From Candidatus Omnitrophota bacterium (GTDB taxonomy: Bacteria > Omnitrophota > Gorgyraeia > Pluralincolimonadales > CAZUZR01), in assembly GCA_043821025.1 (NCBI GenBank), contig JBDRDF010000032.1, forward strand, positions 11,261 to 75,260: DNA of 64,000 bases, read 5' to 3'. Under the pieces are notes generated by a model. The model saw only the letters and a list, made by a program, of their open reading frames with translations, ran no database searches and had not been told where the DNA came from. This document shows, piece by piece, positions 1-64,000 of this stretch. How positions within the stretch are numbered: position 1 is the stretch's first letter; each line of letters starts with the position of its first letter. The position numbers were made by a program, and so were the translations under genes.

Positions 1-628
1 AAGGTTAGCGATGGATTCTGCCGCGAGGTTCCTTTATCGCGAATATGGGCCTCTTTTACTTTATCCGGCTTTTTCAGAACCGAGTCAAAAAATAGGTTAT
101 ATCACCCGTTATGCACCCGGCGTAAGAGAAAACGGCGGTGTTTATACTCACGCCGCAACATGGGCGATTATGGCGGAGTGTATAAGAAAGAATCCAGAAA
201 AGGCATATGAGCTTTACTCCAAGATTTGCCCTATAAAAAGAGGAAACGAGCCTGATTTTTATAAAGCCGAGCCATACGTTACTCCGGGAAATACCGATGG
301 CATTGACTCGGCTAATTTTGGGATGGGTAGCTGGTCCTGGTATACTGGTTCGGCAGCTTGGTTGTACAGAGTTTCTACTAATTGGATTTTAGGGATCCGT
401 CCAACCCCGGAAGGACTTTTAATAGACCCCTGTATTCCAAAAGAATGGGATGGGTTTGAGATTACAAGGAAATTTAGAAAAGCAACTTATAAAATAATCG
501 TATCTAATAAAAGGCATGTATCCTATGGAGTGAAGGAAATAACCCTCGACGGTAGAAGATTGGATAGTAATCTAGTCCCAACCCCAAAGAACAACAGAAC
601 CCATCTTGTAAAAATCACTCTTGGTTGA
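1..628 (+). CDS. GH94-family glycoside phosphorylase (cellobiose/cellodextrin phosphorylase-like), C-terminal fragment; the 5' end lies outside the window
   Basis: The ORF is open to the window edge. The C-terminal region (KAEPYVTPGN...AWLYRVSTNWILG...LLIDPCIPKEW) aligns with the C-terminus of the 791-aa protein at 17221..19596 (KAEPYVWAEYVIGPGN...LLIDPCIPKHW). Confidence 0.6.
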   Translation, partial: RLAMDSAARFLYREYGPLLLYPAFSEPSQKIGYITRYAPGVRENGGVYTHAATWAIMAECIRKNPEKAYELYSKICPIKRGNEPDFYKAEPYVTPGNTDGIDSANFGMGSWSWYTGSAAWLYRVSTNWILGIRPTPEGLLIDPCIPKEWDGFEITRKFRKATYKIIVSNKRHVSYGVKEITLDGRRLDSNLVPTPKNNRTHLVKITLG

Positions 629-636
629 ATAATAAC

Positions 637-1767
637 ATGAAAAGAACAATTGCATTTATATTTTTATTTAACTTGTTACTTTTATTGGCGACCAGCGCTC
701 GCGCAGATACTATACATATGAAGAATAAACGTATTCTAACAGGCGTGATAAAAGAGGAAAGCGATACAGCCGTTGTCGTAGATATAGGTATAGGAAAAGT
801 CACAATTTTAAAGAGCGATATCGAATCTATCGAGAAGGCAGGCACTGAAGAACAGGAAGAATTGGTCACGGACTTCAAAAAAAGAGAGATTGAAAAAGGA
901 ACGTTCATACCTCCGGGCCTAGAAGATATAGCTAATAGGTACCAAGAATTGAAGCGCGATAAAAATAAGGTTGATGTCGAAAGGAGCCAATTCACTTCGT
1001 TAAAAAAAGAGTTCAACGAAAAGAAAGAGAAATTTAACTCCTTGCTGTCGACCTTTAACGCAAAGAATCAGGAGCTTAGAAATTTGGACCCGAACCGCGA
1101 TGTTAAGTACTACAATAAGGTGGTAAGCGACGTAAATTCCCTGAACGCAAAGCTCGCTTTGCTGTCCGATGATCTTTTGAAGTTGAACGACAAATATCCT
1201 CTCTACAGTCAGGCGGTACAGAAAACCATAATAAAATATAAAGACAGTTTGGTGAGTTTCAAGATATATTTTGAGAAAGAGTCAAAAGCCGCTAAAGGAA
1301 AGGAACTTACAGGGGACGAAGTTTGCTTTTATGATACGATTGGCGAGGCGACTGCGAATCTAGAAAAGAGTCTAAGAAAAGATTCTATAGCCCTTGTTAA
1401 ATCTTCCGGAAACCTTGTAGTGGAAGTCAAGCTGAACGATACAGTAATGTGCCTAATGGCAGTAGATACTGGAGCAAGCCTAGTTACTATTTCGAGAAGC
1501 ATTGCCAGTCAGCTTGAGATAGATTTTGGCGGCGAACGAAACGAAATAGAGATGTTGCTTGCTGATGGAAGCAAAGCAAAAGCCAGAATGGTTAACTTAA
1601 AGAGCGTAGCGGTTGGCAATTCAAGAGCGGAGGACATATTAGCCGCGGTAATGGATAGGGCGCCTGGACCCGGAATCGACGGGCTTCTCGGAATGTCTTT
1701 TTTGGATAATTTCAGCGTAAAGATAGATTCTGTTAACAATGCCCTCATCTTAGAGACCATCGAATAA
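637..1767 (+). CDS. Secreted coiled-coil protein with a C-terminal retropepsin-like (clan AA) aspartic protease domain
   Basis: It has a signal peptide (MKRTIAFIFLFNLLLLLATSARA) and a long K/E-rich coiled-coil region. The C-terminus carries a DTGAS active-site motif (MAVDTGASLVTIS) and ends in GLLGMSFL. An ATG lies 9 nt after the upstream stop. Confidence 0.5.
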   Translation: MKRTIAFIFLFNLLLLLATSARADTIHMKNKRILTGVIKEESDTAVVVDIGIGKVTILKSDIESIEKAGTEEQEELVTDFKKREIEKGTFIPPGLEDIANRYQELKRDKNKVDVERSQFTSLKKEFNEKKEKFNSLLSTFNAKNQELRNLDPNRDVKYYNKVVSDVNSLNAKLALLSDDLLKLNDKYPLYSQAVQKTIIKYKDSLVSFKIYFEKESKAAKGKELTGDEVCFYDTIGEATANLEKSLRKDSIALVKSSGNLVVEVKLNDTVMCLMAVDTGASLVTISRSIASQLEIDFGGERNEIEMLLADGSKAKARMVNLKSVAVGNSRAEDILAAVMDRAPGPGIDGLLGMSFLDNFSVKIDSVNNALILETIE

Positions 1768-1848
1768 CGAGGGCTTATTTTTTGACTTGAAAACTTAAAT
1801 GGATCGGAGTAAAATAACTGCAAGACTAGGAAGGAGGGGATGGGTACT

Positions 1849-2433
1849 ATGATGAAAATTCTAATGTCAATAACTTTAGTGACAACATTTATCTTGTTAT
1901 TTATCACAACCGCTTTAGCAGCGACTTTAGTCGTAGCCGACTTCGACTTAGGAGATAAGCCCAACAATATAGGAGGCGACTTCGGCGCTTGGAATAAGGA
2001 CGAGTCCGATGACAGCCAAGGATGCAAAAATTCCTTCAACTCCGATATAAAGCACAGCACAAGGGGTTACTCAGTCCAACTCGACTACGACGTTGATTCC
2101 CCACGTCCCGCCTACAACGGCTTTTGGATGGAGCTCGAAGGTCAGAATATCTCTAAGTTCGACAAATTATCTTTATGGATAAAAGGAGATGATGTATCCG
2201 GTTTCTCCAAGAAGATAAAGTTGGAACTGAAAAACACCAAAGGCGAGGTCGGAAAGTATACCATAACCAACCTAACCAAGGACTGGCAACAGGTAAATAT
2301 CCCCCTTAAGGAATTCAAGGGCCTAAACGACCTTAAATCCATGACCGAATTCGTCATCGTCTTCGATGACATCACCTGTGCAGCCAAGAAGACGGGGACG
2401 ATATACATAGACGATATAGCGTTTGTGAAGTAA
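1849..2433 (+). CDS. Secreted CBM11/CIA30-like beta-sandwich domain protein (paralog family member)
   Basis: An SD sequence (AGGAGGGG) precedes the ATG, and a signal peptide is present. It carries the shared family signature (FWMELEG...LSLWIKGDD...KLELKNTKGE...DWQQVNIPLKEF...TGTIYIDDIAFVK). Confidence 0.5.
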   Translation: MMKILMSITLVTTFILLFITTALAATLVVADFDLGDKPNNIGGDFGAWNKDESDDSQGCKNSFNSDIKHSTRGYSVQLDYDVDSPRPAYNGFWMELEGQNISKFDKLSLWIKGDDVSGFSKKIKLELKNTKGEVGKYTITNLTKDWQQVNIPLKEFKGLNDLKSMTEFVIVFDDITCAAKKTGTIYIDDIAFVK

Positions 2434-2470
2434 CTTTTAGTTTTATAAGTTAGGTTTAAAGAGGGATAAA

Positions 2471-3187
2471 TTGAGAAGAAAGAAATATCGTATCATTTTT
2501 CTTTCTATTTTTATCCCTTTTTTGTTTTTGGGGATGAATAAAATTTTCGCAATTTCTAAAGGAGGAGAAAAGATGTTAGAAGGAATCGAATGGTTAGGCC
2601 ATGCGACGTTTAAATTGGCCAAGGGTGGCAAGGCAGTTTATATCGATCCGTGGAAGATAAGGTCGAAAGATACTGCCGATGTAATCTGTATCACCCATTC
2701 ACATTACGACCACCTGTCAGTTGAAGATATAAAGAAACTACAAGGAAAGGATACAGTTATAGTTGCCACCGCCGATTCAGCGAAGACGATCCCAGGAAAC
2801 GTAAAAATTGTAAAGCCCGGCGACAAGGTCGAGGTAAATGACATAAAAGTCGAGGCGGTTGCGGCGTATAATGTAAATAAACAATTTCACCCGAAGGCGA
2901 ATGGTTGGGTTGGGTATATAATAACGCTTCCGGACGGCACAAGATTTTATCATGCTGGCGATACAGATTACATTCCTGAAATGAAAGATGTAAAGACCGA
3001 TATCGCCGTATTTCCAGTTGGCGGGACTTATACTATGGATGCGCAAGAAGCCGCAAAAGCAGCCAATGCGATACGGCCGAAGTTAGCGATATCTATGCAT
3101 TGGGGAACGATAGTAGGAAGCGAAAGAGACGCCGAAACTTTTAAGAAAAACTGCCAAGTTGAGGTTGTGATTTTGGAACAGAGATAG
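2471..3187 (+). CDS. MBL-fold metallo-hydrolase (UlaG/beta-lactamase-fold family)
   Basis: It has the HxHxDH motif (ITHSHYDHL). An alternative start (ATG 2575) preceded by AAAGGAGGAG would give a 204-aa cytoplasmic form. The longer form would carry a signal peptide. Confidence 0.65.
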   Translation: MRRKKYRIIFLSIFIPFLFLGMNKIFAISKGGEKMLEGIEWLGHATFKLAKGGKAVYIDPWKIRSKDTADVICITHSHYDHLSVEDIKKLQGKDTVIVATADSAKTIPGNVKIVKPGDKVEVNDIKVEAVAAYNVNKQFHPKANGWVGYIITLPDGTRFYHAGDTDYIPEMKDVKTDIAVFPVGGTYTMDAQEAAKAANAIRPKLAISMHWGTIVGSERDAETFKKNCQVEVVILEQR

Positions 3188-3191
3188 GGCT

Positions 3192-3893
3192 ATGCCTAAA
3201 GAAAATATACACGAGGATAATATAGAAGAAAAAGCCAAATTAGAGGCAAGGGTTCGCCGTGAGGTGATGAACCTTTTTATTGAAGAAGCCAAATTAGAGG
3301 CAAGGGCGAAGGAGCAAAAGCAAAGGTTGCTTGAAGAGAAAGAGGAAAAATTAAAAAATAAGACGGCAAAATCAGAGGTCGCTTCTAAAAAAGAAGCGCA
3401 GATCATTAAGATCTCCCCAAAAGAAGAACAACTCGAATTGGATTTAGAAGCGCTTAAGGCTAAAGCGAAAATAGACGACAGGATAAAACGCGAAAAGCGA
3501 AAGGGAAAGAGGATAATTCAAGGGGCCTTCGTTTTGTGCGCTATAATTATTTTGACAACGATAGCGATTTTGAATTCCCCGAAGGAAGTGACTGCGCAAT
3601 ACGACTTAGTTAAAATAAAAGAGTGTCTGCAAAGATCGTCTTCCTATTACGGTCAATTTAAAGTTGAAGATGTAATATTATCTGGCGAGAATCCATCCGC
3701 GACTTTAAGCTTAGGATTTTCTCCAACGACAGAAAGCGATTTAAAAGATTTTGTCGAATCGCTAGTAAAAAGATATACCATGGCCCGTCCCGGAGAGAAG
3801 ATTGACCTTCTTTTAAAAAGAGACCAAAGGGTCTATGCAAAGGCAAGTTATATCCCCCGCACAAATACAATAGATATAGAACTTATGAAATAA
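3192..3893 (+). CDS. Hypothetical coiled-coil membrane protein
   Basis: It has an N-terminal K/E-rich coiled-coil that includes an internal DNA direct repeat (about 3232-3305). It has one TM helix (AFVLCAIIILTTIAIL) and a C-terminal globular part. Confidence 0.35.
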   Translation: MPKENIHEDNIEEKAKLEARVRREVMNLFIEEAKLEARAKEQKQRLLEEKEEKLKNKTAKSEVASKKEAQIIKISPKEEQLELDLEALKAKAKIDDRIKREKRKGKRIIQGAFVLCAIIILTTIAILNSPKEVTAQYDLVKIKECLQRSSSYYGQFKVEDVILSGENPSATLSLGFSPTTESDLKDFVESLVKRYTMARPGEKIDLLLKRDQRVYAKASYIPRTNTIDIELMK

Positions 3894-4936
3894 TGCCGCT
3901 CCTTATCGGATTAGTTTTCGATTTAAAGCCCGTAGTTAAATCGATTAAAAAGCCAAATGATTTCTTAGCGGAGTTCGATACCGAAGAGACGATATCCTCT
4001 ATAGAAAATGCTTTGGCTAGATGCGGTAGTAGCGTCCTTAAGATCGGCTCGGCTAAAAGTCTTCTTGAGGTACTGCCCCGACTTCAATGCGATATCATCT
4101 TCAATATAGCTGAAGGCGAAGATGGTAGGAATCGAGAGTCGCAGGTCCCCGCGATTTTAGAAGTGGTGGATATTCCATACGTCGGCTCGGATGCGTTAAC
4201 ATTGGCAATTTCGCTAGATAAGGTATTTGCTAAAAGGATATTCGCTTATCATAACATCCCCACCCCTCGTTACTTTGAATGCAAGGACGAACGTAATATA
4301 GTCGTGTCAAAAGGATTAAATTTCCCCCTCATCGTAAAACCGAGATATGAAGGTTCTGCAAAGGGAATTACGCCCGATTCTAAAGTTAGCAGTGATAGGG
4401 AGCTTAAAAGACAGGTCAAGCGTATCATTAAAATCTACGATCAACCTGCACTTGTTGAGGAGTTCATTAGCGACAGGGAATTTACCGTTGGGATAATCGG
4501 AAATGAAAATCCTTTGATCTTTCCAGTTGTGCAAAGGCATTTAGAAGCAAAGACAAATTTAAGCAGTCATATTTTTGAGAAGTGCGGATACGATAAGAGC
4601 CGTTTAAAGTATCAAGAGCTGTCCGAGATAGAATCGGATTTGGAGTTAGAGATTAAACGCTTGAGCCTTGAAGCATTCCGCGCCATTGAATGTAGGGATT
4701 TTGCAAGAGTCGATTTTCGGGTGGGCAGTTGTGCTTCGACGCAAGGAAATGAAAAAATTTATGTTTTAGAAATAAACCCTTTGCCATCTCTTGCAACGGA
4801 CGATTATTTCGCTTTATCTGCCGAATCCTTTGGCATGTCCTATGATGAGATGATAAATATGATTTTGGAGGCCGCCGTTAAGAGGTACGAATGTCTACAA
4901 AAGACGTATACTCATATCCAGAATATTGCGAGATAG
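3893..4936 (+). CDS. ATP-grasp ligase of the D-alanine--D-alanine ligase family
   Basis: The sequence resembles Ddl (GEDGRNRESQVPAILEVVDIPYVGSDALTLAISLDKVFAKRIF, LIVKP...GSAKGI, EEFISDREFTVGIIGN). Confidence 0.55.
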   Translation: MPLLIGLVFDLKPVVKSIKKPNDFLAEFDTEETISSIENALARCGSSVLKIGSAKSLLEVLPRLQCDIIFNIAEGEDGRNRESQVPAILEVVDIPYVGSDALTLAISLDKVFAKRIFAYHNIPTPRYFECKDERNIVVSKGLNFPLIVKPRYEGSAKGITPDSKVSSDRELKRQVKRIIKIYDQPALVEEFISDREFTVGIIGNENPLIFPVVQRHLEAKTNLSSHIFEKCGYDKSRLKYQELSEIESDLELEIKRLSLEAFRAIECRDFARVDFRVGSCASTQGNEKIYVLEINPLPSLATDDYFALSAESFGMSYDEMINMILEAAVKRYECLQKTYTHIQNIAR

Positions 4937-5679
4937 CGTATAACTGGGATAGGACCCCTGAATGCGATTTCATCGAGGAGTGCATCAGGCGATATTCATC
5001 AATTAGTGTCAATTCAATTCTGGACATCGCTTGTGGGACAGGCATCATCTTAAGGGAATTTGCAAGGCGAGGGTATAAAGCACTGGGTTTGGATAAATCC
5101 AGGGAGATGGTCGAATTCGTTAATAGAAAAGCAACGCTCGAAGGGCTCGACTTAAAATGCGTCCATTCGGATATGAGGAGTTTTCAGCTAGGCGATAAGT
5201 ACGGTTGTGTGATTTGCATGCTCGATTCATTTAGATATCTGTTGACCGACGATGATATATTATCACATTTTAGGTCGGTCGCCAAAGAGTTGAAAGTAGG
5301 CGGCCTTTATATATTAGATTTCTGGATGCCTAAAGATGAAAATGTAATTGAATGGGAAGAGGCACGTTGGGTTCAGCAAGATAAAGATATATCGATAGAT
5401 GCTACATATCGGCAGCTCGCCCATACGTTCAGTCCGAAAGATAAGATATTCAAGGATGAATTAATTTTTAGGATAAGGAGTCCAAAATTCAATTCCACGA
5501 TAAACGGGCGCACAAAGACAAGGCTTTTGTTTCTTAGCGAACTTAAGGAACTCGTCAGAAAATCGGAGCTTTTTAATTATATCGATAGATTTTATAATTT
5601 TGACTTTGACTTAAAAGAAGGTTATAATATTAAACCGATAAGGACGAACATAATATTGAGGAGAAAGGGGGAAGATTAA
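4891..5679 (+). CDS. Class I SAM-dependent methyltransferase
   Basis: It has the SAM motif (ILDIACGTGI) and an acidic loop (VICMLDSF). It overlaps the upstream ATP-grasp gene. Confidence 0.55.
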   Translation: MSTKDVYSYPEYCEIAYNWDRTPECDFIEECIRRYSSISVNSILDIACGTGIILREFARRGYKALGLDKSREMVEFVNRKATLEGLDLKCVHSDMRSFQLGDKYGCVICMLDSFRYLLTDDDILSHFRSVAKELKVGGLYILDFWMPKDENVIEWEEARWVQQDKDISIDATYRQLAHTFSPKDKIFKDELIFRIRSPKFNSTINGRTKTRLLFLSELKELVRKSELFNYIDRFYNFDFDLKEGYNIKPIRTNIILRRKGED

Positions 5680-5683
5680 AAAG

Positions 5684-6031
5684 ATGCGAACGAATATTTT
5701 AAAATACGGAGTAATTTCATACTTGTTCGCCATTTTAATTTATATCGTTGGTTGTGCTGGGATACAACCGCCTCCCCTTAAGGAAGTTTTAAAACATCCG
5801 TTTGGGACAACGGATTTAAGGATCGGGATGCCGAAGGACCAAATTTTGGCGGCTTGGGGTGAACCCGATGTTAAGGAATATGACGAGGCGGGTAAATGGG
5901 GCGTAGCGAAGGAGAAGTGGACGTATTACGGAAGGTATAAAAATTTGCCTGCCGACATGGGCTATCTCTCAAAGGCGAAATATCTCTATTTCGATGGAAA
6001 TATATTGGTTAAATTTGAAGGGGAAGAATAA
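5684..6031 (+). CDS. Small lipoprotein, function unknown
   Basis: It has a lipobox-type signal peptide (...ILIYIVGCAG). Confidence 0.4.
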   Translation: MRTNILKYGVISYLFAILIYIVGCAGIQPPPLKEVLKHPFGTTDLRIGMPKDQILAAWGEPDVKEYDEAGKWGVAKEKWTYYGRYKNLPADMGYLSKAKYLYFDGNILVKFEGEE

Positions 6032-6036
6032 AAATT

Positions 6037-6213
6037 ATGCTAACCGCATTTAATTGTTGCGTTCAATGCCAAAATTTTTTGGCCTGTAACACACGCACAG
6101 AGAATTACGAGAAAGAGTTATCGAGCGCCTGCTGTAATTCTTGTAGTAAATTAGACATATGCAAGATAGTCACCGAGAAGATAAAAACGGATACGAAAGG
6201 CATTATTCAGTAA
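6037..6213 (+). CDS. Unannotated 58-aa Cys-rich peptide with tandem CCxxCx5C motifs (speculative)
   Basis: Manual translation from an ATG 5 nt after the lipoprotein stop gives MLTAFNCCVQCQNFLACNTRTENYEKELSSACCNSCSKLDICKIVTEKIKTDTKGIIQ. It is below the 60-aa cutoff of the ORF track. Its 3' end overlaps the convergent pmbA-like gene by about 11 nt. Confidence 0.25.
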   Translation: MLTAFNCCVQCQNFLACNTRTENYEKELSSACCNSCSKLDICKIVTEKIKTDTKGIIQ

Positions 6214-7552
6214 TCCCTGTGAATGCGAAATCTTTTATCAAAAGTGCGGGCACGTATGATGTTTCCATCTGCTGAGTTGGGTCGCCTACCAATTTCCTTT
6301 CCTTTGAAACGCTTCTGATATTCGAAAACGCTCTTAAAATACTCTCCGTGAACCTTAAATTTTTTAAAGGTTTCTTAATTTTTCCGTCCTCGATTAGAAA
6401 TGTGCCATCACGGGTCAGCCCCGTCATCAATGCTTCCGTTGGTTTAAGCAGGCCGTTTATATAATGAAATCTTGTAATAGATATCCCTCTTTTGATAGAC
6501 CTTCGCATATCTTCTATCGATGAATTTCCCGCCCCCATTATTAAATTAAAGGGAAGGGGACCTTCCACCTCATCTGGTAAAAGCGCATGTCCAGTCGAAC
6601 CCTTTTTGTATAGGGTGCCATAATGGCTATCGTAGACAACTCCTTTTGCTGCGCCCTGTTCTATAAGCATTACCTTCTTCTTCGGCGTTCCTTCAAAATC
6701 AAACGGATATATAATGGTTTGAGGATTTAATCCTTCGTCGGATATCGTTACCTCATCAGACATTATCTTCTCATCCATCCTCCCCGATAAGAACGAGGTC
6801 TTCTCATAAAGTTGCTTTGCTCCAAAACCGATATACCCAAGCCATTGCAGGATATCTCCCACTGCCTCGGGTTCTAAGAGGCAGTCGTATCGTCCTAATT
6901 TTATCGGTTGTGGATTTTTTCCGTCCATGCATTTTTTAATCGCCTCGTCGAGAATATTCTGCCAATCTATTTTAGATATGTCCCTCGATATAGCGCTACA
7001 AAATCCCGATGCCCTTCCATCCATCGCAATCAGTTTGAGCGCAGATATGGTTGAAGCTTGATATTTTGCATCTTTATATGAATTTACGACAGCGATTTCC
7101 TCTTCGCCGGTTATAAAAGAACCAGCAAGTTGCAACCCATATTTTTTTGTGGCGGTAAAAATACATGTTAAATTACGTATTCTTTGTTCAAATGAAAAAC
7201 CTATAGTATCTGGAAAAAAGGTCACGACCGAAGGGGTTGCCTCACCAGATGGAAATTTAAATTTGACCTTAGGTTTAGGAGAGACCTTTGCGATTTGAAT
7301 CGCTTTTTTTAATGCCTCTTTTAAATCTTCGGGTTTAAGCGAATTTGTAGATGATACCCCTATCCTCCCGTTTATGTCGATTTTGAAATATATATCTATA
7401 TCCGATTCCTCTATGTCTTGATGTATTCTAAAATTGTGGAATCTGGTGACTCTATCCAAGGTGGCATAACAGCAAATTAGCGTCTGGTCTGCTTTCGACC
7501 ATTTAAGTGCCTGGTTTAATGAATCAAGTAATCTTTCCTTGCCGATCATCAT
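6203..7552 (-). CDS. pmbA: TldD/PmbA family metallopeptidase (PmbA-like, peptidase U62)
   Basis: The length and sequence are typical of PmbA. It overlaps the upstream tldD-like gene by 4 nt. Confidence 0.7.
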   Translation of the reverse strand: MMIGKERLLDSLNQALKWSKADQTLICCYATLDRVTRFHNFRIHQDIEESDIDIYFKIDINGRIGVSSTNSLKPEDLKEALKKAIQIAKVSPKPKVKFKFPSGEATPSVVTFFPDTIGFSFEQRIRNLTCIFTATKKYGLQLAGSFITGEEEIAVVNSYKDAKYQASTISALKLIAMDGRASGFCSAISRDISKIDWQNILDEAIKKCMDGKNPQPIKLGRYDCLLEPEAVGDILQWLGYIGFGAKQLYEKTSFLSGRMDEKIMSDEVTISDEGLNPQTIIYPFDFEGTPKKKVMLIEQGAAKGVVYDSHYGTLYKKGSTGHALLPDEVEGPLPFNLIMGAGNSSIEDMRRSIKRGISITRFHYINGLLKPTEALMTGLTRDGTFLIEDGKIKKPLKNLRFTESILRAFSNIRSVSKERKLVGDPTQQMETSYVPALLIKDFAFTGITE

Positions 7553-8988
7553 TTTTTTCTGCCGACTTGTACCTTTTCAAATTTGGCGGGCGAGACGCCG
7601 TGTCCGACGTGCATAGTCTGCCCTGGTTCTCCTTTGCCGCAATTCGGAACGCCATGCAATTTCCAATATTGCGAATTTGCGATCCCGCTACAACTTGCCC
7701 AAAACTTAGGCGTTATGCCCGTATAGCAAGGATTTTTTAGGACCTGGCCAATTTTGCCGTTTTTGATCTCCCAAGCGATTTCGGTGCCGAACTGAAAATT
7801 AAGACGTAAATCGTCAATCGACCAACTTTTATTGGTCGAAAGTAATATTCCATCTTTTGTATCCGAGACTAACTCTTCCAGCGTTGCATCACCCGGTTCC
7901 AAATTGATATTCGTCATCCTAATCAGAGGCAGGGCGCTGTAACTAGCAGCCCTCATCGCGCCAGTAGATTTCGTTCCTAATCTGTATGCGGTTTCCCTAG
8001 AACTTAAATATCCGATGAACAAACCATCTTTTATAATCGGAACTTTTTGCGCAGGCACACCTTCGTCGTCAAAGCCGAAACTTCCCACACCGCCTTCACA
8101 AGTGGCATCAGCGGTTATATTGACCAATTTTGAACCGTATCTAAATTTTCCTAATTTTTCCGGCGTTAAGAAACTTGCGCCGGCAAAACTTACTTCATCG
8201 CCAAACGCCCTATCCAATTCGACGGGATGTCCGCAGGATTCGTGAATTTGGAGAGCGAGTTGAGATGTGTCCAAAATCACCGTTGTGATCTTTACGGGGC
8301 ATTCCTTCGCTCGCAGTAGGCTTATTACCTCATTTTTTACTTTTTCCGCGCCTCCAACTAAATCGAGTTGTTTTGCATATTCATATCCTCTTTGCGCGAT
8401 GTTGCTATGTGGAAGCGGATAGGACCTGCGTTGGACCTCACCATCTAATACAGCGATTGCTTCGACATAACCGCCGCTTTCTATAAATTCCTGCTCTAAC
8501 TCAGAACCTTCTGTTGATACGAAAAATTTATATGTCCTAAAGAAGTCGAGCGATGCTAAAGCCGTCTTTATATTCGGATGGGATTTTAAAACTTGGCATG
8601 CCCACATTATGTAATCCAATTTTTTCTGCATAGGGACTTCAAGGGGGTCTATTTCGTATTTAGATTTGAAAGAGGATTTAATCGGTTCATTTCCCGCCAA
8701 ATATACCCTGCTTTTATTAATAGAAGCGGTTGCCCCGGCGATGGCGATTGCACGTTCGGCGGTCCTTTTTACGTTCTCTTTTGAAATCTCCGCGCACGAC
8801 GAGAAGCCCCAACTGCCCCATTTTAAGACACGGACGGAGAATCCTTCGTCGGTCATAGTGGATATATTTTCGACTTGCAGATTTTTGACGATTAAGGATT
8901 CGTGGGTATGTCTTACAAGACGGACGTCGGCGTAATCAACGCCTTTCCGCTTTAAGTATTTTATGCCGTCTTTTAATATCTCTTTCAT
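7549..8988 (-). CDS. tldD: TldD family metallopeptidase
   Basis: It has the HExxxH-type motif (IHESCGHPVELD), a glycine-rich C-terminus and a TldD-like N-terminus. Confidence 0.75.
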   Translation of the reverse strand: MKEILKDGIKYLKRKGVDYADVRLVRHTHESLIVKNLQVENISTMTDEGFSVRVLKWGSWGFSSCAEISKENVKRTAERAIAIAGATASINKSRVYLAGNEPIKSSFKSKYEIDPLEVPMQKKLDYIMWACQVLKSHPNIKTALASLDFFRTYKFFVSTEGSELEQEFIESGGYVEAIAVLDGEVQRRSYPLPHSNIAQRGYEYAKQLDLVGGAEKVKNEVISLLRAKECPVKITTVILDTSQLALQIHESCGHPVELDRAFGDEVSFAGASFLTPEKLGKFRYGSKLVNITADATCEGGVGSFGFDDEGVPAQKVPIIKDGLFIGYLSSRETAYRLGTKSTGAMRAASYSALPLIRMTNINLEPGDATLEELVSDTKDGILLSTNKSWSIDDLRLNFQFGTEIAWEIKNGKIGQVLKNPCYTGITPKFWASCSGIANSQYWKLHGVPNCGKGEPGQTMHVGHGVSPAKFEKVQVGRKK

Positions 8989-9120
8989 AGTTAGTGCGAA
9001 TTCGCTTCGAGTTAAATATTATATCATCAATTTTACGTTTTGCAAATTTTATAGTCCGACGTAACTTAAGTAGAACGTTCGCTTTACTTGAAATATTTTA
9101 TCTGGTATAATTTGCGTAAA

Positions 9121-10557
9121 ATGAAACGGGATATAAAAGCGATACAAGAGAGATTAAACGAAGTACTCTTAAAGCTTCCGAAACCGGTAGTAAGGCAACT
9201 TTTCGATAAATTGAAGGAAGAGTCCTTAAAGCGTGGCATGGTGGTTTATAACGAGAAGGGAGAGCCCCGTATCGTAAATGTTCGCGTTCGCCCGTGGTTA
9301 ATAACAAAAGAACAAAAAAGGTTCTTCCATAGAGTTTGCTTGGATATGAAGGACGCACTTCAGAGGGTAGCGAACATATATTATAACGAGCCGAAGTCAA
9401 GAGAGATCCTTACCTTGACACCGCGGGAAGAGGAGTGGTTCTTCGATATATACAGAAGCGGCACTCAGGATCCTCAAACGGTATTTGACAGAATAGACGC
9501 CAACGCCATATTCTCCGGTTCTGACTGGAAAGACTCATTTACATTTATTGAGACGAATTCCGTCGGCGTCGGTGGGGTTTATTATATTCCTGCGGGGGCC
9601 AATATTATAGAAGATATCATACTTCCAGTTTTTCGCAACCGGGTCCGCGACATAGAGTTCGTAATGCAGGATGATATTCGCGAACTATTGTTTGAAACCA
9701 TAACCGAACACGCCCAGAAGATAGATCGGCTTCGCGCCAACGTGGCTTTTATCGAAGACCAACGCTGTCTCGACGGGACGGACGAATACGCCTTCGTCGC
9801 AAATTATTTGAGAAGCAAAGGCCTTTTGGCATTTGCAACTGACCCGAGGGAGCTTTCGCTTAGAAATGGCGAGGTTTATTTTAGGGATGCACCCATAGAT
9901 ATAATTTATAGGGACTGCTCAATAGATGAATTACACGAGATGGAAGACCAGGGGACGAAGGTGGACGTATTGAAAGAGGCATTTGCGAGAAATCAGGTCG
10001 TCTCTTCCATTGCGGGTGAATTCGACCATAAAAGTACATTGGAGATTTTTACCGATGATGAATATGCAAAATATTTTACTCCCGCACAAAATAGATTGTT
10101 CAAGAAACATGTAGTTTGGACGCGTTTAATCTGGGATAGAAAGACCAAGGGACCGAAGGGCGAAGATGTAGAACTCGCTAAATTCATCGAAAAGCACAAG
10201 GATAGCTTGGTTATAAAACCAAATCGAATGTATGGTGGTGAAGGGGTTATCTTAGGAAGATTTGCAAAGACCAGCGAGTGGAGAAGGGCAGCGGAAGAGG
10301 CGTTTTCCGCCAAAGGCGAATCTGCTTCAGGCGAGAAAGAAGGACCTACGCACGTTGTTCAGGAATATGCCGAGATAAGGGAGGAGAAATTTCCAGTTTT
10401 TTACGAAGACGGAACGGTTGCGATGGAAAAGAATTACGAGGTCTCTGGTTTTACATCATCCGATTCTGGGATTGCTTTCTTGGGCAGGTGTTCGATTGAG
10501 CCGGTGGTAAACATCTCCAGGAAAGGTGGTCTCATTCCTGTCGTAATGATAGAGTAA
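9121..10557 (+). CDS. Hypothetical protein, possibly a circularly permuted ATP-grasp (type 2)-like enzyme
   Basis: It is about 480 aa and has an SLVIKPNRMYGGEGVILG motif. TATAAT lies at 9106-9111 with no SD, so the transcript may be leaderless. The ORF-track start at 9088 (TTG) lies inside that promoter. Confidence 0.35.
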   Translation: MKRDIKAIQERLNEVLLKLPKPVVRQLFDKLKEESLKRGMVVYNEKGEPRIVNVRVRPWLITKEQKRFFHRVCLDMKDALQRVANIYYNEPKSREILTLTPREEEWFFDIYRSGTQDPQTVFDRIDANAIFSGSDWKDSFTFIETNSVGVGGVYYIPAGANIIEDIILPVFRNRVRDIEFVMQDDIRELLFETITEHAQKIDRLRANVAFIEDQRCLDGTDEYAFVANYLRSKGLLAFATDPRELSLRNGEVYFRDAPIDIIYRDCSIDELHEMEDQGTKVDVLKEAFARNQVVSSIAGEFDHKSTLEIFTDDEYAKYFTPAQNRLFKKHVVWTRLIWDRKTKGPKGEDVELAKFIEKHKDSLVIKPNRMYGGEGVILGRFAKTSEWRRAAEEAFSAKGESASGEKEGPTHVVQEYAEIREEKFPVFYEDGTVAMEKNYEVSGFTSSDSGIAFLGRCSIEPVVNISRKGGLIPVVMIE

Positions 10558-10574
10558 ATAGACAAAGAAAAAAT

Positions 10575-10589
10575 AGGGGCGGCACCCCT
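10575..10589 (+). terminator. Hairpin AGGGG-cggca-CCCCT followed by an A/T-rich tract; putative terminator
   Basis: It lies 18 nt after the stop of the 9121..10557 gene. The U-tract is imperfect (TTAAAATT). Confidence 0.3.
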
Positions 10590-10635
10590 TAAAATTCTCC
10601 GCAAAAAAATCCCTAAAAAAAGCATAAAAATTCTC

Positions 10636-10663
10636 TTGACATTTTCTTAGAATTGGGTATAAT
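10636..10663 (+). promoter_or_regulatory. Near-consensus sigma70 promoter, TTGACA-16-TATAAT
   Basis: TTGACA is at 10636-10641 and TATAAT at 10658-10663. It is followed by a roughly 100-nt leader ahead of the GTG start at 10767. Confidence 0.55.
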
Positions 10664-10734
10664 TAGTTTCATACAGAAACAAAGTATAGGAGTGCTTATA
10701 TTTTTTGCAAACTTTGTTTCTTTATGAAACAAAG
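10663..10734 (+). promoter_or_regulatory. Two palindromic sites of type TTTGTTTC-N5-GAAACAAA in the leader (candidate operator or RNA hairpins)
   Basis: Site 1 (10663-10683, TTAGTTTCatacaGAAACAAA) overlaps the predicted +1. Site 2 (10712-10734, CTTTGTTTCtttatGAAACAAAG) is a perfect 9-5-9 inverted repeat. A third copy lies at 12691-12713. Confidence 0.4.
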
Positions 10735-10766
10735 GGAGTGAAGAATTAAATTCGTAAAGGAGGGAG

Positions 10767-11474
10767 GTGAAACTAGTGAGAAAAATTGCATTACTAATTG
10801 GGTTGGTAAGTCTTGTATTCTTAGGTCTAACGGCAACAGCGCAAGCTACTATTTGGACGGACAACTTTGATGATGGAGTAGCAGATGGTTGGACCGTAAG
10901 AAAAGGTACCTGGCTTGTCGATGCTGGACAGTATAAGTCTAACGCAGGAGAGAACTATTGGACCGCCTCAACGTTTGACGCAGCGGGTTCGTCCTTCACA
11001 ACAGGGTATGGAAAAACAGACTTTAAGAGGGACTATATCGGGACTGAAACATTAGAGGGAATCCACTTTGGATATGTTCCTAACTCAACCATGTGGTTTG
11101 CAGGCGTATATGAATACGCTCCTGAAAATGCACATGTGATCTTCATCAGGCCGTACACATGGACTGGAACTGACTGGTCACCATCGGCTTCTGGGACCAA
11201 TTTGCCAATCCCTGCTCTTACTGCCGGTAGTTGGTACAACTTATTGTTGGAGGTTTCGGATACGGAAGCGAAATTGACGCTTGGAGGTAATTCCGTTACT
11301 CGTACATTAGCAGGCGTACCAGCTGGGAACATTGGGCTTGGTTCAAGCGTCGGTTGGACATCCTTTGATAATTGGGAAGCAGGGAACCAGCCAATACCAG
11401 AACCGACAAGCCTTCTTTTGTTGGGCTCCGGTTTAATTGGTTTGTTAGCTTTTAGAAAGAAAAGCAAAAGTTAA
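10767..11474 (+). CDS. PEP-CTERM-anchored secreted protein with a concanavalin/LamG-like (DUF1080-like) domain
   Basis: A GTG start is preceded by AAAGGAGGGAGG, and a signal peptide is present. It has FDDGVADGWTVRKGTWLVDAG. The C-terminus is a canonical PEP-CTERM signal (PIPEPTSLLLLGSGLIGLLAFRKKSKS*). Confidence 0.65.
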   Translation: MKLVRKIALLIGLVSLVFLGLTATAQATIWTDNFDDGVADGWTVRKGTWLVDAGQYKSNAGENYWTASTFDAAGSSFTTGYGKTDFKRDYIGTETLEGIHFGYVPNSTMWFAGVYEYAPENAHVIFIRPYTWTGTDWSPSASGTNLPIPALTAGSWYNLLLEVSDTEAKLTLGGNSVTRTLAGVPAGNIGLGSSVGWTSFDNWEAGNQPIPEPTSLLLLGSGLIGLLAFRKKSKS

Positions 11475-11593
11475 AAAGTCGTTTTTGGTAACAAACAAGG
11501 GTTAAAAATAATCGGGAGATAGAGTTAATGGAGAAGCTCTTGCTGATTATAACGATGATTAACTTTATCTCCCGTTCCCTAAAGATGTAAGAA

Positions 11594-12658
11594 ATGCATA
11601 GTTTTAAATGTTATATATTTAATTTCATTTTTTTTATTATAACGCTGTCAGTAAGTTCAAACCCACTTGCGCAAGCCGATGGCTACGATAGAGCTATGTG
11701 GGTCTGGGAGCAAAGCACGCGAGACGCCCTCTATAGTCCTTCTCAAAATCAAGAGCTTCTTAATTTTTCTCAGACAAAAGACATCAAAACCTTATACCTT
11801 TACAGCGATTCATATCTGGGTATAAATGACATAATTGAACGCCCCGATTATTATCGTTACTTTATAAGTGAAGCTCATAGTCGGGGTATGCAGGTTCATG
11901 CGCTTCTCGGCTCTATGTATCTTCAGACCTGGGAATATATACTGCCGGAAAAAAGAGAAGATGCTCTTTCGATGGTGAGAAATGTCCTAGAATACAACCA
12001 AAATTCTTCGGCCTCAGAGAAATTTGATGGTTTTAATGTGGATATCGAACCCTATCTTTTGTCCGATTGGGGGGATAACCAACCTTATTATTCCGAACAG
12101 TATCTCGATGCCCTTTCAGCTCAAAAACAGCTCGTCATTAACTCTGGGCAAAATATCGAATATGGACCATGCATTCCGCGTTGGTATGATGAGGTCTCTT
12201 TAATCCAGAATATAACCTGGAACGGTGAAGTTAAGCCATTGTATCAACATTTGCAGGATATAGGTAGCTACGTAACCATAATGGATTATGTAAATGATGC
12301 GGATGGGATTGTAAATAACGCTTCAGATGAGCTTCAATACGCCGATAGTATAAATCGCAAGGTAGTCATAGGTGTAGAAACGCAAGACGTTATACCTTCT
12401 TGGACAACCTTCTACGGATTTAGCGAAGAAGAGATGGAGGCAGTGTTAAATGCTGCCGAAGGTAACTTGAAAAATTATACCTCGTACGATGGATTTGCAA
12501 TACACAGCTACGATTCTTATGCAAAGATGGCTGTAATCCCAGAACCCGGTAACATCATTTTGCTGGGATTAGGGTTAATTGGTTTGTTCGCTTTTAGAAG
12601 GAAAAGAAAAAGCATTAGTTACATTGACAAATTATATTTTTGTGGTATCTTAATATAA
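11594..12658 (+). CDS. PEP-CTERM-anchored secreted GH-A-clan-like TIM-barrel protein (GHL family paralog)
   Basis: A signal peptide is present. It has RAMWVWEQ... and a GFNVDIEPY (D-x-EP) motif. The C-terminus is VIPEPGNIILLGLGLIGLFAFRRKRKS. Confidence 0.6.
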   Translation: MHSFKCYIFNFIFFIITLSVSSNPLAQADGYDRAMWVWEQSTRDALYSPSQNQELLNFSQTKDIKTLYLYSDSYLGINDIIERPDYYRYFISEAHSRGMQVHALLGSMYLQTWEYILPEKREDALSMVRNVLEYNQNSSASEKFDGFNVDIEPYLLSDWGDNQPYYSEQYLDALSAQKQLVINSGQNIEYGPCIPRWYDEVSLIQNITWNGEVKPLYQHLQDIGSYVTIMDYVNDADGIVNNASDELQYADSINRKVVIGVETQDVIPSWTTFYGFSEEEMEAVLNAAEGNLKNYTSYDGFAIHSYDSYAKMAVIPEPGNIILLGLGLIGLFAFRRKRKSISYIDKLYFCGILI

Positions 12659-12690
12659 TAAGAGGAGGTAATAGAAATTTTTTTTGGCCA

Positions 12691-12713
12691 CTTTGTTTCA
12701 GATAGAAACGAAA
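12691..12713 (+). promoter_or_regulatory. Third copy of the TTTGTTTC-N5-GAAAC palindrome, immediately 5' of ATG 12714
   Basis: The sequence is CTTTGTTTCagataGAAACgAAA. Confidence 0.35.
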
Positions 12714-14984
12714 ATGAAGAAGACCTCTAAAACAATAGCATTATTAGTTGTTTTTATATTTATTTTATTCAATAGTTTACCCGCCTGTTTTGCAAGAGAG
12801 AAACAAATTACCCTGACCTTTTGGCAATTAAGCGCAAAAGAAGATTTTATGCGCTTAATTTTGGATGATTTTGAAAAAGAGAATCCCAATATAAAAGTTA
12901 ATATGCAAATTCTCACCTGGGATTATGGTTTTGATAAAATCGTAACTTCGATAGCAGCTGGAAATGCCCCTGATGTATGCGAATTGGGATCTACTTGGGT
13001 GCCAACGTTTTCTACCAGCGGGATATTGGTCGACTTGACCGACGATTTTAAAGATATAAAAGATAAATACTTATTCTGGGAATCTGTGAGTTATGAGGGC
13101 AAGCTATTCGGGGCTCCGTGGCTGGTAGGAACAAGGGCGTTATTTTATAACAAAGATTTATTTAAGCGTGCGGGCTTAGATCCGAATAAGCCCCCAAAGA
13201 CATGGCTTGATTTGTTGGATTATTCCAAAAAAATACACCAACCCGACAAAGGGATTTATGGATTTGGAATTTATGTTGGTGAGCCGTATGCTCCCTGGCA
13301 ACTCTTTCTCCCCTTCGCTTGGTCAAACGGTGCGGATGTCTTAAGCCCAGATTTTAAGACCTCCCTCATTACTTCGCCAGAATTTCAAGAGACGTTGGAA
13401 TTTTACAACATATTAAAGGCGTATTCAATTCATGATAGGCAGGCCCAAATAAATCAGGCATTTGCCGAAGGAAAGGTTGGCATACAAATCTCCGGCGCTT
13501 GGAACCTAATCCTCATTTCCCAAAATAACCCGGAGTTAAATTACGGCGTCGCAATAGTTCCTCGACCCGACCTAGATATAGGAAGACCCGTTTCATTTGC
13601 TGGCGGTGAAGTTTTTGTGATATTTAAACAGACCAGACAAAAGGAAGCAGCCGTTAAGCTAATGAAATTTTTATTAAGGGAAGAGAATATTATGAAGGTG
13701 GTTAAATCCCAGAAGAACGTCTTGCCATCCAGTAAGGAGAGCATCCGCCACCCCTATTTTAAAGAGCAGCCCAATCAAAGAATTTTCTTCGAACAGATGA
13801 TGAGCTCGGTGGCGGCTCCAGAACATCCAAGTTGGCCAAAGATAGAAGAGCATTTAACGAGGGCAATAGAGGAAGTCGTCCTTTTAGATGTGTCTCCAAA
13901 GGAAGCTCTGCAAAAAGCGGATTTAAAAATCAATGACATTTTGAAAAGCAAAAAGATAAAAGCGGGTCTTAGCGATAAAATCTTATCTTGGATTTTCATT
14001 GTATTTATCTTTTCAGCCGGGTTAATAATTTATTTATGGCAAAGGTTCAAGAAGAGAGAAATGGTGCCAGCAACTAAGTTAAGATTTAAGAAAATTGCCA
14101 CAGGTTATCTGTTCATCTTTCCCTGGCTTCTGCTGTTTTTTATTTTTTCGCTTTTTCCATTAATCCATTCGATAATAATCAGTTTTTCCGACTATAATCT
14201 TCTTGAGGCCAGGTTTTCTTTTATAGGTTTTAAAAATTATTTGGATGTTATGTTCGATCCTCATTTTCATAAAGCCCTTTGGCATACCATTTTCTTCGCC
14301 GTAGGGACCGTACCCTTTACGACGACTATCGCTTTATTCTGCGCTCTGTTAATAAATCGAAAATTACCTTTTAAACAACTATATCAGGCAGGCCTATTTT
14401 TGCCGGTTGTTACCTCGGTGATTGTAATTGCCAGTATATTTAGTTATGTCTATTCTCCCGATGGCTTATTGAACATCATCATCGATAGGACAGGGACATT
14501 CTTAAGTAAGTTTGGTATCCATGGCATACAGAGTCCAAAACCGAGCTGGTTATTAAATACGAAGTTAGCCTTGCCCAGCATAATGGCTATGTGCGTCTGG
14601 TCGAGCTTCGGCTATTACACCATTTTGTTTTTGGCCGGGCTTCAAGCCATTTCTCAGGAGATGTACGAAGCAAGTGCTATAGACGGCGCTAATTGGTGGG
14701 GCCAGTTTCGCTGGGTTATTTTGCCACAACTTAAGCCCATAATGTTATTTATCATCGTAATTAATAGCATCCGCTCCTTTCAGGTATTCCCGGAGATATT
14801 TGCAATGACCCAAGGAGGGCCGTTGGGCTCGACGACCACCGTCGTCTATCATCTTTATGAGATGGGGTTCCATAGATTTGAAATGGGAATGGCTTCGGCC
14901 GTTGGCTATATTTTATTTATTGTCATAATGTGCCTTACATTAGCCCAGCTTAAGATATTTAAATTTGGGGAAAGCGTAGGATAA
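12714..14984 (+). CDS. Fusion of an ABC sugar-transporter substrate-binding protein (family 1) with a MalF/UgpA-type permease
   Basis: The N-terminal roughly 430 aa form an extracellular solute-binding domain with a signal peptide. An extra TM helix follows (SWIFIVFIFSAGLIIYLW), then a 6-TM permease with an EAA loop (LAGLQAISQEMYEASAIDGANWWGQFRWVILPQ). It is a single uninterrupted ORF. The track's longer TTG start is at 12684. Confidence 0.65.
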   Translation: MKKTSKTIALLVVFIFILFNSLPACFAREKQITLTFWQLSAKEDFMRLILDDFEKENPNIKVNMQILTWDYGFDKIVTSIAAGNAPDVCELGSTWVPTFSTSGILVDLTDDFKDIKDKYLFWESVSYEGKLFGAPWLVGTRALFYNKDLFKRAGLDPNKPPKTWLDLLDYSKKIHQPDKGIYGFGIYVGEPYAPWQLFLPFAWSNGADVLSPDFKTSLITSPEFQETLEFYNILKAYSIHDRQAQINQAFAEGKVGIQISGAWNLILISQNNPELNYGVAIVPRPDLDIGRPVSFAGGEVFVIFKQTRQKEAAVKLMKFLLREENIMKVVKSQKNVLPSSKESIRHPYFKEQPNQRIFFEQMMSSVAAPEHPSWPKIEEHLTRAIEEVVLLDVSPKEALQKADLKINDILKSKKIKAGLSDKILSWIFIVFIFSAGLIIYLWQRFKKREMVPATKLRFKKIATGYLFIFPWLLLFFIFSLFPLIHSIIISFSDYNLLEARFSFIGFKNYLDVMFDPHFHKALWHTIFFAVGTVPFTTTIALFCALLINRKLPFKQLYQAGLFLPVVTSVIVIASIFSYVYSPDGLLNIIIDRTGTFLSKFGIHGIQSPKPSWLLNTKLALPSIMAMCVWSSFGYYTILFLAGLQAISQEMYEASAIDGANWWGQFRWVILPQLKPIMLFIIVINSIRSFQVFPEIFAMTQGGPLGSTTTVVYHLYEMGFHRFEMGMASAVGYILFIVIMCLTLAQLKIFKFGESVG

Positions 14985-15001
14985 TCTAAAGGGATATTTT
15001 T

Positions 15002-16192
15002 ATGAGAGAAAAGAGAAAGCTTAATATCGCAATAACCATTTTATTATTGATCATCGTGGTTTTTACTTTATTCCCACTTTTTTTAATGTTCAGCACCTCT
15101 TTAAAAGCCACAGGCACATTGGCCAAGAAAGTAACTCAAATTGTTATCGCGGATTTTAATAGGGAAGAAAATGGATATAAAAAGATAGAATTCACCGCAG
15201 ATGAGTCAGGCGATTTTATATGGAACGCGCATATCGACCAAGATATACGAAAGTTCAGTAAATTAGAATTCCTTTATAAGGCGGAAGGGGATTATAAATT
15301 TAAAATAGGTTTAATAGATACGCTGGGAAAAAGCAGTTTTTTAGAGATATCTAAATACGCGATAGAAAAAGAAACCGAGTGGCAGAAGGTAACGATACCC
15401 ATAAACGACTTTGATTTAAAAACTATTGACCCAAGGATGGTGGAAGGACTTGCTATCGTCTCCGATGCGCCCCGTTCTGGCACTATTTATCTGGACGAAA
15501 TTGTTTTGTGTATTAAAAAGGTCACTCTTATAAATTACGTCGATGTTTTAGTCAGCGGGCCATTCGGCCGTTATTTCTTTAATAGTTTTTTGATTTCTAT
15601 TTTGGTTACGTTTGGGAATATTTTGTTCTGTTCAATGGTGGCCTATTCCTTCGCAAGAAAGGAATTTCCAGGGAAGCACGCATTATTTCTTTTGATAATC
15701 GGCAGCATAATGATCCCACCTCAAGTCTTAATGGTCCCGATGTTTATACTGATGAAAAACATCCATTGGTTAAATACTTATTGGGCACTCATCATTCCAG
15801 CCTTAACTGAGCCCTTTAATATATTTTTGTTGCGTCAATATATTAGCGGCCTGCCAAAAGATTTGGAAGATGCGGCTATAATAGATGGCGCAAATGATTG
15901 GCAGGTGCTTTTCAAGGTTATTATGCCTTTGTCAAGGCCAGCGTTGGCAATAGTGGGCATTAATACTTTTATGGGAAGCTGGAATACATTTTTGTATCCA
16001 TTTTTGTTGACCAATACGACCGAGATGCGGACATTGCCGGTTGGCCTCGCTCTCTATAAGAGTTTATACAGCGTTGACTGGACTCATTTGATGGCGGCTT
16101 CCAGCATAACGGCCATACCTGTTATTATTGTATTTTTGTGCTTTCAACGACATATCATCGCTGGTCTTACCGCAGGAGCTCTTAAAGGATAG
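15002..16192 (+). CDS. MalG/UgpE-type ABC permease with a CBM11/CIA30-like domain inserted in the first extracytoplasmic loop
   Basis: After TM1, about 130 aa match the CBM-like family (EFLYKAEGDYKFKIGLIDT...EWQKVTIPINDF...GTIYLDEIVL). A permease core follows with an EAA loop (LLRQYISGLPKDLEDAAIIDGANDWQVLFKVIMPL). Confidence 0.65.
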   Translation: MREKRKLNIAITILLLIIVVFTLFPLFLMFSTSLKATGTLAKKVTQIVIADFNREENGYKKIEFTADESGDFIWNAHIDQDIRKFSKLEFLYKAEGDYKFKIGLIDTLGKSSFLEISKYAIEKETEWQKVTIPINDFDLKTIDPRMVEGLAIVSDAPRSGTIYLDEIVLCIKKVTLINYVDVLVSGPFGRYFFNSFLISILVTFGNILFCSMVAYSFARKEFPGKHALFLLIIGSIMIPPQVLMVPMFILMKNIHWLNTYWALIIPALTEPFNIFLLRQYISGLPKDLEDAAIIDGANDWQVLFKVIMPLSRPALAIVGINTFMGSWNTFLYPFLLTNTTEMRTLPVGLALYKSLYSVDWTHLMAASSITAIPVIIVFLCFQRHIIAGLTAGALKG

Positions 16193-16202
16193 CGCAATTA
16201 AA

Positions 16203-17216
16203 ATGGAAACTGGGGTAAGTTATTTCGCAAACAGGGATTTAAGGCACGTAAAAAGCGATTTAGTTGCAATGAGAAAAAATCATTGCAGTTACGTCGTACA
16301 TACATTTTCGGAAATAGACCTTCAATATTATAAAGAGAACATGCGTCAAATTGTAGCTGCAAGCGTTGAGGTTGGTTTGGAAGTGAGGATTGACCCGTGG
16401 GGAGTGGCAGGGCTATTTGGAGGGGAGGCCTATTCATATTTCGTTGCAGAGAAATTAGAGACAAGACAGATCGTATCCGATGGCAGAAGTGTGCCGCTTG
16501 CGTGCCCAAACAATCCTCAAGCTCGTCTTTTTTTGAGGCGTTGGATGGACGAAGTCATTGATTTAGGCGCCAAAATTATTTTCTGGGATGAGCCGCACTT
16601 TTATGAACCCCATTGGGTAGGCGATAAGGATGAGGAGCTTTGGGGATGTAAATGCGGTTGCTGTCAGAATTCTTTTAAAGAACGTTTCAATCACAAGATG
16701 CCCGATACTTTAACCGACGAAATAGAAGATTTTAAACAGCAGAGTTTAATCCTTTTCTTAAAGGAGTTATGTGACTATTCGAGTTCAAAGGGATTGAAAA
16801 ATAGCGTTTGTCTGTTGCCGAATGCGAAACATTTAGAGAGCGGTTTTTGGGATGAAATAGCGGAGATAAAGTCGCTCGATAATATTGGGACCGATCCTTA
16901 CTGGGTTGAGATTAAAAAAACCGAAAGGAATTTTAATCTGAACGCTTATATTAGAAAATTTTGTAAGAAAATAAATCAACTGTCGAAATCCCATAAGAAA
17001 GAAGGGCATATCTGGATTCAGAATTTTTCTATTCCATCTGGATGGGAAGGCGATATTAAGACCGTTGCGGACATCGCTTATGAGGAAGGCATTAGAGATA
17101 TAGCTGCTTGGAGCTATTACGGTACAAGTGGTATGTCAAGCAAGGCATGCGATAATCCCGAATTAGTTTGGGATGTTTTAGGAAAATCTTATAAGGAGCT
17201 ATTGCGTAAAGAGTAG
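16203..17216 (+). CDS. Cytoplasmic GH-A-clan-like TIM-barrel protein (putative glycosidase, paralog of the GHL family)
   Basis: It has no signal peptide. It has IIFWDEPHFYEP (D-EP) and an RIDPWG motif. The start is taken at ATG 16203, 10 nt after the permease stop. Confidence 0.35.
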   Translation: METGVSYFANRDLRHVKSDLVAMRKNHCSYVVHTFSEIDLQYYKENMRQIVAASVEVGLEVRIDPWGVAGLFGGEAYSYFVAEKLETRQIVSDGRSVPLACPNNPQARLFLRRWMDEVIDLGAKIIFWDEPHFYEPHWVGDKDEELWGCKCGCCQNSFKERFNHKMPDTLTDEIEDFKQQSLILFLKELCDYSSSKGLKNSVCLLPNAKHLESGFWDEIAEIKSLDNIGTDPYWVEIKKTERNFNLNAYIRKFCKKINQLSKSHKKEGHIWIQNFSIPSGWEGDIKTVADIAYEEGIRDIAAWSYYGTSGMSSKACDNPELVWDVLGKSYKELLRKE

Positions 17217-17220
17217 GGCA

Positions 17221-19596
17221 ATGAAATACGGATATTTCAGCGAAGACGGTAAGGAATATATCATCGACAGTCCGCTTACCCCGCGGCCGTGGTTTAACTA
17301 CCTTTTTAATAAAAAATATCACGCCCTTGTATCGCAAACAGGCGGCGGATTTAGTTATTATAAGGACCCCAAGGTTAACAGGATATTGCGCTACGATCAC
17401 ATCCATACCGACCGTCCGGGTAGATATCTATTTCTGCGCGATGAAACTACGAACGAATTCTGGTCAGCAAATTGGCAGCCGTTGAAATCCAAATTGGATT
17501 TTTGGCAATGCCGTCACGGTTTAGGCTATAGCGTAATCGCCTCTAAATATAAAGGAATAGGGACGGAACTGACCTATTTTGTGAATTTACAAGAGCCAGT
17601 CGAATTCTGGCTCATCAAAGTAAAAAATGATTCTAAGCGCAAGAAGATCTTAAAGATTTTTCCATTTGCGGAATTGGTTTGCGGTAATATCGAATTAGAG
17701 AATAATTATAGGAATATACTTTGTTTATATAATGAGGGGTATTTCGATAAGAAATTAAACGGCATAGTTTCTTTTAAACACCCGTTTAAAAAAGAACATA
17801 AGGTAACTTATACCTTTTTTGGTATGGATGAAAAGATAGATGCTTTCGATTGCCACAAAGGAAAGTACTTCGGCCGTTACAACGATAATCAAAATTCCGA
17901 AACCTTAAAGCGTGGCAAGTTGGGTAATAACAATGTTCGCGGCGAAGATATGGTAGCTGTCTTGGAGAAAAAATTAATTTTAAAGCCAGGTCAAAAAAAA
18001 GAGATCGTGGTTATTTTGGGCGTTGCCGAAAGCGAGCGCGATTTAAAAAGAATAGCGAAATTTAAAAATTTGAAATTTGCTAAAAATTCTTTAAAGGCAA
18101 ATAAGCTATATTGGGAAAAGGCATTGGATAAGATCATAGTTAAGACGCCGGATCCAGATTTCGATCTAATGGTGAATATCTGGGGCAGATATCAACTATA
18201 TGCCATTACTTGCTGGCGCGGCACTTCCCAATATCACGGCGGAGAAGGTGGATTGGGCTATCGCGATACCGCTCAGGACATTGAGGGGCTTTTGGCTTTG
18301 GATTTAGATTTGGCAAGAGAAAAATTAGACAAGATACTTTATTATCAATATAACTCTGGCCATGCTGTCTCCGGTTTTTCGGATGTAGAGGGTTCTTGGG
18401 ATAAGCACACAGGCAGTATTGTAATAGGAAAGGCGGATGTGGCTATTTGGTTGGTTTTTACAGTGATCTCATATCTTAAAGAGACAGGGGATTTCAAGTT
18501 CTTAAAAAAGGAATATGGCTTTCACGATGGCGGAAAAACCACTGTATATGAACATATACTAAGAGCGATAAGATATTTATATAGTCAGCGCGGAAGACAC
18601 GGCCTTCCGTTTATTAAAAAGGCTGATTGGAATGACGCTTATGACTCGGTCGGAATAAAAGGAAAAGGAGAAAGCGTCTGGCTTGGGATGGCGTTGGTTA
18701 GAGCCTGTCGGCAAATAGAATCGTTGGCTAATTTTATTGGCGATAGAAAAATAGCCGAGGAGATGAAAGAGAAATCCCGTCTCTTAACCAAAATCATTAA
18801 TAGAGCGGGATGGGATGGAAATTGGTACTTAGCAGCTTTTAACGACGAAGGATTTAAGATAGGGTCAAATAAAAACAAAGAGGGCAAAGTGCCTCTTAAT
18901 AGCCAAACCTGGGCGATTTTGAGCGAACTAGTTCCGCGGGAGAGACTTAAAAAAATCCTAAATAAGATCGACAATTATTTAAATACCGAATATGGCCCGG
19001 TATTATTTTTGCCGTCCTATACAAAATTTAATCCCGGAATCGGAAGGGTTACTGCATTCGCCGCCGGAACGAAGGAAAATGCAGCTGTCTTTTCTCATGC
19101 CTGCGCTTTTAAAATTGTGGCGGATTGTATATTAGGTCGGGGCGATAAAGCCCACGAGACATTTAAAAAATTATGTCCTATGAGTAAAGCTAAGAGCGAT
19201 CACGATAAATATAAAGCCGAGCCATACGTATGGGCAGAATATGTTATCGGGCCAGGAAATAAGGACAATTTCGGCGAAGGTGCATTTACATGGAATACCG
19301 GCACAGCACCATGGATGTTTATGGCTGCCTGCGAATGGATATTAGGGGCGAGGAGGGATTTCGGAGGGCTGCTAATCGACCCGTGCATACCAAAGCACTG
19401 GAGGAGATGTTCTATAAAAAGGCCTTTTAGAGGAGCGACCTATTTGGTCGAAATCGAGAACCCTAAAGGGGTGGAGCATGGGGTTGATAAGCTTATAGTC
19501 GACGGCGTCGAAGTAAAAGGAAATTTAATCAAGCCTCACGGCGACGGAAGAACTCATAACGTTAAGGTGATAATGGGCAATGGTAGGGATAGGTAA
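17221..19596 (+). CDS. GH94-family glycoside phosphorylase (cellobiose/cellodextrin/beta-glucan phosphorylase-like)
   Basis: It is 791 aa with an (alpha/alpha)6-barrel-type sequence (GGEGGLGYRDTAQDIEG...KAEPYVWAEYVIGPGN...LLIDPCIPKHW). The domain order is typical of cellobiose phosphorylases. Confidence 0.65.
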   Translation: MKYGYFSEDGKEYIIDSPLTPRPWFNYLFNKKYHALVSQTGGGFSYYKDPKVNRILRYDHIHTDRPGRYLFLRDETTNEFWSANWQPLKSKLDFWQCRHGLGYSVIASKYKGIGTELTYFVNLQEPVEFWLIKVKNDSKRKKILKIFPFAELVCGNIELENNYRNILCLYNEGYFDKKLNGIVSFKHPFKKEHKVTYTFFGMDEKIDAFDCHKGKYFGRYNDNQNSETLKRGKLGNNNVRGEDMVAVLEKKLILKPGQKKEIVVILGVAESERDLKRIAKFKNLKFAKNSLKANKLYWEKALDKIIVKTPDPDFDLMVNIWGRYQLYAITCWRGTSQYHGGEGGLGYRDTAQDIEGLLALDLDLAREKLDKILYYQYNSGHAVSGFSDVEGSWDKHTGSIVIGKADVAIWLVFTVISYLKETGDFKFLKKEYGFHDGGKTTVYEHILRAIRYLYSQRGRHGLPFIKKADWNDAYDSVGIKGKGESVWLGMALVRACRQIESLANFIGDRKIAEEMKEKSRLLTKIINRAGWDGNWYLAAFNDEGFKIGSNKNKEGKVPLNSQTWAILSELVPRERLKKILNKIDNYLNTEYGPVLFLPSYTKFNPGIGRVTAFAAGTKENAAVFSHACAFKIVADCILGRGDKAHETFKKLCPMSKAKSDHDKYKAEPYVWAEYVIGPGNKDNFGEGAFTWNTGTAPWMFMAACEWILGARRDFGGLLIDPCIPKHWRRCSIKRPFRGATYLVEIENPKGVEHGVDKLIVDGVEVKGNLIKPHGDGRTHNVKVIMGNGRDR

Positions 19597-20698
19597 AAAT
19601 TTTTTAAAGGAAAGTAATCGAAGACTTATCTTAAAGGTCATCTATGAGAATTCACCTATATCGAGGACTCAGATAGTCAGGCATACGAATTTGAGTAAGG
19701 TAACCGTAACGAGGATCGTCAACGAATTGATTAAAAGCGGCCTTGTATTTGAAGGCGAGCAAACCGCTTCCAGCGGAGGCAGGCCTCAGGTTCTTATAAG
19801 GTTGATTCCCGACGCAAGGTATGCTATCGGTGCTGATATTGGAATTTCAGATGTTAAAATCGGTGTGTGCGATTTAAGGTGCAATGTACTTTTTAAGTTA
19901 GAAAAAAAGATCACGCCAAAGATCGAAAGTAACAAATTGGCCGAACTTTTATTTAATTCAGTAAAAGAACTGATAAGATCATCAAATGTTCATGCCGATA
20001 AGGTACTGGGAGTGGGAATCTCTATGCCCGGGGTTATAGACGCTGATAAAGGTATAGTCAAATCATCATTTATTTTAAGCGAACGAAATGTACCATTGGA
20101 GGGAATTTTGGAAAATAAACTTAAGTTGAACGTCGTTGTCGATAGAGACGCTAACGCAGGATTATTTTACGAAAGATTTATGGGTAAAGGCAAGGATATC
20201 GATGATATACTATATATTTATACCCGTAAGAATGAAGCGGGAGAAATGGGAGTCGGCTGCAGTTTCCTTCTTGATAGTCAGATATATCGCGGGGCGGATT
20301 ATTGCGCGGGAGAGATCGGTTTAGCCCACAGCGACGATGAAAAAGAAGCGATTTTTGAGCCATTTTCTTCTTATGAATCAATCCCGTTTCGCAACGCTAT
20401 GCAAGCCGCAAAAAATGGAGATGAACAAGCAAATAAAATTTTATTCGAGGTAGGTGAAAAGATCGGACAGGGAATTTCATTTTTGGTCAATTTGCTAAAT
20501 CCGAAATTGGTGATCGTAGGCGGAGATTTTTCCATGGCGGGAGAGCCGTTTTTTAAATCGCTGGCAAATTCTCTTGAGAGGCATATTTTTGATTTTTCAA
20601 CTAAAGATATAAAGCTCGAATCCTCTTCAGCCGACGAATATTCCGGTATAAAAGCAGCTGCCTTTATGGTCATAGCTAAAACAGTGGGATATAAATGA
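19580..20698 (+). CDS. ROK-family transcriptional regulator (N-terminal wHTH plus sugar-kinase-like domain)
   Basis: It has an N-terminal HTH (ISRTQIVRHTNLSKVTVTRIVNELIKSGLV) and ROK motifs (GVGISMPGVID, GCSFLLDSQIYRGADYCAGEIG). Confidence 0.7.
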   Translation: MVGIGKNFLKESNRRLILKVIYENSPISRTQIVRHTNLSKVTVTRIVNELIKSGLVFEGEQTASSGGRPQVLIRLIPDARYAIGADIGISDVKIGVCDLRCNVLFKLEKKITPKIESNKLAELLFNSVKELIRSSNVHADKVLGVGISMPGVIDADKGIVKSSFILSERNVPLEGILENKLKLNVVVDRDANAGLFYERFMGKGKDIDDILYIYTRKNEAGEMGVGCSFLLDSQIYRGADYCAGEIGLAHSDDEKEAIFEPFSSYESIPFRNAMQAAKNGDEQANKILFEVGEKIGQGISFLVNLLNPKLVIVGGDFSMAGEPFFKSLANSLERHIFDFSTKDIKLESSSADEYSGIKAAAFMVIAKTVGYK

Positions 20699-20714
20699 GA
20701 AAGGAGGAGATGTA

Positions 20715-21335
20715 ATGAAAAGGAATATTAAATTTTGTTGTGCGCTATTAGTCTGCATGTTTTTTGTATTTAGCGCTTTTAAAACAGCTGAAGCAGAGGT
20801 AAAGTTGATAGATGATTTTAAAGGACAGGAAAACCTTTTAGGTGGGAAAAGCAATGTGTACCAGCAGGAACCTTCCAGAGCCTACCTTAGTAGAAAGGCA
20901 GTAGAACGAGATGGAAAGAGCGAGATGGTGCTTATGATCAAATACGATAAGAAGAACAAGGGTGGCTCTTATGACTCCGGAGGCTGGTGCGGCTATTATA
21001 CCTTGCTCAAGACAGATAGCACATATTTTGACATTTCAAAGTATAAAAATCTTACATTGTGGGTTAAAGGCGCCCAAGGAGATGAAAATTTTAAAGTGGG
21101 ATTAGCGGATAGGCATTGGGAGCAAGCAGATGATTCAGTCAAATCCGACCAGATAGGCGCCTATCTTAAAGCAGGGAAAATAACCACTGATTGGCAGAAG
21201 GCGACCATACCCCTAAATCTATTCTTAATCGATTTTACCGAAATGTCTTCGCTCGCTATATGTTTTGAAAGCGAGTGTTTTCCTGACGGCAGTGGCATGG
21301 GCACAGTTTATATTGACGATATAGCCTTAGAGTAA
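20715..21335 (+). CDS. Secreted CBM11/CIA30-like domain protein (paralog)
   Basis: An SD sequence (AAAGGAGGAG) and a signal peptide are present. It has GGWCGYYTLLK, LTLWVKGAQGDENFKVGLADRHW, DWQKATIPLNLF and GTVYIDDIALE. Confidence 0.55.
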   Translation: MKRNIKFCCALLVCMFFVFSAFKTAEAEVKLIDDFKGQENLLGGKSNVYQQEPSRAYLSRKAVERDGKSEMVLMIKYDKKNKGGSYDSGGWCGYYTLLKTDSTYFDISKYKNLTLWVKGAQGDENFKVGLADRHWEQADDSVKSDQIGAYLKAGKITTDWQKATIPLNLFLIDFTEMSSLAICFESECFPDGSGMGTVYIDDIALE

Positions 21336-21339
21336 ACAG

Positions 21340-23610
21340 ATGGGACTTAATTTTAAAGGGAATAAAAAAGTATTCTTCATAATAGCGATTGTAGTTATTA
21401 TTTTGTTTATAGCGGCGACATCTATATTTTTCGTTACAGAGATACAGGAATTCAAAGAGAAAATCTTTGAAATAGTAGAAAAGCCTAAAGGGGAATTATT
21501 AAAGCCAATTCTAATCGACGATTTTAACAAAGGTTTTACCAGCGGCCTATTTTATGAACGGATTAATTCCCTCGGGGGCTACCAAGGTACTTGGGCGAAG
21601 AGACCATCCTATAGCCTTATAAATAAGAGCTCAGAAGATAGAATCGGAGAAAAAGGCAAAGCATTAGTTATAGAGTTTAAGAAGGAAGCCGGTTGGTGCG
21701 GCTGGTATACATTATTAAATGGGCTTGATGCCAGCAGATATAATACGTTAAGTTTCTGGGTTAAAGGTGCCGAAGGAGGAGAAAAGTTTGATATAGGCAT
21801 TGCGGATAGCGAAATGCAAGAATTGGAGATAGATGCTGTTTATATTGGAAGTATAAATGCCTTTCTGCGGAAAGGAGTTACCAAGCGTTGGCAGGAGGTA
21901 AAGATTCCATTGTCTAGGATAGCCGGTGAGGTCAATTTTTCATCGTTAGGATCGGTTGTTTTCTGGTTTAAATATGCGGGAGCAGGCAAGATTTATGTGG
22001 ACGATATGATGTTCAGAGATGACCCGGAGATCGCAAGGATTGAAAGGTATAATACCCCAAAGGCAAGATATGCCCGCAGACATCCCCGAGCGATGTGGGT
22101 TTGGAAGACAGACCCGATAATCAATTTGATTGCGAGAGAAAAACTGTTTGAATTTTGCAGGACAGCAGCTATTAAGACCATCTATCTTTATCTTGGGGAT
22201 TTACCAGAAGACACCGAAAAGTTGAGCCAATTCTTAACGGAAGCCCATAACAAGAAAATTTTGGTAGAGGCCTTGACGGGTAACCCCGTATGGTGCCTTA
22301 GTGAAAATCACCAGCTGACCTTGAATTGGATTAAGTCGTTCCTGGAATATAATAAATTCAGGATTTCACGAGAACGGATCGATGGAATCTCTTTGGACGT
22401 CGAGCCATATTTGACATCTGAGTGGGTGCAGGATAGGGAGTCCGTTAAGCGGCAGTATATTGAAATGCTAAGGAAGTGTAGACAACTCATCGATTCCTAT
22501 GAACAGGATTTTCGCTTTGGAGTGGCAATTCCGATATTTTTCGACAAAGAGGAAGATGGACTTTTTGAACAGAGAACGTTAGAGTTAGTCGATTATTGCG
22601 CTTTAATGGATTATTATGATGACGCTCCAAATTTAATCAAAAATGCAAAAAACCATATCGCATTAGCCAAAAAGGCTGGCAAGAAGATGGTCGTGGGAGT
22701 GGAGACACAAGACCTTATCAGTATGCACCAGGGTTTAAGGCGCAATACATTTTTTGAAGAAGGTTGGGAAGCAATGGAGAAGGCGTTGTTGAAACTTATA
22801 AAGAAATATAAGAATAGCCCCGCTTTTGAAGGTGTTGCAATTCATTGTTACGAAAGCTACAGGCTTCTTCCAAAAGGAAGGAACGTCCCGACAAAGGAGA
22901 GGCCAAAAGACGTCCGTTCGTTTGCTTCCATTGGGAGAAGAGGCCGGATAATAATCGATGGACGGTTAGACGATTGGGATACCTCGCTACCTTTCCTTCT
23001 CGATAAGAAGGAAGATATAGTGTTTGGAAGCGGCGGTTGGAAAGGCAAGGAGGATTTTAGCGTCGAAGTTTTTAGCCAGTGGGATGCAGAAAATCTATAT
23101 TTCGCTTTTAAGATAAAAGATGATAAGTTAGTTCAGGAGAAAAGCGAAGGCGATATGTGGGAAGGAGATCACGTAGAGCTTTGGTTAGATGTCGACCTTC
23201 TTGGGGATTATAATGAAGCGATCAATAGCAGTGACGATTTTCAATTTGGATTTAGCCCGGGTAATTTTTCAACGCTACCCGCAGAGGTATACATTTGGAC
23301 TCCCCCCTTAGAAGATATGAATTACAAAGACTACATAGCGATAGGGTCGGCGAAGGTCGACAATGGATATATTATAGAAGCGAAAATTCCTAAAGGAGTC
23401 CTATTTTCCAAGCTGAATGAAGATAGGAAAGTTGAGGCGGAGCCGCTTAATGAATTGCCGAAGCGTTTTTCTAAGGGCATGAAGATGGGAATCGGCATAG
23501 ACCCCAGCGAGTGCGATGGCTTAAATGAACCGCAGAAACTTATGATGTCGTCGGCTAAAGAGAGGATTTGGGGCGATCCGACAACATTTATCATATTGGA
23601 GTTAAAATGA
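21340..23610 (+). CDS. Membrane-anchored multidomain protein: CBM11/CIA30-like domain + GH-A-like TIM barrel + C-terminal CBM9/DOMON-like domain
   Basis: It has an N-terminal TM helix. The CBM-like domain reads AGWCGWYTLLNG...LSFWVKGAEGGEKFDIGIADS...RWQEVKIPL...GKIYVDDMMF. The TIM barrel has RAMWVWKTD and GISLDVEPY. The C-terminus has DGRLDDWDT...SQWDAENLYFAFKIKDD...GDHVELWLD. Confidence 0.5.
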   Translation: MGLNFKGNKKVFFIIAIVVIILFIAATSIFFVTEIQEFKEKIFEIVEKPKGELLKPILIDDFNKGFTSGLFYERINSLGGYQGTWAKRPSYSLINKSSEDRIGEKGKALVIEFKKEAGWCGWYTLLNGLDASRYNTLSFWVKGAEGGEKFDIGIADSEMQELEIDAVYIGSINAFLRKGVTKRWQEVKIPLSRIAGEVNFSSLGSVVFWFKYAGAGKIYVDDMMFRDDPEIARIERYNTPKARYARRHPRAMWVWKTDPIINLIAREKLFEFCRTAAIKTIYLYLGDLPEDTEKLSQFLTEAHNKKILVEALTGNPVWCLSENHQLTLNWIKSFLEYNKFRISRERIDGISLDVEPYLTSEWVQDRESVKRQYIEMLRKCRQLIDSYEQDFRFGVAIPIFFDKEEDGLFEQRTLELVDYCALMDYYDDAPNLIKNAKNHIALAKKAGKKMVVGVETQDLISMHQGLRRNTFFEEGWEAMEKALLKLIKKYKNSPAFEGVAIHCYESYRLLPKGRNVPTKERPKDVRSFASIGRRGRIIIDGRLDDWDTSLPFLLDKKEDIVFGSGGWKGKEDFSVEVFSQWDAENLYFAFKIKDDKLVQEKSEGDMWEGDHVELWLDVDLLGDYNEAINSSDDFQFGFSPGNFSTLPAEVYIWTPPLEDMNYKDYIAIGSAKVDNGYIIEAKIPKGVLFSKLNEDRKVEAEPLNELPKRFSKGMKMGIGIDPSECDGLNEPQKLMMSSAKERIWGDPTTFIILELK

Positions 23611-24866
23611 TTAGAAAGATTACGCTGGCAGGGATATTTATTATTTTATTGTGCAGGAATAACCTCGCTTATCCGGATGGGGTGCTCCTCCAAGACATGC
23701 CGCAGCTTCCTAAAGATGCTGCTCTCGACGAAAGGGAAGATATGTTCGGATATCGAGGCAGGGTGGGCGCATTTGTTCTACCCCCTTCTAGGGTAGGGGT
23801 CTATTTTGATGATTCGGAAAATTATGTCCCTGCCGGTAAGGAGGTAAAAGAACCGACCGAAGCACCTAAGGTAGATACTGGCGTAAAAGGTGGCGTGAAA
23901 GAATTTATGCGAGAAGATGAGTCGATCAAGATAACATATGAAAAGGCAGTAGGAGATAAGACTTTTTGCGGGGCATATATTGTAATCAAAGGCGACCTGT
24001 CCAAATATAAAACTATGACTTTTATGATTAAGGGAAAAACAGGCGAGGAAACATTTGAAATCGGAATGAACGATGTCATATCCAATCGCAGAGAGGATGC
24101 GGTTATGATTGGCTCCGTCCATCGTTTTTTGTCAGACGGCATAACGAACGATTGGCAGGAAGTGAAAATTCCACTTTCGGATTTTTATGGGCCGGATTTA
24201 TCGAAAGTTTATAGTATAATTTTTCATTTTAACGAAGAGGGAAAAGGAACTTTCTGGATCGATGACATCCGTTTCCACGAAGAACTCTTGGTCGATAGAG
24301 AAAAGGAGATTCGAAAGAAGGGATACCTTCTTTTAGACGATTTCGATCACGCAACCACGGTGAACCTTTTGGCTCGGAAAACGAACACGTATAAGAAATT
24401 GCCGTCGGTTTGTCGTATGGCGTGGGATAAAAATGTCCGTTACGGAGATAAAGGGCGGTCACTAAAATTAATTTATGATAAGAAATCGGCGGGTTGGTGC
24501 GGGTATTATACCCTGCTTAACCAAATTGACGGAGAATATTACGATTTATCCGGCTATGACAGGGTATCTTTTATGGTCAGGGGAGAGAAAGGCGGTGAAT
24601 CCTTCGAGTTGGGTATGGCTGACAAAAATTGGCTTATCATCGGAGATTCTTTAAAGGCAGGGCAAATCGAGAAATATCTTCCTTCCGGAGTTACTACCGA
24701 ATGGCAAGAGGCGGTAATTCCATTGAAGGATTTTGGGATGTTGGATTTTTCGGAGATGGGTTCCTTCGTCATCAATTTTAATAAAAAACAGAGCAGCGTC
24801 GTTTATATCGATGATATTAAGTTTCATTTAACCAAATCAGAAAGAAAAGAAGGAGGGGGCCAATGA
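23606..24866 (+). CDS. Secreted protein with two tandem CBM11/CIA30-like domains
   Basis: The ATG overlaps the upstream TGA (ATGA). Domain 1 has FCGAYIVIKGD...MTFMIKGKTGEETFEIGMND...DWQEVKIPLSDF...GTFWIDDIRF. Domain 2 has AGWCGYYTLLNQ...VSFMVRGEKGGESFELGMAD...EWQEAVIPLKDF...VVYIDDIKF. Confidence 0.55.
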
Positions 24867-25528
24867 GGATTTCATTTTTCTTATTGTTTGCGATTATATG
24901 CGTAACGAGCTTTATTTTCGAAGCTTATGCTGAAGAGACTGAAGCTGAAGGATATTCTGTGGCAAAAGTCCCGGAGATGAAATTCAAAATCGATGATTTT
25001 GAAAGAAACGAGATGCTAAATTATTTGAACGGCAAGGCGAATGTGTATGTTATGGCACCTTCTCGAATTATGGTCTCTGTAAGAGAAGATGTATATCAGG
25101 GAGAGAAGACCAATGTTTTAATGCTTAAATACGATAAGAAGAACGAAGGCGGCCCTTATGAAACCGGCGGTTGGTGTGGGTATTACTCCCTTTTAAAGAA
25201 CGAGAAGAAAGGGGAATATTTCAATGCCAGCAGGTTCAAATATCTGACCTTTTTAGTTAAAGGCACCAAGGGAGACGAGAATTTTAAAGTAGGCGTAGCG
25301 GACAGACATTGGGATAAAATCGGAGATTCCCTTAAATCGGAACCGATAGGAAAATATCTGTCTGCAGGAAAACTTACTACCGATTGGCAAATTGCCAGAA
25401 TTCCTTTGGATGTCTATTTTCTCGATTACACAAGATTATCCTCGATTGCAATATGTTTTGAGGGCGATTGTTTTCCCAACGGAGCGGGAAGCGGCACCGT
25501 TTATTTCGATAATGTCGCTTTTGAATAA
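24863..25528 (+). CDS. Secreted CBM11/CIA30-like domain protein (paralog; closest to 20715..21335)
   Basis: It has GGWCGYYSLLKNE, LTFLVKGTKGDENFKVGVADRHW, DWQIARIPLDVY and GTVYFDNVAFE. Confidence 0.55.
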   Translation: MRISFFLLFAIICVTSFIFEAYAEETEAEGYSVAKVPEMKFKIDDFERNEMLNYLNGKANVYVMAPSRIMVSVREDVYQGEKTNVLMLKYDKKNEGGPYETGGWCGYYSLLKNEKKGEYFNASRFKYLTFLVKGTKGDENFKVGVADRHWDKIGDSLKSEPIGKYLSAGKLTTDWQIARIPLDVYFLDYTRLSSIAICFEGDCFPNGAGSGTVYFDNVAFE

Positions 25529-25535
25529 AAGGCAA

Positions 25536-26882
25536 ATGTTTAAAAGAATAAATATATACTTTCTTGTCCTTTTAATCACGGCAGGTTTTATATGCCAGGT
25601 ACAGGCGCAACCTGCTCATAAGACTAATCGTGCGATGTGGGTGTGGCATTCTTTGGGCCCTCAGCTCAAAGAAGAAGAAAGAAAAGAGCTCTTTTCTTTC
25701 TGCGAAAAATACGGAATAAACGAACTCTTTTTTCAACTCCAATATGTTTTTTTGGAAGACCAGCCAGAGATAAAATGTCAGATAGGATATGAGAACTTCC
25801 TGCGTTCTTTTCTAAAAGAAGCCCATAAAAGAAAAATAAAGATTCACGCATTAGATGGATATGCAGAATTTGTCCTGCGCCAAAATCATCCCCGCGTACT
25901 GGCTCAAGTAAAGGCGATACTCGAATTTAATGCACGAGGCAAACCGGATGAGAGATATGATGGCATCCATTTGGACAACGAGCCTTATCTTTTATTCGGT
26001 TTCGACGGTCCGCTTAAAGAGGAGATATTAAAACAATTTTTGGAATTAAATCAAAAATGTATGAATTTAGTTCGTGCTTCTGGACAACAAATCGTTTACG
26101 GCGTAGACATACCTTATTGGTTTGAAGAGTTAGATGAAAGGGGCGAGGTCAATTGTCCGGTAACTTTTAAGGGTTCAACCAAAGCAACAAGTTACCATAT
26201 AATAGATATAGTGGATAATGTGGGTATAATGGATTACAGGAATTTTGCGGAAGGGCCTGACGGAATAATCGGTCACGGCATAGACGAGATTAAATACGCC
26301 AGCAAGGTCGGGAAAAAGGTCTATGTAGGCGTTGAGACGTTTAGCGAAGAGCCGGTAAAGTTAATTTTTGTTTATGGATACCCCAAATACGAATTCAATA
26401 AAAGGCTTACGAGCATCGGAGGACAATTCGCTACTCGATTTAAATATAAAGGCCTACATATAGCAAAATTAAGCGACGGCGAGAATATCCACGCTGGCCT
26501 TGCAGTACCTTCGGATTTGAGCCGTCATCCGAACTTTAAAGATATTTTTTTGGAGGTTTGTAGAGTGCTCGGAAAAGATGTTTATGTTTTGGATAAGAAG
26601 GCAGTCGACGAGATGTTATTTAATACTGAAATTGCTGTTTCAAACAATATTGAATATGAAGGATTTAACGCCAAGATGATTCCATCCGATCGAGCAAATA
26701 GGGCATATCTTACTTTTGAGACATATAGGGTTACAATCCCCAAGACGACATTTGCTGGCATGGCCAAATCCGAATTGGAAAAAAATCTTGCGAAGGCGGA
26801 AGAAACATTTAAGGACTATCCTGGGTTTTATGGTTTTGCAATTCATTATTACGAGCCGTATAAGGCAATGAGAGAAGAGTAA
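25536..26882 (+). CDS. Secreted GH-A-clan-like TIM-barrel protein (GHL family paralog)
   Basis: A signal peptide is present (MFKRINIYFLVLLITAGFICQVQAQP). It has NRAMWVWHS and GIHLDNEPY. Confidence 0.5.
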   Translation: MFKRINIYFLVLLITAGFICQVQAQPAHKTNRAMWVWHSLGPQLKEEERKELFSFCEKYGINELFFQLQYVFLEDQPEIKCQIGYENFLRSFLKEAHKRKIKIHALDGYAEFVLRQNHPRVLAQVKAILEFNARGKPDERYDGIHLDNEPYLLFGFDGPLKEEILKQFLELNQKCMNLVRASGQQIVYGVDIPYWFEELDERGEVNCPVTFKGSTKATSYHIIDIVDNVGIMDYRNFAEGPDGIIGHGIDEIKYASKVGKKVYVGVETFSEEPVKLIFVYGYPKYEFNKRLTSIGGQFATRFKYKGLHIAKLSDGENIHAGLAVPSDLSRHPNFKDIFLEVCRVLGKDVYVLDKKAVDEMLFNTEIAVSNNIEYEGFNAKMIPSDRANRAYLTFETYRVTIPKTTFAGMAKSELEKNLAKAEETFKDYPGFYGFAIHYYEPYKAMREE

Positions 26883-26892
26883 AAGGAAAATT

Positions 26893-28239
26893 ATGCGGCC
26901 ACTTAAAATTGATATATCTGGAGTAAGGGGTGTAATCGGCGAGACCTTAACGCCGGAAGTGATAATAAATTTTTCCTGCACCTTTGGTACATACCTTAAT
27001 TCTGGAGAAGTTGGGGTAGGGTGCGATACGCGCGCATCCAGAGAAATGGTGAAATCCGGCGTTTTGTCGGGCTTGATATCAACAGGTTGTGACATAGTCG
27101 ATTTCGGCATCTGTCCTACGCCGATAATTCAATATATGACCAAATACTTAGGTTTAAGGGGAGCGGTGGCAATTACCGCCAGTCACAATGACAGCAATTG
27201 GAACGCATTGAAATTTATCAAGGCGGATGGAACTTTCTTAAATTTTTATGAAGGAGAAGAATTACTCGATATTTATCACCAAGGCGAATTCTTTAGAGCG
27301 GAGTGGAATAAGTTGGGAAAAATCAATAAATACGATTCCGCCATAGAAATATATGTGAATAAGTTGTGTAAGTATTTGGACACGAATAAAATTCGAAAAA
27401 GAAAATTGAAAGTGGTCGTAGATAATTGTAACGGCGCCGGCGGGGTCGTTGCCAAATTACTTTTAGAAAAACTTGGCTGTGAACTTGTTATGATAAACGA
27501 TGAGATTACAGGCGAATTTTCGCACGACCCCGAACCTAATCCAACTAATATGAAGGAGGTCGCATCTATAATCAAACCGGTCAAGGCGGATATCGGATTT
27601 ATGCTTGATGCCGATGTCGACAGAATCTCAATTTGCACTGAGGAGGGTAAGGCACTAAGTGAGGAATATACATTTGCCATTTTGGTCGATTATATGCTGT
27701 CCAAAAAACGGAGGACGGTTGTAACCAATCTTTCGACTACAAAGACGATAGATGATTTGGCTAAGAAGTACGCGGTTGCTCTAATTAGGGCTAAGACAGG
27801 CCAAGCCTATGTTATTGAGCGGATGATAGAGGAAGGGGGTATTATTTCAGGAGAAGGCAGTGGCGGAGTAGCAGTCGGTGATTTTCAATATGCATTCGAT
27901 GGATTTTTAGCAATGGGATTGATTTTGCAGATGTTAGCCGAAAAGAAGAAAAAGATTTCCGAATTAGCGGACAGCCTTCCTAAGTATTTTATGGTGAAGA
28001 AGAAAATAGAGTGTTCAACCGAAGTCATATATTCAGTGATCGATAAAGTAAAGGAGTCCTATAAGATAGCTAATATGGATTTGACCGATGGGGTTAAAGT
28101 TGAATGGAAAGATAGTTGGCTACACATCAGGGCATCTAATACCGAGCCATTAATTCGAGTTATCACTGAAAGCTGTTCAAAAGATAAGGCTGAGGAATTA
28201 TGCGTTACAGCTGTTGATAAAATCAAGGCGGTCATTTGA
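26893..28239 (+). CDS. Alpha-D-phosphohexomutase (phosphoglucomutase/phosphomannomutase, COG1109 type)
   Basis: The active-site serine loop is a TASHNDSNWNALKF variant. It has a metal-binding DADVDR and a sugar-binding GEGSGG. Confidence 0.65.
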   Translation: MRPLKIDISGVRGVIGETLTPEVIINFSCTFGTYLNSGEVGVGCDTRASREMVKSGVLSGLISTGCDIVDFGICPTPIIQYMTKYLGLRGAVAITASHNDSNWNALKFIKADGTFLNFYEGEELLDIYHQGEFFRAEWNKLGKINKYDSAIEIYVNKLCKYLDTNKIRKRKLKVVVDNCNGAGGVVAKLLLEKLGCELVMINDEITGEFSHDPEPNPTNMKEVASIIKPVKADIGFMLDADVDRISICTEEGKALSEEYTFAILVDYMLSKKRRTVVTNLSTTKTIDDLAKKYAVALIRAKTGQAYVIERMIEEGGIISGEGSGGVAVGDFQYAFDGFLAMGLILQMLAEKKKKISELADSLPKYFMVKKKIECSTEVIYSVIDKVKESYKIANMDLTDGVKVEWKDSWLHIRASNTEPLIRVITESCSKDKAEELCVTAVDKIKAVI

Positions 28240-28240
28240 A

Positions 28241-29617
28241 ATGGAAAGGGTTTTAAACCAAGAGCGTTCGTTGAAGATAGGGGTTTCCGGCGTAAGGGGC
28301 ATAGTTGGGGAGACGTTAACTCCTCAGCTTTTGGCTTCCTTTGCGGAGGCGTTTGGTTCGTATGTGGGAAGGGGAAAGGTTTTAGTCGGCTCAGATACAA
28401 GGACGTCAAAGGATATGGTAAAATATGCCGTTTTTTCTGGACTTTTATCCAGCGGATGTGAGCCAGTGGATTTGGGGATATGTCCCATCCCGACATTATT
28501 AATAAGGACAAAATATTCCAAAGCCGCGGGAGGCATAGCGATTACCGCAAGCCATAATCCGGTTCAATGGAATGCCCTGAAATTCATCAACAAAGATGGC
28601 CTATTACTAAACGCTAATCAGGCAGAGGAACTCCTAGATGTTTACCATCAGGGAGAATTTTTTAAATGCAATAATTCGGAAATTAAAAATATCAAAGTTG
28701 ATGATGGAGCTATCCCTTATCATTTAGAGAAGATATTCAATTATATAGATGTGGATGCAATACGTAGAAGGAAGTTTAGGGTGGCAATTGATTGCTGTAA
28801 TGGTGCAGGCTCGCTTATTACGCCGATTTTATTAAAGAAGTTTGGATGTGAGGTAATTTCGATTAACGTTGAACCAAATGGGTTGTTTCCTCATGACCCC
28901 GAGCCAATTTCTAAAAATATAGTTCAGATCTGTTCTTTGGTTAAATCTAAGAAGGCCGATATCGGCTTTGTCCAAGATGCCGATGCCGATCGCTTAGCCA
29001 TAGTGGATGAAAACGGAAACCCCATAGGTGAGGATTATACTTTAGTTTTAGTCGTCGACTATATCTTAAGTAAGAAGCGCGGTTCCGTAGTGACAAATCT
29101 TTCAGCAACAAAAGCTGTCGATGACGTTGCTTCCAAATATGGTTGTAGAGTAATTAGGGCTAAGGTCGGCGAGATAAACGTAGTCGAAAAGGTAGCAAGT
29201 GAAAAAGCGATTGTAGGAGGGGAGGGCAATGGCGGCGTGATAATTCCTGCCATCCATCCGTGTAGAGATAGCCTTGCTGGCATCGGAATAATATTGGAAT
29301 ATTTGGCGAAGTCGAAGCTTAAACTTTCAGAGAACGTCAAAAAGTTGCCGCGTTATTATATGATTAAGGGTAAAGTGTACTGCGAGACCGCAAAGGCACA
29401 TTCGGTTGTAAGAAGGTTGCAAAATATTTACAAGAAGGCAAAACTGACATTGTTGAATGGGATTAAGGTGGAAGCCGAAGACCATTGGATTCATATTCGT
29501 CCTTCAAATACGGAGCCCATAATTCGCGTCATAGTTGAGGCGAGGACTAAAAAGGCCGCCGACCAACTTTATAATCAAAGTATAAAAGACATTGCGGCAT
29601 TATTGAATAAGGCATGA
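28241..29617 (+). CDS. Alpha-D-phosphohexomutase (phosphoglucomutase/phosphomannomutase), tandem paralog
   Basis: It has the canonical TASHNPVQWNALKF, DADADR and GGEGNGG motifs. The start is taken at ATG 28241, 2 nt after the upstream stop. Confidence 0.7.
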   Translation: MERVLNQERSLKIGVSGVRGIVGETLTPQLLASFAEAFGSYVGRGKVLVGSDTRTSKDMVKYAVFSGLLSSGCEPVDLGICPIPTLLIRTKYSKAAGGIAITASHNPVQWNALKFINKDGLLLNANQAEELLDVYHQGEFFKCNNSEIKNIKVDDGAIPYHLEKIFNYIDVDAIRRRKFRVAIDCCNGAGSLITPILLKKFGCEVISINVEPNGLFPHDPEPISKNIVQICSLVKSKKADIGFVQDADADRLAIVDENGNPIGEDYTLVLVVDYILSKKRGSVVTNLSATKAVDDVASKYGCRVIRAKVGEINVVEKVASEKAIVGGEGNGGVIIPAIHPCRDSLAGIGIILEYLAKSKLKLSENVKKLPRYYMIKGKVYCETAKAHSVVRRLQNIYKKAKLTLLNGIKVEAEDHWIHIRPSNTEPIIRVIVEARTKKAADQLYNQSIKDIAALLNKA

Positions 29618-30588
29618 CTTTTTTTGTTATTTTGATAGCGTTATTTTTGGCTATGAATGTCGGCGCCAACAATACAGCCGCTGAGATGGAAGCGGCTTAT
29701 AGGGCTGGCGTTCGCACCAAAAAAGAGGCGCTAGTATTAATCGCTGTATTCGTTATTTTGGGCGCTATAATAGTCGGCTTGCCCGTCGTAAAAACTTTGG
29801 GCGGAGGGCTTGTTCCGCAAAGGACATTCAAAGCGTATTTTTATATCGTCTTTGTGGTAATGGCTGTTGCTGCAGTTTTCGATTTTATATCGAATATATT
29901 TAAGATATCCATTCCTACTTCATACGCGATAGTCTCTTCGATAGCTGCTGTAGGTTTATATTATAAAAGTTTATCCGTTGACAAATCTTTGATGATCTTA
30001 AAGTGGTGGATTGTTTCGCCCATAGTTGTCTTTATTGTTGTTTTTCTTGTTGGAAAATTTTTGAACCTCAAATTTATAAAATCATTAGGCAAGTTGAAAA
30101 CCAGAGGGAAGGTTAAAGCTTTATTGGGCGCTATGCTGTCTTTCTCTGGGTGTTACGTCGCCTTTGCGGGAGGGGCTAACGGTGCTGCTAAAGCAATGGG
30201 CCCGGTAGTTGCCGCAGGCATGATAGACAATCGTTGGGGTGTTTTGCTTGGTGGAGTAGGGATCGCAGCCGGTGCGCTCATCTTCGGTAAAATTGCGTTA
30301 GAGGCCGGCGATAGAGAAATTGCTGAAATCGGTTTCGTAAGAGCAATATTGATTGAGGTAATTTGCGCGACAGTTTTATTGTTGGCTTCTTTAGACGGCA
30401 TTCCTCTCTCTGTCTCTGTGACAGTGAGTTCAAGCCTTATAGGTTTAGGTTGCGCTGACTTAGGATTTCGGCAGAGCCTAAGAAGGCACCACGCCATAAG
30501 GGCAGGCTTTATATGGTTTGTTGTACCGCTAGTTTCCGTTGGGCTTACCTATTTCTTTTTGCATACCCTTGGCCATATATTTAAATAG
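29614..30588 (+). CDS. PiT-family anion permease (short form); by context possibly a CysP-like sulfate permease
   Basis: It has two PiT signature repeats (NVGANNTAAEM and FAGGANGAAKAMGPV) and about 10 TM helices. Confidence 0.55.
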   Translation: MTFFVILIALFLAMNVGANNTAAEMEAAYRAGVRTKKEALVLIAVFVILGAIIVGLPVVKTLGGGLVPQRTFKAYFYIVFVVMAVAAVFDFISNIFKISIPTSYAIVSSIAAVGLYYKSLSVDKSLMILKWWIVSPIVVFIVVFLVGKFLNLKFIKSLGKLKTRGKVKALLGAMLSFSGCYVAFAGGANGAAKAMGPVVAAGMIDNRWGVLLGGVGIAAGALIFGKIALEAGDREIAEIGFVRAILIEVICATVLLLASLDGIPLSVSVTVSSSLIGLGCADLGFRQSLRRHHAIRAGFIWFVVPLVSVGLTYFFLHTLGHIFK

Positions 30589-30600
30589 AAAATTTTTTAC

Positions 30601-30628
30601 TTGACAAAGTTTAATTTTTATGTATACT
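30601..30628 (+). promoter_or_regulatory. Sigma70-like promoter TTGACA-16-TATACT upstream of the Rrf2 gene, with an overlapping imperfect palindrome
   Basis: TTGACA is at 30601-30606 and TATACT at 30623-30628. ACTCTA-N11-TAGAGT lies at 30626-30648. Confidence 0.4.
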
Positions 30629-30657
30629 CTACTATGTTGATAGAGTTAATATAGAAA

Positions 30658-31098
30658 ATGCGAATAACTTATAAGGGAGATTACGCTTTAAAGACAATAT
30701 TGGATTTAGCACTACATTATGACGCTGGGTTGGTAACTATCCATGATTTGGCTAAACGTGCTGACATCCCTGTCAAATTCCTAGAACAGGTGCTCTTAGA
30801 TTTGAAAAGCGGGGGATTTGTAGAAAGCAGACGTGGAAAGATAGGGGGATATTATTTAGCCAAGTCCCCTTCGCAGATAAAATTGGGCGATGTTATTAGA
30901 TTTATTGATGGACCAACTGAACCTATAGCCTGCGTTAAAAGTCGATATAAGGGTTGCGAGGACATCTATAAATGCGTCTTTAGAAATATATGGCAGGAAG
31001 TAGCCCAAGCAATTTCTAATATAATTGATAATATAACTTTTGAGGACCTGGCTAATAAGGTAAAGGTTGCGCAAAAAGAGAGTATCTATTCTATTTAG
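30658..31098 (+). CDS. Rrf2-family transcriptional regulator (IscR/CymR-like) with three Cys for a possible Fe-S cluster
   Basis: It has an N-terminal wHTH (YALKTILDLALHYDAGLVTIHDLAKRADIPVKFLEQVL). Cys residues lie in IACVKSRYKGCEDIYKC. Confidence 0.7.
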   Translation: MRITYKGDYALKTILDLALHYDAGLVTIHDLAKRADIPVKFLEQVLLDLKSGGFVESRRGKIGGYYLAKSPSQIKLGDVIRFIDGPTEPIACVKSRYKGCEDIYKCVFRNIWQEVAQAISNIIDNITFEDLANKVKVAQKESIYSI

Positions 31099-31114
31099 AA
31101 AGGAGAGATAAGCA

Positions 31115-31840
31115 GTGGGTTTATTAGAGAAAAAAGAGGACATAAGAGAACTGGTAGATACTCTAAATTTTAAACAGAAAGTGGACAGGTCCTTAGCCCT
31201 GATAAAAGAGGCTTATGAGAAATACGGCGAAGGCCTGGTGGTAGCCAATAGTTTGGGCAAGGATTCGATGGCGGTTTGGGATTTAGCCAAAAAGGTTAGC
31301 CCTAATATACGGGGATTTATTGTTACGACGCGTTTTAAGCCTAAAGAGACTATTCAGTTTATGTATGAGACTGTCGCGCGTTACCCCGAGCTTAAAATTT
31401 ATAAAAGTGATGTAGAAATACCAGATAAACTTTATGAAACCGACCCAGATAGATGCTGCGATTTATTAAAAGTAGAGCCGACGCGTCGGGCGATTGAAGA
31501 AATGAAGGTAAAATGCTGGGTTACGGGCTTACGTTGCACTGAAGGAAGAACACGCACAGATTTTAAGGAAGTTGAGGAGCGCGACAAGGGCCTGATTAAA
31601 CTAAATCCTATTCTTATTTGGAAAGAAAGAGAGGTCTGGCAATATCTGGCTCTCAACGGTGTGAAAGTAAACCCCCTATATGCCCAAGGTTACAGGTCTT
31701 TGGGCTGTGCGCCCTGCACAAATATTACGAGTGAAGAAGATGAGCGTGCTGGGCGTTGGATTGGCACCAGCAAATGTGGCGGAGAATGCGGGATTCATAC
31801 CAGGCCTTTAAAAATAAATGTAGAAGGAGACGGGATTTGA
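31115..31840 (+). CDS. cysH: Assimilatory adenylyl-sulfate/phosphoadenylyl-sulfate reductase (CysH family; the Fe-S Cys pairs suggest the APS-reductase type)
   Basis: A GTG start is preceded by AAAGGAGAG. It has the PAPS-reductase fold, a CC...CxxC signature (DRCCDLLK, LGCAPC) and a C-terminal KCGGECGIH motif. Confidence 0.7.
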   Translation: MGLLEKKEDIRELVDTLNFKQKVDRSLALIKEAYEKYGEGLVVANSLGKDSMAVWDLAKKVSPNIRGFIVTTRFKPKETIQFMYETVARYPELKIYKSDVEIPDKLYETDPDRCCDLLKVEPTRRAIEEMKVKCWVTGLRCTEGRTRTDFKEVEERDKGLIKLNPILIWKEREVWQYLALNGVKVNPLYAQGYRSLGCAPCTNITSEEDERAGRWIGTSKCGGECGIHTRPLKINVEGDGI

Positions 31841-32808
31841 TTAAAAACATCTTCTTAATAATATTGGTGATCTTCTTTGCTTTTAATATGGGCGCAAGCG
31901 GCATTGCTCCTTCTTTTGCTTCCACTTACGGCGGAAAGTTAATAAAGAAGAAGAATGCCTTAATCCTGTTCGGGCTTTTTGTAATCTTAGGTGCTGTGTT
32001 TTTAGGAAGGAATGTAACTCTGACTCTGGGTAAAAATTTACTTGCCCAAGAATTAATAAGTTTTAATGTTGCTTTAATAATCTTAGGCTCAGCAGCCTTA
32101 GGTTTGTTTGTAGCTAATATTTTAAAGATTCCCCAGTCTACAAGCCAGGTTACTGTAGGCGCAATTGTGGGTGCAGGATTATATTTTCAGCATTTAAATC
32201 TTAAGACCTTATTTTTTAAGATACTTCCTATGTGGGTTATTTTGCCTTTATTATCTTATATTTTAACCCTATTGATTTATAAGACGATATATCCGCCGCA
32301 TCATAATAACCTGCATATTTACCAAAAAATATTTACCAATGAAAAGAAATTAAAGCTGTCAGCTTTAATAGTAAGTTGCTAGGTTGCTTTTGCTATCGGC
32401 ACAAACAATGTAGCAAATGCAGTGGGGCCTCTATCCGCAGCAGGGATTTTAGGGATAGGCTCAGGGCTCTTTTTAATTGCTCCTCTCTTTGGAGTAGGGG
32501 CTTGGGTTATGGGCAAAGGGCCCCTTGAGACCGCGGGAAAAGAAATAGTCCCCCTGGGATTGGTTTCCAGCGCTCTGGTTTCTTTTGTAACCGCGAGCTT
32601 ATTAATCTTTGCCTCAACTTTAGGTATCCCCCAATCATTGGTGCAGCTTAACCTCGCTTCCATATTTGCCATAAGTTCGGTAAAAAATGGCCATAAGTAT
32701 ACCTTAAACCAGCATATCACCAGAAAGACATTTTTTGTCTGGATAATTACGCCTTTGATTTCATTGGGTATATCGTATTTATTATTGTCTTTATTTTTAA
32801 GAATATAA
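31837..32808 (+). pseudogene. Second PiT-family (CysP-like) permease interrupted by an in-frame TAG (32380-32382); a pseudogene, split gene or sequencing error
   Basis: A TTG start overlaps the cysH stop (TTGA) and is preceded by GAAGGAGA. The first half ends ...LIVSC*. The same frame continues VAFAIGTNNVANAVGPLSAAG, which is the second PiT signature. No frameshift is involved. Confidence 0.45.
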
Positions 32809-32809
32809 T

Positions 32810-33208
32810 ATGCTTATCTTAGAAAAAGATTTATTAGAAAAGATGTTGCAGCAAATTAAAGAAGAATTTCCTAATGAGGCATGCGGAATTCTGGCAGGCC
32901 GAGAGGGAAGGGTCGAAAAGGTTTACAAAATGAGCAATACAGATAAAAGCCCTTCTACGTATTTTATGGATGCAAAAGAGCAACTTTTGGTAATGAAACA
33001 GATACGTAATTTAGGACTGGATATGGTCGGCATATATCATTCGCACGTCGCCAGTACTGCATACCCCTCTCTACATGATGTGGAATTGGCTTTTTATCCT
33101 GAGGTTTCGTATGTTATTGTGTCGTATAAAGACAAAGATAATTCCACTGTTAAATCATTTAAAATAAAAGAAGGAAAGATAATGGAAGAAGAGATAAAAA
33201 TAGAATGA
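32810..33208 (+). CDS. JAMM/MPN+ metalloprotease (Mec+/CysO-cleaving type deubiquitinase-like)
   Basis: It has the JAMM motif E(ACGILAG)...HSHVASTAYPSLHD. It is 132 aa. Confidence 0.7.
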   Translation: MLILEKDLLEKMLQQIKEEFPNEACGILAGREGRVEKVYKMSNTDKSPSTYFMDAKEQLLVMKQIRNLGLDMVGIYHSHVASTAYPSLHDVELAFYPEVSYVIVSYKDKDNSTVKSFKIKEGKIMEEEIKIE

Positions 33209-34236
33209 GCCTTATACTAGTTGGCACAAATCACAAATTTAGTCCGATTGAAATGAGGGAGAAAATCGCCTTTTCTAAAAAGATGCTTAATAATGCCTTG
33301 GCTGAATTGACGAGCTTTAAGTGGATTAAAGCAGCGGTTATACTTTCTACCTGTAATAGAGTAGAGTTGTACGCAGATACGTCGGACATTTATATGGGAG
33401 TTAGAGCATTGAAAGATTTTCTGTCAAGTTATCATCGCTTGGAATTGAATAAGATAGAGCCATATCTTTATACATATATAGATAAAGAAGCAATCCTACA
33501 TTTATTTAGTGTATCTAGTGGGATCGATTCTCAAATTATAGGCGAACACCAAATTCTAGAGCAAGTAAGAGTTGCCTATAAACAAGCAAGGGCAGCTAAC
33601 CTTACAAATCCATTTTTAGATACGATATTTAAAGAAGCGGAAAGGATTTCCTTAAAAATAAGACAAGAGACCGAAATCTCAAAAGATAAGACCTCCATAG
33701 CGAGAATAGTAATGGAACTTATAAGAACAAAAAGTGATTTTATCAAGGTTAAAAAGATATTGATTATCGGTGTAGGTAAGATATCCGAGTTAGTAGTTAG
33801 GCATTTAAAAAAAGAAGAGATAGATGTAGTCTTTATCGCCAACAGAACTTATGAAAGAGCGTGCCAATTGGCGAGATGCATTAATGCGAAAGCGATAGGT
33901 TTTGATAGGCTTAAAGAGAAATTAAAGGAGGTTGATATAGTCATCAGCGCAACCTCCAGTCCGCATTTGATATTAAAAAAGGAAGATCTGGTGGACGTTA
34001 AAAAGCCATTGCTGATTATCGATTTGGCTGTGCCACGGGATGTGGAGTCGGAAGCAAGATATATGGAGGGTATCGACCTTTTTTGTTTAGATGACTTGAA
34101 TTTTATAATAGAAAAAAATTTAAATGGAAGAAGACAACAGATTCCCAATGCTTTAAGGATTATAGAAAAAGAGGTAGAAAATCTGTGCTTAACAGAATAT
34201 TTAGAGTTGGAACTCGAACCAGTCCGCTTGCCCTAA
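33205..34236 (+). CDS. hemA: Glutamyl-tRNA reductase (HemA), short form
   Basis: It has the LSTCNRVELY catalytic-Cys motif and an NADPH-binding segment (LIIGVGKISELVVRHL). It overlaps the JAMM gene by 4 nt. Confidence 0.7.
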   Translation: MSLILVGTNHKFSPIEMREKIAFSKKMLNNALAELTSFKWIKAAVILSTCNRVELYADTSDIYMGVRALKDFLSSYHRLELNKIEPYLYTYIDKEAILHLFSVSSGIDSQIIGEHQILEQVRVAYKQARAANLTNPFLDTIFKEAERISLKIRQETEISKDKTSIARIVMELIRTKSDFIKVKKILIIGVGKISELVVRHLKKEEIDVVFIANRTYERACQLARCINAKAIGFDRLKEKLKEVDIVISATSSPHLILKKEDLVDVKKPLLIIDLAVPRDVESEARYMEGIDLFCLDDLNFIIEKNLNGRRQQIPNALRIIEKEVENLCLTEYLELELEPVRLP

Positions 34237-35243
34237 AGCAAGTCAATGAGGTCGTAACTTCTTTAAAGAGATTCTATCCAGAGTTCCAATTTGAGATAGT
34301 AGGCATAGATACATATGGCGATAAGGATAAGATTACTCCTATATCAGAAGTAGAAGGCAGCGATTTCTTTACCAAAGAGATAGATGAAGCCCTTTTAAAA
34401 GGGGAGATCGATTTCGCTATCCACAGCGCTAAGGATTTGCCTGATAATTTAGCGCCCGGCTCTTTTATCGCCGCTATTACTAAGTCCGTTGACCCATCTG
34501 ATGTGTTGATAGCAAGGGATAATTTGAAAATTGACGAACTCAAAACTGGGGCCAAGATAGGGACAAGTAGCCTAAGGCGCAAGGCCCAACTTAAAAACTA
34601 TCGTAAGGACCTTCAGATTATAGATATTCGGGGAAATGTTGAAGAAAGGTTGAAGTTACTAGATGAGACCGACTTAGATGGTATCGTCGTTGCTGCTGCG
34701 GGGCTTATTCGGTTGGGCTTAGAAGACCGTATAACCCAAAGGATTCCTTTTGATATTTTAAGACCTCACCCATTACAGGGCTCTTTGGCAATAGCAGTTC
34801 GTCAGGCTGACGAGGAAATAATATCTTTAATGGAGAAGATCGATTCCCGAAGGAAGATAATATTTATCTGTGTAGAAAACGCCTCTCGCAGCCAGATAGC
34901 CGAAGGATTCCTAAGACATTTTGGTTGGCAAAGATTCGTAGCCAGAAGCGGCGGAATTAAACCAGCGGATAAAATCGACCCATTAGCTATCGAAGTAATG
35001 AAGGAAGTGGAAATAGATATTTCCAAACAGAAGCCAAAACTAATTTCTAAAGATTTATTATCCGAGCAGTTGGTCACAGTTATTAGTATGGGTTGTTTAG
35101 AAAGCTGTCCTGCAATTAAGATCGATCAAAATTGGCAGATTGAAGACCCTAAAGGTAAGTCCATAGAAAGATTTCGCCGGGTTAGAGATATGATAAAAGA
35201 AAAAATAAAGAAGCTTACAGAAAAAGGATGCCATGGTTCATAA
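34185..35243 (+). CDS. Porphobilinogen-deaminase-like (HemC domains 1-2) fused to a LMW-PTP/ArsC-like domain; the HemC cofactor domain 3 appears absent
   Basis: The N-terminal 215 aa align to HemC (RVGTRTSPLALKQ...GTSSLRRKAQL...GNVEERLKLLD...AAAGLIRLGL). The C-terminus has a CX5R P-loop (IIFICVENASRSQIAEGF) and an MGCLESCP motif, in place of the dipyrromethane-binding domain. Confidence 0.5.
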   Translation: MLNRIFRVGTRTSPLALKQVNEVVTSLKRFYPEFQFEIVGIDTYGDKDKITPISEVEGSDFFTKEIDEALLKGEIDFAIHSAKDLPDNLAPGSFIAAITKSVDPSDVLIARDNLKIDELKTGAKIGTSSLRRKAQLKNYRKDLQIIDIRGNVEERLKLLDETDLDGIVVAAAGLIRLGLEDRITQRIPFDILRPHPLQGSLAIAVRQADEEIISLMEKIDSRRKIIFICVENASRSQIAEGFLRHFGWQRFVARSGGIKPADKIDPLAIEVMKEVEIDISKQKPKLISKDLLSEQLVTVISMGCLESCPAIKIDQNWQIEDPKGKSIERFRRVRDMIKEKIKKLTEKGCHGS

Positions 35244-35493
35244 ATTTCGTTGCCCAGGAAATATCTCTTTGAACTTAAAGGCAGAAATTCTTAGATGTCC
35301 AAAATGTGGCTACGAAGTAGAGATATTTTCTGATGAGCTTAGAAGAGTATGCCCCAAATGTACTACTGAAGTATATCGCAAGAGACTACCTTCCTGTATT
35401 GACTGGTGTCCTGCAGCAAGAGAATGTATTGGTGATAAAAAATGGAAGGAGTTAAAGATAGGGGGTAGAAATGAAAAAGAGAAAAATTATTAA
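35233..35493 (+). CDS. Small Cys-rich zinc-ribbon protein (hypothetical)
   Basis: It has CPKCGYEV...CPKCTTEV plus CIDWCPAAREC. It overlaps its neighbours. Confidence 0.3.
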   Translation: MVHKFRCPGNISLNLKAEILRCPKCGYEVEIFSDELRRVCPKCTTEVYRKRLPSCIDWCPAARECIGDKKWKELKIGGRNEKEKNY

Positions 35494-36265
35494 AATCGAT
35501 GAAGAAAAATGTAATGGTTGCGGAAATTGTATACCTGCTTGCCCAGAACAGGCCATACAGATCGTAGAGACTCCAAAAGGCAAAAAGGCAAGGCTGGTGA
35601 AAGAGTTTTACTGTGATGGGTTAGGCGCCTGCCTTGGAAGCTGTCCAGTAGGGGCGTTGACCATCAAAGAAAGAGAGGTTTTGCCCTACGATGAGGAGGC
35701 AACGATTGCCCATATAAAAGAAGTTGCTCCTGAGATGCTGAAAACACATTTAGAACACCTTAGAGACCATGCTCAAGAACTTCCCAGACATCATTCACAT
35801 AAGATGCCCAAGGGAATGACTGCTTGTCCTTCGGCTCAAATAATACACTGGGGAAGGGAAGAAGAAAAACCCATCACCCAGAAGGAAGTTAGCACTTCCT
35901 CCGAGCTTCGTCAATGGCCAATACAATTGCATCTTGTGAACCCAGATGCCCCTTATTTTAAAAATGCAGATTTAATCATTGTAGCTGACTGCGTTCCATT
36001 TGCCTATGCCGATTTTCATCAACATTTTTTAAGGAATAAAGCTGTAGCTATCGGTTGTCCAAAGTTAGATGACGTTGATGCCTATATTGAAAAATTGACC
36101 CAGATATTTAAGACCGCTAATCCCAGAAGCATAAAAGTTATTCATATGGAGGTACCTTGTTGCTTTGGTTTGCGCCATATAGTTGAGGAAGCGATAAAAT
36201 TGTCAGGCAAGAAGATACCACTGGAAAATGTTATTGTGGGGATAAAAGGCGAAATTAAAATATGA
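35471..36265 (+). CDS. 4Fe-4S dicluster ferredoxin-domain protein with a C-terminal domain of unknown function
   Basis: It has CNGCGNCIPACP and CDGLGACLGSCP, with additional Cys residues at the C-terminus (VPCCFGL). Confidence 0.45.
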   Translation: MKKRKIIKIDEEKCNGCGNCIPACPEQAIQIVETPKGKKARLVKEFYCDGLGACLGSCPVGALTIKEREVLPYDEEATIAHIKEVAPEMLKTHLEHLRDHAQELPRHHSHKMPKGMTACPSAQIIHWGREEEKPITQKEVSTSSELRQWPIQLHLVNPDAPYFKNADLIIVADCVPFAYADFHQHFLRNKAVAIGCPKLDDVDAYIEKLTQIFKTANPRSIKVIHMEVPCCFGLRHIVEEAIKLSGKKIPLENVIVGIKGEIKI

Positions 36266-37665
36266 ATAAAGTTAAGGTTTATTTAGTTGGAGCAGGCCCG
36301 GGAGGAAATGATCTAATAACTGTAAGGGGATTAAATACCTTAAGAGAGGCGGATGTGGTTATTTATGATTATCTTGTAGATAGAAAACTCTTACAGGAAG
36401 CAAAGGAAGGCGCAGAGTTAATCTGTTGCGATAAATTGAGAAAAAATAGATATTCAGACGGTTTTCTGATTCATCAAGAAAAGATAAATAAGCTTTTGGT
36501 TAAGAAGGCAAGGGAAGGCAAAAAGGTAGTCCGACTTAAAAATGGGGATCCTGTAATTTTTGGCAGGTTATCACAAGAGTTGGAAGCGCTCCTTAAAAAC
36601 AGAATAGAATTTGAGGTTATCCCAGGGGTGACAGCGGCAAGCGTTGCCGCTGGCTTAAGCGGCATTCCCTTGACTGACCGAAGATTCGCTTCTAGTTGTG
36701 TTTTTGTTACAGGGCACGAAGATCCAAGTAAAAGAACCAGTCTTTTAGATTGGAATAGCATAAGCAAGGTCGGCACAATAGTTTTGTATATGGCGGTTGA
36801 GAATGTTAACAAGATAGTTAAAAAGCTCATTAATGCTGGCAAGAACGAAGACGCCCCTGTAGCTATAGTTAAAGATGCCGGGCTACTTACCCAGAAGGTT
36901 TTGACAGGCACCTTAGGAAATATCGTTACAAGGGCTAAGGAACAAAATATAAAACCTCCAGCAATTATTATTATTGGCGAAGTGGTAAAATTAGAAAAAG
37001 AGTTTAACTGGCTTAAGAAGAATAAAAGGATACTTTTTACAGGGATATCGCCACAGAGATTTTTTGAGAAAGGAACTATTTTTCATCAACCACTTATTAA
37101 AATGGAGCCGCTCAATGATTACAAAGAATTTGATAAGGAGATTAGAAGCATCGATGGTTACGACTGGATAATCTTTTCAAGTCGATATGGCGTCCAATAT
37201 TTCTTTCAAAGGTTATATAAGATAGGTTATGACACAAGACGACTGAGTGAAGTGAAAATTGCAGCCATCGGTAATTCCACTCGAAACTGGCTTTTGGATT
37301 TCGGTGTTATTGCAGACGTCGTTCCGAAAGAGGAGTCTTCAAAAGGGCTGATAAATGAATTCAAGAAGATAGACATTAGAAATAGAAGGATATTTTTACC
37401 ACGCTCAGATATTTCTGATAAAGGACTTGCACAAGGGCTTTCATCATTAGGGGCCAAGGTTACTTCTTGTGTGGCTTATAAGAACGTAATGCCTGATAAC
37501 CTACCGGACTTAGACTTAAGATTTTTTGATGAGGTTATGTTTACCAGTCCCTCAGGTGTACGCAACTTTGTAAAAAGATATGGAACTCTGCCTAAAAGCG
37601 TTAAAGTAAGATGTATTGGAGACGTTACTTTTAAGGAAGCAAGAAGATGGCATTTATTAGGTTAA
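36262..37665 (+). CDS. cobA-hemD: Uroporphyrinogen-III C-methyltransferase (CobA/SUMT) fused to uroporphyrinogen-III synthase (HemD)
   Basis: The SUMT N-terminus reads VYLVGAGPGGNDLITVRGLNTLREADVVIYD. The C-terminal roughly 220 aa are HemD-like. Confidence 0.7.
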   Translation: MNKVKVYLVGAGPGGNDLITVRGLNTLREADVVIYDYLVDRKLLQEAKEGAELICCDKLRKNRYSDGFLIHQEKINKLLVKKAREGKKVVRLKNGDPVIFGRLSQELEALLKNRIEFEVIPGVTAASVAAGLSGIPLTDRRFASSCVFVTGHEDPSKRTSLLDWNSISKVGTIVLYMAVENVNKIVKKLINAGKNEDAPVAIVKDAGLLTQKVLTGTLGNIVTRAKEQNIKPPAIIIIGEVVKLEKEFNWLKKNKRILFTGISPQRFFEKGTIFHQPLIKMEPLNDYKEFDKEIRSIDGYDWIIFSSRYGVQYFFQRLYKIGYDTRRLSEVKIAAIGNSTRNWLLDFGVIADVVPKEESSKGLINEFKKIDIRNRRIFLPRSDISDKGLAQGLSSLGAKVTSCVAYKNVMPDNLPDLDLRFFDEVMFTSPSGVRNFVKRYGTLPKSVKVRCIGDVTFKEARRWHLLG

Positions 37666-38618
37666 AACGTTTAAGGAGGAATAACCAGATAAGGGAATTG
37701 TTCAGCCAAACTCAACTTCTGGCGAAAGATTTGATTATGCCTTATTTTGTAATGGAGGGTAGTAAAAAGAAAGTGCCCATTAAATCTATGCCTGGAATTT
37801 ACCGCTTATCCGTTGATAATTTAATTAAGGATATAAAGGAGGCCAAAAGTTTAGGTATAAAGGCAATCCTTCTTTTTGGGATATGTCGCAAGAAGGATGA
37901 AATTGGTTCAGAAGCTTATTCTTCAGATAGTATCGTTCAAAGAGCGATAAAAGCGGTAAAGAAAAATATAGAGGATATGGTTATCGTTACGGACGTTTGT
38001 TTATGTGGGTATACTTCCCACGGCCATTGCGGGGTTGTAAAGAACTCTTGTATAGATAATGATGAGACGTTGAAAGTTTTGTCTAAGATCGCTTTGTCTC
38101 ATGCTGAAGCTGGAGCGGATTTCGTGGCTCCATCTGCGATGATGGATGGACAGGTAAGAACCATAAGAGAAACTTTAGATAGAAACGGCTTTTCCGATAC
38201 AGGGATATTGGCTTATTCAGCTAAATATGCCTCAAGCTTCTATGTGCCCTTTAGAGAAGCCTTGGGCTCCGCTCCACAATTTGGAGATAGAAAGACATAC
38301 CAGATGGACTATAGAAATTCTGATGAGGCATTGAGAGAGATAGAACAGGATATCGAAGAGGGTGCGGATATAATTATGGCTAAACCAGCATTAGCATATT
38401 TAGATATTATCTCCAAAGCAAAACAAAATTTCAACATACCCATCGCTGCTTATAATGTCAGCGGAGAATATTCTTTAGTTAAGTTAGGAGCCAAAGCAGG
38501 CATAATAAATGAGCAAGAAATAACCTTAGAAATTTTAACTGCCATAAAAAGGGCAGGGGCAGATTTGATTATAACCTATCATGCAAAGGAAGTGGCTGGA
38601 TGGTTGAGGAATAAATAA
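37647..38618 (+). CDS. hemB: Porphobilinogen synthase (delta-aminolevulinate dehydratase, HemB)
   Basis: It has the zinc-site VTDVCLCGYTSHGHCG and an active-site Lys region. Confidence 0.8.
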   Translation: MAFIRLKRLRRNNQIRELFSQTQLLAKDLIMPYFVMEGSKKKVPIKSMPGIYRLSVDNLIKDIKEAKSLGIKAILLFGICRKKDEIGSEAYSSDSIVQRAIKAVKKNIEDMVIVTDVCLCGYTSHGHCGVVKNSCIDNDETLKVLSKIALSHAEAGADFVAPSAMMDGQVRTIRETLDRNGFSDTGILAYSAKYASSFYVPFREALGSAPQFGDRKTYQMDYRNSDEALREIEQDIEEGADIIMAKPALAYLDIISKAKQNFNIPIAAYNVSGEYSLVKLGAKAGIINEQEITLEILTAIKRAGADLIITYHAKEVAGWLRNK

Positions 38619-38619
38619 T

Positions 38620-39519
38620 ATGTTTCTGGTAGAAATCGGATATCAGATACTAAAAGAATTCTTTTCGCTAACATTCAAGGTTATTCCTTACTTTATGTTA
38701 GGAATTGCCTTTGGTGCGCTTCTGGAAGCGTATTTTAAACCAGAGTTCGTCTTTAGATACTTAAAGAAAGGAATTTCCTCGGTGGTTAATGCAAGTATTT
38801 TAGGAGCTGCTCTGCCGGGTTGCGCTTGTGTTACTATGCCAATGGCAGAGGGTTTAAAGAGAAAAGGCTCAAGATTAGGGACATTATCAGCGTTTATTAT
38901 GGTTTCACCACTTTTGAGTCCTCATACAGTTGTATTGACTTATGCGATGCTGGGTTGGAAATTTACTTTTGCCAGAATTATTTTCTCATTTTCAGGTGCG
39001 ATCCTTTTAGGAATTTTATTCAATTATTTTGAAAAGCGGCACGTAAAAGGTTTTGCTTTACCTGCTGAATCTGGGACCGAATGTAAATCTTGTCCTGACT
39101 TCGAGCAGGGCAAGAAATTAAGTTTTTTAAAAAGTTTTATCCTTATTGCCAAGAGCCTCGGTAAATATTTTTTCCTGGGCATGTTTATTGCCAGTCTCTT
39201 GACCGTTCTTATTCCTGAAGAGGCTATACCAAAATATATTGGCTCATCCGGCATATTCGCTTATCTGGCTGCAGCATTGGTAGGGATTCCGGTATATATT
39301 TGTGAAGGAGAAGAGATACCTATTACCTTAGCCCTATTAAAACTTGGTTTAGGCAAAGGTCCTTCTTTTACCTTTCTTTTAGGTTCGATAGGAACATGTA
39401 TTCCCACTATGCTTATGGCACAAAAGATAATTGGTAAGCGGCCAGTCATTTTTTATATTATTGGATGGTTTGTGTTTGCAATCAGTTCAGGGCTATTATT
39501 TAGTCTATTTTTCCATTAA
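38620..39519 (+). CDS. Putative permease (DUF318/YraQ-like) with a GCAC motif
   Basis: It has about 8 TM helices and an LPGCACVTMP motif. Confidence 0.4.
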   Translation: MFLVEIGYQILKEFFSLTFKVIPYFMLGIAFGALLEAYFKPEFVFRYLKKGISSVVNASILGAALPGCACVTMPMAEGLKRKGSRLGTLSAFIMVSPLLSPHTVVLTYAMLGWKFTFARIIFSFSGAILLGILFNYFEKRHVKGFALPAESGTECKSCPDFEQGKKLSFLKSFILIAKSLGKYFFLGMFIASLLTVLIPEEAIPKYIGSSGIFAYLAAALVGIPVYICEGEEIPITLALLKLGLGKGPSFTFLLGSIGTCIPTMLMAQKIIGKRPVIFYIIGWFVFAISSGLLFSLFFH

Positions 39520-39544
39520 AAAGATTGTAAATAGCGGTGTGTAA

Positions 39545-40798
39545 ATGAAAGTAATCTATTCTGGTAATCTTTTCCATGAAGCACAGAAGTATATCCCGGG
39601 TGGAGTAAATAGTCCTGTCCGGTCTTTCAGGGCTGTAGGTGGGTATCCAATATTTGTAAATCATGGGAAGGGTTCAAAGGTTTATAATGAATGTGGCAGG
39701 GAATTTATTGATTATTGCCAAAGTTTCGGTGCATTAATTTTAGGCCACGCTCACCCAAAAGTTGTACGAGAGTTAAGAAAGGTAGTTAACAAAGGTACCA
39801 CTTTTGGAACTCCAACAAAATTAGAGACAGAGTTAGCTAAAATTATCATCGAAGACGTTCCTTCGATACAAAAGATTAGGTTTACTAACTCAGGCACAGA
39901 GGCGGTAATGGGCGCGATCAGACTTGCCAGGGCTTATACAAAAAGAGATAAGATTATAAAATTCGAGGGCTCGTACCATGGTCATGCGGATTATTTATTG
40001 GATTGCGAAGGGGTTCCGAGGGATTTTACAAGGCACACATTAATTACCCCTTATAATAATATAAAGGTAGTTAAAGATTTAATAGAGAAGCATGAAGAGG
40101 ATGTAGCCGCAATAATCGTTGAGCCGATAGCAGCAAATATGGGGGTAGTTTTACCAAAAGATGATTTTCTAAGCGAGTTAAGAAAAATTGCTAGTAAATA
40201 TAATATAATTTTAATTTTCGATGAAGTTATTACTGGTTTTAGACTGATTTTTGGAGGCGCTCAGAAAATATTTGATATTAAACCGGATTTGACGTGTCTA
40301 GGAAAAATAATCGGCGGGGGATTACCGATAGGCGCTTTTGGAGGCAGAAGAGAAATTATGCAACTTTTGGCACCTGAAGGACCTGTCTATCAAGCAGGGA
40401 CTTTCTCAGGCAACCCTGTTTCTATGAGCGCAGGCATAAGTACGTTGAGGATTTTGCACGAATGTAATCCATATAGGAAGGTGGAAGGAATGACTAAATA
40501 TCTTTGTGGGAAAATTAAAGAGTACGCGAATAAACATAAGATCGGGATAGGAATAAATTCTTTTGGTTCCATGTTTAGTATTTTCTTTACAAATAAACAG
40601 ATAACGGATTATAGTATAGCTAAAGCCCAAGATACATCTTTGTTTAAAAAATTCTATCACGGTTTATTAAAAAACGGTGTTTATTTTTCGCCCTCAGGTC
40701 TTGAAGCAGATTTTATTTCGTTAGCACACACGCAAGAAGATATGCAGAAGACCTTACGGGCAGTTGATAAAACATTTAGAAATTTGAGGAGGAGTTAA
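39545..40798 (+). CDS. hemL: Glutamate-1-semialdehyde 2,1-aminomutase (HemL)
   Basis: It has the [18 protein letters not shown] signature. It is a class III aminotransferase. Confidence 0.8.
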
Positions 40799-40799
40799 A

Positions 40800-41939
40800 A
40801 TGGGCATAACCATTTATTTAAACGGCAAAAAAGAAACGGTCGAAGAAAATTTAAACATTTCGAAGCTCCTTGAGGTCAAGAAGATTAGGCCGGAAGTTGT
40901 AACGGTGGAATTAAATGGGCAGATTATCGAAAAGCCAAAATACGCAGATGCGTTTATAAAAGATAAAGATAAAGTCGAAGTCGTATATTACATGGGAGGC
41001 GGTATGCCTTTTAGCGACAGAATTGCAGAAAACGTTTTGGAACTAATCGGTCGAACGCCGATCGTTAGGCTAAATAAAATCATAGAATCAGATATGGCGG
41101 AGATATTAGCCAAACTAGAGCAATTTAACCCAGGAGGAAGCGTAAAGGATAGGATTTGTATCTCCATGTTCGAAGACGCAGAAAAGAAAGGCTTACTTAA
41201 AAAGGGCTCGACCATTATTGAGCCGACAAGCGGGAATACGGGAATTGGTTTAGCTATGGTTGCCGCAGTTAAGGATTATAGATGTATCCTTACTATGCCA
41301 GAAACGATGAGTTTAGAAAGAATATATATCCTTAAATCTTATGGCGCAGAGGTTGTGCTTACCCCAGGTGTCGAAGGCATGCAAGGAGCGATTAAAAAAG
41401 CAGAAGAATTGCTAAAAAAGACACCTAATAGTTTTATGCCCCAGCAGTTTAAAAATCCTGCAAATCCTCAAATTCACCGTTTAACTACTGCTAAAGAGAT
41501 ATTGGAAGCAACCAATGGAAACCTAGATGCCTTTGTTGCTGGTGTAGGAACTGGTGGTACAATTACAGGGGTAGGGGAGGTTTTAAAAAAACATAATGCC
41601 TCGATTAAGGTAATTGCAGTTGAGCCCAAAAAGAGCGCTGTTTTATCTGGAGGACAGGTTGGCCCACATAAAATCCAAGGCATCGGTGCCGGTTTTGTTC
41701 CAGAAGTTTTAAATCGTTCGATCATAGATCAAATAATCCAGGTTGATGACGACGATGCCTTTAGGACTTCAAGGAGGCTTGCAAAAGAGGAGGGTCTGTT
41801 TGTAGGTATTTCAGCAGGGGCTGCAGCTTGGGCAGCATTAAACGTCGCTAAGGATTCAGGCAAGGGCAAGAGGGTAGTCGTAGTTTTGCCAGATACGGGT
41901 GAAAGATATTTTTCTATGCATCAATATTTTGAGGCATAA
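40800..41939 (+). CDS. ThiS/MoaD-like sulfur-carrier domain (ending GGG) fused in-frame to cysteine synthase (CysK/CysM family); an internal SD+ATG at 41004 could also give free CysK
   Basis: The N-terminal 68 aa ([26 protein letters not shown]...[33 protein letters not shown]) fit the ThiS pattern. The cysteine synthase part follows ([24 protein letters not shown]). GGGAGG at 40994-40999 precedes ATG 41004. Confidence 0.65.
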
Positions 41940-41957
41940 CGTAAACGGCGAGATTAA

Positions 41958-42852
41958 GATGAAAACAAAAGATGCAAAAATAACCTTAGATTTGGACGAG
42001 TTTAGGAAGGGCGGAATTTTAAAACAAAGGCAGAAAAACTATTTTATCCTTCGAACTCGCATACCCGGTGGATATCTAAGGGCCGATATGTTGTCAAAAT
42101 TTATTCGAATCGCCAAAAAATATGGCAGAGGATATGTTCATCTCTCAACGAGGCAGGCTATAGAAATCGCCTGGATTAAAATAGAAAAAATAGATAACCT
42201 CATAAAGGACCTTAAAAGAGTGGGTATCTTAAGAGGTGCTTGCGGTCCGCGTTCTCGCAACATAGTGGCGTGTCCTGGCTCAACCGTTTGCAGGTACGGT
42301 TTTGCGGATACAGAAAAATTGGCTGCCAAATTCGATAAGTACTTTTTTGGCAAAGATGTTCCAAAGAAATTTAAGATAGGACTGACGGGTTGTCTTAATT
42401 CTTGTGCTAAACCCCAGGAAAACGATATTGGGTTTTTGGCTGTTGGTGAGCCCGAATGCGATTTAGACAAATGCACTGGTTGTATGCTATGTGCCAAGGT
42501 TTGTGAGAAGGTTTGCGCTCGAGGCAAAAGGGAACCTGCGATCGTCATGGATGAGAATAAGGAACCTGTATATAGAAGGGAGTTTTGCTTCTTTGAGGGT
42601 GATTGTGTAAGGATATGCCCAGTTAATGCCTGGAAAATAAAACGAGTAGGATATACGGTATTTTTAGGAGGGAGGGTCGGCCGTTTCCCTACGTTTGGGT
42701 TTAAAATAAAGGAATTTGCTACCGAACAAGAAATTTTTAAAATAACCAAAAGAGCAATAGCCTGTTATAACAGAATTGCCGAAAAAGGCGAGCGCTTCGG
42801 AGAAACTATAGAAAGGATAGGAATAGAAGGGGTAAAAAAACAGGTGCTATGA
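41958..42852 (+). CDS. Small siroheme-[4Fe-4S] sulfite reductase (AsrC/DsrA-like, with an inserted ferredoxin domain)
   Basis: The siroheme-FeS Cys motif is Cx5C...Cx3C (ACGPRSRNIVACPGSTVC, GCLNSCAKP). The ferredoxin insert reads CTGCMLCAKVCEKVC...CVRICP. Confidence 0.6.
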
Positions 42853-43091
42853 CAAAAATAAAAGTCGATCTAGTTTTAGATTTGAAAAATACACCTTGCC
42901 CAATAAATTTTGTTAAGACAAAACTAAAGCTCGAACAAATGAATAAAGGGGAGGTTTTAGAAGTCCTTTTAGATGACGGTGATCCCATCACTAATGTTAC
43001 CGTAAGCGTAAAAGAAGATGGGCATCAGATTTTGAAGGTCGAGAAAATAAATGACCATTGGAAATTGGTCGTTAAAAAAGTTGGAGAATAA
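42849..43091 (+). CDS. TusA-like sulfurtransferase / sulfur carrier (SirA/YedF/YeeD family)
   Basis: It is 80 aa. It has LDLKNTPCPINFVKTKL (CPxP-type motif). Confidence 0.55.
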   Translation: MTKIKVDLVLDLKNTPCPINFVKTKLKLEQMNKGEVLEVLLDDGDPITNVTVSVKEDGHQILKVEKINDHWKLVVKKVGE

Positions 43092-43096
43092 ATTAA

Positions 43097-43909
43097 ATGC
43101 GATTAAGGGAAGATCAAATTGAGAGGTATTCAAGGCAAATTATTCTACCTAATGTTGGTGGGAAAGGTCAGGAGAAGCTTTTGAGTGCCAAAGTTTTAAT
43201 CATTGGCGCAGGAGGCTTGGGTTCTCCTTGTGCTTTATATTTGGCCGCGGCAGGCATAGGGAAAATTAGCATAGTAGACTCAGACGAAGTCGAGCTTAAT
43301 AATTTACAGAGACAAATCTTGCATTCAACCAAGGATGTAGGTAGGTCGAAAACAGAATCAGCAAAAGACAGGCTCAATGCCATTAATCCAGATTTAGAGG
43401 TCATAACTTATAAAATCAGGCTCAAGTCGGAGAATATCTTAGATATCATAAAGGATTATGATATAATTGTTGATGGCTCAGATAACTTTCCTACAAGGTA
43501 TTTAGTCAATGATGCCTGTGTTCTTTCGAAAAAGCCTTTATCTCATGGGGGCATATTTAGATACGATGGGCAGGCGATTACAATTCTTCCAGGTGAAAGT
43601 GCTTGTTATAGATGCCTATTTCCTACTCCCCCTCCGCCTGGACTTGTGCCAAGTTGCCAGGAAGCCGGGATTTTAGGCGTAGTTGCCGGAGTCATTGGCA
43701 CTATTCAGGCAAACGAAGTTTTAAAATATATATTAGGAATCGGAGACCTTTTAGCCGGAAAGCTGTTGGTATTTAACGCCTTAGATTCAAGCTTTAGACA
43801 AGTGAAGGTTCCAAAAGATCCTAAATGTCCAGTTTGTGGAGAAAATCCCACGATAACAAAATTAATAGATTATGAACAGTTCTGTAGCTTACAAATAAGG
43901 AAGGTGTAA
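43097..43909 (+). CDS. ThiF/MoeB/MoeZ-type E1-like adenylyltransferase (no rhodanese domain)
   Basis: It has the nucleotide loop VLIIGAGGLGSPCALYLAAAGIGKISIVDSD. The zinc motif is CYRC...CPVC. Confidence 0.7.
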   Translation: MRLREDQIERYSRQIILPNVGGKGQEKLLSAKVLIIGAGGLGSPCALYLAAAGIGKISIVDSDEVELNNLQRQILHSTKDVGRSKTESAKDRLNAINPDLEVITYKIRLKSENILDIIKDYDIIVDGSDNFPTRYLVNDACVLSKKPLSHGGIFRYDGQAITILPGESACYRCLFPTPPPPGLVPSCQEAGILGVVAGVIGTIQANEVLKYILGIGDLLAGKLLVFNALDSSFRQVKVPKDPKCPVCGENPTITKLIDYEQFCSLQIRKV

Positions 43910-43911
43910 AG

Positions 43912-45147
43912 TTGAGCTACGTAAGAGGCTTAAAATGTAGGGAATGCGGAAGGGAATATCCGAAAGAAGCGCTCTTCGTTTGCGAATATTGCTTCGGCTC
44001 TTTGGAGGTGGACTACGACTACTCTGCGATAAAGAAGAAACTGACACGCGAGGTAATTGCATCTCGTTCGAAAGATCTGTGGAGATACCAAGAGCTGTTG
44101 CCGCTCGATTCAAAGCCGCAGGATGGTTTATATTCGGGTTTCACGCCGCTTATAAGGTCAACGAATTTGGCGAAGGTATTGAAAGTAGACGAACTTTACA
44201 TAAAAGATGATTCCGTCTGCCATCCGACGCTTTCATTTAAGGATAGGGTTGTATCGGTTGCAATTTCAAAGGCAAAGGAGTTTGATTTCTCTGTTGTTGC
44301 ATGTGCTTCAACCGGAAATTTGGCGAATTCGGTCTCCGCATTAGGCGCTATCGCCAGATTAAAGCGTTATATATTTATCCCTGCCGATTTGGAATTGGGA
44401 AAGGTAGTCGGCTCTTTAATTTACTCCCCGAATTTAGTTGCAGTCGAAGGAAATTACGACGAGGTGAACCGACTCTGCGCCGAAATTGCGTCGAGATATA
44501 GATGGGCATTCGTCAATATAAATATCAGGCCATATTATGCTGAGGGTTCAAAGACCTACGGATACGAGATTGTAGAACAATTGGGTTGGAGGACGCCAAA
44601 ACATATCATAGTTCCGGTTGCGGGCGGTTCCTTAATCTCAAAGATTTGGAAAAGCTTTAAAGAATTTCAAAAATTAGAGTTGATCAACAAGATTGATACA
44701 AAAGTTTATGCGGCGCAACCAACAGGATGTTCGCCAGTCGTAACAGCGATAAAGGAAAATTCCGATATAATCAAACCTGTTAAGCCGAAGACGATAGCGA
44801 AATCACTCGCCATAGGAAATCCGGCGGACGGATATTATGCGGTCCAGACCGTAAAGGATTCAGGCGGATGGGCAGAAGATGTAACCGATGAGGAAGTAAT
44901 CGAAGGGATAAAATTGCTTGCCGAGACCGAAGGAATATTTACCGAAACTGCAGGAGGAGTTACAGTAGCAGTTGCAAAGAAATTAATCGAACAAGGTCGA
45001 ATCCCTCGGGATGAATCCATTGTAATTTCAATTACGGGCAATGGCTTAAAAACGCAGGAGGCAGTCCAGGAACATATAGGAAGGGCCGTTAAGATAAAAC
45101 CTACCCTTGCATCTTTTGAAGAACAGGTAATGGTGAAAGGGAAATAA
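43912..45147 (+). CDS. Threonine-synthase-like fold-type II PLP enzyme with an N-terminal zinc ribbon (candidate sulfur-carrier-dependent homocysteine or cysteine synthase)
   Basis: A TTG start is preceded by AAGGAAGGTG. It has CRECG...CEYC and the PLP-lysine motif HPTLSFKDRVVS. The overall sequence is ThrC-like. Confidence 0.55.
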   Translation: MSYVRGLKCRECGREYPKEALFVCEYCFGSLEVDYDYSAIKKKLTREVIASRSKDLWRYQELLPLDSKPQDGLYSGFTPLIRSTNLAKVLKVDELYIKDDSVCHPTLSFKDRVVSVAISKAKEFDFSVVACASTGNLANSVSALGAIARLKRYIFIPADLELGKVVGSLIYSPNLVAVEGNYDEVNRLCAEIASRYRWAFVNINIRPYYAEGSKTYGYEIVEQLGWRTPKHIIVPVAGGSLISKIWKSFKEFQKLELINKIDTKVYAAQPTGCSPVVTAIKENSDIIKPVKPKTIAKSLAIGNPADGYYAVQTVKDSGGWAEDVTDEEVIEGIKLLAETEGIFTETAGGVTVAVAKKLIEQGRIPRDESIVISITGNGLKTQEAVQEHIGRAVKIKPTLASFEEQVMVKGK

Positions 45148-45165
45148 AAATAAAGGAGCGTGCAT

Positions 45166-45441
45166 ATGGCGATTAAAGTAAGAATACCACAACCACTACA
45201 AGGTTTGACGAACCACCAACCTGAGGTTGAAGCTACCGGAACGACCGTGAAAGAATTAATTGATGATTTAGAGCACAAATACCCCGGCATCAAAGACAGA
45301 ATCTGCGATGAATCAGGCAAAGTGCGAAGGTTCGTTAATTTCTATGTCAACGAAGAAGACATAAGGTTTTTGGAGCGGGAACAAACGAAGTTGAAAGACG
45401 GCGATGAAGTTTCAATAATTCCGGCAATCGCCGGGGGATGA
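45166..45441 (+). CDS. CysO/MoaD/ThiS-like ubiquitin-fold sulfur carrier protein with a free C-terminal GG
   Basis: It is 91 aa and ends ...VSIIPAIAGG*. SD sequence AGGAG lies 8 nt upstream of the ATG. Confidence 0.6.
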   Translation: MAIKVRIPQPLQGLTNHQPEVEATGTTVKELIDDLEHKYPGIKDRICDESGKVRRFVNFYVNEEDIRFLEREQTKLKDGDEVSIIPAIAGG

Positions 45442-46193
45442 AAATGATGGAAGTAGAGCTCACCGCAAAAGACAGAGAAAGATATAACAGACAGATGTTT
45501 ATCGAGGACTGGGGCGAAGCGGGACAGAAAAAGCTAAAGAATGCCGAGGTTTTTATCTCAGGCGTAGGCGGTTTAGGAAGCCCCGTCGCTATATATCTTG
45601 CAGTCGCAGGGGTAGGCAAGATAAGGGTATGCGATTTTGATGTACCAGAACTTTCTAATCTAAATAGGCAGATATTGCACCACGATGCTCGCATAGGCCT
45701 TAATAAAGCACTTTCTGCAAAAAAGACGTTAGAAGTTTTAAATCCTACGGTGGAAATTAAAGAATTCCCTGAAAGGATAGAAGCTGATAATGTCGATAAA
45801 TTAGTTGGCACAAGTCAGATAATCATCGATTGTATGGATAATTTTGATACGCGTTTAATCCTAAATGAATGCGCCATACGAAAAAAGATACCTTTGGTAT
45901 TTGCGAGTGTTTGGGGCTTGACCGGTTATTTAAGTTTTTTTCATGTGCCTGAAACTCCCTGTCTTGCATGTATATTTAGAGAACCACCCCCTAGAGAGAA
46001 ATTTCCTGTAGTAGGAGCGACCCCTGGGGTAATCGGTTGCTTGGAGGCGCTCGAAGTATTAAAGTATATTACCGGCATTGGTCAGAATTTAAAAAATAAA
46101 CTTTTAATTTGGGACGGGACTACTGTGGATTTTAGAAAAGTCTCCATTAAATATGATAAAGATTGTCCCGTATGCGGCACTTTACACCGTTAA
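45438..46193 (+). CDS. Second ThiF/MoeB-type E1-like adenylyltransferase
   Basis: It has VFISGVGGLGSPVAIYLAVAGVGKIRVCDFD. The zinc motif is CLAC...CPVC. It overlaps the carrier gene by 4 nt. Confidence 0.7.
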   Translation: MKMMEVELTAKDRERYNRQMFIEDWGEAGQKKLKNAEVFISGVGGLGSPVAIYLAVAGVGKIRVCDFDVPELSNLNRQILHHDARIGLNKALSAKKTLEVLNPTVEIKEFPERIEADNVDKLVGTSQIIIDCMDNFDTRLILNECAIRKKIPLVFASVWGLTGYLSFFHVPETPCLACIFREPPPREKFPVVGATPGVIGCLEALEVLKYITGIGQNLKNKLLIWDGTTVDFRKVSIKYDKDCPVCGTLHR

Positions 46194-46208
46194 AGAGGAG
46201 GTAAAGAT

Positions 46209-46449
46209 AATGGCAAAGAAGATGGTGCATTTAATATTCCCCCAAAAGTTGATTAAGAAGGCAGTCATTTATACTATGGCAAAAAAATTTGACGTTATCC
46301 CCAATATCCGCCGCGCGAAGATTACCGAATCGGTTGGGGAGGTTGTATTAGAACTTGAGGCATCGAAGGATAATTTAGAGAAGGGTATAGCATATTTAAG
46401 GAAGTTGGGTGTTAAAGTAGAGCCTATTGTCGGGGATATCGTAGAGTAA
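46209..46449 (+). CDS. Small ACT/NIL-like domain protein (hypothetical)
   Basis: It is 80 aa (MAKKMVHLIFPQKLIKKAVIYTMAKKFDVIPNIRRAKITE...). SD sequence GAGGAGG is present. Confidence 0.3.
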
Positions 46450-46475
46450 ATTAAGAGTTTCCTTTTTAGATTTAA

Positions 46476-46514
46476 GAGCCAGCTCCATTAAAAGGGGCTG
46501 GCTCTTATTTTTTC
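46476..46514 (+). terminator. Rho-independent terminator of the sulfur operon
   Basis: The stem is AGAGCCAGC/GCTGGCTCT (46476-46484 and 46498-46506) with a 13-nt loop, followed by TATTTTTT. Confidence 0.65.
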
Positions 46515-46516
46515 CT

Positions 46517-46545
46517 TGACAAAAGATGTAGAGTCATATATACTC
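46517..46545 (+). promoter_or_regulatory. Sigma70 promoter TTGACA-17-TATACT for the csoR-cus operon; GGTAT-containing repeats downstream are a candidate CsoR operator
   Basis: TTGACA is at 46517-46522 and TATACT at 46540-46545. It is followed by ctatactGGTATtgGGTATaggtgag and ATG 46575. Confidence 0.5.
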
Positions 46546-46574
46546 TATACTGGTATTGGGTATAGGTGAGAAAA

Positions 46575-46844
46575 ATGATTAACGGCGCTACAAAACAAAA
46601 TGCTTTAGTAAGGCTTAAGAGAATCGAAGGCCAAATTAAGGGCGTACAGCGTATGATCGAAGAAGAGAAATACTGCGTTGATATCATCAATCAGATAAAC
46701 GCTGTGAGAAGGGCTCTTGAACAGGTGGCCTTGTGCGTTATGAAACGCCATGTCGATTCATGCGTTTCCGAAGCGATTAAGAAAGACAAGGCTGGCGGAA
46801 AAGTAGAAGAACTTATGGAAACCATCGATAGGTTCATAAGGTGA
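46575..46844 (+). CDS. csoR: CsoR/RcnR-family metal-sensing repressor (copper-sensing type)
   Basis: It has the DUF156 fold and C-H-C ligand positions (YCVDIINQI...H...C). Confidence 0.7.
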   Translation: MINGATKQNALVRLKRIEGQIKGVQRMIEEEKYCVDIINQINAVRRALEQVALCVMKRHVDSCVSEAIKKDKAGGKVEELMETIDRFIR

Positions 46845-46849
46845 AGTAA

Positions 46850-48124
46850 ATGCCTTTTAAAACGATGAAGAAATTTTTTATCTTATTTTTGGTTAATGCA
46901 TTTTTATTAAACTATAGTTTGTTGTACTCTTCTGAGGCGCTTCCTTTAGATTCCCTCATTAAAGAGGCAAAGGAAAAGAATCCAGGGATTTTAGCAGCAA
47001 AGAAAAACTGGGAGGCATCTTTAACAAGAGTGCCTCAGGCGAAGTCTCTTGAAAGTCCCACTATAGGTTTTACTTTTATGAAGATACCTAAAGGCACATT
47101 AAAATTAGACAAGACAATATCCGAGGACCGCATGTTATCAATTTCCCAGTTCTTACCTCTATTTGGCAAATTATCTTTAAAAGGCAAAATCGCATTGGTT
47201 GAATCACAGATGTTCGCCGCTGAATATAGAAACAAAGAACTAGAGATTATAAACGAAGTTAAAAACGCCTATTACGATTTATTTATGAATTATAAGGAAA
47301 TAGAATTAAACGAGCAGAGCCTTAAATTTTTAGTGGGCATCGCCAAAATTGCTGAAGCGAAATATATAGTGGGAGAAATTTCGCAGGAAGAGATTTTTAA
47401 AATAAATCTCGAAATAGCCAGTCTAAGCAATAATATTGCTAATCTGAGACAGGAACAGTTGGCGAAGATAACGCGGATAAATGCTTTGCTAAACCGAGAT
47501 CCCGAAAGCCCCTTAGTTATTGCAGAGTTACAAGAAGACGCATCTTTTAATATAGATATAACATATTTATACAAACTTACCTTAGTGAATCAACCAGAAT
47601 TGCTAATCTTTTCTTATGCGATAGAGAGAAATAAATACGCCAAGTCCTTGGCCGAAAGAAATTATTTGCCGGATTTAATGGCACAAATTGCACTTCGCGG
47701 TTTTACCGGAGGCATTGGCCCTTGGGATTTGATGTTAGGTTTTACTTTACCTTTTTGGTTCTGGACAAAACAGCGTTATGAAGTAAAGGAAGCGATTGCT
47801 AATATAGATGAGGCAAATGCAGCTTATCAGGCAATGAAGAATAGGTCATTATCCGAAACCAAGGATTTAGCCACAAAAGTAGAAATTGCCAAGAATAAGA
47901 TTAAACTATATAAAACTAATTTGATACCTATATTAGAAAGTTCTATTGAGTCTTCTTTAGCAGGTTTTCGTTCAGGAAGAGGTGATTTTATGATGATCTT
48001 AGACAACGAAAGGATGCTTATTGAGACGAAAATGGACTATTATAAATCATTGGTTGAATATAATACGAATTTAGCGGATTTAGAAAGGACTGTAGGTATA
48101 GATTTAAAAGGGGTGATAAAATGA
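46850..48124 (+). CDS. TolC-like outer-membrane efflux protein
   Basis: A signal peptide is present. It has two OEP repeats. Confidence 0.6.
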   Translation: MPFKTMKKFFILFLVNAFLLNYSLLYSSEALPLDSLIKEAKEKNPGILAAKKNWEASLTRVPQAKSLESPTIGFTFMKIPKGTLKLDKTISEDRMLSISQFLPLFGKLSLKGKIALVESQMFAAEYRNKELEIINEVKNAYYDLFMNYKEIELNEQSLKFLVGIAKIAEAKYIVGEISQEEIFKINLEIASLSNNIANLRQEQLAKITRINALLNRDPESPLVIAELQEDASFNIDITYLYKLTLVNQPELLIFSYAIERNKYAKSLAERNYLPDLMAQIALRGFTGGIGPWDLMLGFTLPFWFWTKQRYEVKEAIANIDEANAAYQAMKNRSLSETKDLATKVEIAKNKIKLYKTNLIPILESSIESSLAGFRSGRGDFMMILDNERMLIETKMDYYKSLVEYNTNLADLERTVGIDLKGVIK

Positions 48125-49272
48125 AAAAAATATTGTTACTTATAATTACTTTGGTAGTCCTTTTTAGCAACGTTTCATTGTATGCCCAGCATCAACATCA
48201 GGCACCGCCGATTAAAAAAGAAACCACAGTAAGTCAAAAGAAGATAAAATATTGGACTTGTGGTATGCATCCGCAGGTAAAACAGGACAAACCCGGAAAT
48301 TGCCCCATATGCAATATGAAATTAATTCCGATATACGAAGAAGAGACTGTTTCGCAAGCGGCACCTGAAGAAGCAATTATTAAATTAAGCAGCCGAGATA
48401 TCTCCTTGGCAGGAATAAAATCCGAACCGGTTACTCTTAGGCATCTTTTCAAAGAAATTCGCACCGTAGGAAGAATTGCCTATGACCCCGAGTCGTATAA
48501 AGCAGAGGAAGAATACATTCAGGCACTTAAAGCACAAGAGGATTTAAAAGCAAGCGAAATTCCAGAGATAAAAAAGCGTGCATCAAGCCTTGTAGAGGCA
48601 GCTGGCTTGAAATTGCGTCTATTAGGATTGGGAGAAGAACAGATCAAAGAATTAGCTACACAAAACAAGCCTGACAGCAGTCTAATTATATCAAATGAAG
48701 AGAATCCTTTTGTTTGGGTCTATGCGGATATCTATGAATATGAGTTAAGTTGGATTAGGATAGGCCAACCCATGAAGATATATTCTGTAAGTTTCCCGGA
48801 CGAAGAATTTAGGGGTAAGATAGAGGCAGTCGATCCCGTGCTTAACCCTATGACCCGCTCAGTGCGCATAAGGGCAAAGATAGATAACCCCCAGCTTAAG
48901 TTAAAACCACAGATGTATGTGGATATCTTTATCGAATCATATCTTACCGATGAAAATGACCAGCATAAACTTGTTTTAGCGATACCCAAAGATGCCGTAT
49001 TAGATACAGGTCTGCGTAAGATCGTTTATTTAGATTTAGGAGGCGGTTCATATCTCGGCAAAGAGGTAAAAGTTGGGCCAGAGGCAATCTCCTATGTTGA
49101 TGGCGAAAAACAAAAGTTTTACCCTGTAGTTGGCGGCTTAAAAGAAAATGATTTGGTGGTTACCAAAGGTAATTTCTTAATTGATTCTCAAAGCCAGATA
49201 ACGGGGGTAGCTGCTGGTGTATATGGTGGCGCATTAGGCGTTAAAGAAGAAACAAAACCTCATATTCATTAA
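48121..49272 (+). CDS. cusB: CusB-like RND periplasmic adaptor (MFP) with an N-terminal heavy-metal-binding zinc-ribbon motif
   Basis: It has YWTCGMHPQVKQDKPGNCPICNMKL. MFP beta-barrel and lipoyl regions are present. Confidence 0.65.
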   Translation: MKKILLLIITLVVLFSNVSLYAQHQHQAPPIKKETTVSQKKIKYWTCGMHPQVKQDKPGNCPICNMKLIPIYEEETVSQAAPEEAIIKLSSRDISLAGIKSEPVTLRHLFKEIRTVGRIAYDPESYKAEEEYIQALKAQEDLKASEIPEIKKRASSLVEAAGLKLRLLGLGEEQIKELATQNKPDSSLIISNEENPFVWVYADIYEYELSWIRIGQPMKIYSVSFPDEEFRGKIEAVDPVLNPMTRSVRIRAKIDNPQLKLKPQMYVDIFIESYLTDENDQHKLVLAIPKDAVLDTGLRKIVYLDLGGGSYLGKEVKVGPEAISYVDGEKQKFYPVVGGLKENDLVVTKGNFLIDSQSQITGVAAGVYGGALGVKEETKPHIH

Positions 49273-49287
49273 CCTTAAAGAGGTAAT

Positions 49288-52200
49288 ATGATAGATAGGT
49301 TAATCGAAGTCTGTTTAAAAAATCGTTTTTTGGTTATTTCTGCATTTATTCTTATTATTGTATGGGGAATTTTTTCGATAAAGAATACAGCCATTGATGC
49401 AATTCCCGATATAGGTGAATTACAGGTTATTGTATTCGCAGACTGGCCAGGAAGAAGTCCCAAGGATGTGGAGGACCAGGTGGTTTATCCTTTAACTACA
49501 CGCCTATTAGGGACTCCCGGAGTAAAGGTTATTCGTTCAGCTTCAGGTTTTGGCATTGGCATGATTTATCTTATTTTTAAAGAAGGAGTTGATTATTACT
49601 GGGCTAGAACCCGTGTATTAGAGAGGCTTAATTTTGCCACCGCCGGATTACCTGAAGGGACAATGGTTTCTTTAGGTCCGGATGCTACTGCCTTAGGACA
49701 AATCTTCTGGTACACTGTAGAAAATGGTTATTATTGTCTAGACCATCCTCAAAATAGTTATGATAAACCTGGTAAATGTCCGATAGATGGTAAAAAATTA
49801 GTAGCATCGCATTATGATTTAAGCCAACTGCGTTCACTTCAAGATTGGTATGTGCGTTATCAATTAAATTCTGTTTCAGGCGTCTCAGAAGTTGGCTCTG
49901 TGGGTGGTTATGTTAAGCAATACCAGATAGATGTGGATCCTAACAAACTACTTGCCTATGATGTAAAGCTGATGGATGTCTTAACAGCGGTTAAACGGTC
50001 CAATATCGACGTGGGTGCGAAGGTGTTTGAAGAAGGTGGTGTTGAGTTTATTATCCGGGGAGTAGGTTTTATCAAAACGATTAAAGATATAGAGAATATA
50101 GTCATATCCAGTCACGCAGGTACACCTGTATATATAAAAAATATCGGCACAGTTACCTTAGGCCCTGATTTTAGAAGAGGCACCTTAGATAAAGAAGGCA
50201 AAGAGGTAACCGGCGGCGTTGTGCTTATGCGCTATGGTGAGAATCCCTTAAGGGTAATCCAAGGCATAAAAAACAAATTGGAGGAGCTAAAAATAGGATT
50301 GTCTCCAGGAGTAAGAATTGTTCCTTTCTATGACCGCACAGGCCTTATTCTCAGATCGATAAACACCTTACGCGATGCCCTGATTCAAGAAATCATCATT
50401 ACTATTTTTGTGATTGTGGTATTTCTATTACATTTCTGGGGAAGTGTGATTATTTCAATCGTATTACCTATAGGTGTATTAATTTCATTTATACTAATGC
50501 GCATAAGAGGCGTGGATGCTAATATTATGTCCTTGGGTGGTATTGCGATTGCCATTGGTGTGATGGTTGATTCAGGCTGTGTTTTGGTTGAGAATATTTA
50601 CCGCAAGCTCGCAGAACGCCGAGCAGAGAGAAATTTACCTAACTTACCTTCTGAAGAAAGATTACAGGTCTGTATTAAAGCTGCTCAAGAGGTAGGAAAA
50701 CCCGTATTATTTGCCCTTCTTACAACCATTATCGGATTTATTCCTGTATTTGTTTTGACTGGCCAAGCAGGAAAACTCTTTATACCATTAGCCTTTACCA
50801 AAACCTTTGCTATGGTGGGCGCAGCGATTATTGCCTTAACCTTAATACCAACCTTATCATATTATTTATTAAGAGGAAGATTAAGGTTGGCTGAAGATAA
50901 TGCCACTTCTAGATTCCTTCATAAGATCTATAAACCCGTTATTAGTTGGTCACTTAATCGTAAAAAGACAATTATACTAATTTCTTGCGTAATCCTACTT
51001 TTAGGCGGGATCTCTGCTGTATTGATGAAGCAGGAATTTATGCCACCGTTAAATGAAGGAGATTTGTTATTTATGCCAGTACTATTGCCCGGCGCATCCC
51101 TAACGCAGGTAATGGATGTGATGAAAAAGCAAGATATAATTATAAAGAACGATTTTCCTAATGAGGTAGAATGGGCAGTAGGAAAATTAGGCCGCGCTGA
51201 GACTGCCACAGACCCCGCACCAATAATAATGATTGAGACAATTATTCACTTAAGGCCACAAAAAGAGTGGCGAAAAGGTATGACACGAGAAAAATTAGTT
51301 GAGCAGATACAAGAAAAGACCAAAATCCCCGGAGTAAGTCCTATTATGACTCAGCCGATAAGAAATAGAATTGATATGCTTGCTACAGGAATTCAGACTC
51401 CTGTGGGGATAAAGGTTTTTGGCTTTGATTTGAACAAAATCGAAGAAATTGCTATCGAATTAGAGAGGATAGTGAGTCAAGTCAAAGGCGCGGTCTCGCC
51501 GTTTGCAGAGCGGTTTGGGAGTTTGCCTTATTTTGAAATTGAGATAGACAGAAATCAAGCAGCGCGCTACGGATTAAGAATAGACGATATTCAAGAGATT
51601 ATTATGACTGCTATTGGAGGAGAGAATTTGACTACTACCGTAGAAGGTAGAGAGCGTTATCCGGTAAGGGTAAGGTATATGCGAGAGCTAAGGGATAGCC
51701 CTGAGGCTTTAAACAGGATATTTGTTTCATCGATGATGGGTGAACAGATTCCTCTAAGTCAGGTAGCAAGATTAAAAAGAGTTACTGGACCATCTATGAT
51801 TCAGTCGGAAAATACGCTTCCCTATGCTCGAATATTTATAAATGTTAATCAAGATGTGATTGGTTTGGTTGATTTTGTAAAGCTGGCTCAAAAGACTGTA
51901 AACGAAGCAATAAAGAGCGGTAAAATAAACTTACCTGCTGGCTACTATATTAGCTGGTCAGGACAGTTTGAGTCAGAGATGGAATCACGCAGAAGACTCA
52001 TACCATCTTTGGCGATTTGCTCAGCTATAATTTTATTGCTTTTGTATATGGCATTTAAGTCTTTTAGCTCTCTGGCTGTTGTATCTACAGGCCTGCCGGT
52101 TTCTCTCATGGGAGGGATTATTCTATTATTTATATTGGGTTTTAAATTCTCAACTGCCGTTTGGGTGGGCTTTATTGCTCTCTTTGGTGTAGCTACAGAT

Positions 52201-52551
52201 AATGCGGTTGTGCTTGTATCCTGCTTGGACGATCTATTTAGACAGAAAAAGCCAAGTTCATTAAAAGAGATTAGAGATACAGTAATACAAGGAGGCCTCT
52301 TACGCGTAAGGCCAATAATGATGACTACGACGACCACAATCATTGCTCTTATGCCCCTTATGTTATCAACCGGTACAGGTTCAGAGATAATGAAACCTAT
52401 GGCTTCTCCTACCGTGGGTGGTTTAGTAACCGCAACCTTGTCTAATTTGATCTTAGTGCCTGTCCTCTATTGCTGGCTAAAAGAGAGGCAGTTTAAAAAA
52501 ATCAAAGTTTTAGGAAGTGAGGTGAAAGCAAATGGCAAGAGTAACCATTAA
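49288..52551 (+). CDS. cusA: CusA/CzcA-type heavy-metal efflux RND pump (HME family), with an inserted CxxHP...CP metal-binding-like motif
   Basis: It is 1087 aa with 12 TM helices. The insertion reads YYCLDHPQNSYDKPGKCPIDGKKLV, at about residues 150-175 of the periplasmic domain. Confidence 0.7.
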   Translation: MIDRLIEVCLKNRFLVISAFILIIVWGIFSIKNTAIDAIPDIGELQVIVFADWPGRSPKDVEDQVVYPLTTRLLGTPGVKVIRSASGFGIGMIYLIFKEGVDYYWARTRVLERLNFATAGLPEGTMVSLGPDATALGQIFWYTVENGYYCLDHPQNSYDKPGKCPIDGKKLVASHYDLSQLRSLQDWYVRYQLNSVSGVSEVGSVGGYVKQYQIDVDPNKLLAYDVKLMDVLTAVKRSNIDVGAKVFEEGGVEFIIRGVGFIKTIKDIENIVISSHAGTPVYIKNIGTVTLGPDFRRGTLDKEGKEVTGGVVLMRYGENPLRVIQGIKNKLEELKIGLSPGVRIVPFYDRTGLILRSINTLRDALIQEIIITIFVIVVFLLHFWGSVIISIVLPIGVLISFILMRIRGVDANIMSLGGIAIAIGVMVDSGCVLVENIYRKLAERRAERNLPNLPSEERLQVCIKAAQEVGKPVLFALLTTIIGFIPVFVLTGQAGKLFIPLAFTKTFAMVGAAIIALTLIPTLSYYLLRGRLRLAEDNATSRFLHKIYKPVISWSLNRKKTIILISCVILLLGGISAVLMKQEFMPPLNEGDLLFMPVLLPGASLTQVMDVMKKQDIIIKNDFPNEVEWAVGKLGRAETATDPAPIIMIETIIHLRPQKEWRKGMTREKLVEQIQEKTKIPGVSPIMTQPIRNRIDMLATGIQTPVGIKVFGFDLNKIEEIAIELERIVSQVKGAVSPFAERFGSLPYFEIEIDRNQAARYGLRIDDIQEIIMTAIGGENLTTTVEGRERYPVRVRYMRELRDSPEALNRIFVSSMMGEQIPLSQVARLKRVTGPSMIQSENTLPYARIFINVNQDVIGLVDFVKLAQKTVNEAIKSGKINLPAGYYISWSGQFESEMESRRRLIPSLAICSAIILLLLYMAFKSFSSLAVVSTGLPVSLMGGIILLFILGFKFSTAVWVGFIALFGVATDNAVVLVSCLDDLFRQKKPSSLKEIRDTVIQGGLLRVRPIMMTTTTTIIALMPLMLSTGTGSEIMKPMASPTVGGLVTATLSNLILVPVLYCWLKERQFKKIKVLGSEVKANGKSNH

Positions 52552-52645
52552 GTGGCTTATAAGACCCATTGCCCATTGCAAGGAAGGACATTAGGATAAA
52601 ACCACCGGTGATTATATTTGCTTGTAGGAGAAAAAATGGTATAAA

Positions 52646-53002
52646 ATGAAAAAAATTTTCATTTTGGTAGTTAGTATATTATTTGTTCTGAGCTTAATTA
52701 GGACAACATTTGCTACCATGTGCGGTGGCATAACCAGCAGTAAAATGACGTCAACTAGAACTACACAGGTGCAAGATTTGGAGACAGAGCCCGAAGCCAT
52801 AAATGTCGGTAATGAAATCTGTCCGGTTTTGGACGAAAAGATCGATGAGAAGACCAAAGTGACCTATGAGTATAAAAGCAAGATCTACAATCTCTGTTGT
52901 CCGGGATGTAAATCGGAATTTGAGGCGAACCCTGAAAAATATATCGGTGAAAAATCAGAGGAGGGAAAAGAAACATACGAACACAAACATATGATGCATT
53001 AA
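52646..53002 (+). CDS. Secreted YHS-domain metal-binding protein
   Basis: A signal peptide is present. It has ICPVLDEKIDEKTKVTYEYKSKIYNLCCPGCKSEFEANPEKYI. Confidence 0.6.
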   Translation: MKKIFILVVSILFVLSLIRTTFATMCGGITSSKMTSTRTTQVQDLETEPEAINVGNEICPVLDEKIDEKTKVTYEYKSKIYNLCCPGCKSEFEANPEKYIGEKSEEGKETYEHKHMMH

Positions 53003-53022
53003 GTTAAAAAGGAGTTACTTAA

Positions 53023-54045
53023 ATGCCAGAACTAAGACAAAACCTCGCCACAAAAGAGTGGGTTATTATCGCTACCGAACGCGCCAAAAGGCCGGAAGAG
53101 TTTGCGAAGAAAAAAGAGCTCCTTGTAACTTCGCCGTCTTATGATGCTAATTGTCCGTTTTGTGAGGGAAACGAATCTAAAACGCCGAACGAGATATTAG
53201 GATATCGCAAAGAAGGGACGAAATCAGGCGAGAAGGGATGGCATGTCAGGGTTGTGCCAAATAAATTTCCTGCACTGATTCCTTCTGCAACCTCTGTAGT
53301 TGTAGAAAGGTCAAAATCCGGGATTTATCTTCGGATGAACGGCATGGGTAAGCACGAGGTAATAATAGAGAACCCAGACCACGGCAAGACCTTGGGCACG
53401 ATGAGCGTAGCCGAAGTCGAAAATGTAATCCGCGGATACCACGATAGGTATTTAGTTTTGGATTGGGATCCCTCCTACAAATTGATTATAATATTCCGCA
53501 ACCAAGGAACTTTGGCAGGCGCATCGCTTCTTCATCCGCATTCGCAGTTAGTAGCTACTGCAATAGTTCCGTCTCATATCAGAAATCGACTTTACGAAGC
53601 GCAGAGATATTATGATGAATTAGGAAGGTGCGTATTCTGCGATATAATAGAGAATGAGCTAAAAGAGAATGAGAGGGTTATATTGCAAAATGATAGGTTC
53701 ATTGCATTCGTGCCCTACGCCGCTTCAGTTCCGCATGAGATTTGGATTTTACCGTTAAGACATGAAACGTCATTTGCTGATTTACAGCCGGACGACATAA
53801 ACCCTCTGGCTCAGATATTACAGAACATCCTTGCGAAGATGTATCATTCTTTAAACAATCCCGACTATAATTACTGCATAAATACGGTGCCACACTATTC
53901 CTCTGACGAGCCATATTATCATTGGCACATTCAGATATTACCCCGTCTTTCAACCCAAGCCGGATTTGAAATCGGCTCCGGGATTCACATTAACGTCGCT
54001 CTTCCTGAAGAGTCAGCGAAATTCTTAAGAGAATTTAAAATTTAA
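53023..54045 (+). CDS. galT: Galactose-1-phosphate uridylyltransferase family (GalT/HIT-like nucleotidyltransferase)
   Basis: It has the N-terminal zinc motif CPFCEGNE, the active site HPHSQL, and an N-terminus matching the GalT pattern (R.RPEEF). Confidence 0.6.
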
Positions 54046-54049
54046 TAGC

Positions 54050-56254
54050 ATGGTCAATATGGAAAAAGTCACAATTCCAATAGAAGGCATATCCTGTTCA
54101 TCCTGCGTTGCGAAGATAGAGCACGCCTTAAAAAGGCAGCAGGGGGTTATTACCGCAAACGTCAATTTTGCGACTAAGAAGGCGACGATAGAATATAATC
54201 CGTCAGAAATAAATTTAGCCGGTTTAAAAAAGGTTATCGAAAACATCGGATATAAACCCTTGGAGGCAGAAGAAACCACTGATGTTGAGGAGAAAATCCG
54301 CGCAAGAGAATACAGCAATTTAAAGCTCAAGTTTACGATAAGTGCGATTCTAACCACTTTTATTTTAATTTTTAGTTTTCGTGCGACGTCGTTCATAATT
54401 CTCTTTATTTTAACCACGCCTGTCCAATTCTGGGGCGGATGGCAGTTCTTCAAAGCTACATATGTCGCGGCCAAACATAAGACAACGGATATGAACACAT
54501 TGATTGCAATGGGCACCTTCGCCGCATATTTCTACAGCGTCGTCGCTACGTTTTATCCGGAATTTTTTACCAAAGGCGGTTTTAAGGTAGAGGTTTATTA
54601 CGATACAGCGGCAGTTATCATTACCCTCATTCTGTTAGGCAGGCTTCTGGAAGAAAAGGCTAAAGGTAGGACATCCGAGGCAATAAAAAAACTCATTGGT
54701 TTAAAGCCGAAGACAGCAAGGGTTATAAGGGACGGAGATGAAATAGACGTTCCAATAGAAGAGGTCAAAAAAGGTGACTTAATATTAGTCAGGCCCGGGG
54801 AGAAGATACCGGTTGATGGGATTATAAAAGAAGGTTCGTCTTTTGTGGACGAATCTATGTTAACCGGCGAATCTATGCCTGTCGAGAAAAACGTTGGAGA
54901 TGAAATAATAGGTGCTACGATAAATAAATCAGGCGCTTTTAAGTTTGTAGCGACGAAGGTTGGTAAAGATACAGCGTTAGCGCAGATTATAAAATTGGTA
55001 CAAGATGCACAGGGTTCGAAAGCGCCGATTCAACGGTTAGCTGATAGAATTTCAGGTTTTTTTGTCCCCATTGTTATTACTATTGCGATAGCAACGTTTA
55101 TAATATGGTATCTTATCGGACCACAACCACAGCTTACATACGCATTGTTGAATTTTGTTGCGGTGTTGATTATTGCTTGTCCTTGCGCTTTAGGTTTAGC
55201 AACGCCCACAGCGATTATGGTAGGAACAGGCAAAGGTGCTGAGTATGGCGTGCTGATTAAAGGAGGCGAGGCGCTTGAAGTGGTGCACAAGGTAGATTCC
55301 GTTATATTTGATAAGACGGGGACTTTGACGAAAGGCAAACCAGCAGTTACCGATATTGTTGTAAGCGAAGGTAGTTCTAAAGATGATGTGCTTTTACTTG
55401 CCGCCTCCGTCGAAAAAAACTCCGAACACCCATTGGCAGAAGCGATCGTGAATATGGCACGCGAAAGAAATTTAAAATTAGAGCAGCCCTCGCAATTCAA
55501 CGCTATCGCGGGTCAGGGAGTAAGGGCAAAGGTTGAAGATAGAGAGGTTGTTTTAGGAAATCTAAAATTTATGAAGGATAATAATATCAATGTTGAAGGT
55601 TTAGGATCCAAAGCAGAGGAATTTTCTAACGAAGGCAAGACGCCGATATTTTTAGCGGTTAATGACAAAGCAATGGGTTTGTTTGCTGTAGCGGATACTC
55701 TAAAAGACAAGTCCAAGGAGGCAGTCGATGCGTTGCACAAAATGGGACTCGAAGTAATCATGATCACCGGAGATAATAAACGTACGGCAGAAACGATCGC
55801 GAAAAGATTAAATTTAGATGAGACCTTAGCAGAAGTTCTGCCAAAAGATAAGGCAAATGAGATTAAGAAATTGCAAGGACAAGGCAAAAGGGTCGCGATG
55901 GTAGGCGACGGAATAAATGACGCTCCCGCATTAGCACAGGCCGATATTGGAATTGCTATCGGAAGCGGCACGGATGTTGCGATGGAATCTTCGGACATTA
56001 CCTTAATTAAGGAAGATTTACGAGCTGTCATAACAGCGATTCAGCTTTCTAAACGGACTATGCGCACGATAAAGCAGAATCTATTTTGGGCGTTTTTCTA
56101 CAATGTTGCCGCAATCCCAATTGCCGCTGGTGTCCTATACCCTTTTTTTGGGATTTTACTGAGCCCAATTTTTGCGTCTTTTGCCATGGCATTTAGTTCG
56201 GTCTCGGTTGTAACAAATTCCTTGCGTTTGCGTAACTTCCACCCTAAAATATAA
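54050..56254 (+). CDS. copA: Copper-translocating P1B-type ATPase (CopA)
   Basis: It has the HMA domain [15 protein letters not shown], the TM6 motif CPC ([12 protein letters not shown]), and DKTGTLT and GDGINDAP. Confidence 0.85.
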
Positions 56255-56281
56255 AATATCTTTTAAAATTCGGAGGTGATT

Positions 56282-57694
56282 ATGCAAAAGTTTAATGGGA
56301 AAATAGCATTAAAAATATTTTTTCTGGGCGTTATTGTATCTTTTGCTATTTTTACTTCAAGCGAAACAGAAGGCGAACTAAGGTCCGGCGTTCACGCTAA
56401 CATTTCAGGATGGTATTTAATCTGGCAAGACGAATTTGAAGTGGATAAGCTTGATTTGTCCAAATGGAGAATCGAAGATGCCGCGTTAATAAAGAACAAC
56501 GAACTGCAATATTATACCCCTGAGGAGGTATACGTCCATGACGGTGTATTAACGCTTAGAAGTCAAAAGAGGCAAATGGGCGGTCGTGAGTATACCTCTG
56601 GTCTCGTTGAGACAAGGGGAAAGTTCTTTTTTCAGTATGGACGTGTGGAGGTCCGCGCGAAACTTCCTGGGACCAAAGGGTTGTGGCCAGCTCACTGGTT
56701 GTTGCCCAATAGCGGGAAATGGCCGCCTGAAATCGATATCATGGAATTGGTCGGGCACAGGCCTAATAGAGTTCACATGACAAATCATTATGGCATCTGG
56801 CCACATAACAGATACGAATCCTCCACCTATTCCGGCCCGGATTTCACAAAGGATTTTCATACCTTTGCCGTTGAATGGGAGCCGAACGAAATCCGTTGGT
56901 ACGTGGATGGCACGCAGCGTTTTTCTACCAAAAAGCACGTTCCGCAGGAACCGTTTTTCATTATTCTTAATACAGCGGTGGGGGGGAATATGCCCGGAAA
57001 TCCGGATGACACGACGGTATTCCCTCAGCATCACAATATAGATTACGTTCGCGTATATGGCAAAGAAATTCCAGGGACTTATTTTTTGGCAACATCAGCC
57101 AATAATGGGTATATAATAACCGAACCCAAACAGGACAGATATAAAAAGAGGTCAAGGGTAAAGCTTACGGCAGTGCCGAATATAGGGTATAAGTTTAGCC
57201 ACTGGAGCGGAGATGTCTTAGCCGAGGGGAATCCAGCCACTATCGTTATGAATAGACATAAAAAAATTACAGCACACTTTGTTATCGATCCAAATGCCCC
57301 AAAACTGCTTTCACAAGGTAAAACCGCTTATGCCTCTTCATTGGAAAATCAGTCATATCCCGCATCAAATGTTGTAGATGGCAATCTAAATACTCGCTGG
57401 TCGTCGGAGTTTTATGATCCCCAGTGGATTTATATTGACCTTGGGGAAGTCCATTCCATGGAAGCGGTAAGATTACAATGGGAGAGCGCCTACGGCAGAG
57501 AGTATAAGATTCAGGTATCAGATGATGCTAAAAGTTGGAGGACTGTATATTCAACGGAAAACGGCATCGGCAAAATGGAAGAGATAACTAATTTAAACGC
57601 TTCGGGAAGATACGTTCGTATTTATGGAACTGCTCGCGGTAAAGAATGGGGTTACTCCCTATGGGAATTTGAGGTCTTTGGCCGGGTTCAATAG
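56282..57694 (+). CDS. GH16-family beta-glucanase (laminarinase-like) with a C-terminal F5/8 type C (discoidin/CBM32-like) domain
   Basis: SD sequence GGAGGTGA is present. The catalytic motif is ExDxxE (EIDIME). The C-terminus has NVVDGNLNTRWSSE...QWIYIDLG. Confidence 0.7.
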   Translation: MQKFNGKIALKIFFLGVIVSFAIFTSSETEGELRSGVHANISGWYLIWQDEFEVDKLDLSKWRIEDAALIKNNELQYYTPEEVYVHDGVLTLRSQKRQMGGREYTSGLVETRGKFFFQYGRVEVRAKLPGTKGLWPAHWLLPNSGKWPPEIDIMELVGHRPNRVHMTNHYGIWPHNRYESSTYSGPDFTKDFHTFAVEWEPNEIRWYVDGTQRFSTKKHVPQEPFFIILNTAVGGNMPGNPDDTTVFPQHHNIDYVRVYGKEIPGTYFLATSANNGYIITEPKQDRYKKRSRVKLTAVPNIGYKFSHWSGDVLAEGNPATIVMNRHKKITAHFVIDPNAPKLLSQGKTAYASSLENQSYPASNVVDGNLNTRWSSEFYDPQWIYIDLGEVHSMEAVRLQWESAYGREYKIQVSDDAKSWRTVYSTENGIGKMEEITNLNASGRYVRIYGTARGKEWGYSLWEFEVFGRVQ

Positions 57695-57695
57695 A

Positions 57696-57727
57696 TTGTA
57701 AACCAAAATCTTAATTTTGGTTGACAA
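57696..57727 (+). promoter_or_regulatory. BirA-type biotin operator (bioO): TTGTAAACC-N14-GGTTGACAA, overlapping the -35 box
   Basis: The half-sites at 57696-57704 and 57719-57727 match E. coli bioO (TTGTAAACC...GGTTTACAA) with one mismatch. Confidence 0.55.
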
Positions 57728-57749
57728 TTAGCCCTCCTTAAATTATAAT
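57721..57749 (+). promoter_or_regulatory. Consensus sigma70 promoter TTGACA-17-TATAAT of the bio operon
   Basis: TTGACA is at 57721-57726 and TATAAT at 57744-57749. An inverted repeat GCCCTCCTT/AAGGAGGGC (57731-57739 and 57758-57766) flanks the -10 box, and its downstream arm is the SD. Confidence 0.6.
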
Positions 57750-57773
57750 CTTAATAAAAGGAGGGCGTTATTT

Positions 57774-58760
57774 TTGTGTTTCATAGAAAAATTAAGAGAT
57801 AAAGTTCTCTCCGGCGAAGATATTTCATTCGGCGAAGCAGAGGAATTATTAAATACATCCGAACGCGAATTTTATTCACTTCTTAGTACCGCAAATTCCA
57901 TCCGCGGGAAATATCGAAGCAATATCGTAAACTTATGTTCCATCACAAACGCGAAATCCGGAAACTGCCCTGAGGATTGCGCATTTTGTTCTCAGTCCAG
58001 CTATCATAATGCTGATGTCCCGGAATATCCCTTACTTTCTGCCGATGAGATATTGAATAGAGCCAGAGAAGCTGCTAAAGTAAAGACGAACAGGTTTTGT
58101 ATCGTTATAAGCGGCAGAGGGGTAGATGAACTAGATGAACTTGATACCATTTGCGATGTGATTAGAAAAGTAAGGGTTGAATTCCCGAAACTTAAAATCG
58201 ATGCCTCCCTCGGATTTATTTCTAAAGAAGGGATTTATAGATTAAAGGAGGCAGGCCTTACAAGGTATAACCATAATTTAGAGACGGCAAAAAGCTATTT
58301 TTCCAGCGTATGCACAACTCACCGTTACGAAGATAGGGTCGCAACCATCAAGGATTTAAAGGAAGCAGAATTGGAGGTCTGTTGCGGCGGGATTTTCGGA
58401 TTGGGCGAGACGCAAAATCAGAGATTGGAGCTTGCATTCGCGTTAAGGGAATTAGATGTTGATTGTGTTCCGATCAATTTTTTAAATCCAATAGCCGGAA
58501 CGCAATTTGAAAATAACCCGCCTTTAAAACCATTGGAATTGCTTAAGATGATTGCTATCTATAGATTTATCCTGCCGAAAAAAGAGATAAGGATCTGCGG
58601 TGGCAGGCAAGTAAATTTACGAAGCCTTCAACCATTGATTTTTACTGCTGGAGCAGATGCGATTATTATCGGAAATTACCTAACGACCAAAGGCAGTACT
58701 CCTGAAGAAGATTTAAAGATGATAGAAGATATGGGATTAAAAGTCGATGGAGCCTCTTAG
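57774..58760 (+). CDS. bioB: Biotin synthase (radical SAM)
   Basis: A TTG start lies 7 nt after AGGAGGG. It has Cx3Cx2C (GNCPEDCAFC) and YNHNLET. Confidence 0.85.
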   Translation: MCFIEKLRDKVLSGEDISFGEAEELLNTSEREFYSLLSTANSIRGKYRSNIVNLCSITNAKSGNCPEDCAFCSQSSYHNADVPEYPLLSADEILNRAREAAKVKTNRFCIVISGRGVDELDELDTICDVIRKVRVEFPKLKIDASLGFISKEGIYRLKEAGLTRYNHNLETAKSYFSSVCTTHRYEDRVATIKDLKEAELEVCCGGIFGLGETQNQRLELAFALRELDVDCVPINFLNPIAGTQFENNPPLKPLELLKMIAIYRFILPKKEIRICGGRQVNLRSLQPLIFTAGADAIIIGNYLTTKGSTPEEDLKMIEDMGLKVDGAS

Positions 58761-59913
58761 GAAGGAATTGGACGAATTAGAGGAGAGGGGACTGCGTCGT
58801 GTTTTGCGCCTTTTGGAAGGCGAGCAGAGAGAAAAGGTCGTAGTTGATGGGAAGGAAGTTCTAAATTTTTGTTCGAACAATTATTTGGGGCTTGCTAATG
58901 ATGAGCGCTTGAAAAACGCAGCGAAAGAAGCGTTAGATAGATACGGATTGGGTTCGGGTGCATCGAGGCTCGTCGTCGGAAATATGAGCCTTCATAGAAG
59001 ATTGGAAGAGAAGATAGCCGCCTTCAAGGGTTACGAGGCGGCTTTATTATTTAATTCTGGCTACACTGCAAACTTGGGTGCAATTTCAGCATTGTGCGGG
59101 AAGAACGATATCGTATTCTCCGATAAATTAAATCATGCCTCCATAGTCGACGGTATTCTCTTAAGCCGAGCAGAATTTAAGCGTTATCCGCATAAGGATA
59201 TGGACGCCCTTGAGGATATGCTTAAAAATTCAGATGGATTTAGGCGCAAGATAATTATAACCGATACGATTTTTAGTATGGACGGAGACATAACGCCGTT
59301 GCCAAAGATCGTTGAGTTAGCAGAGAAATACGGTACATGGGTTTACATAGACGAAGCGCATGCAACAGGCGTCTTAGGTAAAAAAGGCAAGGGAGCGGTT
59401 GAGCATTTTGGTTTAGACGGAAAGGTCCGGGTTCAGATGGGGACTTTAAGTAAAGCAGTTGGTTCGTTCGGCGCATTTATCTGCGGCTCTAAAACGTTAA
59501 TCGATTATTTGATAAATAAGTCGAGAGGTTTTATCTATACGACATCTCTTCCGCCTTCAATTTGTGCGGCATCTATTGTAGCTTTGGAAATAATCGAGAG
59601 GGAATCCGAGTTACGTAAGAAATTATGGGAAAACGTCGCATTTTTAAAAGAGGGCTTGAAGGAGCTTGGGTTCGATACATTGGAAAGCCAGACGCCTATA
59701 ATTCCGATTTTGACGAAAGAGCCAAAGATCACAATGGAATTTAGTAAAAGGTGTTACGAGTATGGAATTTTTGTGCAGGGCATTCGCCCGCCGACGGTGC
59801 CGGAGGGAAAAGCGCGGCTTAGGGTTACAGTTATGGCAACACATAAGAGAGGCGATTTGGAAAAGGCACTCGATTTGTTTAAAAAGGTCGGCAGAGAGTT
59901 GTGGATAATATAA
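58747..59913 (+). CDS. bioF: 8-amino-7-oxononanoate synthase
   Basis: It is a fold-type I PLP enzyme with the lysine motif GTLSKAVGSFG. It sits in the bio operon. Confidence 0.8.
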   Translation: MEPLRKELDELEERGLRRVLRLLEGEQREKVVVDGKEVLNFCSNNYLGLANDERLKNAAKEALDRYGLGSGASRLVVGNMSLHRRLEEKIAAFKGYEAALLFNSGYTANLGAISALCGKNDIVFSDKLNHASIVDGILLSRAEFKRYPHKDMDALEDMLKNSDGFRRKIIITDTIFSMDGDITPLPKIVELAEKYGTWVYIDEAHATGVLGKKGKGAVEHFGLDGKVRVQMGTLSKAVGSFGAFICGSKTLIDYLINKSRGFIYTTSLPPSICAASIVALEIIERESELRKKLWENVAFLKEGLKELGFDTLESQTPIIPILTKEPKITMEFSKRCYEYGIFVQGIRPPTVPEGKARLRVTVMATHKRGDLEKALDLFKKVGRELWII

Positions 59914-60647
59914 TGAATTACCAAATAAGAGGAAAGGGAAGGAATCTCTTTTTCATTCACGGTTGGGGATGCGATTCTCGAGTTTGGGCAAAACTGGTAG
60001 AATCGCTATCGAAAAAATTCTGTGTAATAACGATAGACTTAAGGGGATATGGCAAGTCGGAATGGAGAAGCGAGAATGATTTGCTCGATGCTTTTGCGAC
60101 TGATATTTTGATGCTTTGCAAGGAATTGAATTTAAAGGAGATAAATTTTATAGGTTGGTCTTTAGGTTGCTATGTAATTTTTGAGCTACTTGGGAACGCG
60201 CCTGAAATTATAAACTCAATTGTTTTAGTCGGTGGCACCCCAAAATTTTTAAAGGGCGATGGATTTGAGTTCGGATTCGAAGGGTCAAATTTAAGGCTTA
60301 TGAGGCGTAGGTTAAATCGGGACTTCAATGGTGCGCTTTTAGATTTTTGTCGTTCGATATTTTTTGAAAACAACGAAGGACCGCAACCAAATAAAGATGC
60401 GTTGATTTCGAGCTTAAATATATTGGAGCACGCCGATTTCCGGCAAGATATAAAACGGATTGATACGCCAACGCTGATTGTCTGTGGCGAAGGCGATTCG
60501 ATAACTCCAAAAGCTGCATCCGAATACTTGCACAAGGAGATTAAAGGTTCAAAATTGGTAATCATAAAGGATGCCGGCCATGTTCCCTTTTTGACCCGCC
60601 CAAAAGAATTCAATCGGATTTTAGAAAAATGGATAAACGGAAGATAA
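59901..60647 (+). CDS. bioH: Pimeloyl-ACP methyl ester esterase (alpha/beta hydrolase)
   Basis: It has the GWSLGC nucleophile elbow. The N-terminus is colinear with E. coli BioH (LFFIHGWGCDSRVW...DLRGYGKS). Confidence 0.7.
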   Translation: MDNIMNYQIRGKGRNLFFIHGWGCDSRVWAKLVESLSKKFCVITIDLRGYGKSEWRSENDLLDAFATDILMLCKELNLKEINFIGWSLGCYVIFELLGNAPEIINSIVLVGGTPKFLKGDGFEFGFEGSNLRLMRRRLNRDFNGALLDFCRSIFFENNEGPQPNKDALISSLNILEHADFRQDIKRIDTPTLIVCGEGDSITPKAASEYLHKEIKGSKLVIIKDAGHVPFLTRPKEFNRILEKWINGR

Positions 60648-61435
60648 CCGCTTTTTCAAGAGCTGCCAAAACATACGATGAAAATGCTTGGCTTCAGCGC
60701 GAGATGTGGGGTGAGCTTTTTCAGCGCCTTAAGCCTCTAAGTTTAAATTATAACCATATAGTAGATATAGGAATGGGAACCGGAAGGCATACATATGAAT
60801 TGGCTGTCCTTTATCCGGATGCTTTTGTAGTCGGGTTTGATATAGCATCGGGCATGGTTAAATATGCAGCGGACAAAAGATCGTTCCCATCGAATAGGCC
60901 GTTTGTATTACAGGCAGATTTAAATGAGATGCCGTTTAAAGAAGAATCATTTGATATTGCCGTATCTAATGTCGTATATCAAAGTATTCCGGAACTTTTC
61001 GAAGCTTTTTTAGATGTCGAAAGAATTTTAAAACCCAAAGGATTTTTCTGTCTCTCTTTGTTGACAAAAAATACACTATATGAATTACATCTTTCTTTTG
61101 AGAGGGCTTATAAAAATATAAATGGCCTGATACCGCCAACAATTCACGATCATCCTACGGATTCAGCCGTGCTTAGCGCTTTAAAAAAAGCTGGGTTTTC
61201 TATTGTTAAGGTTATGAGATTTAAAAGGCGCCCTGCTTATAAATCAACGTACGAAATCCTCGAGTGGTTAAAAAACATCGGCGCAAATCATCATTATGAT
61301 AATTGGATTCAAGGTATAGGAGGTAGGGCGGTCTTGAAAGAGATAGATGAGATTTACAAAGAAAGATATTCTTCAAACGGCACAATTTTCGCTACCCTTG
61401 AAGGTTTAATAATAAGCGCGAAGAGGAAAGATTGA
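60629..61435 (+). CDS. bioC: Malonyl-ACP O-methyltransferase
   Basis: It has the BioC N-terminus (FSRAAKTYDENAWLQREM) and the SAM motif DIGMGTG. Confidence 0.7.
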   Translation: MDKRKITAFSRAAKTYDENAWLQREMWGELFQRLKPLSLNYNHIVDIGMGTGRHTYELAVLYPDAFVVGFDIASGMVKYAADKRSFPSNRPFVLQADLNEMPFKEESFDIAVSNVVYQSIPELFEAFLDVERILKPKGFFCLSLLTKNTLYELHLSFERAYKNINGLIPPTIHDHPTDSAVLSALKKAGFSIVKVMRFKRRPAYKSTYEILEWLKNIGANHHYDNWIQGIGGRAVLKEIDEIYKERYSSNGTIFATLEGLIISAKRKD

Positions 61436-63549
61436 GGAAGGGAATTTTTATAACAGGGACTGATACCGAGATCGGAAAGACATTTATCGGCGCCGCAATC
61501 GCTTACGGCTTAAAGAAGAAAGGCATCGACTGCGGCGTTATGAAGCCCATTCAATCTGGGGCGATAAAAAAGGATGGTAAGTTAATTTCGCAGGACGCTG
61601 AATTTTTAGTTCGAGCAAGCGACGCAAGGGATGAACTTTCTTTAATCAATCCATATTGTTTTAAAGTTCCGCTTGCCCCAAGCGTGGCTGCAAAAATAGA
61701 AAGAAGAATTATATCGCCGAAAAAGATAATCAACGCATTTAACGTCTTAAGCGCTAGACATCAATTTATGATTGTAGAAGGTGCGGGCGGACTTTTAGTG
61801 CCTATAAGCGATGGATATTTGATGAAGGACCTTGTCTTAGATTTAAATTTACCGATTTTGATAATCTCCCGTTTAGGGTTGGGCACAATAAATCACACGC
61901 TTTTGACAATCGAGGCCGCCCGTAATTTAGGGATTAAGAACGTTGGGATTATATTTAATCAGATCGAAGATAAACCCTTAACGATATGCGAAAAGACAAA
62001 TCCAAAGATAATCTCGAATTTGACAGGAGTTCCGATATTAGGAGCAATCTCACACATTCCTAAGATCGATGCGAAGCGGATTAGGTTAAATATATTAGAA
62101 GATGTTGTGAAGAAAATAGATCTGTCTTCAATTTTGAATGAGAATGGCACAGCTGATAAGAATTATCTAAAAGTTTGGGACAGAAAATATATTTGGCACC
62201 CATTTACGCAAATGAAGGACTACGAAAAAGCAGAGCCTTTGGTTATCGAGGAAGGAAAGGGCTCGTATTTAAAAGATATCGATGGCAGATGGTATTTAGA
62301 CGGCGTATCTTCTTTATGGGTAAATGTCCATGGGCATAGAAACGAAAGATTAAACAGGGTTGTTCGAGAGCAATTGAATAAGATTGCACATTCAACTTTG
62401 CTAGGCGTAGGTAATGAACCCTCAATTGAATTGGCGAAGCGATTGATAGGAATTGCACCTCGTGGCTTGACGAAGGTATTTTATTCAGACAATGGTTCTA
62501 CGGCGGTTGAGATAGCGTTGAAGATGGCGTTTCAGTATTGGCAGCAGAAAGGAAAAAAGGAAAAGGTAAAGTTTATCACTTTTGTAAATGCATACCATGG
62601 AGACACAATAGGCTCGGTTAGCGTCGGTGGCATAGATTTATTTCACAAGATTTATAAGCCGCTTTTGTTTAAATCAATTAAGGTCAATGCCCCATATTGT
62701 TATAGGTGCCACCTAAGTCTGACTTATCCAAAGTGTAAGATAAGATGCCTTAGAGAAATAGAGAGGACAATGAGACGATATCATAACCACGTTGCAGCAC
62801 TTATAATCGAGCCCTTAATTCAAGCGGCAGCGGGAATGATTACACAGCCCAAGGGATTTATTAGAAGATTGCGTAAGTTGTGCGATAGATATGGAATTTT
62901 ATTGATTTTAGATGAGGTTGCCACCGGTTTCGGAAGGACTGGTAGGATGTTCGCATGCGAGCATGAAAATGTCACGCCGGATTTTTTATGCCTTGCTAAA
63001 TCTATCACAGGAGGATATTTGCCATTGGCGGCAACGCTTACTACGGACGAGGTCTATTCAGGATTTCTCGGGGATTACTCTGAGAAAAAGACATTTTTTC
63101 ACGGACATACCTATTCGGGAAATCCATTGGCATGCAAAGTAGCAATCGCTAATTTGGAAATTTTTAAGAAAGAGAAAACATTAAGGAAACTGCAGCCAAA
63201 AATAGAATTTTTAAAGAATAATTTAAGGAGATTTTACGATTTAGACCACGTAGGCGACATAAGGCAACAGGGGATGATGACTGGGATTGAGTTGGTAAAG
63301 AATGAGTCAACAAAAGAACCATATAAATGGGAAGATAGGACAGGGTGGAAGGTGATAGAGGAATTAAGAAAACATGGAATTATCTTAAGGCCGCTTGGGC
63401 CAGTCATCGTCCTTATGCCGCCGCTCAATATCTCCATAAAAGACCTTCGTTTTCTGTTGCGCACCACTTATAATGCCATAGGGACGGTTCTGATGCCAAA
63501 GCTAAAAGTGTCCCCTTATCCACAAGGAAAGGGACACTTCCCTGATTAG
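61432..63549 (+). CDS. bioDA: Bifunctional dethiobiotin synthetase (BioD) / adenosylmethionine-8-amino-7-oxononanoate aminotransferase (BioA) fusion
   Basis: The N-terminal P-loop reads ITGTDTEIGKT (BioD). From about residue 255, the BioA part reads YIWHPFTQM, with class III aminotransferase motifs. Confidence 0.75.
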   Translation: MRKGIFITGTDTEIGKTFIGAAIAYGLKKKGIDCGVMKPIQSGAIKKDGKLISQDAEFLVRASDARDELSLINPYCFKVPLAPSVAAKIERRIISPKKIINAFNVLSARHQFMIVEGAGGLLVPISDGYLMKDLVLDLNLPILIISRLGLGTINHTLLTIEAARNLGIKNVGIIFNQIEDKPLTICEKTNPKIISNLTGVPILGAISHIPKIDAKRIRLNILEDVVKKIDLSSILNENGTADKNYLKVWDRKYIWHPFTQMKDYEKAEPLVIEEGKGSYLKDIDGRWYLDGVSSLWVNVHGHRNERLNRVVREQLNKIAHSTLLGVGNEPSIELAKRLIGIAPRGLTKVFYSDNGSTAVEIALKMAFQYWQQKGKKEKVKFITFVNAYHGDTIGSVSVGGIDLFHKIYKPLLFKSIKVNAPYCYRCHLSLTYPKCKIRCLREIERTMRRYHNHVAALIIEPLIQAAAGMITQPKGFIRRLRKLCDRYGILLILDEVATGFGRTGRMFACEHENVTPDFLCLAKSITGGYLPLAATLTTDEVYSGFLGDYSEKKTFFHGHTYSGNPLACKVAIANLEIFKKEKTLRKLQPKIEFLKNNLRRFYDLDHVGDIRQQGMMTGIELVKNESTKEPYKWEDRTGWKVIEELRKHGIILRPLGPVIVLMPPLNISIKDLRFLLRTTYNAIGTVLMPKLKVSPYPQGKGHFPD

Positions 63550-63571
63550 CACAAGAACCGTCCCTTTTTTC

Positions 63572-63599
63572 TTGACAATGTTCAAATTTTTATTATACT
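63572..63599 (+). promoter_or_regulatory. Sigma70 promoter TTGACA-16-TATACT of the TetR gene
   Basis: TTGACA is at 63572-63577 and TATACT at 63594-63599. Confidence 0.5.
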
Positions 63600-63600
63600 A

Positions 63601-63624
63601 TATTGAGTGAGCACTCACTCAATA
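63601..63624 (+). promoter_or_regulatory. Perfect 11-2-11 palindrome TATTGAGTGAG-ca-CTCACTCAATA (candidate TetR autoregulatory operator)
   Basis: It lies directly between the -10 box and the SD/ATG (63635). Confidence 0.55.
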
Positions 63625-63634
63625 AGGAAAGGAT

Positions 63635-64000
63635 ATGGGCACAGTAGACATTTCAGAGTTAAATACTCGTCAAAAGATAATTAACGCGGCACTTTTGGTT
63701 GCAGCGAAAGAGGGCTTTATAAGGGCCACCACAGACCAGATAGCCAAAAGAGCCGGTGTCTCCGAAGGCATAATCTATCACTATTTTAAGAGCAAATACG
63801 ACCTTTGCTGCAATATGATAAAGGAGTATGCCGAAGAGTTCAGACAAAAACTTGTTGATGAAATCGAGAAAAGCCGCACCGCAAAAGATAAATTAGGCAA
63901 ATTGATAGATTTCCATTTTGAGTATTTTACCGGGAAGGATAATATCTTTCAGGCAATCTATGGAAAGTCAGGCGATACAACGGTAATGATGGGTCATATC
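63635..64000 (+). CDS. TetR/AcrR-family transcriptional regulator (3' end lies outside the window)
   Basis: It has an N-terminal HTH (RQKIINAALLVAAKEGFIRATTDQIAKRAGVSEGIIYHYFKSKYDL). The ORF is open to the window end. It is absent from the ORF track. Confidence 0.65.
   Translation, partial: MGTVDISELNTRQKIINAALLVAAKEGFIRATTDQIAKRAGVSEGIIYHYFKSKYDLCCNMIKEYAEEFRQKLVDEIEKSRTAKDKLGKLIDFHFEYFTGKDNIFQAIYGKSGDTTVMMGHI

Follow-up and report, generated by a model that had tools for sequence, protein, structure and literature searches.

Three conserved palindromes at the promoters and leaders of a GH94 disaccharide-phosphorylase operon from the Omnitrophota are probable operators of the ROK regulator encoded in the same operon

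ROK-family regulators bind palindromic sites, which are 23 bp long in the set described for the Thermotogae, including that of ChiR (PMC3553997). ChiR (TM0808) is a ROK repressor of an autoregulated chitobiose operon, and chitobiose has been shown experimentally to be its effector (PMC3553997). The sites of NagC and Mlc are quasi-palindromes of 23 bp in which TT and AA at ±5,6 alone are invariant, strong NagC sites carrying in addition C/G at ±11 (PMC4288165), and in the Mlc-DNA structure the arginines of the wing enter the A/T-rich minor grooves around ±9 (PMC13482132). For their part, the XylR sites of Bacillus contain GTTT-N7-AAAC, and the site mapped in P. polymyxa is ACTTAGTTTAAGCAATAGACAAAGT (PMC9104551). 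At the protein level, a Gly-Arg-rich linker or wing after the HTH has been described for ROK regulators (PMC4288165), and Mlc bears a Zn-binding motif in its oligomerisation domain (PMC13482132).

The stretch of DNA analysed here (the window) comprises 64 kb. Database proteins 100% identical to its ROK protein and its SBP-permease belong to a Candidatus Omnitrophota MAG. Reading the sequence revealed three 23-bp palindromes of the form CTTTGTTTC-N5-GAAACAAAG, spanning 2.05 kb and all located at promoter or leader positions. These sites, designated O1 to O3, and the promoter elements that accompany them are as follows:

10636..10663, + strand: promoter P1, TTGACA-16-TATAAT, 12/12 consensus, with a conserved A-rich stretch upstream
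10662-10684: O1, ATTAGTTTC ATACA GAAACAAAG, one mismatch to TTTGTTTC-N5-GAAACAAA
10712-10734: O2, CTTTGTTTC TTTAT GAAACAAAG, perfect 9-5-9
12624..12651, + strand: internal promoter P2, found by promoter scan, TTGACA-16-TGG-TATCTT with an extended -10
12678..12685, + strand: T8 run, 5 nt upstream of O3, conserved in all relatives
12691-12713: O3, CTTTGTTTC AGATA GAAACGAAA, one mismatch, with ATG 12714 immediately 3'

The initial annotation had reported three copies of the palindrome, one of them a perfect 9-5-9 at 10712-10734, and direct reading of the sequence bore out both the copies and their coordinates (the full sequence of O1 is ATTAGTTTCATACAGAAACAAAG). A search of the window for TTTGTTTC-N5-GAAACAAA that tolerated a single mismatch gave 3 sites, compared with 0 in each of 100 dinucleotide-preserving shuffles. 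Relaxing the threshold to three mismatches or fewer added one match in the window, at 5526, which is the level expected by chance. A symmetrised position weight matrix made from 7 sites gave a bimodal distribution, O1 to O3 scoring 28 to 32 and the best other position in the 64 kb reaching 12.4. In view of the shuffle control and this score gap, the palindrome recurs far beyond chance. Similarly, the GTTT-N7-AAAC core occurs four times in the window, and three of these occurrences are O1 to O3. A literature search with the sequence of the motif returned nothing relevant.

The promoter proposed at 10636-10663 matches the consensus at all 12 positions, and O1 starts within its -10 hexamer and spans the predicted +1, in agreement with the earlier suggestion that the first copy overlaps the transcription start. 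The -35, the -10 and the upstream A-tract of P1 are conserved in the alignment with one of the related loci, L087. O2, centred 50 bp downstream of O1, falls within the leader that precedes the first PEP-CTERM gene, whose GTG start at 10776 is preceded by a GGAGGGAGG ribosome-binding site. P2 lies across the 3' end of the second PEP-CTERM gene, and the promoter's TTGACA and TGTGGTAT blocks are kept in L087, L092 and L166; the L089 counterpart has TTGAAA as its -35 and no clear-cut promoter. O3 is placed at about +34 to +56 of P2. It abuts ATG 12714, the NCBI-annotated start of the SBP-permease gene (P0047), as had been stated for the third copy, and occupies the position expected for the Shine-Dalgarno sequence of this gene.

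The element AAGAGGAGG (12660-12669), previously described as Shine-Dalgarno-like, was rejected as the ribosome-binding site of the SBP gene, given that it lies 45 nt from the ATG and is conserved in leaders that precede nagA; it is instead a conserved leader element. The leader-type site of L089 likewise touches a start codon, that of nagA (regions compared: window 12660-12716, L087 8031-8097 and L089 5885-5935). Every genome examined, that of the Aureabacteria among them, has a run of 7 to 9 T residues that precedes the leader-type operator by 5 to 6 nt (L087 8046-8054; L092, about 148-156; L164 9-15; L166, about 3385-3392). The run could possibly bend the DNA, belong to a longer site or act in the RNA.

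O1 to O3 stand at the head of a long series of + strand genes, which is listed here together with the region that follows it:

10776-11474 and 11594-12658, + strand: two genes for PEP-CTERM surface proteins (Pfam PEP-CTERM), the first genes of the operon
12714-14984, + strand: SBP-permease fusion of 756 aa (P0047; Pfam)
15002-16192, + strand: second permease (Pfam)
16128-17216, + strand: ORF for a conserved protein of unknown function
17221-19596, + strand: GH94 disaccharide phosphorylase (Pfam; PDB comparison)
19580-20698, + strand: ROK-family regulator, winged HTH plus ROK sugar-binding domain
about 20715-30588: CBM30/CBM9 proteins, a 496-aa protein, two GlmM-like mutases and a PHO4 transporter
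31115-46193: after the operon, a cluster for sulfur assimilation and siroheme/haem synthesis, with PAPS reductase, GluTR, uroporphyrinogen methylase/synthase, ALAD, sulfite reductase, ThiF, ThiS-PALP proteins, and a porphobilinogen deaminase fused to a low-molecular-weight phosphatase domain
31756-32382: truncated second PHO4 ORF

The order of the transport and catabolic genes (12714..19596) is conserved in relatives. The SBP and the ABC permease are joined in a single polypeptide of 756 aa, a fusion found in more than 60 protein clusters, mostly from Omnitrophota, and no ATPase gene was found in the locus. The ORF at 16128-17216 had no match in Pfam, NCBIfam or the PDB sequences; a counterpart is present in L089, L094, L095, L133 and L166, and its true start probably lies near 16195. 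The 496-aa protein (25392-26882) had no Pfam match. The second PEP-CTERM protein (11594-12658) shares about 30% identity with the middle portion of the large CBM30/CBM9 proteins encoded downstream in the relatives' loci (compared with 21340-23610), and the locus may thus encode a family of proteins that bind glycans at the cell surface.

In the relatives, nagA and nagB belong to the same gene cluster, and in L087, L089 and L092 they lie between the O3-type leader and the SBP gene. The window locus, unlike these, lacks nagA and nagB. Their loss from between the P2 leader and the SBP-permease gene has fused the leader and O3 straight onto ATG 12714, with no Shine-Dalgarno sequence. The end of the operon (26893-30588) encodes two tandem GlmM-like phosphohexosamine mutases and the PHO4 phosphate transporter, which fit a phosphorolytic route that uses phosphate and yields a sugar-1-phosphate. 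Given nagA/nagB in the relatives, the GlmM-like mutases and the phosphate transporter, the locus fits the phosphorolysis of chitobiose to GlcNAc and GlcNAc-1-P. Naming the effector from the similarity of the GH94 enzyme was tried and discarded, cellobiose and chitobiose phosphorylases being about equally similar to it in the PDB comparison; that the window locus itself has no nagA or nagB also counts against naming a single effector. Taken together, the operators most likely serve an autoregulated GH94 disaccharide-phosphorylase operon for chitobiose.

The last 17 nt of the GH94 gene are shared with the start of the ROK gene, which argues that the regulator is co-transcribed with the operon and autoregulated. 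Pfam assigned HTH_24/MarR and ROK domains to the protein, with an N-terminal winged HTH followed by a sugar-kinase-like domain, and its PDB matches were Lmo0178, Mlc and XylR; among solved structures, Lmo0178 and XylR (4ija) were the closest to its DNA-binding domain. The wing, SSGGRPQ, lines up with the GGR that Lmo0178, XylR and others carry, and the recognition helix is SKVTVTRIVNEL. The best NCBIfam models were NagC (160 bits versus a cut-off of 650) and Mlc (139 versus 530). Judged by these comparisons, the window ROK would work like NagC or XylR without being orthologous to either of them or to Mlc.

The Zn-binding motif (His plus CxCGxxGC) is absent from the window protein, with no cysteines after AGEIG (residues about 245-275). 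This region is shortened across the clade (P0001-P0007 and the L166 protein), with a larger deletion in some members. In Mlc, the Zn-binding motif shapes the oligomer interface. The lack of this motif in the clade counts against the sites being ROK operators, by way of oligomeric state and looping, as do NagC and Mlc scores so far below the equivalog cut-offs.

Conservation in relatives was examined with two probes. The ROK orthologues led to contigs whose first base in each case falls within or beyond the GH94 gene, short of the promoters; no sites were found in their 11 to 12 kb of operon body, where the downstream gene order is conserved. Contigs reaching upstream were found through the SBP-permease. 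A scan of the genome collection with this protein gave only distant relatives (≤42% identity), unusable for footprinting. The metagenome scan gave mostly Omnitrophota loci that have a different ROK type and lack the motif.

The motif was present at homologous promoter or leader positions in four other Omnitrophota loci and in one locus of Candidatus Aureabacteria, so that motif and ROK clade orthologues are found in six loci of two candidate phyla. The 9 sites collected from the 6 loci align gap-free, with TT (columns 6-7) and AA (17-18) invariant in all nine. In the footprint alignments the -35, the -10 and the operator arms are conserved, the 5-nt spacer varies and the flanks diverge.

The closest relative, L087/L088, has an SBP 71% identical to that of the window and three sites. 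The O1 orthologue (L087 5048-5070) takes the same position on the -10/+1 of a TTGACA promoter, with its arms kept and its spacer changed. An O2-like site (7205-7227) lies upstream of the homologous first PEP-CTERM gene, and an O3-like site lies in the nagA leader after a TTGACA..TGGTATGAT promoter. No promoter is recognisable next to the site at 7205-7227, which counts against an operator function. L092 and L089/L090 contributed one nagA-leader site each. The more distant Omnitrophota locus L166 (SBP 57%, ROK 42% identical) carries CTTTGTTAA AGTAA GAAACTAAC, whose left arm has partly diverged, in the same arrangement of promoter, T run and operator. In the Aureabacteria locus (L164), the ROK protein is 37% identical and its recognition helix SKVTVTRIVNEL is identical; the site, TCTTTGTTTC TGGAA TAAACAAAC, falls within the only 57 nt present upstream of the SBP gene.

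Every motif locus whose contig extends far enough carries a ROK of the same clade. The regulator is on the contig itself in L087/L088, L166 and L164 (37 to 56% identical to that of the window). L089 ends inside the GH94 gene, and a 53%-identical ROK is linked to it only through contig L082 of the same sample, the two meeting at GH94 residue 537. Similarly, the L092 contig ends inside the GH94 gene, and no ROK gene is visible on it. Several independent assemblies of relatives break inside GH94 (contig ends of L082, L085, L086 and L089), which may reflect strain variation or a repeated segment.

The motif was absent from the Omnitrophota loci with the other ROK type (L094, L095, L098-L100 and L133), a protein of 405 aa and about 30% identity whose loci share the same transporter and GH94 genes. 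In the rest of the 2.59 Mb of collected loci it was also absent, save for two matches with two mismatches, in L155 and L158. A different palindrome, ATAGCATAATTATATGCTAT, was seen between the -35 and the -10 of the SBP-gene promoter in L098 (6460-6479) and L100 (2853-2872); this palindrome is tentative and may be the operator of the other-type ROK paralogue.

On this evidence, the three palindromes are very probably DNA operators of the ROK repressor encoded at 19580-20698 of the same operon. The initial annotation had suggested the operator of a dimeric repressor, for example the neighbouring ROK regulator, and the suggestion gains support from the co-occurrence of motif and regulator, the conserved positions and the geometry. 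The sites show what is seen at known ROK operators: a palindrome of about 23 bp, TT/AA at ±5,6 together with GTTT-N7-AAAC, and a place in the promoter or leader of a ROK-linked sugar operon. The sites themselves, where they lie, their conservation and their company with the regulator are observed; that the ROK protein binds them, that it represses and does not activate, and which sugar is the effector are inferred.

We propose that a repressor dimer would sit on each 23-bp site, CTTTGTTTC-N5-GAAACAAAG. By analogy with solved ROK-DNA complexes, its recognition helices would contact the GTTT/AAAC cores and its Gly-Arg wings would enter the A/T-rich minor grooves of the outer positions. Covering the -10 and the +1 of P1, a repressor on O1 would block initiation; O2 could strengthen repression cooperatively or act as a roadblock, and O3, in the P2 leader, would block transcription of the transporter, GH94 and ROK genes. 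O2 and O3 (the latter at about +34 to +56) lie downstream of the starts, an arrangement weaker for repression than promoter overlap, and this counts against the proposal. Induction would follow when a sugar made or imported by the pathway releases the repressor, the effector being most likely chitobiose or a GlcNAc derivative, with cellobiose as another candidate. With the regulator gene inside the operon, such a circuit would be self-regulating. The analysis covered 64 kb of the genome, and with it this part of the putative regulon.

It is unlikely that the sites, though operators, belong to some other transcription factor whose gene lies in another part of the genome, rather than to the locus ROK. 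This possibility draws on the fact that each genome was seen in part, on the pairing of protein and site being deduced, and on the atypical ROK clade without the Zn motif. Against it, the motif tracks the ROK clade in two phyla and is missing where the other ROK type is found; the 23-bp geometry, the TT/AA at ±5,6 and GTTT-N7-AAAC are hallmarks of ROK sites (PMC4288165, PMC9104551, PMC3553997); and no other regulator gene is conserved across these loci.

A further reading gives the O3 type a function at two levels, in which the DNA would bind the Zn-less ROK and, in the transcript, a hairpin with the U-run would control translation initiation in the absence of a Shine-Dalgarno sequence. It stems from the conserved T run and the contact with the start codon in two genomes, and we give it a low probability.

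The initial annotation had also offered leader-RNA hairpins as an alternative, which would stabilise or process the mRNA or mask the SBP-permease start codon. That the palindromes are purely such stem-loops in the 5' leaders is decidedly unlikely. O2 and O3 are indeed transcribed, O2 on its own folds at -10.8 kcal/mol (z = -3.6), O3 of the window and the L089 site abut a start codon at the Shine-Dalgarno position, and one L087 site has no adjacent promoter. However, O1 and its L087 orthologue straddle the -10/+1, which leaves the left arm outside the RNA. Among the 9 sites there are 0 compensatory changes, each variant either breaking a pair or giving G-U; 16 of the 81 cells do not pair, and column shuffles pair at least as well. 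What is conserved in the arms is the half-site sequence and not the ability to pair. Folding of the leader, which had been advised as a check, gave weak hairpins for O1 and O3 (-4 and -6.3 kcal/mol, not significant), and the O2 hairpin is absent from the fold of the complete P1 leader. The leaders had no match in Rfam, and the stems, with no U-tract behind them, are not terminators.

Finally, recurrence of an AT-rich palindrome by chance, or as a functionless short dispersed repeat, would be in keeping with the AT-rich, low-complexity sequence and with the lone half-sites also present in the window, but it has a negligible probability against the empty shuffles, the wide score gap to background and the confinement of all copies to promoter or leader positions within 2.05 kb, and it is contradicted by the conservation of orthologous sites whose flanks and spacers diverge.

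To our knowledge, the Omnitrophota have no cultured representatives, and our literature search found no transcription-factor sites described for them. The locus offers this phylum a concrete candidate pair of regulator and operator together with a promoter architecture, in which consensus sigma-70 promoters, an extended -10 and putative operators are visible in one place. An operator type with GTTT-N7-AAAC appears to be kept with its regulator across Omnitrophota and Aureabacteria, which would take the ROK operator code well outside the Firmicutes, Proteobacteria and Thermotogae. The motif lends itself to regulon mapping in MAGs, and the results support annotating the locus as an inducible system for the phosphorolysis of chitobiose or a beta-disaccharide. 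The arrangement would be a regulatory switch of an ordinary kind, newly seen in a phylum about which little is known, and reveals no new mechanism.

Compared with the described systems, the sites can be assigned by their features to the class of ROK operators, the lineage and the particular motif being new and the mechanism classic. The resemblance to XylR of Bacillus and Paenibacillus lies in GTTT-N7-AAAC, which all three window sites contain within similar flanks; the P. polymyxa site ACTTAGTTTAAGCAATAGACAAAGT closely resembles O1, ATTAGTTTCATACAGAAACAAAG. Both regulators are winged-HTH ROK repressors released by a sugar, a release that is proposed for the window protein. In contrast to the xylose isomerase and kinase of the XylR systems, the genes here are a GH94 disaccharide phosphorylase and an ABC transporter, in another phylum; the window protein lacks the Zn motif, and ±3 is fixed as C/G, giving GTTTC/GAAAC.

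With NagC, O2 shares T,T at -6,-5, A,A at +5,+6 and C/G at ±11, and with Mlc the match is between TTT/AAA at ±8-10 and a protein with an SSGGRP wing. As with NagC and Mlc of Escherichia coli, several operators are found per regulated region, and NagC sites are known to cooperate. The window ROK differs from both in scoring below the equivalog cut-off and in having no Zn finger, and the arms of its putative sites are far more sequence-specific than the degenerate NagC/Mlc logo.

The organisation of the locus resembles that of the ChiR operon, with a 23-bp palindrome and a ROK gene inside an operon with an ABC transporter, and the ChiR operon also has nagA/nagB. The ChiR site, AAGTTGTTTGCGGCATGCAACTA, is unlike the motif described here, and Thermotoga uses the hydrolase CbsA whereas this locus encodes a GH94 phosphorylase; a single operator serves the ChiR operon, compared with three in the window.

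Follow-up and report, generated by a model that had tools for sequence, protein, structure and literature searches.

What do two adjacent secreted proteins with exosortase-type sorting tails contribute to a sugar-uptake locus? The question is raised by ORF1 (10767-11474, plus strand, 235 aa, MFH1779071.1) and ORF2 (11594-12658, plus strand, 354 aa, MFH1779072.1), which are located next to each other in the window, that is, in the whole 64 kb stretch of DNA analysed here, and which come from the Omnitrophota, a candidate phylum for which it is debated whether its members are free-living or depend on a host. For ORF1 the GTG at 10776 is the likelier start, which shortens the protein to 232 aa. 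NCBI names both products "PEP-CTERM sorting domain-containing protein" (Candidatus Omnitrophota MAG, locus-tag prefix ABH847), and the PEP-CTERM annotation of the two proteins is thus already in the public record and is not new. A sorting signal of this kind is routine, and with the annotation already in place the PEP-CTERM finding adds little by itself; ORF1 and ORF2 add two ordinary members to a known sorting system, and their cargo domains are uncharacterised. It is the cargo that gives the pair its modest value, as it represents two uncharacterised families, neither of which is covered by Pfam or NCBIfam. We consider it probable that both proteins are truly sorted by a PEP-CTERM/exosortase system in a diderm member of the Omnitrophota and that they act in the pathway of glycan binding, cutting and uptake proposed below.

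Folds of the two cargo domains

Behind its signal peptide (aa 1-27), ORF1 carries a concanavalin-like beta-sandwich, a jelly roll of the CBM66-like kind. It is alike in size (~180 aa) to the jelly rolls of CBM66 (the Bacillus subtilis SacC levanase module, PDB 4b1m), DUF1080 and the 3-keto-disaccharide-hydrolase-like group, but it shares only 14% identity with them and is free-standing with a sorting tail instead of being appended to an enzyme. The sequence matches no Pfam or NCBIfam family besides PEP-CTERM at E up to 1, and no CBM66/DUF1080 (PF06439) sequence model. With 34 cluster representatives among 1.84 billion, the family is a small one, and it has PEP-CTERM tails almost throughout, the motif being present in 10 of the 11 small proteins (158-242 aa) that top its list. 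A metagenome scan with the family profile returned nothing beyond one contig already known. ORF1 is predicted to be a small carbohydrate-binding module of the CBM66/DUF1080-like type.

In ORF2 the signal peptide (aa 1-28) is followed by a glycosidase-like domain (aa ~31-313) that AF2 models as a (beta/alpha)8 TIM barrel with a pLDDT of 88.8. Foldseek ranks Cwp19 first and GH18 enzymes next, and the identity to the glycoside-hydrolase-like domain of Cwp19 (GHL10, PDB 5oq2) and to GH18 chitinases and endo-beta-N-acetylglucosaminidases is 12-16%. The segment FDGFNVDIE (aa 144-152) lies after beta4, and MDY (aa 230-232) lies on or after beta6; the former presumably fits the GH18 active-site signature, PROSITE PS01095. 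Throughout the family alignment Asp150, Glu152, Tyr232 and Glu262 are invariant and His304 is nearly so, and these residues are the catalytic candidates.

In clan GH-A (the 4/7 superfamily) one catalytic Glu follows beta4, usually as Asn-Glu, and another is located at the end of beta7. The ORF2 barrel also has a Glu after beta4 and a Glu at the end of beta7; the latter is an extra invariant residue compared with GH18 and Cwp19 and resembles clan GH-A. The initial annotation had described ORF2 as a GH-A-like barrel. The glycoside-hydrolase-like TIM barrel and the placement of the two Glu residues agree with that description, but the GH18-like motifs and the Foldseek ranking, headed by Cwp19 and then GH18, make the GH-A label doubtful. 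The GH18 sequence model itself (PF00704) does not match ORF2 in a Pfam search; 4 of 27 family members match it, all below threshold (the best with 28.1 bits against a gathering score of 29.6, the others with 13.8-20.5 bits).

By sequence, PDB 10yv ('Putative GH97 from Cellulomonas fimi') is truly related to the ORF2 family, with a profile E of 2.8e-20 and aligned DxE, GxET and HxY motifs; unlike ORF2, it has no signal tail. We found no paper describing this entry, and no published activity for any member of the ORF1 or ORF2 family. A genome-collection scan shows the ORF2 family to be widely distributed (with no Omnitrophota locus among the matches listed), which leaves a widespread GH18/Cwp19-like barrel with a deposited structure and no activity described. 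On the basis of the model and the conserved motifs, ORF2 is a predicted TIM-barrel glycosidase whose family is unclassified and has Cwp19 (GHL10) and GH18 as relatives. Its activity, if established, could define a new glycoside hydrolase family and would provide a concrete case of enzymes, and not low-complexity matrix proteins, on the exosortase route.

The locus and its shared operator

Upstream of ORF1 there is a sigma-70-type promoter-like site, TTGACA-16-TATAAT (10636-10663, plus strand), which matches at 12 of 12 positions and whose hexamers are conserved in a 95%-identical relative, L002. Two operator-like palindromes on the same strand, with the consensus CTTTGTTTC-N5-GAAACAAAG (repeat families D2 and I1), overlap the -10 element (10662-10684) and follow it (10712-10734). 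The 3' tail of ORF2 contains a second promoter-like site (12624-12651, plus strand) that precedes the transporter gene, and another operator palindrome, the third (12691-12713, plus strand), lies ahead of or at that gene; both are conserved in L002. The palindrome is present at three sites in the window, where 0.06 are expected, and is common to the ORF1/ORF2 pair and the downstream ABC-transporter/GH94/ROK operon; it is probably bound by the ROK regulator of the locus. The intergenic region between the two genes contains a hairpin (11513-11574, plus strand; inverted repeat I5) with a 17-bp stem, a 28-nt loop and no U-tract (dG -32.7 kcal/mol, z -3.74), the stem of which is identical in L002. 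A search of the window against Rfam gives no RNA family at or above gathering score.

The genes that follow, all on the plus strand, begin with an ABC sugar transporter composed of an SBP-permease fusion (12684-14984) and a second permease (15002-16192). A GH94 disaccharide phosphorylase (17221-19596) scores 490 bits as cellobiose phosphorylase and 441-453 bits as chitobiose phosphorylase, whole-sequence values that are slightly higher for the former and do not separate the two. Next come a ROK-family regulator with an HTH domain (19580-20698), whose best ROK match is NagC, below the NagC cutoff, and four CBM30/CBM11/CBM9-like proteins with hydrophobic, signal-peptide-like N-termini (20715-25528), two of which pass the CBM30 Pfam threshold while two fall below it, and none of which has a PEP-CTERM tail. 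A paralog of ORF2 (25392-26882; 32% identity, E 7e-40) has a signal peptide and an insertion before beta8, and likewise no PEP-CTERM tail. Two archaeal-type GlmM/PGM mutases (TIGR03990, 483 and 528 bits, cutoff 439) and a PHO4 phosphate transporter (26893-30588) fit a phosphorolytic pathway. Searches of PDB, Pfam and NCBIfam gave no relative for two further ORFs, one of 362 aa (16128-17216) and one of 489 aa (9088-10557). ORF1 and its L001 homolog each have a ~490-aa gene with no Pfam match upstream; the idea that these two genes form a conserved pair was rejected, as BLASTP shows them to be unrelated (E 1.4).

Members of the ORF1 and ORF2 families lie side by side not only in the window but also in L002 and L007. 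The last of these is a distant relative, in which the pair is only 39-64% identical and reversed in gene order, and in which it lies near NagA, NagB and the same fused SBP-permease transporter. ORF1 and ORF2 represent a conserved, co-regulated pair that recurs beside a phosphorolytic sugar-uptake operon. The initial annotation had placed the pair at the head of a glycan locus, and this placement is supported, because the pair recurs by the fused transporter in a distant relative and shares its operator with the downstream operon.

The following pathway can be proposed. The pair would be transcribed from the strong promoter and repressed through the palindromic operator that it has in common with the next operon, probably by the ROK regulator of the locus. 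Outside the cell, ORF1 and ORF2 would jointly bind and cut a beta-linked gluco- or N-acetylglucosamine-type glycan, and the secreted, untagged paralog of ORF2 could trim the fragments. The fused-SBP ABC transporter would import them, the GH94 enzyme would phosphorolyse them in the cytoplasm, and the two mutases would pass the products into metabolism. As for the probable substrate, two aspects are highlighted: first, the CBM30/11/9-like neighbours suggest a beta-glucan; second, GlcNAc is suggested by the NagA and NagB of L007, together with the GlmM-like mutases, the NagC-like regulator and the GH18-like motifs.

The context of the ORF2 family varies, and in two other relatives, L003 and L004, its neighbourhoods are no sugar loci, which counts against the pathway proposed above. 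A different question is whether the glycan could be one that the cell makes itself. Loci from Proteobacteria, Elusimicrobia and related ones place the family beside a ~800-aa Sulfatase-family (PF00884) membrane protein with a homologous domain, and a TPR/YaiO outer-membrane barrel and a HEAT protein are nearby, a set that looks like a module for EPS modification and export. The association of PEP-CTERM with EPS is moreover established (PMC1569441). Considering these neighbours and this classical link, the pair might serve the cell's own hexosamine-containing EPS, with ORF2 trimming or remodelling it and ORF1 binding it, and not nutrient capture. We find this unlikely. What accompanies the pair in the window, as in L007, is an uptake transporter with catabolic genes (GH94, mutases, NagA/NagB), not glycosyltransferases or export genes; the pair has its operator in common with the uptake operon; and in Paenibacillus and actinomycetes the ORF2 family is located in ABC/GH20/NagB-like uptake loci.

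Sorting tails and the proposed exosortase route

ORF1 ends in IPEP-TSLLLLGSGLIGLLAF-RKKSKS* (tail at nt 11394-11468), one residue beyond the TIGR02595 match at aa 210-234. The ORF2 signal (nt 12536-12610, TIGR02595 match at aa 315-339) reads IPEP-GNIILLGLGLIGLFAF-RRKRKS and is followed by 15 residues, ISYIDKLYFCGILI* (nt 12611-12655); the PEP motif, the hydrophobic helix and the basic cluster are all present, but the signal is not strictly C-terminal. The TIGR02595 HMM search that the initial annotation had proposed as a check gave 23.3 bits for ORF1 and 26.5 bits for ORF2, both above the curated cutoff of 16 bits, and PF07589 gave 29.1 and 25.4 bits against a gathering score of 20.7 bits. Both tails are bona fide PEP-CTERM signals. 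The earlier statement that both proteins end in canonical signals holds with respect to these thresholds and needs correction for ORF2, which does not end at KS* but continues for the 15 residues given above. No NCBIfam PEP-CTERM subfamily (PepA, THxN, XDP1, EDSAP-1 and others) reaches its cutoff in either protein, and their NCBIfam matches cover essentially the C-terminal sorting region alone. By inspection, both N-termini are Sec-type signal peptides with a basic n-region, a hydrophobic core and an AQA cleavage motif.

The tails are conserved in relatives: the PEP motif is invariant at 36-92% identity while the residues around it drift, the [IV]PEP tail is kept in 9 of the 9 closest relatives of ORF2 (46-92% identity), and in L002 the DNA encoding the ORF1 tail has diverged with the motif preserved. 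Under the preferred reading, each protein would be exported by Sec, stay for a time in the inner membrane through its C-terminal helix and basic cluster, and be cleaved near the PEP motif by an exosortase encoded elsewhere in the genome, to arrive, probably, at the cell surface or in the exopolysaccharide layer.

Comparison with the described PEP-CTERM/exosortase system (EpsH, Xrt) reveals both agreement and divergence. On the one hand, the pair has the signal peptide, [IV]PEP, the Gly-rich hydrophobic helix, the Arg/Lys cluster, scores above curated thresholds, more than one tagged protein, cargo of otherwise unknown families and a diderm host, the last being indicated in the window by a TolC-like OEP (46850-48124), a HlyD-type adaptor and a CusA/AcrB-type RND pump. 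On the other hand, no exosortase partner is observed within the window, 15 residues follow the basic cluster of ORF2, and the cargo is located in a catabolic sugar-uptake locus and not in an EPS biosynthesis locus.

The exosortase was sought at several levels. None of the 58 window ORFs of at least 150 aa matches PF09721 in Pfam, an HMM built from three annotated plasmid-borne exosortases and run with --max finds none in the six frames of the 64 kb window, and none is present in the Omnitrophota-like loci inspected; these amount to ~130 kb of DNA in all, an extent at which missing a single-copy gene is expected. Among the best 120 of 528 matches in a profile homology search for exosortases none is named as Omnitrophota, and the names of the NCBI-sourced matches among these 120 are Acidobacteria or Desulfovibrio, or are missing. 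The open-access full-text literature yielded nothing relevant on an exosortase or PEP-CTERM in Omnitrophota/Omnitrophica. Two PEP-CTERM proteins are visible in the window, and others occur on related contigs (two on L001, one on L005 and two on L007). In the founding study the median was 8 PEP-CTERM proteins per genome, and genomes with two instances or fewer were deemed uninformative (Haft et al. 2006, PMC1569441).

Read at face value, these searches, together with the ORF2 signal that is not strictly C-terminal, would fit tails that are plain inner-membrane anchors in a small genome with no exosortase, both proteins being tethered so as to face the periplasm beside the transporter. Such an arrangement appears distinctly improbable. 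A simple anchor needs no invariant PEP motif, yet the motif is kept at the identities given above, several Omnitrophota contigs carry PEP-CTERM proteins, one with a cohesin module, the ~130 kb inspected is a small sample, and the co-occurrence of EpsH and PEP-CTERM was perfect in the founding study (PMC1569441). That a short HMM with little information matched ordinary hydrophobic C-termini by chance is scarcely credible, for although TIGR02595 has only 24 positions and its per-protein E-values are modest (7.7e-5 and 6.9e-6), two independent curated models exceed their thresholds in both proteins, the placement in ORF1 is exactly C-terminal, both proteins have signal peptides, and a six-frame regex search of the whole 64 kb finds the motif twice, in ORF1 and ORF2 only; conservation of the motif in orthologs effectively refutes this explanation.

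Possible glycan harvesting in a wider setting

The preferred reading can be extended from this locus to the phylum. Ultra-small Omnitrophota might generally arm their surface for glycan harvesting by the exosortase route, with a free-standing lectin and a GH18/Cwp19-like hydrolase, to which relatives would add a cohesin scaffold docking dockerin proteins; the ORF2 family might then be a new glycoside hydrolase family cutting polymers that contain GlcNAc (chitin, PNAG-like EPS or even the wall of a cell that serves as host or prey), whose products would enter the phosphorolytic GH94 pathway. This extension is speculative and, taken as a whole, unlikely. If it is true, a diderm candidate phylum would have a functional counterpart of Sus-like PULs and cellulosomes that is built on PEP-CTERM.

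In outline, the locus is alike to the Sus-like PULs of Bacteroidota and to cellulosome-type cohesin-dockerin display, as a predicted surface binder and a predicted surface endo-enzyme are co-regulated with an importer and intracellular enzymes. It differs from Sus-like PULs in having no SusC/SusD, lipoprotein anchors or TonB-dependent transporter; here the anchoring would be of the PEP-CTERM type and the uptake of the ABC type, and the resemblance is one of analogy only, not of membership. With regard to cellulosome-type display, one related Omnitrophota contig encodes a dockerin protein alongside a cohesin on a PEP-CTERM anchor.

Folds of the paired proteins

ORF1 (10767-11474, + strand, 235 aa) and ORF2 (11594-12658, + strand, 354 aa) are adjacent, and NCBI names both "PEP-CTERM sorting domain-containing protein" (MFH1779071.1 and MFH1779072.1; NCBI MAG, locus-tag prefix ABH847); the PEP-CTERM signal itself is therefore already annotated and not new. 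An alternative start of ORF1, an RBS-compatible GTG at 10776, gives a 232-aa form, as in other assemblies. The lectin fold proposed for ORF1 in the initial annotation is borne out by the AlphaFold model (pLDDT 85), which predicts a concanavalin-like jelly roll; no Pfam or NCBIfam model other than PEP-CTERM matches this protein. Its family is tiny: the word-indexed search gave 3 matches and full HMMER 34 of 1.84 billion cluster representatives, and [VI]PEP tails are present in 10 of the 11 small proteins (158-242 aa) that top the HMMER list.

The ORF2 family comprises 39 homologs in the word-indexed search and at least 168 encoded relatives in the genome scan, the latter from Massilia, Thermomonas, Stenotrophomonas, Rhodanobacter, Paenibacillus, Nonomuraea, Elusimicrobia and Nitrospirota. 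The predicted model (pLDDT 88.8) is a (β/α)8 barrel. In the family alignment D150 and E152 (FDGFNVDIEPY, directly past β4), Y232 (MDY, past β6) and E262 (GVET, at the end of β7) are invariant, and H304 in β8 is nearly so. A Foldseek search with the model places Cwp19 at the top, followed mostly by GH18 chitinases and endo-β-N-acetylglucosaminidases. ORF2 is not assigned to GH18, because the Pfam matches to GH18, detected in 4 of 27 family members, all remain below the threshold (best 28.1 against 29.6 bits). A solved relative, PDB 10yv (275 aa, E 2.8e-20 with the family profile), is entitled "Putative GH97 from Cellulomonas fimi"; the Pfam GH97 models resemble no member of the ORF2 family, nothing further was found in support of the label, and the literature search returned no paper on this structure. 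Considering the Foldseek ranking, the sub-threshold GH18 matches and the unsupported GH97 label, ORF2 is therefore filed as a predicted unclassified glycosidase-like barrel. Of the GH-A-like barrel suggested earlier, the hydrolase-like barrel stands in the predicted model, but the clan is doubtful, since Cwp19 and GH18 rank first, and ORF2 is not securely placed in GH-A. A paralog in the same locus (25392-26882, 496 aa, 32% identity, E 7e-40) has a signal peptide and an insertion of about 75 aa ahead of β8 and is without a PEP-CTERM tail, which suggests a division of labour between tagged ORF2 and the untagged paralog.

Locus content and shared operator-like palindrome

The pair stands at the head of a glycan locus, as had been proposed: it precedes transporter, GH94 and ROK genes and has an operator palindrome in common with the transporter gene. 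The latter (12684-14984, + strand) fuses a sugar-type SBP (PF01547/PF13416) and an ABC permease (PF00528) in one ORF and is followed by a second ABC permease; no ATPase gene is present in the locus. Also downstream of the pair are a 362-aa ORF of unknown kind, a GH94 phosphorylase (490 bits for cellobiose phosphorylase versus 441-453 bits for chitobiose phosphorylases), four CBM30/11/9-like proteins with signal peptides, two mutases exceeding the archaeal-GlmM cutoff, and a ROK regulator (19580-20698) that carries an HTH domain and has NagC, under the cutoff, as its best match. The phosphate transporter is encoded by a full-length PHO4 gene (29614-30588). After the PAPS reductase gene, the ORF at 31756-32382 aligns with just positions 1-142 of the 350-position PHO4 profile and may be a truncated PHO4 duplicate. 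Glycan genes are found outside the locus as well: a second GH94 enzyme, represented by its C-terminal part at the window edge (11-628), a small CBM11-like protein whose N-terminus resembles a signal peptide (1840-2433), and a laminarinase-type GH16 enzyme bearing an F5/8 type C domain at its C-terminus (56276-57694). Other parts of the window hold three unusual gene fusions: porphobilinogen deaminase with a low-molecular-weight phosphatase (34185-35243), a ThiS-like domain with a PLP-dependent (PALP) enzyme (40800-41939), and a BioD-like (AAA_26) domain with a BioA-type class-III aminotransferase (61432-63549).

The window has three copies of the 23-bp palindrome CTTTGTTTC-N5-GAAACAAAG, against 0.06 expected by chance: two at the ORF1 promoter (10662-10684 and 10712-10734) and one in front of the transporter gene (12691-12713). 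It is likely the operator of the ROK/HTH regulator of the locus. A perfect promoter-like site, TTGACA-16-TATAAT, is located upstream of ORF1, and the downstream operon has a promoter-like site of its own at 12624-12651 (TTGACA-16-TATCTT with a TG extension). Between ORF1 and ORF2 lies a stable hairpin (11513-11574; 17-bp stem, dG -32.7 kcal/mol, z -3.7) without a U-tract, the stem of which is identical in a close relative (L002); it may serve processing, stability or attenuation and so set the ratio of ORF1 to ORF2 expression. Directly upstream of the ORF2 start codon, L002 carries a 14-bp tandem duplication (AAAGATGTAAGAAA, ~1060-1090, alignment columns 1028-1041) that is absent from the window.

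Related loci and the role of the pair

The pair is also present in L002 (95% DNA identity to the window) and, in reversed order and with 39-64% protein identity, in the distant relative L007, where it is near NagA and NagB and adjoins an SBP-permease fusion like that of the window (7838-10087, 749 aa). Directly downstream of the L007 pair, an 809-aa protein (2549-4978) combines a Laminin_G_3 (concanavalin-like) domain with a hydrophobic N-terminus resembling that of pseudopilins and, at aa 199-219, a weak internal match to T2SS-K.

Capture and uptake of an external glycan by an exosortase-sorted pair is, as a whole, the probable mechanism, and the interpretation of the initial annotation is overall partly supported. 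Sec would export both proteins, the C-terminal helix would hold them back, and an exosortase would cleave them and hand them to the surface. There ORF1 would bind, and ORF2 would cut, an external β-linked glucose- or GlcNAc-type glycan, the fragments of which would be trimmed by the untagged paralog and imported by the ABC system; GH94 would then phosphorolyse them and the mutases would feed the products into metabolism. Both promoters would be repressed by the ROK protein via the common operator. In this scheme the signals, folds, pairing, common palindrome and gene content are shown; the exosortase, the location of the proteins, the substrate and the link from regulator to operator are inferred. 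It is doubtful that this extends to an Omnitrophota exosortase-based surface glycan-harvesting apparatus with ORF2 as founder of a new family of hydrolases that act on polymers of GlcNAc.

Elsewhere, the ORF2 family is found in two contexts, which bear on a different and rather unlikely role, namely remodelling of the cell's own EPS. On the one hand, in Proteobacteria and Elusimicrobia the family gene is part of an EPS-like module (for example L087 6279-9956 and L021 3956-9932), where it follows the gene of a Sulfatase-family (PF00884) membrane protein of about 800 aa; this protein carries a domain homologous to the ORF2 family and clusters with it by BLAST, and genes for a TPR + YaiO outer-membrane barrel and a HEAT-repeat protein are close by. 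On the other hand, in Paenibacillus and actinomycetes the family lies beside ABC sugar-uptake genes, GH20 and a NagB-like gene. The relatives on L003 and L004 have unrelated neighbourhoods.

PEP-CTERM tails and their proposed sorting

Both proteins pass the curated cutoffs of TIGR02595 (16 bits; ORF1 23.3, ORF2 26.5), the check initially called for, and of PF07589 (20.7 bits; ORF1 29.1, ORF2 25.4). Each has a signal peptide with an AQA end, as read from the sequence, and the full architecture is present: ORF1 terminates in IPEP, TSLLLLGSGLIGLLAF and RKKSKS, whereas in ORF2 IPEP, GNIILLGLGLIGLFAF and RRKRKS are followed by 15 further residues (ISYIDKLYFCGILI, nt 12611-12655). The observation of two PEP-CTERM proteins is thus confirmed with one small correction, in that ORF2 does not end at KS. 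The additional stretch is kept in L002 with 2 amino-acid changes and is overlapped by the downstream operon's promoter-like site, which is also kept there; as a short cytoplasmic extension past the anchor it should have no consequence if the tail is cleaved off. Both ORFs are far under the cutoffs of the specific NCBIfam subfamilies (PepA, THxN, XDP1, EDSAP-1 and others), the matches covering essentially the C-terminal sorting region alone, and a six-frame motif scan of the 64 kb window gave no other PEP-CTERM motif.

In the window, no exosortase was detected among 58 ORFs of at least 150 aa searched with Pfam, nor in any of the six frames by an HMM from three exosortases; these real sequences were taken from genes annotated as exosortase that a pseudo-consensus had found by tblastn against plasmids. 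The best 120 of 528 matches in an exosortase homology search included none named as Omnitrophota, and full-text literature searches for an Omnitrophota exosortase gave nothing relevant. These results would suit a plain inner-membrane anchor operating without exosortase, which we regard as improbable. We infer that an exosortase exists in the genome, because Haft et al. (PMC1569441) reported perfect co-occurrence of PEP-CTERM and EpsH, the PEP motif is kept in orthologs while its flanking residues drift, and PEP-CTERM proteins recur on other Omnitrophota-like contigs. That the tails match the PEP-CTERM HMM merely by chance is hardly credible for two proteins above the cutoffs of both models. 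A TolC-like OEP and an RND pump are both encoded in the window, which marks the host as a diderm.

One of the recurrent PEP-CTERM proteins is a cohesin module adjoining a dockerin protein, on a contig (L001) that also carries an ORF1 homolog (P0041). At 12379-14553, a Big_7 + Dockerin_1 protein has as its neighbour a protein of 223 aa in which a Cohesin domain (29.7 bits) is combined with a PEP-CTERM tail (24.4 bits). All of these matches are over the Pfam thresholds, and the cohesin-dockerin pair is apparently anchored via the exosortase route.

Follow-up and report, generated by a model that had tools for sequence, protein, structure and literature searches.

The 64-kb window, the whole stretch of DNA analysed here, belongs to a Candidatus Omnitrophota MAG. 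Its plus strand carries two neighbouring genes of a putative sugar importer, an ORF of 756 aa starting with ATG (12714–14984) and an ORF of 396 aa (15002–16192). Their products contain the binding and membrane components expected of type I ABC importers of the CUT1 family (TC 3.A.1.1). Specifically, a family-1 solute-binding protein (SBP) is present (SBP_bac_1 and SBP_bac_8; matches to MalE, UgpB, and GanS; 524 SBP relatives in the PDB), and so are two different 6-TM permeases of the MalF/SugA and MalG/SugB types, with BPD_transp_1 in both and separate UgpA/MalF and UgpE/MalG/GlcU assignments. Family alignments demonstrate that the EAA-loop sequences are kept in both permeases. We found in the literature no published description or experimental study of the SBP–permease fusion or of the CBM-type loop insertion described below.

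The first gene encodes the SBP, an extra transmembrane helix (TM0), and the first permease (TMD1) as one chain, identical to NCBI MFH1779073.1 (exact match P0001). The NCBI label of that entry is merely 'extracellular solute-binding protein'. Pfam places SBP_bac_1 at aa 44–325 (2e-48) and BPD_transp_1 at aa 538–741 (9e-14) of this single ORF. As in chimeric SBD-TMD importers, the SBD and TMD thus share one polypeptide, with one ORF, one confident model, and orthologues of the same build. The chain starts with a signal sequence of aa 1–27 (12714–12794), which has a hydrophobic stretch at aa 8–26 and no lipobox, and which is modeled as a helix at residues 2–20 followed by low pLDDT at 23–26. It would be cleaved after 'ACFA'. 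A lipobox-like motif occurs in just 5 of 62 fusion orthologues. The periplasmic CUT1-type (family 1) solute-binding domain occupies aa 28–416 (12795–13961; SBP_bac_8 2.5e-43), and its best PDB relatives are 5ci5 (3.6e-51), 5ysb ('Lin1841 protein', 3.7e-39), 4r9f, and 7x0i (CbpB). TM0 (aa 421–449; 13974–14060) leads from periplasm to cytoplasm and has a Kyte-Doolittle peak of 2.56 at aa 423–441. It is followed by a basic cytoplasmic linker (aa 450–465; 14061–14108), in which K+R is 8 and D+E is 1, and by the SugA/UgpA/MalF-type 6-TM core of TMD1 with its EAA loop (14109–14981; UgpA 1.7e-31, MalF 5.7e-21, SugA 7cad_A 1.4e-24).

Hydropathy and the structural model give the same layout. The hydropathy profile passes from the N-terminal hydrophobic segment through a 390-aa soluble domain to TM0, the basic linker, and the permease helices. 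The AlphaFold2 model (pLDDT 90.9, pTM 0.85) has the N-terminal helix, the SBP fold at residues 32–411, a 29-residue helix at 421–449, and the permease helices thereafter. As the permease core (aa ~464–750) alone aligns with the whole 6-TM SugA core (residues 24–294), TM0 has no SugA counterpart. The topology is therefore self-consistent: signal sequence, periplasmic SBP, TM0 running out to in, positively charged cytoplasmic linker, and a 6-TM core with both ends in the cytoplasm.

The second gene encodes the partner permease TMD2 (15002–16192, plus strand), which is of the SugB/MalG/UgpE type (BPD_transp_1 5e-18; matches to GlcU, UgpE, and MalG; SugB 3.2e-32) and identical to NCBI MFH1779074.1 (exact match P0121). 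Aligned with SugB (7cad_B), its residues 13–40 correspond to SugB 15–42, and residues 172–396 to SugB 50–278. From these flanking alignments, residues 41–171 (15122–15514), 131 aa in length, take the place of the mere 7 residues that form periplasmic loop 1 of SugB. In the fold search, this insertion is a β-jelly-roll superimposable on CBM30 and CBM11. The window copy is a short form that lacks ~35–40 residues present in most orthologues of the joint alignment, and its binding cleft may be altered as a consequence. It stays below the Pfam threshold of 27 bits, scoring 20.4 for CBM30 (PF21582) and 20.4 for CBM_11 (PF03425). Taken as a family, the insertion does reach CBM30: Pfam matches it in 32 of 45 orthologues with E≤0.01, the best being 1.5e-8, and the family profile matches CBM30 structures in the PDB at 1.3e-9. 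The CAZy definition restricts a CBM to a module within a carbohydrate-active enzyme and does not cover this domain, whose host is an ABC permease without a catalytic domain.

An earlier note on this DNA had proposed an SBP with a signal peptide fused to a MalF-type permease through an extra TM helix, on which hydropathy, AlphaFold2, Pfam, and the SugA alignment now agree. Its view that the SBP is periplasmic in a self-consistent topology is borne out by TM0 and the positive linker in hydropathy, model, and orthologues alike. The CBM-like domain of about 130 aa that it saw in periplasmic loop 1 of the partner is the CBM30/CBM11-like insertion defined here by SugB alignment, fold search, and family profile.

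Fusion orthologues form at least 68 full-length clusters with 30–71% identity, drawn from NCBI, JGI, ENA, and Logan assemblies, each in one frame. The frame is uninterrupted in alignments of 19 and 62 sequences. TM0 is hydrophobic in all 62 (minimum 1.82, median 2.58), and the TM0–TM1 linker is net positive in 61. The single-ORF fusion occurs in 47 of 82 related loci, and at 50% clustering 71 fusions are among the best 149 representatives. In relatives, the fused gene is directly followed by the insertion-bearing permease, together with ROK, GH94, and PGM genes. A second fused CUT1 family (the P0264 group) is found in MAGs of Sumerlaeia, Endomicrobia/Elusimicrobiota, Riflebacteria, Hydrogenedentes, and Wallbacteria. 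The loop insertion has a different distribution, being present in unfused relatives from Thermotogota, Atribacterota, and Sumerlaeota and absent from one fused subclade. As that subclade lacks it and the second fused family has partners of normal length, the fusion does not require the insertion. Both features are genuine, with conservation across many uncultured bacteria, and they evolved independently of one another. The search for orthologous fusions that the earlier note had called for thus yielded at least 68, which upholds its statement that the fusion is no frameshift artefact. Its term 'non-canonical' is apt for the architecture and not in the sense of a one-off; the fusion recurs across numerous uncultured lineages and spans at least two CUT1 subfamilies.

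Downstream genes on the same strand indicate what the importer may serve. A conserved protein of 337 aa (16203–17216) lies between the permease and GH94 genes and has homologues in most long Omnitrophota loci with the fused transporter; searches of Pfam, NCBIfam, and the PDB gave no match to it. The GH94 gene (17221–19596) encodes a disaccharide phosphorylase of the cellobiose/chitobiose phosphorylase type, in which Pfam finds Glyco_hydro_94 (1.8e-105) and the supersandwich domain. It is followed by a ROK-family regulator with an N-terminal winged helix (19580–20698; ROK and HTH_24), which is NagC/Mlc-like (NagC 7.5e-47) and accompanies the transporter in related loci. Four consecutive genes (20715–25528) then encode proteins with CBM30/CBM11-like domains, one of which also has a CBM9. 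All four are homologous to the permease insertion (BLASTP 1e-10, 5e-4, 8e-7, and 7e-7). An N-terminal signal sequence, judged by eye, is noted for the first of them only (20715–21335). At 26893–30588, Pfam identifies two phosphoglucomutase/phosphomannomutase genes along with a gene for a PHO4/PiT phosphate transporter; these products would suit the later steps of a phosphorolytic pathway. PEP-CTERM proteins are encoded just upstream. Taken together, the GH94, ROK, phosphoglucomutase, and phosphate transporter genes suggest uptake and phosphorolysis of a β-linked disaccharide or oligosaccharide.

The nearest structural and sequence relatives of the loop domain are all β-glucan-binding modules (CBM30, CBM11, and CBM8), and we infer from this kinship that the domain binds carbohydrate. 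It is also possible, if rather unlikely, that the domain is a protein–protein module instead, a periplasmic cap or docking platform that would hold the SBP in position above the pore, comparable to the contact of the MalF P2 loop with MalE, with all else unchanged. Large periplasmic loops in MalF do dock the SBP. The window domain is shortened and sub-threshold for the CBM families, and its best-conserved motifs are charged ('QD.RKF' and 'D..G') with no obvious aromatic platform, which suits docking. Against docking stand not only the β-glucan-binding relatives but also the several homologues of the domain that are encoded at the same locus and beside GH94 genes, which suggest a common glycan ligand. 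Moreover, the insertion is independent of tethering, occurring where the SBP is free, as in Thermotogota, and missing in some fused systems.

The identity of the sugar is ambiguous. Among PDB matches of the GH94 protein, cellobiose phosphorylases rank first (3qde, 1.3e-145), and chitobiose phosphorylases follow closely (8bou, 2.5e-134; 1v7v, 6.2e-131). The nearest match of the ROK regulator is NagC, and in a related locus (L001) an Amidohydro_1 gene adjoins the transporter. This ambiguity leaves room for a substrate of chitobiose or chito-oligosaccharides in place of gluco-oligosaccharides, in which case the GH94 gene would encode a chitobiose phosphorylase, the PGM-family enzymes would have GlcNAc phosphates as substrates, and the L001 amidohydrolase could be NagA-like. 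We consider this substrate unlikely. Aside from the order of the GH94 matches, the CBM30, CBM11, and CBM8 relatives of the loop domain bind β-glucans (PMC10992016), and the SBPs of known structure closest to this one do not bind chitin oligosaccharides: NagB1 (7ehp) comes far down at 1.9e-18, and the NgcE match is weak (8.6e-09).

The importer would need an ATPase from another locus. The earlier note had seen no adjacent ATPase gene, and indeed none of the frames of the 64-kb window contains an ORF with Walker A plus LSGGQ. Nor is an ATPase gene found near the transporter in any of 84 related loci, within flanks of up to 8–10 kb on each side (less at contig ends), by motif scan for 82 of them and by gene calls for the remaining two. 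For sugar ABC importers, sharing an ATPase encoded at another locus is an established arrangement (PMC4519317, PMC7658222), and the absence at this locus is therefore unremarkable. The same absence could be taken to mean that the fused protein works chiefly as a sugar sensor anchored in the membrane, or as a carrier that needs no ATPase. This is most improbable, since such unlinked ATPases are known in the family, both permeases align from end to end with the SugA and SugB subunits of an ATP-driven importer of solved structure, and neither has lost the conserved EAA-loop region ('EASAIDGANWWGQFRWVILP' and 'EDAAIIDGANDWQVLFKVIMP') through which ABC ATPases are coupled. Another rival, in which ordinary SBP and permease genes were joined into one long ORF by a frameshift or by an error of assembly or gene calling, is effectively refuted. 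The usual CUT1 gene order is SBP–TMD1–TMD2, and a lost stop codon would give a similar-looking ORF, but independent projects yielded the same unbroken architecture in 47 genome loci and at least 68 clusters, the dedicated TM0 and basic linker that the topology needs are not in unfused systems, and the sole 'split' Omnitrophota locus (L058) is broken by a frameshift inside the SBP, not at the domain boundary.

We regard it as likely that the locus encodes a type I ABC sugar importer of the CUT1 family (MalEFGK2 or LpqY-SugABC type) with two built-in periplasmic modules, this reading being meant as a whole with the tethering, the loop domain, the remote ATPase, and the GH94 route. Transport would be ATP-driven and SBP-dependent. 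The SBP would be exported via its N-terminal signal sequence and stay tethered, as it forms one chain with TM0, the basic cytoplasmic linker, and the 6-TM SugA/MalF-type permease. Being part of that chain, exactly one captive receptor would serve each heterodimeric transporter. The CBM30/CBM11-like domain, placed in the first periplasmic loop of the SugB/MalG-type partner, most likely binds β-glucan-type chains or oligosaccharides beside the pore, or else helps position the tethered receptor. An MsmK/MalK-type ATPase encoded elsewhere presumably drives the pump. The imported β-linked disaccharide or oligosaccharide would be cellobiose- or cellodextrin-like, possibly chitobiose, to be split by the adjoining GH94 phosphorylase, and the sugar-1-phosphate would be converted by the nearby phosphoglucomutases.

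A bolder idea, which we hold to be speculative and quite improbable, is that the tethered SBP and the loop domain act as a glycan-capture relay. At the mouth of the pore, the loop domain would grip a long oligosaccharide or a β-glucan chain, whose end it would hand over to the tethered SBP, with the CBM-like and PEP-CTERM proteins of the locus passing substrate inward. If true, the relay would mean that Omnitrophota and related uncultured phyla possess a kind of polysaccharide-utilisation system not recognised before, a functional parallel to the surface glycan-binding proteins of Bacteroidota loci, yet built on an ABC importer.

Among known systems, LpqY-SugABC (7cad) and MalEFGK2 (2r6g) are the nearest solved homologues of both permeases, through SugA, SugB, MalF, and MalG. 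They have the SBP superfamily, the EAA loops, and the two-permease layout in common with the Omnitrophota importer. In contrast to the fused Omnitrophota SBP, theirs is a separate protein. Both encode their own ATPase (SugC or MalK) at or near the same locus. The P2 loop of MalF is likewise a large folded periplasmic domain inserted in a CUT1 permease loop, and is a plausible functional analogue of the Omnitrophota insertion if the latter helps dock the SBP. P2 lies between TM3 and TM4 of a TMD1-type subunit and is no CBM homologue, whereas the insertion lies between TM1 and TM2 of a MalG/SugB-type subunit and is homologous to CBM30/CBM11. A docking loop of the MalF P2 type itself is ruled out by that position.

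The CBM30 of Clostridium thermocellum Cel9D-Cel44A (2c24, 1wmx) and the CBM11 of Lic26A-Cel5E (1v0a) are appended to secreted glycoside hydrolases and bind β-glucans or xyloglucan (PMC10992016). The Omnitrophota domain differs from them in sitting in a transporter loop, in being shorter, and in being a putative binder. Closer in setting are unfused CUT1 permeases of Thermotogota, Atribacterota, and Sumerlaeota, for example from Fervidobacterium sp. (L040), Marinitoga lauensis LG1 (L060), and Petrotoga sp. (L044), in which the insertion occupies the same site, with similar size and common motifs. Their copies are diverged, and Pfam detects no CBM in them. The SBP is a separate gene there, 40–46% identical to the window SBP, and no GH94 gene was found within the flanks covered. 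The P0264 family resembles the Omnitrophota system in its single SBP–TM0–TMD1 chain, GH94 neighbour, and lack of an adjacent ATPase. It differs in that its identity to the window protein is only about 27% (SBP) and 34% (TMD1), its nearest unfused relatives are Firmicutes SBPs, and its partner permease is of normal length (277–301 aa) without the CBM insertion.

SBPs tethered to the translocator are already known (PMC8025302). As here, GlnPQ and OpuA of Lactococcus lactis have the receptor covalently tethered to a type I translocator, which fixes the stoichiometry and holds the receptor beside the pore (PMC8025302, PMC11065425). These two belong to the amino-acid and compatible-solute families and carry cluster F domains (PMC8025302), whereas the Omnitrophota SBP is a CUT1 domain of ~390 aa. 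With a MalE/UgpB-like SBP and SugA/SugB-like permeases, the Omnitrophota importer falls outside those families and would work like a tethered-SBD importer. The membrane parts of GlnPQ and OpuA are homodimeric, giving two or four receptors per complex. Unlike these, the Omnitrophota locus has two different permease genes, one alone of which is fused, for a heterodimer that would carry one receptor. The added TM0 also sets the Omnitrophota fusion apart from GlnPQ and OpuA, and solves the problem posed by the cytoplasmic N-terminus of the permease core.

The fusion gene (12714-14984, + strand) encodes 756 residues from an ATG, and its product is identical to MFH1779073.1 from an 83,609-bp contig of a Candidatus Omnitrophota MAG, which NCBI labels 'extracellular solute-binding protein'. 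Within this single open reading frame, Pfam places SBP_bac_1 at residues 44-325 (2e-48) and BPD_transp_1 at residues 538-741 (9e-14), and NCBIfam recognizes a MalE/UgpB/GanS-like binding protein in the N-terminal half and a UgpA/MalF-like permease in the C-terminal half. The hydropathy profile has a hydrophobic N-terminal segment (residues 8-26), a soluble domain of 390 residues, and a strongly hydrophobic segment at residues 423-441, which is referred to as TM0. The loop of 24 residues between TM0 and the permease helices contains eight Lys/Arg versus one Asp/Glu, which fits a cytoplasmic location. The AlphaFold2 model built from 62 orthologues (pLDDT 90.9, pTM 0.85) is composed of a helix at residues 2-20, the SBP fold at residues 32-411, a 29-residue helix at residues 421-449 corresponding to TM0, and then the permease helices. 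In the alignment with SugA, a permease of the structurally solved trehalose importer, residues ~464-750 cover the complete six-helix core (7cad_A residues 24-294, 1.4e-24). As the permease part alone covers the whole SugA core, canonical CUT1 permeases lack an equivalent of TM0; and as the N-terminus of this core must be cytoplasmic, TM0 lets a periplasmic domain come before it. Hence, Pfam, hydropathy, and AlphaFold2 agree with the earlier note, which had read the gene as a complete SBP with a signal peptide, an extra TM helix, and a 6-TM permease, and the basic linker and the SugA alignment likewise bear out the topology that it considered self-consistent. We regard this architecture, in its domain order, topology logic, and conservation, as nearly beyond doubt. 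Anchoring of the SBP as a lipoprotein was rejected; 'LPAC' is a poor lipobox, and a lipobox-like sequence occurs in only five of the 62 orthologues.

The fused frame is conserved far beyond this contig. Searching for homologues gave at least 68 clusters in which the fusion is full-length, with 693-763 residues, both Pfam domains, and 30-71% identity. They derive from NCBI, JGI, ENA, and Logan assemblies, and the named ones are nearly all Omnitrophota. The frame is single and continuous in alignments of 19 and of 62 fusion orthologues. Across the latter, the hydrophobicity peak of TM0 has a minimum of 1.82 and a median of 2.58, and the linker behind TM0 has a median of six Lys/Arg versus one Asp/Glu, being net positive in all but one. 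Single-ORF fusions were also found in 47 of 82 related loci, identified by a one-genome-per-species scan followed by tblastn and ORF analysis. The search for orthologous fusions that the earlier note had proposed thus succeeded, and its view that the fusion is no frameshift artefact holds, the frame being uninterrupted in clusters from separate assemblies. Two irregularities among the related loci were dismissed. In L058, a locus of the Omnitrophota MAG STD1_71, a candidate natural split between SBP and permease proved to be a frameshift inside the C-terminal helix of the SBP (~10990-11110), with the domain boundary intact; the frameshift reflects a sequencing error or else marks a pseudogene. 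An apparent SBP-TMD1-TMD2 triple fusion in L024 and L053 has a stop between the two permeases upon translation.

The partner permease gene (15002-16192, + strand) follows the fusion gene at a tight spacing on the same strand (region 12714-16192). Its product of 396 residues is identical to MFH1779074.1, labelled 'carbohydrate ABC transporter permease' by NCBI. In the alignment with SugB (7cad_B, 3.2e-32), residues 13-40 correspond to SugB residues 15-42 (TM1) and residues 172-396 to SugB residues 50-278; residues 41-171 (131 residues, 15122-15514) therefore stand in for a SugB loop of only seven. Four of the first eight residues are Lys/Arg, which places the N-terminus in the cytoplasm and loop 1 in the periplasm. 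The AlphaFold2 model of the insertion is a confident β-sandwich (pLDDT 83.9). Taken by itself, the window sequence scores 20.4 bits each against Pfam CBM30 and CBM_11, below the cut-off of 27, and finds only a marginal match in the PDB (5z06, E 0.3). The insertions of 32 of 45 orthologues match CBM30, at best with 1.5e-8, and on sequence alone the family profile matches CBM30 (1.3e-9) and CBM11 (about 5e-6) in the PDB, along with residues 104-179 of 5z06_A, a BDI_3064 β-1,2-glucanase chain (3.2e-5). The insertion is thus a structural and sequence relative of CBM30 and CBM11, in line with the CBM-like domain of 130 residues that the earlier note had placed in periplasmic loop 1. These two are type B modules with β-glucans, xyloglucan, and cello-oligosaccharides as ligands (PMC10992016, PMC5686792). 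The insertion lies under the curated CBM threshold, and its host protein is no carbohydrate-active enzyme. The chances that the loop domain binds carbohydrate are about even. An alignment that includes the CBM-like proteins of the window demonstrates that the window insertion is a short form, having ~35-40 residues fewer (the 'G..NSIGGPI…' strands) than most orthologues, among them most of those from Omnitrophota. Partner permeases fall into two length classes of about 380-396 and about 425-440 residues.

Relatives of the insertion are encoded nearby. By BLASTP, it matches the products of four genes downstream of the permeases (20715-25528, + strand) with E values of 1e-10, 5e-4, 8e-7, and 7e-7, and a further gene (1840-2433, + strand) encodes a CBM_11 protein. 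These five genes all encode CBM30/CBM11-like domains, one with two copies and one together with a CBM9, so that, with the permease insertion counted, the window contains seven copies of the domain. By eye, a signal sequence was recognized among the CBM-like proteins only in that of 20715-21335.

The transporter locus contains no ATPase gene. No ORF with both Walker A and ABC signature motifs is present in the 64-kb window, in keeping with the earlier note, which had found none adjacent. The same motif scan found none in the 82 related loci, with flanks of up to 8-10 kb per side and shorter at contig ends. As one MsmK/MsiK-type ATPase encoded elsewhere is documented to serve several sugar importers (PMC4519317, PMC7658222), this absence is correct but ordinary.

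The neighbouring genes point to the probable fate of the imported sugar. Downstream of the permeases, a GH94 phosphorylase (17221-19596) has its best match in cellobiose phosphorylase 3qde (1.3e-145) and also matches chitobiose phosphorylase 8bou (2.5e-134), and a NagC/Mlc-like ROK regulator is encoded at 19580-20698. Farther on, two tandem overlapping PGM/PMM paralogues and then a PHO4/PiT phosphate transporter were assigned by Pfam (26893-30588, + strand), which fit a phosphate-consuming, phosphorolytic sugar pathway. The linkage of transporter, ROK, GH94, and PGM was found again in loci of relatives. Between the partner permease and GH94 lies a gene for a protein of 337 residues (16203-17216, + strand) with a 'WDEPHF' motif noted by eye. 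It has no match in Pfam, NCBIfam, or the PDB, and a homologue is present in most long Omnitrophota loci with a fused transporter; it is a conserved, uncharacterised pathway member. A second GH94 gene runs off the window edge, leaving only its C-terminal part (11-628, + strand); this part has 40% identity to the main GH94 over residues 580-786 and is followed by a gene (625-1767) whose product has a retropepsin-like aspartyl protease domain. Directly upstream of the transporter, two PEP-CTERM proteins bearing the exosortase sorting signal (10767-11474 and 11594-12658, + strand), whose main domains have no family match in Pfam or NCBIfam, suggest cell-surface members of the same glycan-acquisition locus. 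A scan of promoters and terminators gave counts no higher than chance.

Solved SBPs closest to that of the window include 5ci5, 5ysb ('Lin1841 protein'), 4r9f ('MBP1'), and 7x0i ('CbpB'), several of which we take to be oligosaccharide binders. The simplest interpretation is that a β-linked disaccharide or short oligosaccharide is taken up and phosphorolysed and the sugar 1-phosphate then converted, and we consider this transport-plus-phosphorolysis role likely. The chitobiose phosphorylase match makes chitobiose a possible substrate; the CBM relatives agree best with cellobiose or cellodextrin.

We compared the histories of the two features in the 82 loci, using alignment A4 and neighbour-joining trees that were built from each permease core and are rough but mutually consistent. 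The main fused clade is composed of Omnitrophota, an Auribacterota-like group, and MAGs labelled Deltaproteobacteria, and a second, small fused pair (L049 and L051) lies elsewhere on the tree. In both permease trees, fusions from ten MAGs labelled 'uncultured Planctomycetia' fall inside the Omnitrophota clade, and these automated labels are probably imprecise. Unfused relatives belonging to Thermotogota (Fervidobacterium sp., Petrotoga sp., and Marinitoga lauensis strain LG1), Atribacterota, and Sumerlaeota carry the insertion at the same site; six loci from Thermotogota and an Atribacterota MAG carry it in the partner permease of an ordinary unfused CUT1 system, where Pfam finds no CBM. The fused subclade of 'Deltaproteobacteria' MAGs has none. 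Since unfused relatives carry the insertion and one fused subclade lacks it, it predates the fusion and is more widely distributed; a single loss is probable. The fusion has at least two origins inside this subfamily.

Among the best 149 representatives from an exhaustive HMMER search of 1.84 billion, 71 are SBP-TM0-TMD1 fusions, in which the SBP can be as little as 22% identical to that of the window protein. The group represented by P0264 (about 60 clusters), from MAGs of Sumerlaeia, Endomicrobia/Elusimicrobiota, Riflebacteria, Hydrogenedentes, and Wallbacteria, has Firmicutes SBPs as its nearest unfused relatives and is a second, independently fused SBP-permease family. Both of its loci examined, L083 (8001-18186; GCA_028284075.1, JANQSL010000171.1) and L084 (4209-11162), have an adjoining GH94 gene and a partner permease of normal length, and neither has an ATPase among its called genes. 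L083 also encodes a LacI regulator, a Glycoamylase (PF10091) protein, and a GH1. The repeated pairing of fused CUT1 importers with GH94 may be meaningful.

The pairing of the two genes, their linkage to GH94, and the fold of the insertion and its homology to CBM30/CBM11 and the CBM-like proteins of the window are direct observations. In the mechanism we propose, the SBP would be exported, its signal sequence cleaved, and the domain kept tethered via TM0 as the sole receptor of the heterodimeric transporter. The loop domain would either bind glycan chains beside the pore or position the receptor, and a trans-encoded ATPase would power import. For other tethered receptors, the proposed benefits are a high local concentration and a fixed stoichiometry (PMC8025302).

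Because public annotation of both proteins is generic and misses both features, neither is taken into account when the metabolism of Omnitrophota, Elusimicrobiota, and related phyla is reconstructed. Our literature search found neither a CUT1 SBP-permease fusion nor a CBM in an ABC permease loop; for the fusion, this is probably because its hosts, wherever identifiable, are without exception MAGs of uncultured lineages. The survey of van der Heide and Poolman (2002) reportedly lists fusions in two other families only. Both features are widespread across uncultured lineages, and the insertion also occurs in the cultured, tractable Marinitoga lauensis strain LG1, which makes the domain experimentally testable. 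The finding is solid and widespread and lends itself to experiment; it leaves current understanding in place. It provides a natural single-chain CUT1 receptor-permease, expected to have exactly one receptor per heterodimer, that would be useful for single-molecule and structural study of sugar import; through the CBM-type loop, a subunit of the transporter might itself recognise glycan chains. This insertion differs from the P2 loop of MalF in subunit, position, and fold. Docking of binding domains on a translocator, and their competition for it, have mainly been studied by experiment in importers such as GlnPQ and OpuA, and to our knowledge, tethered-receptor importers of this kind all handle amino acids or osmolytes. 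The window transporter resembles them in its tethered receptor but lies outside their families, with its receptor, permeases, and heterodimeric layout being of CUT1 type.
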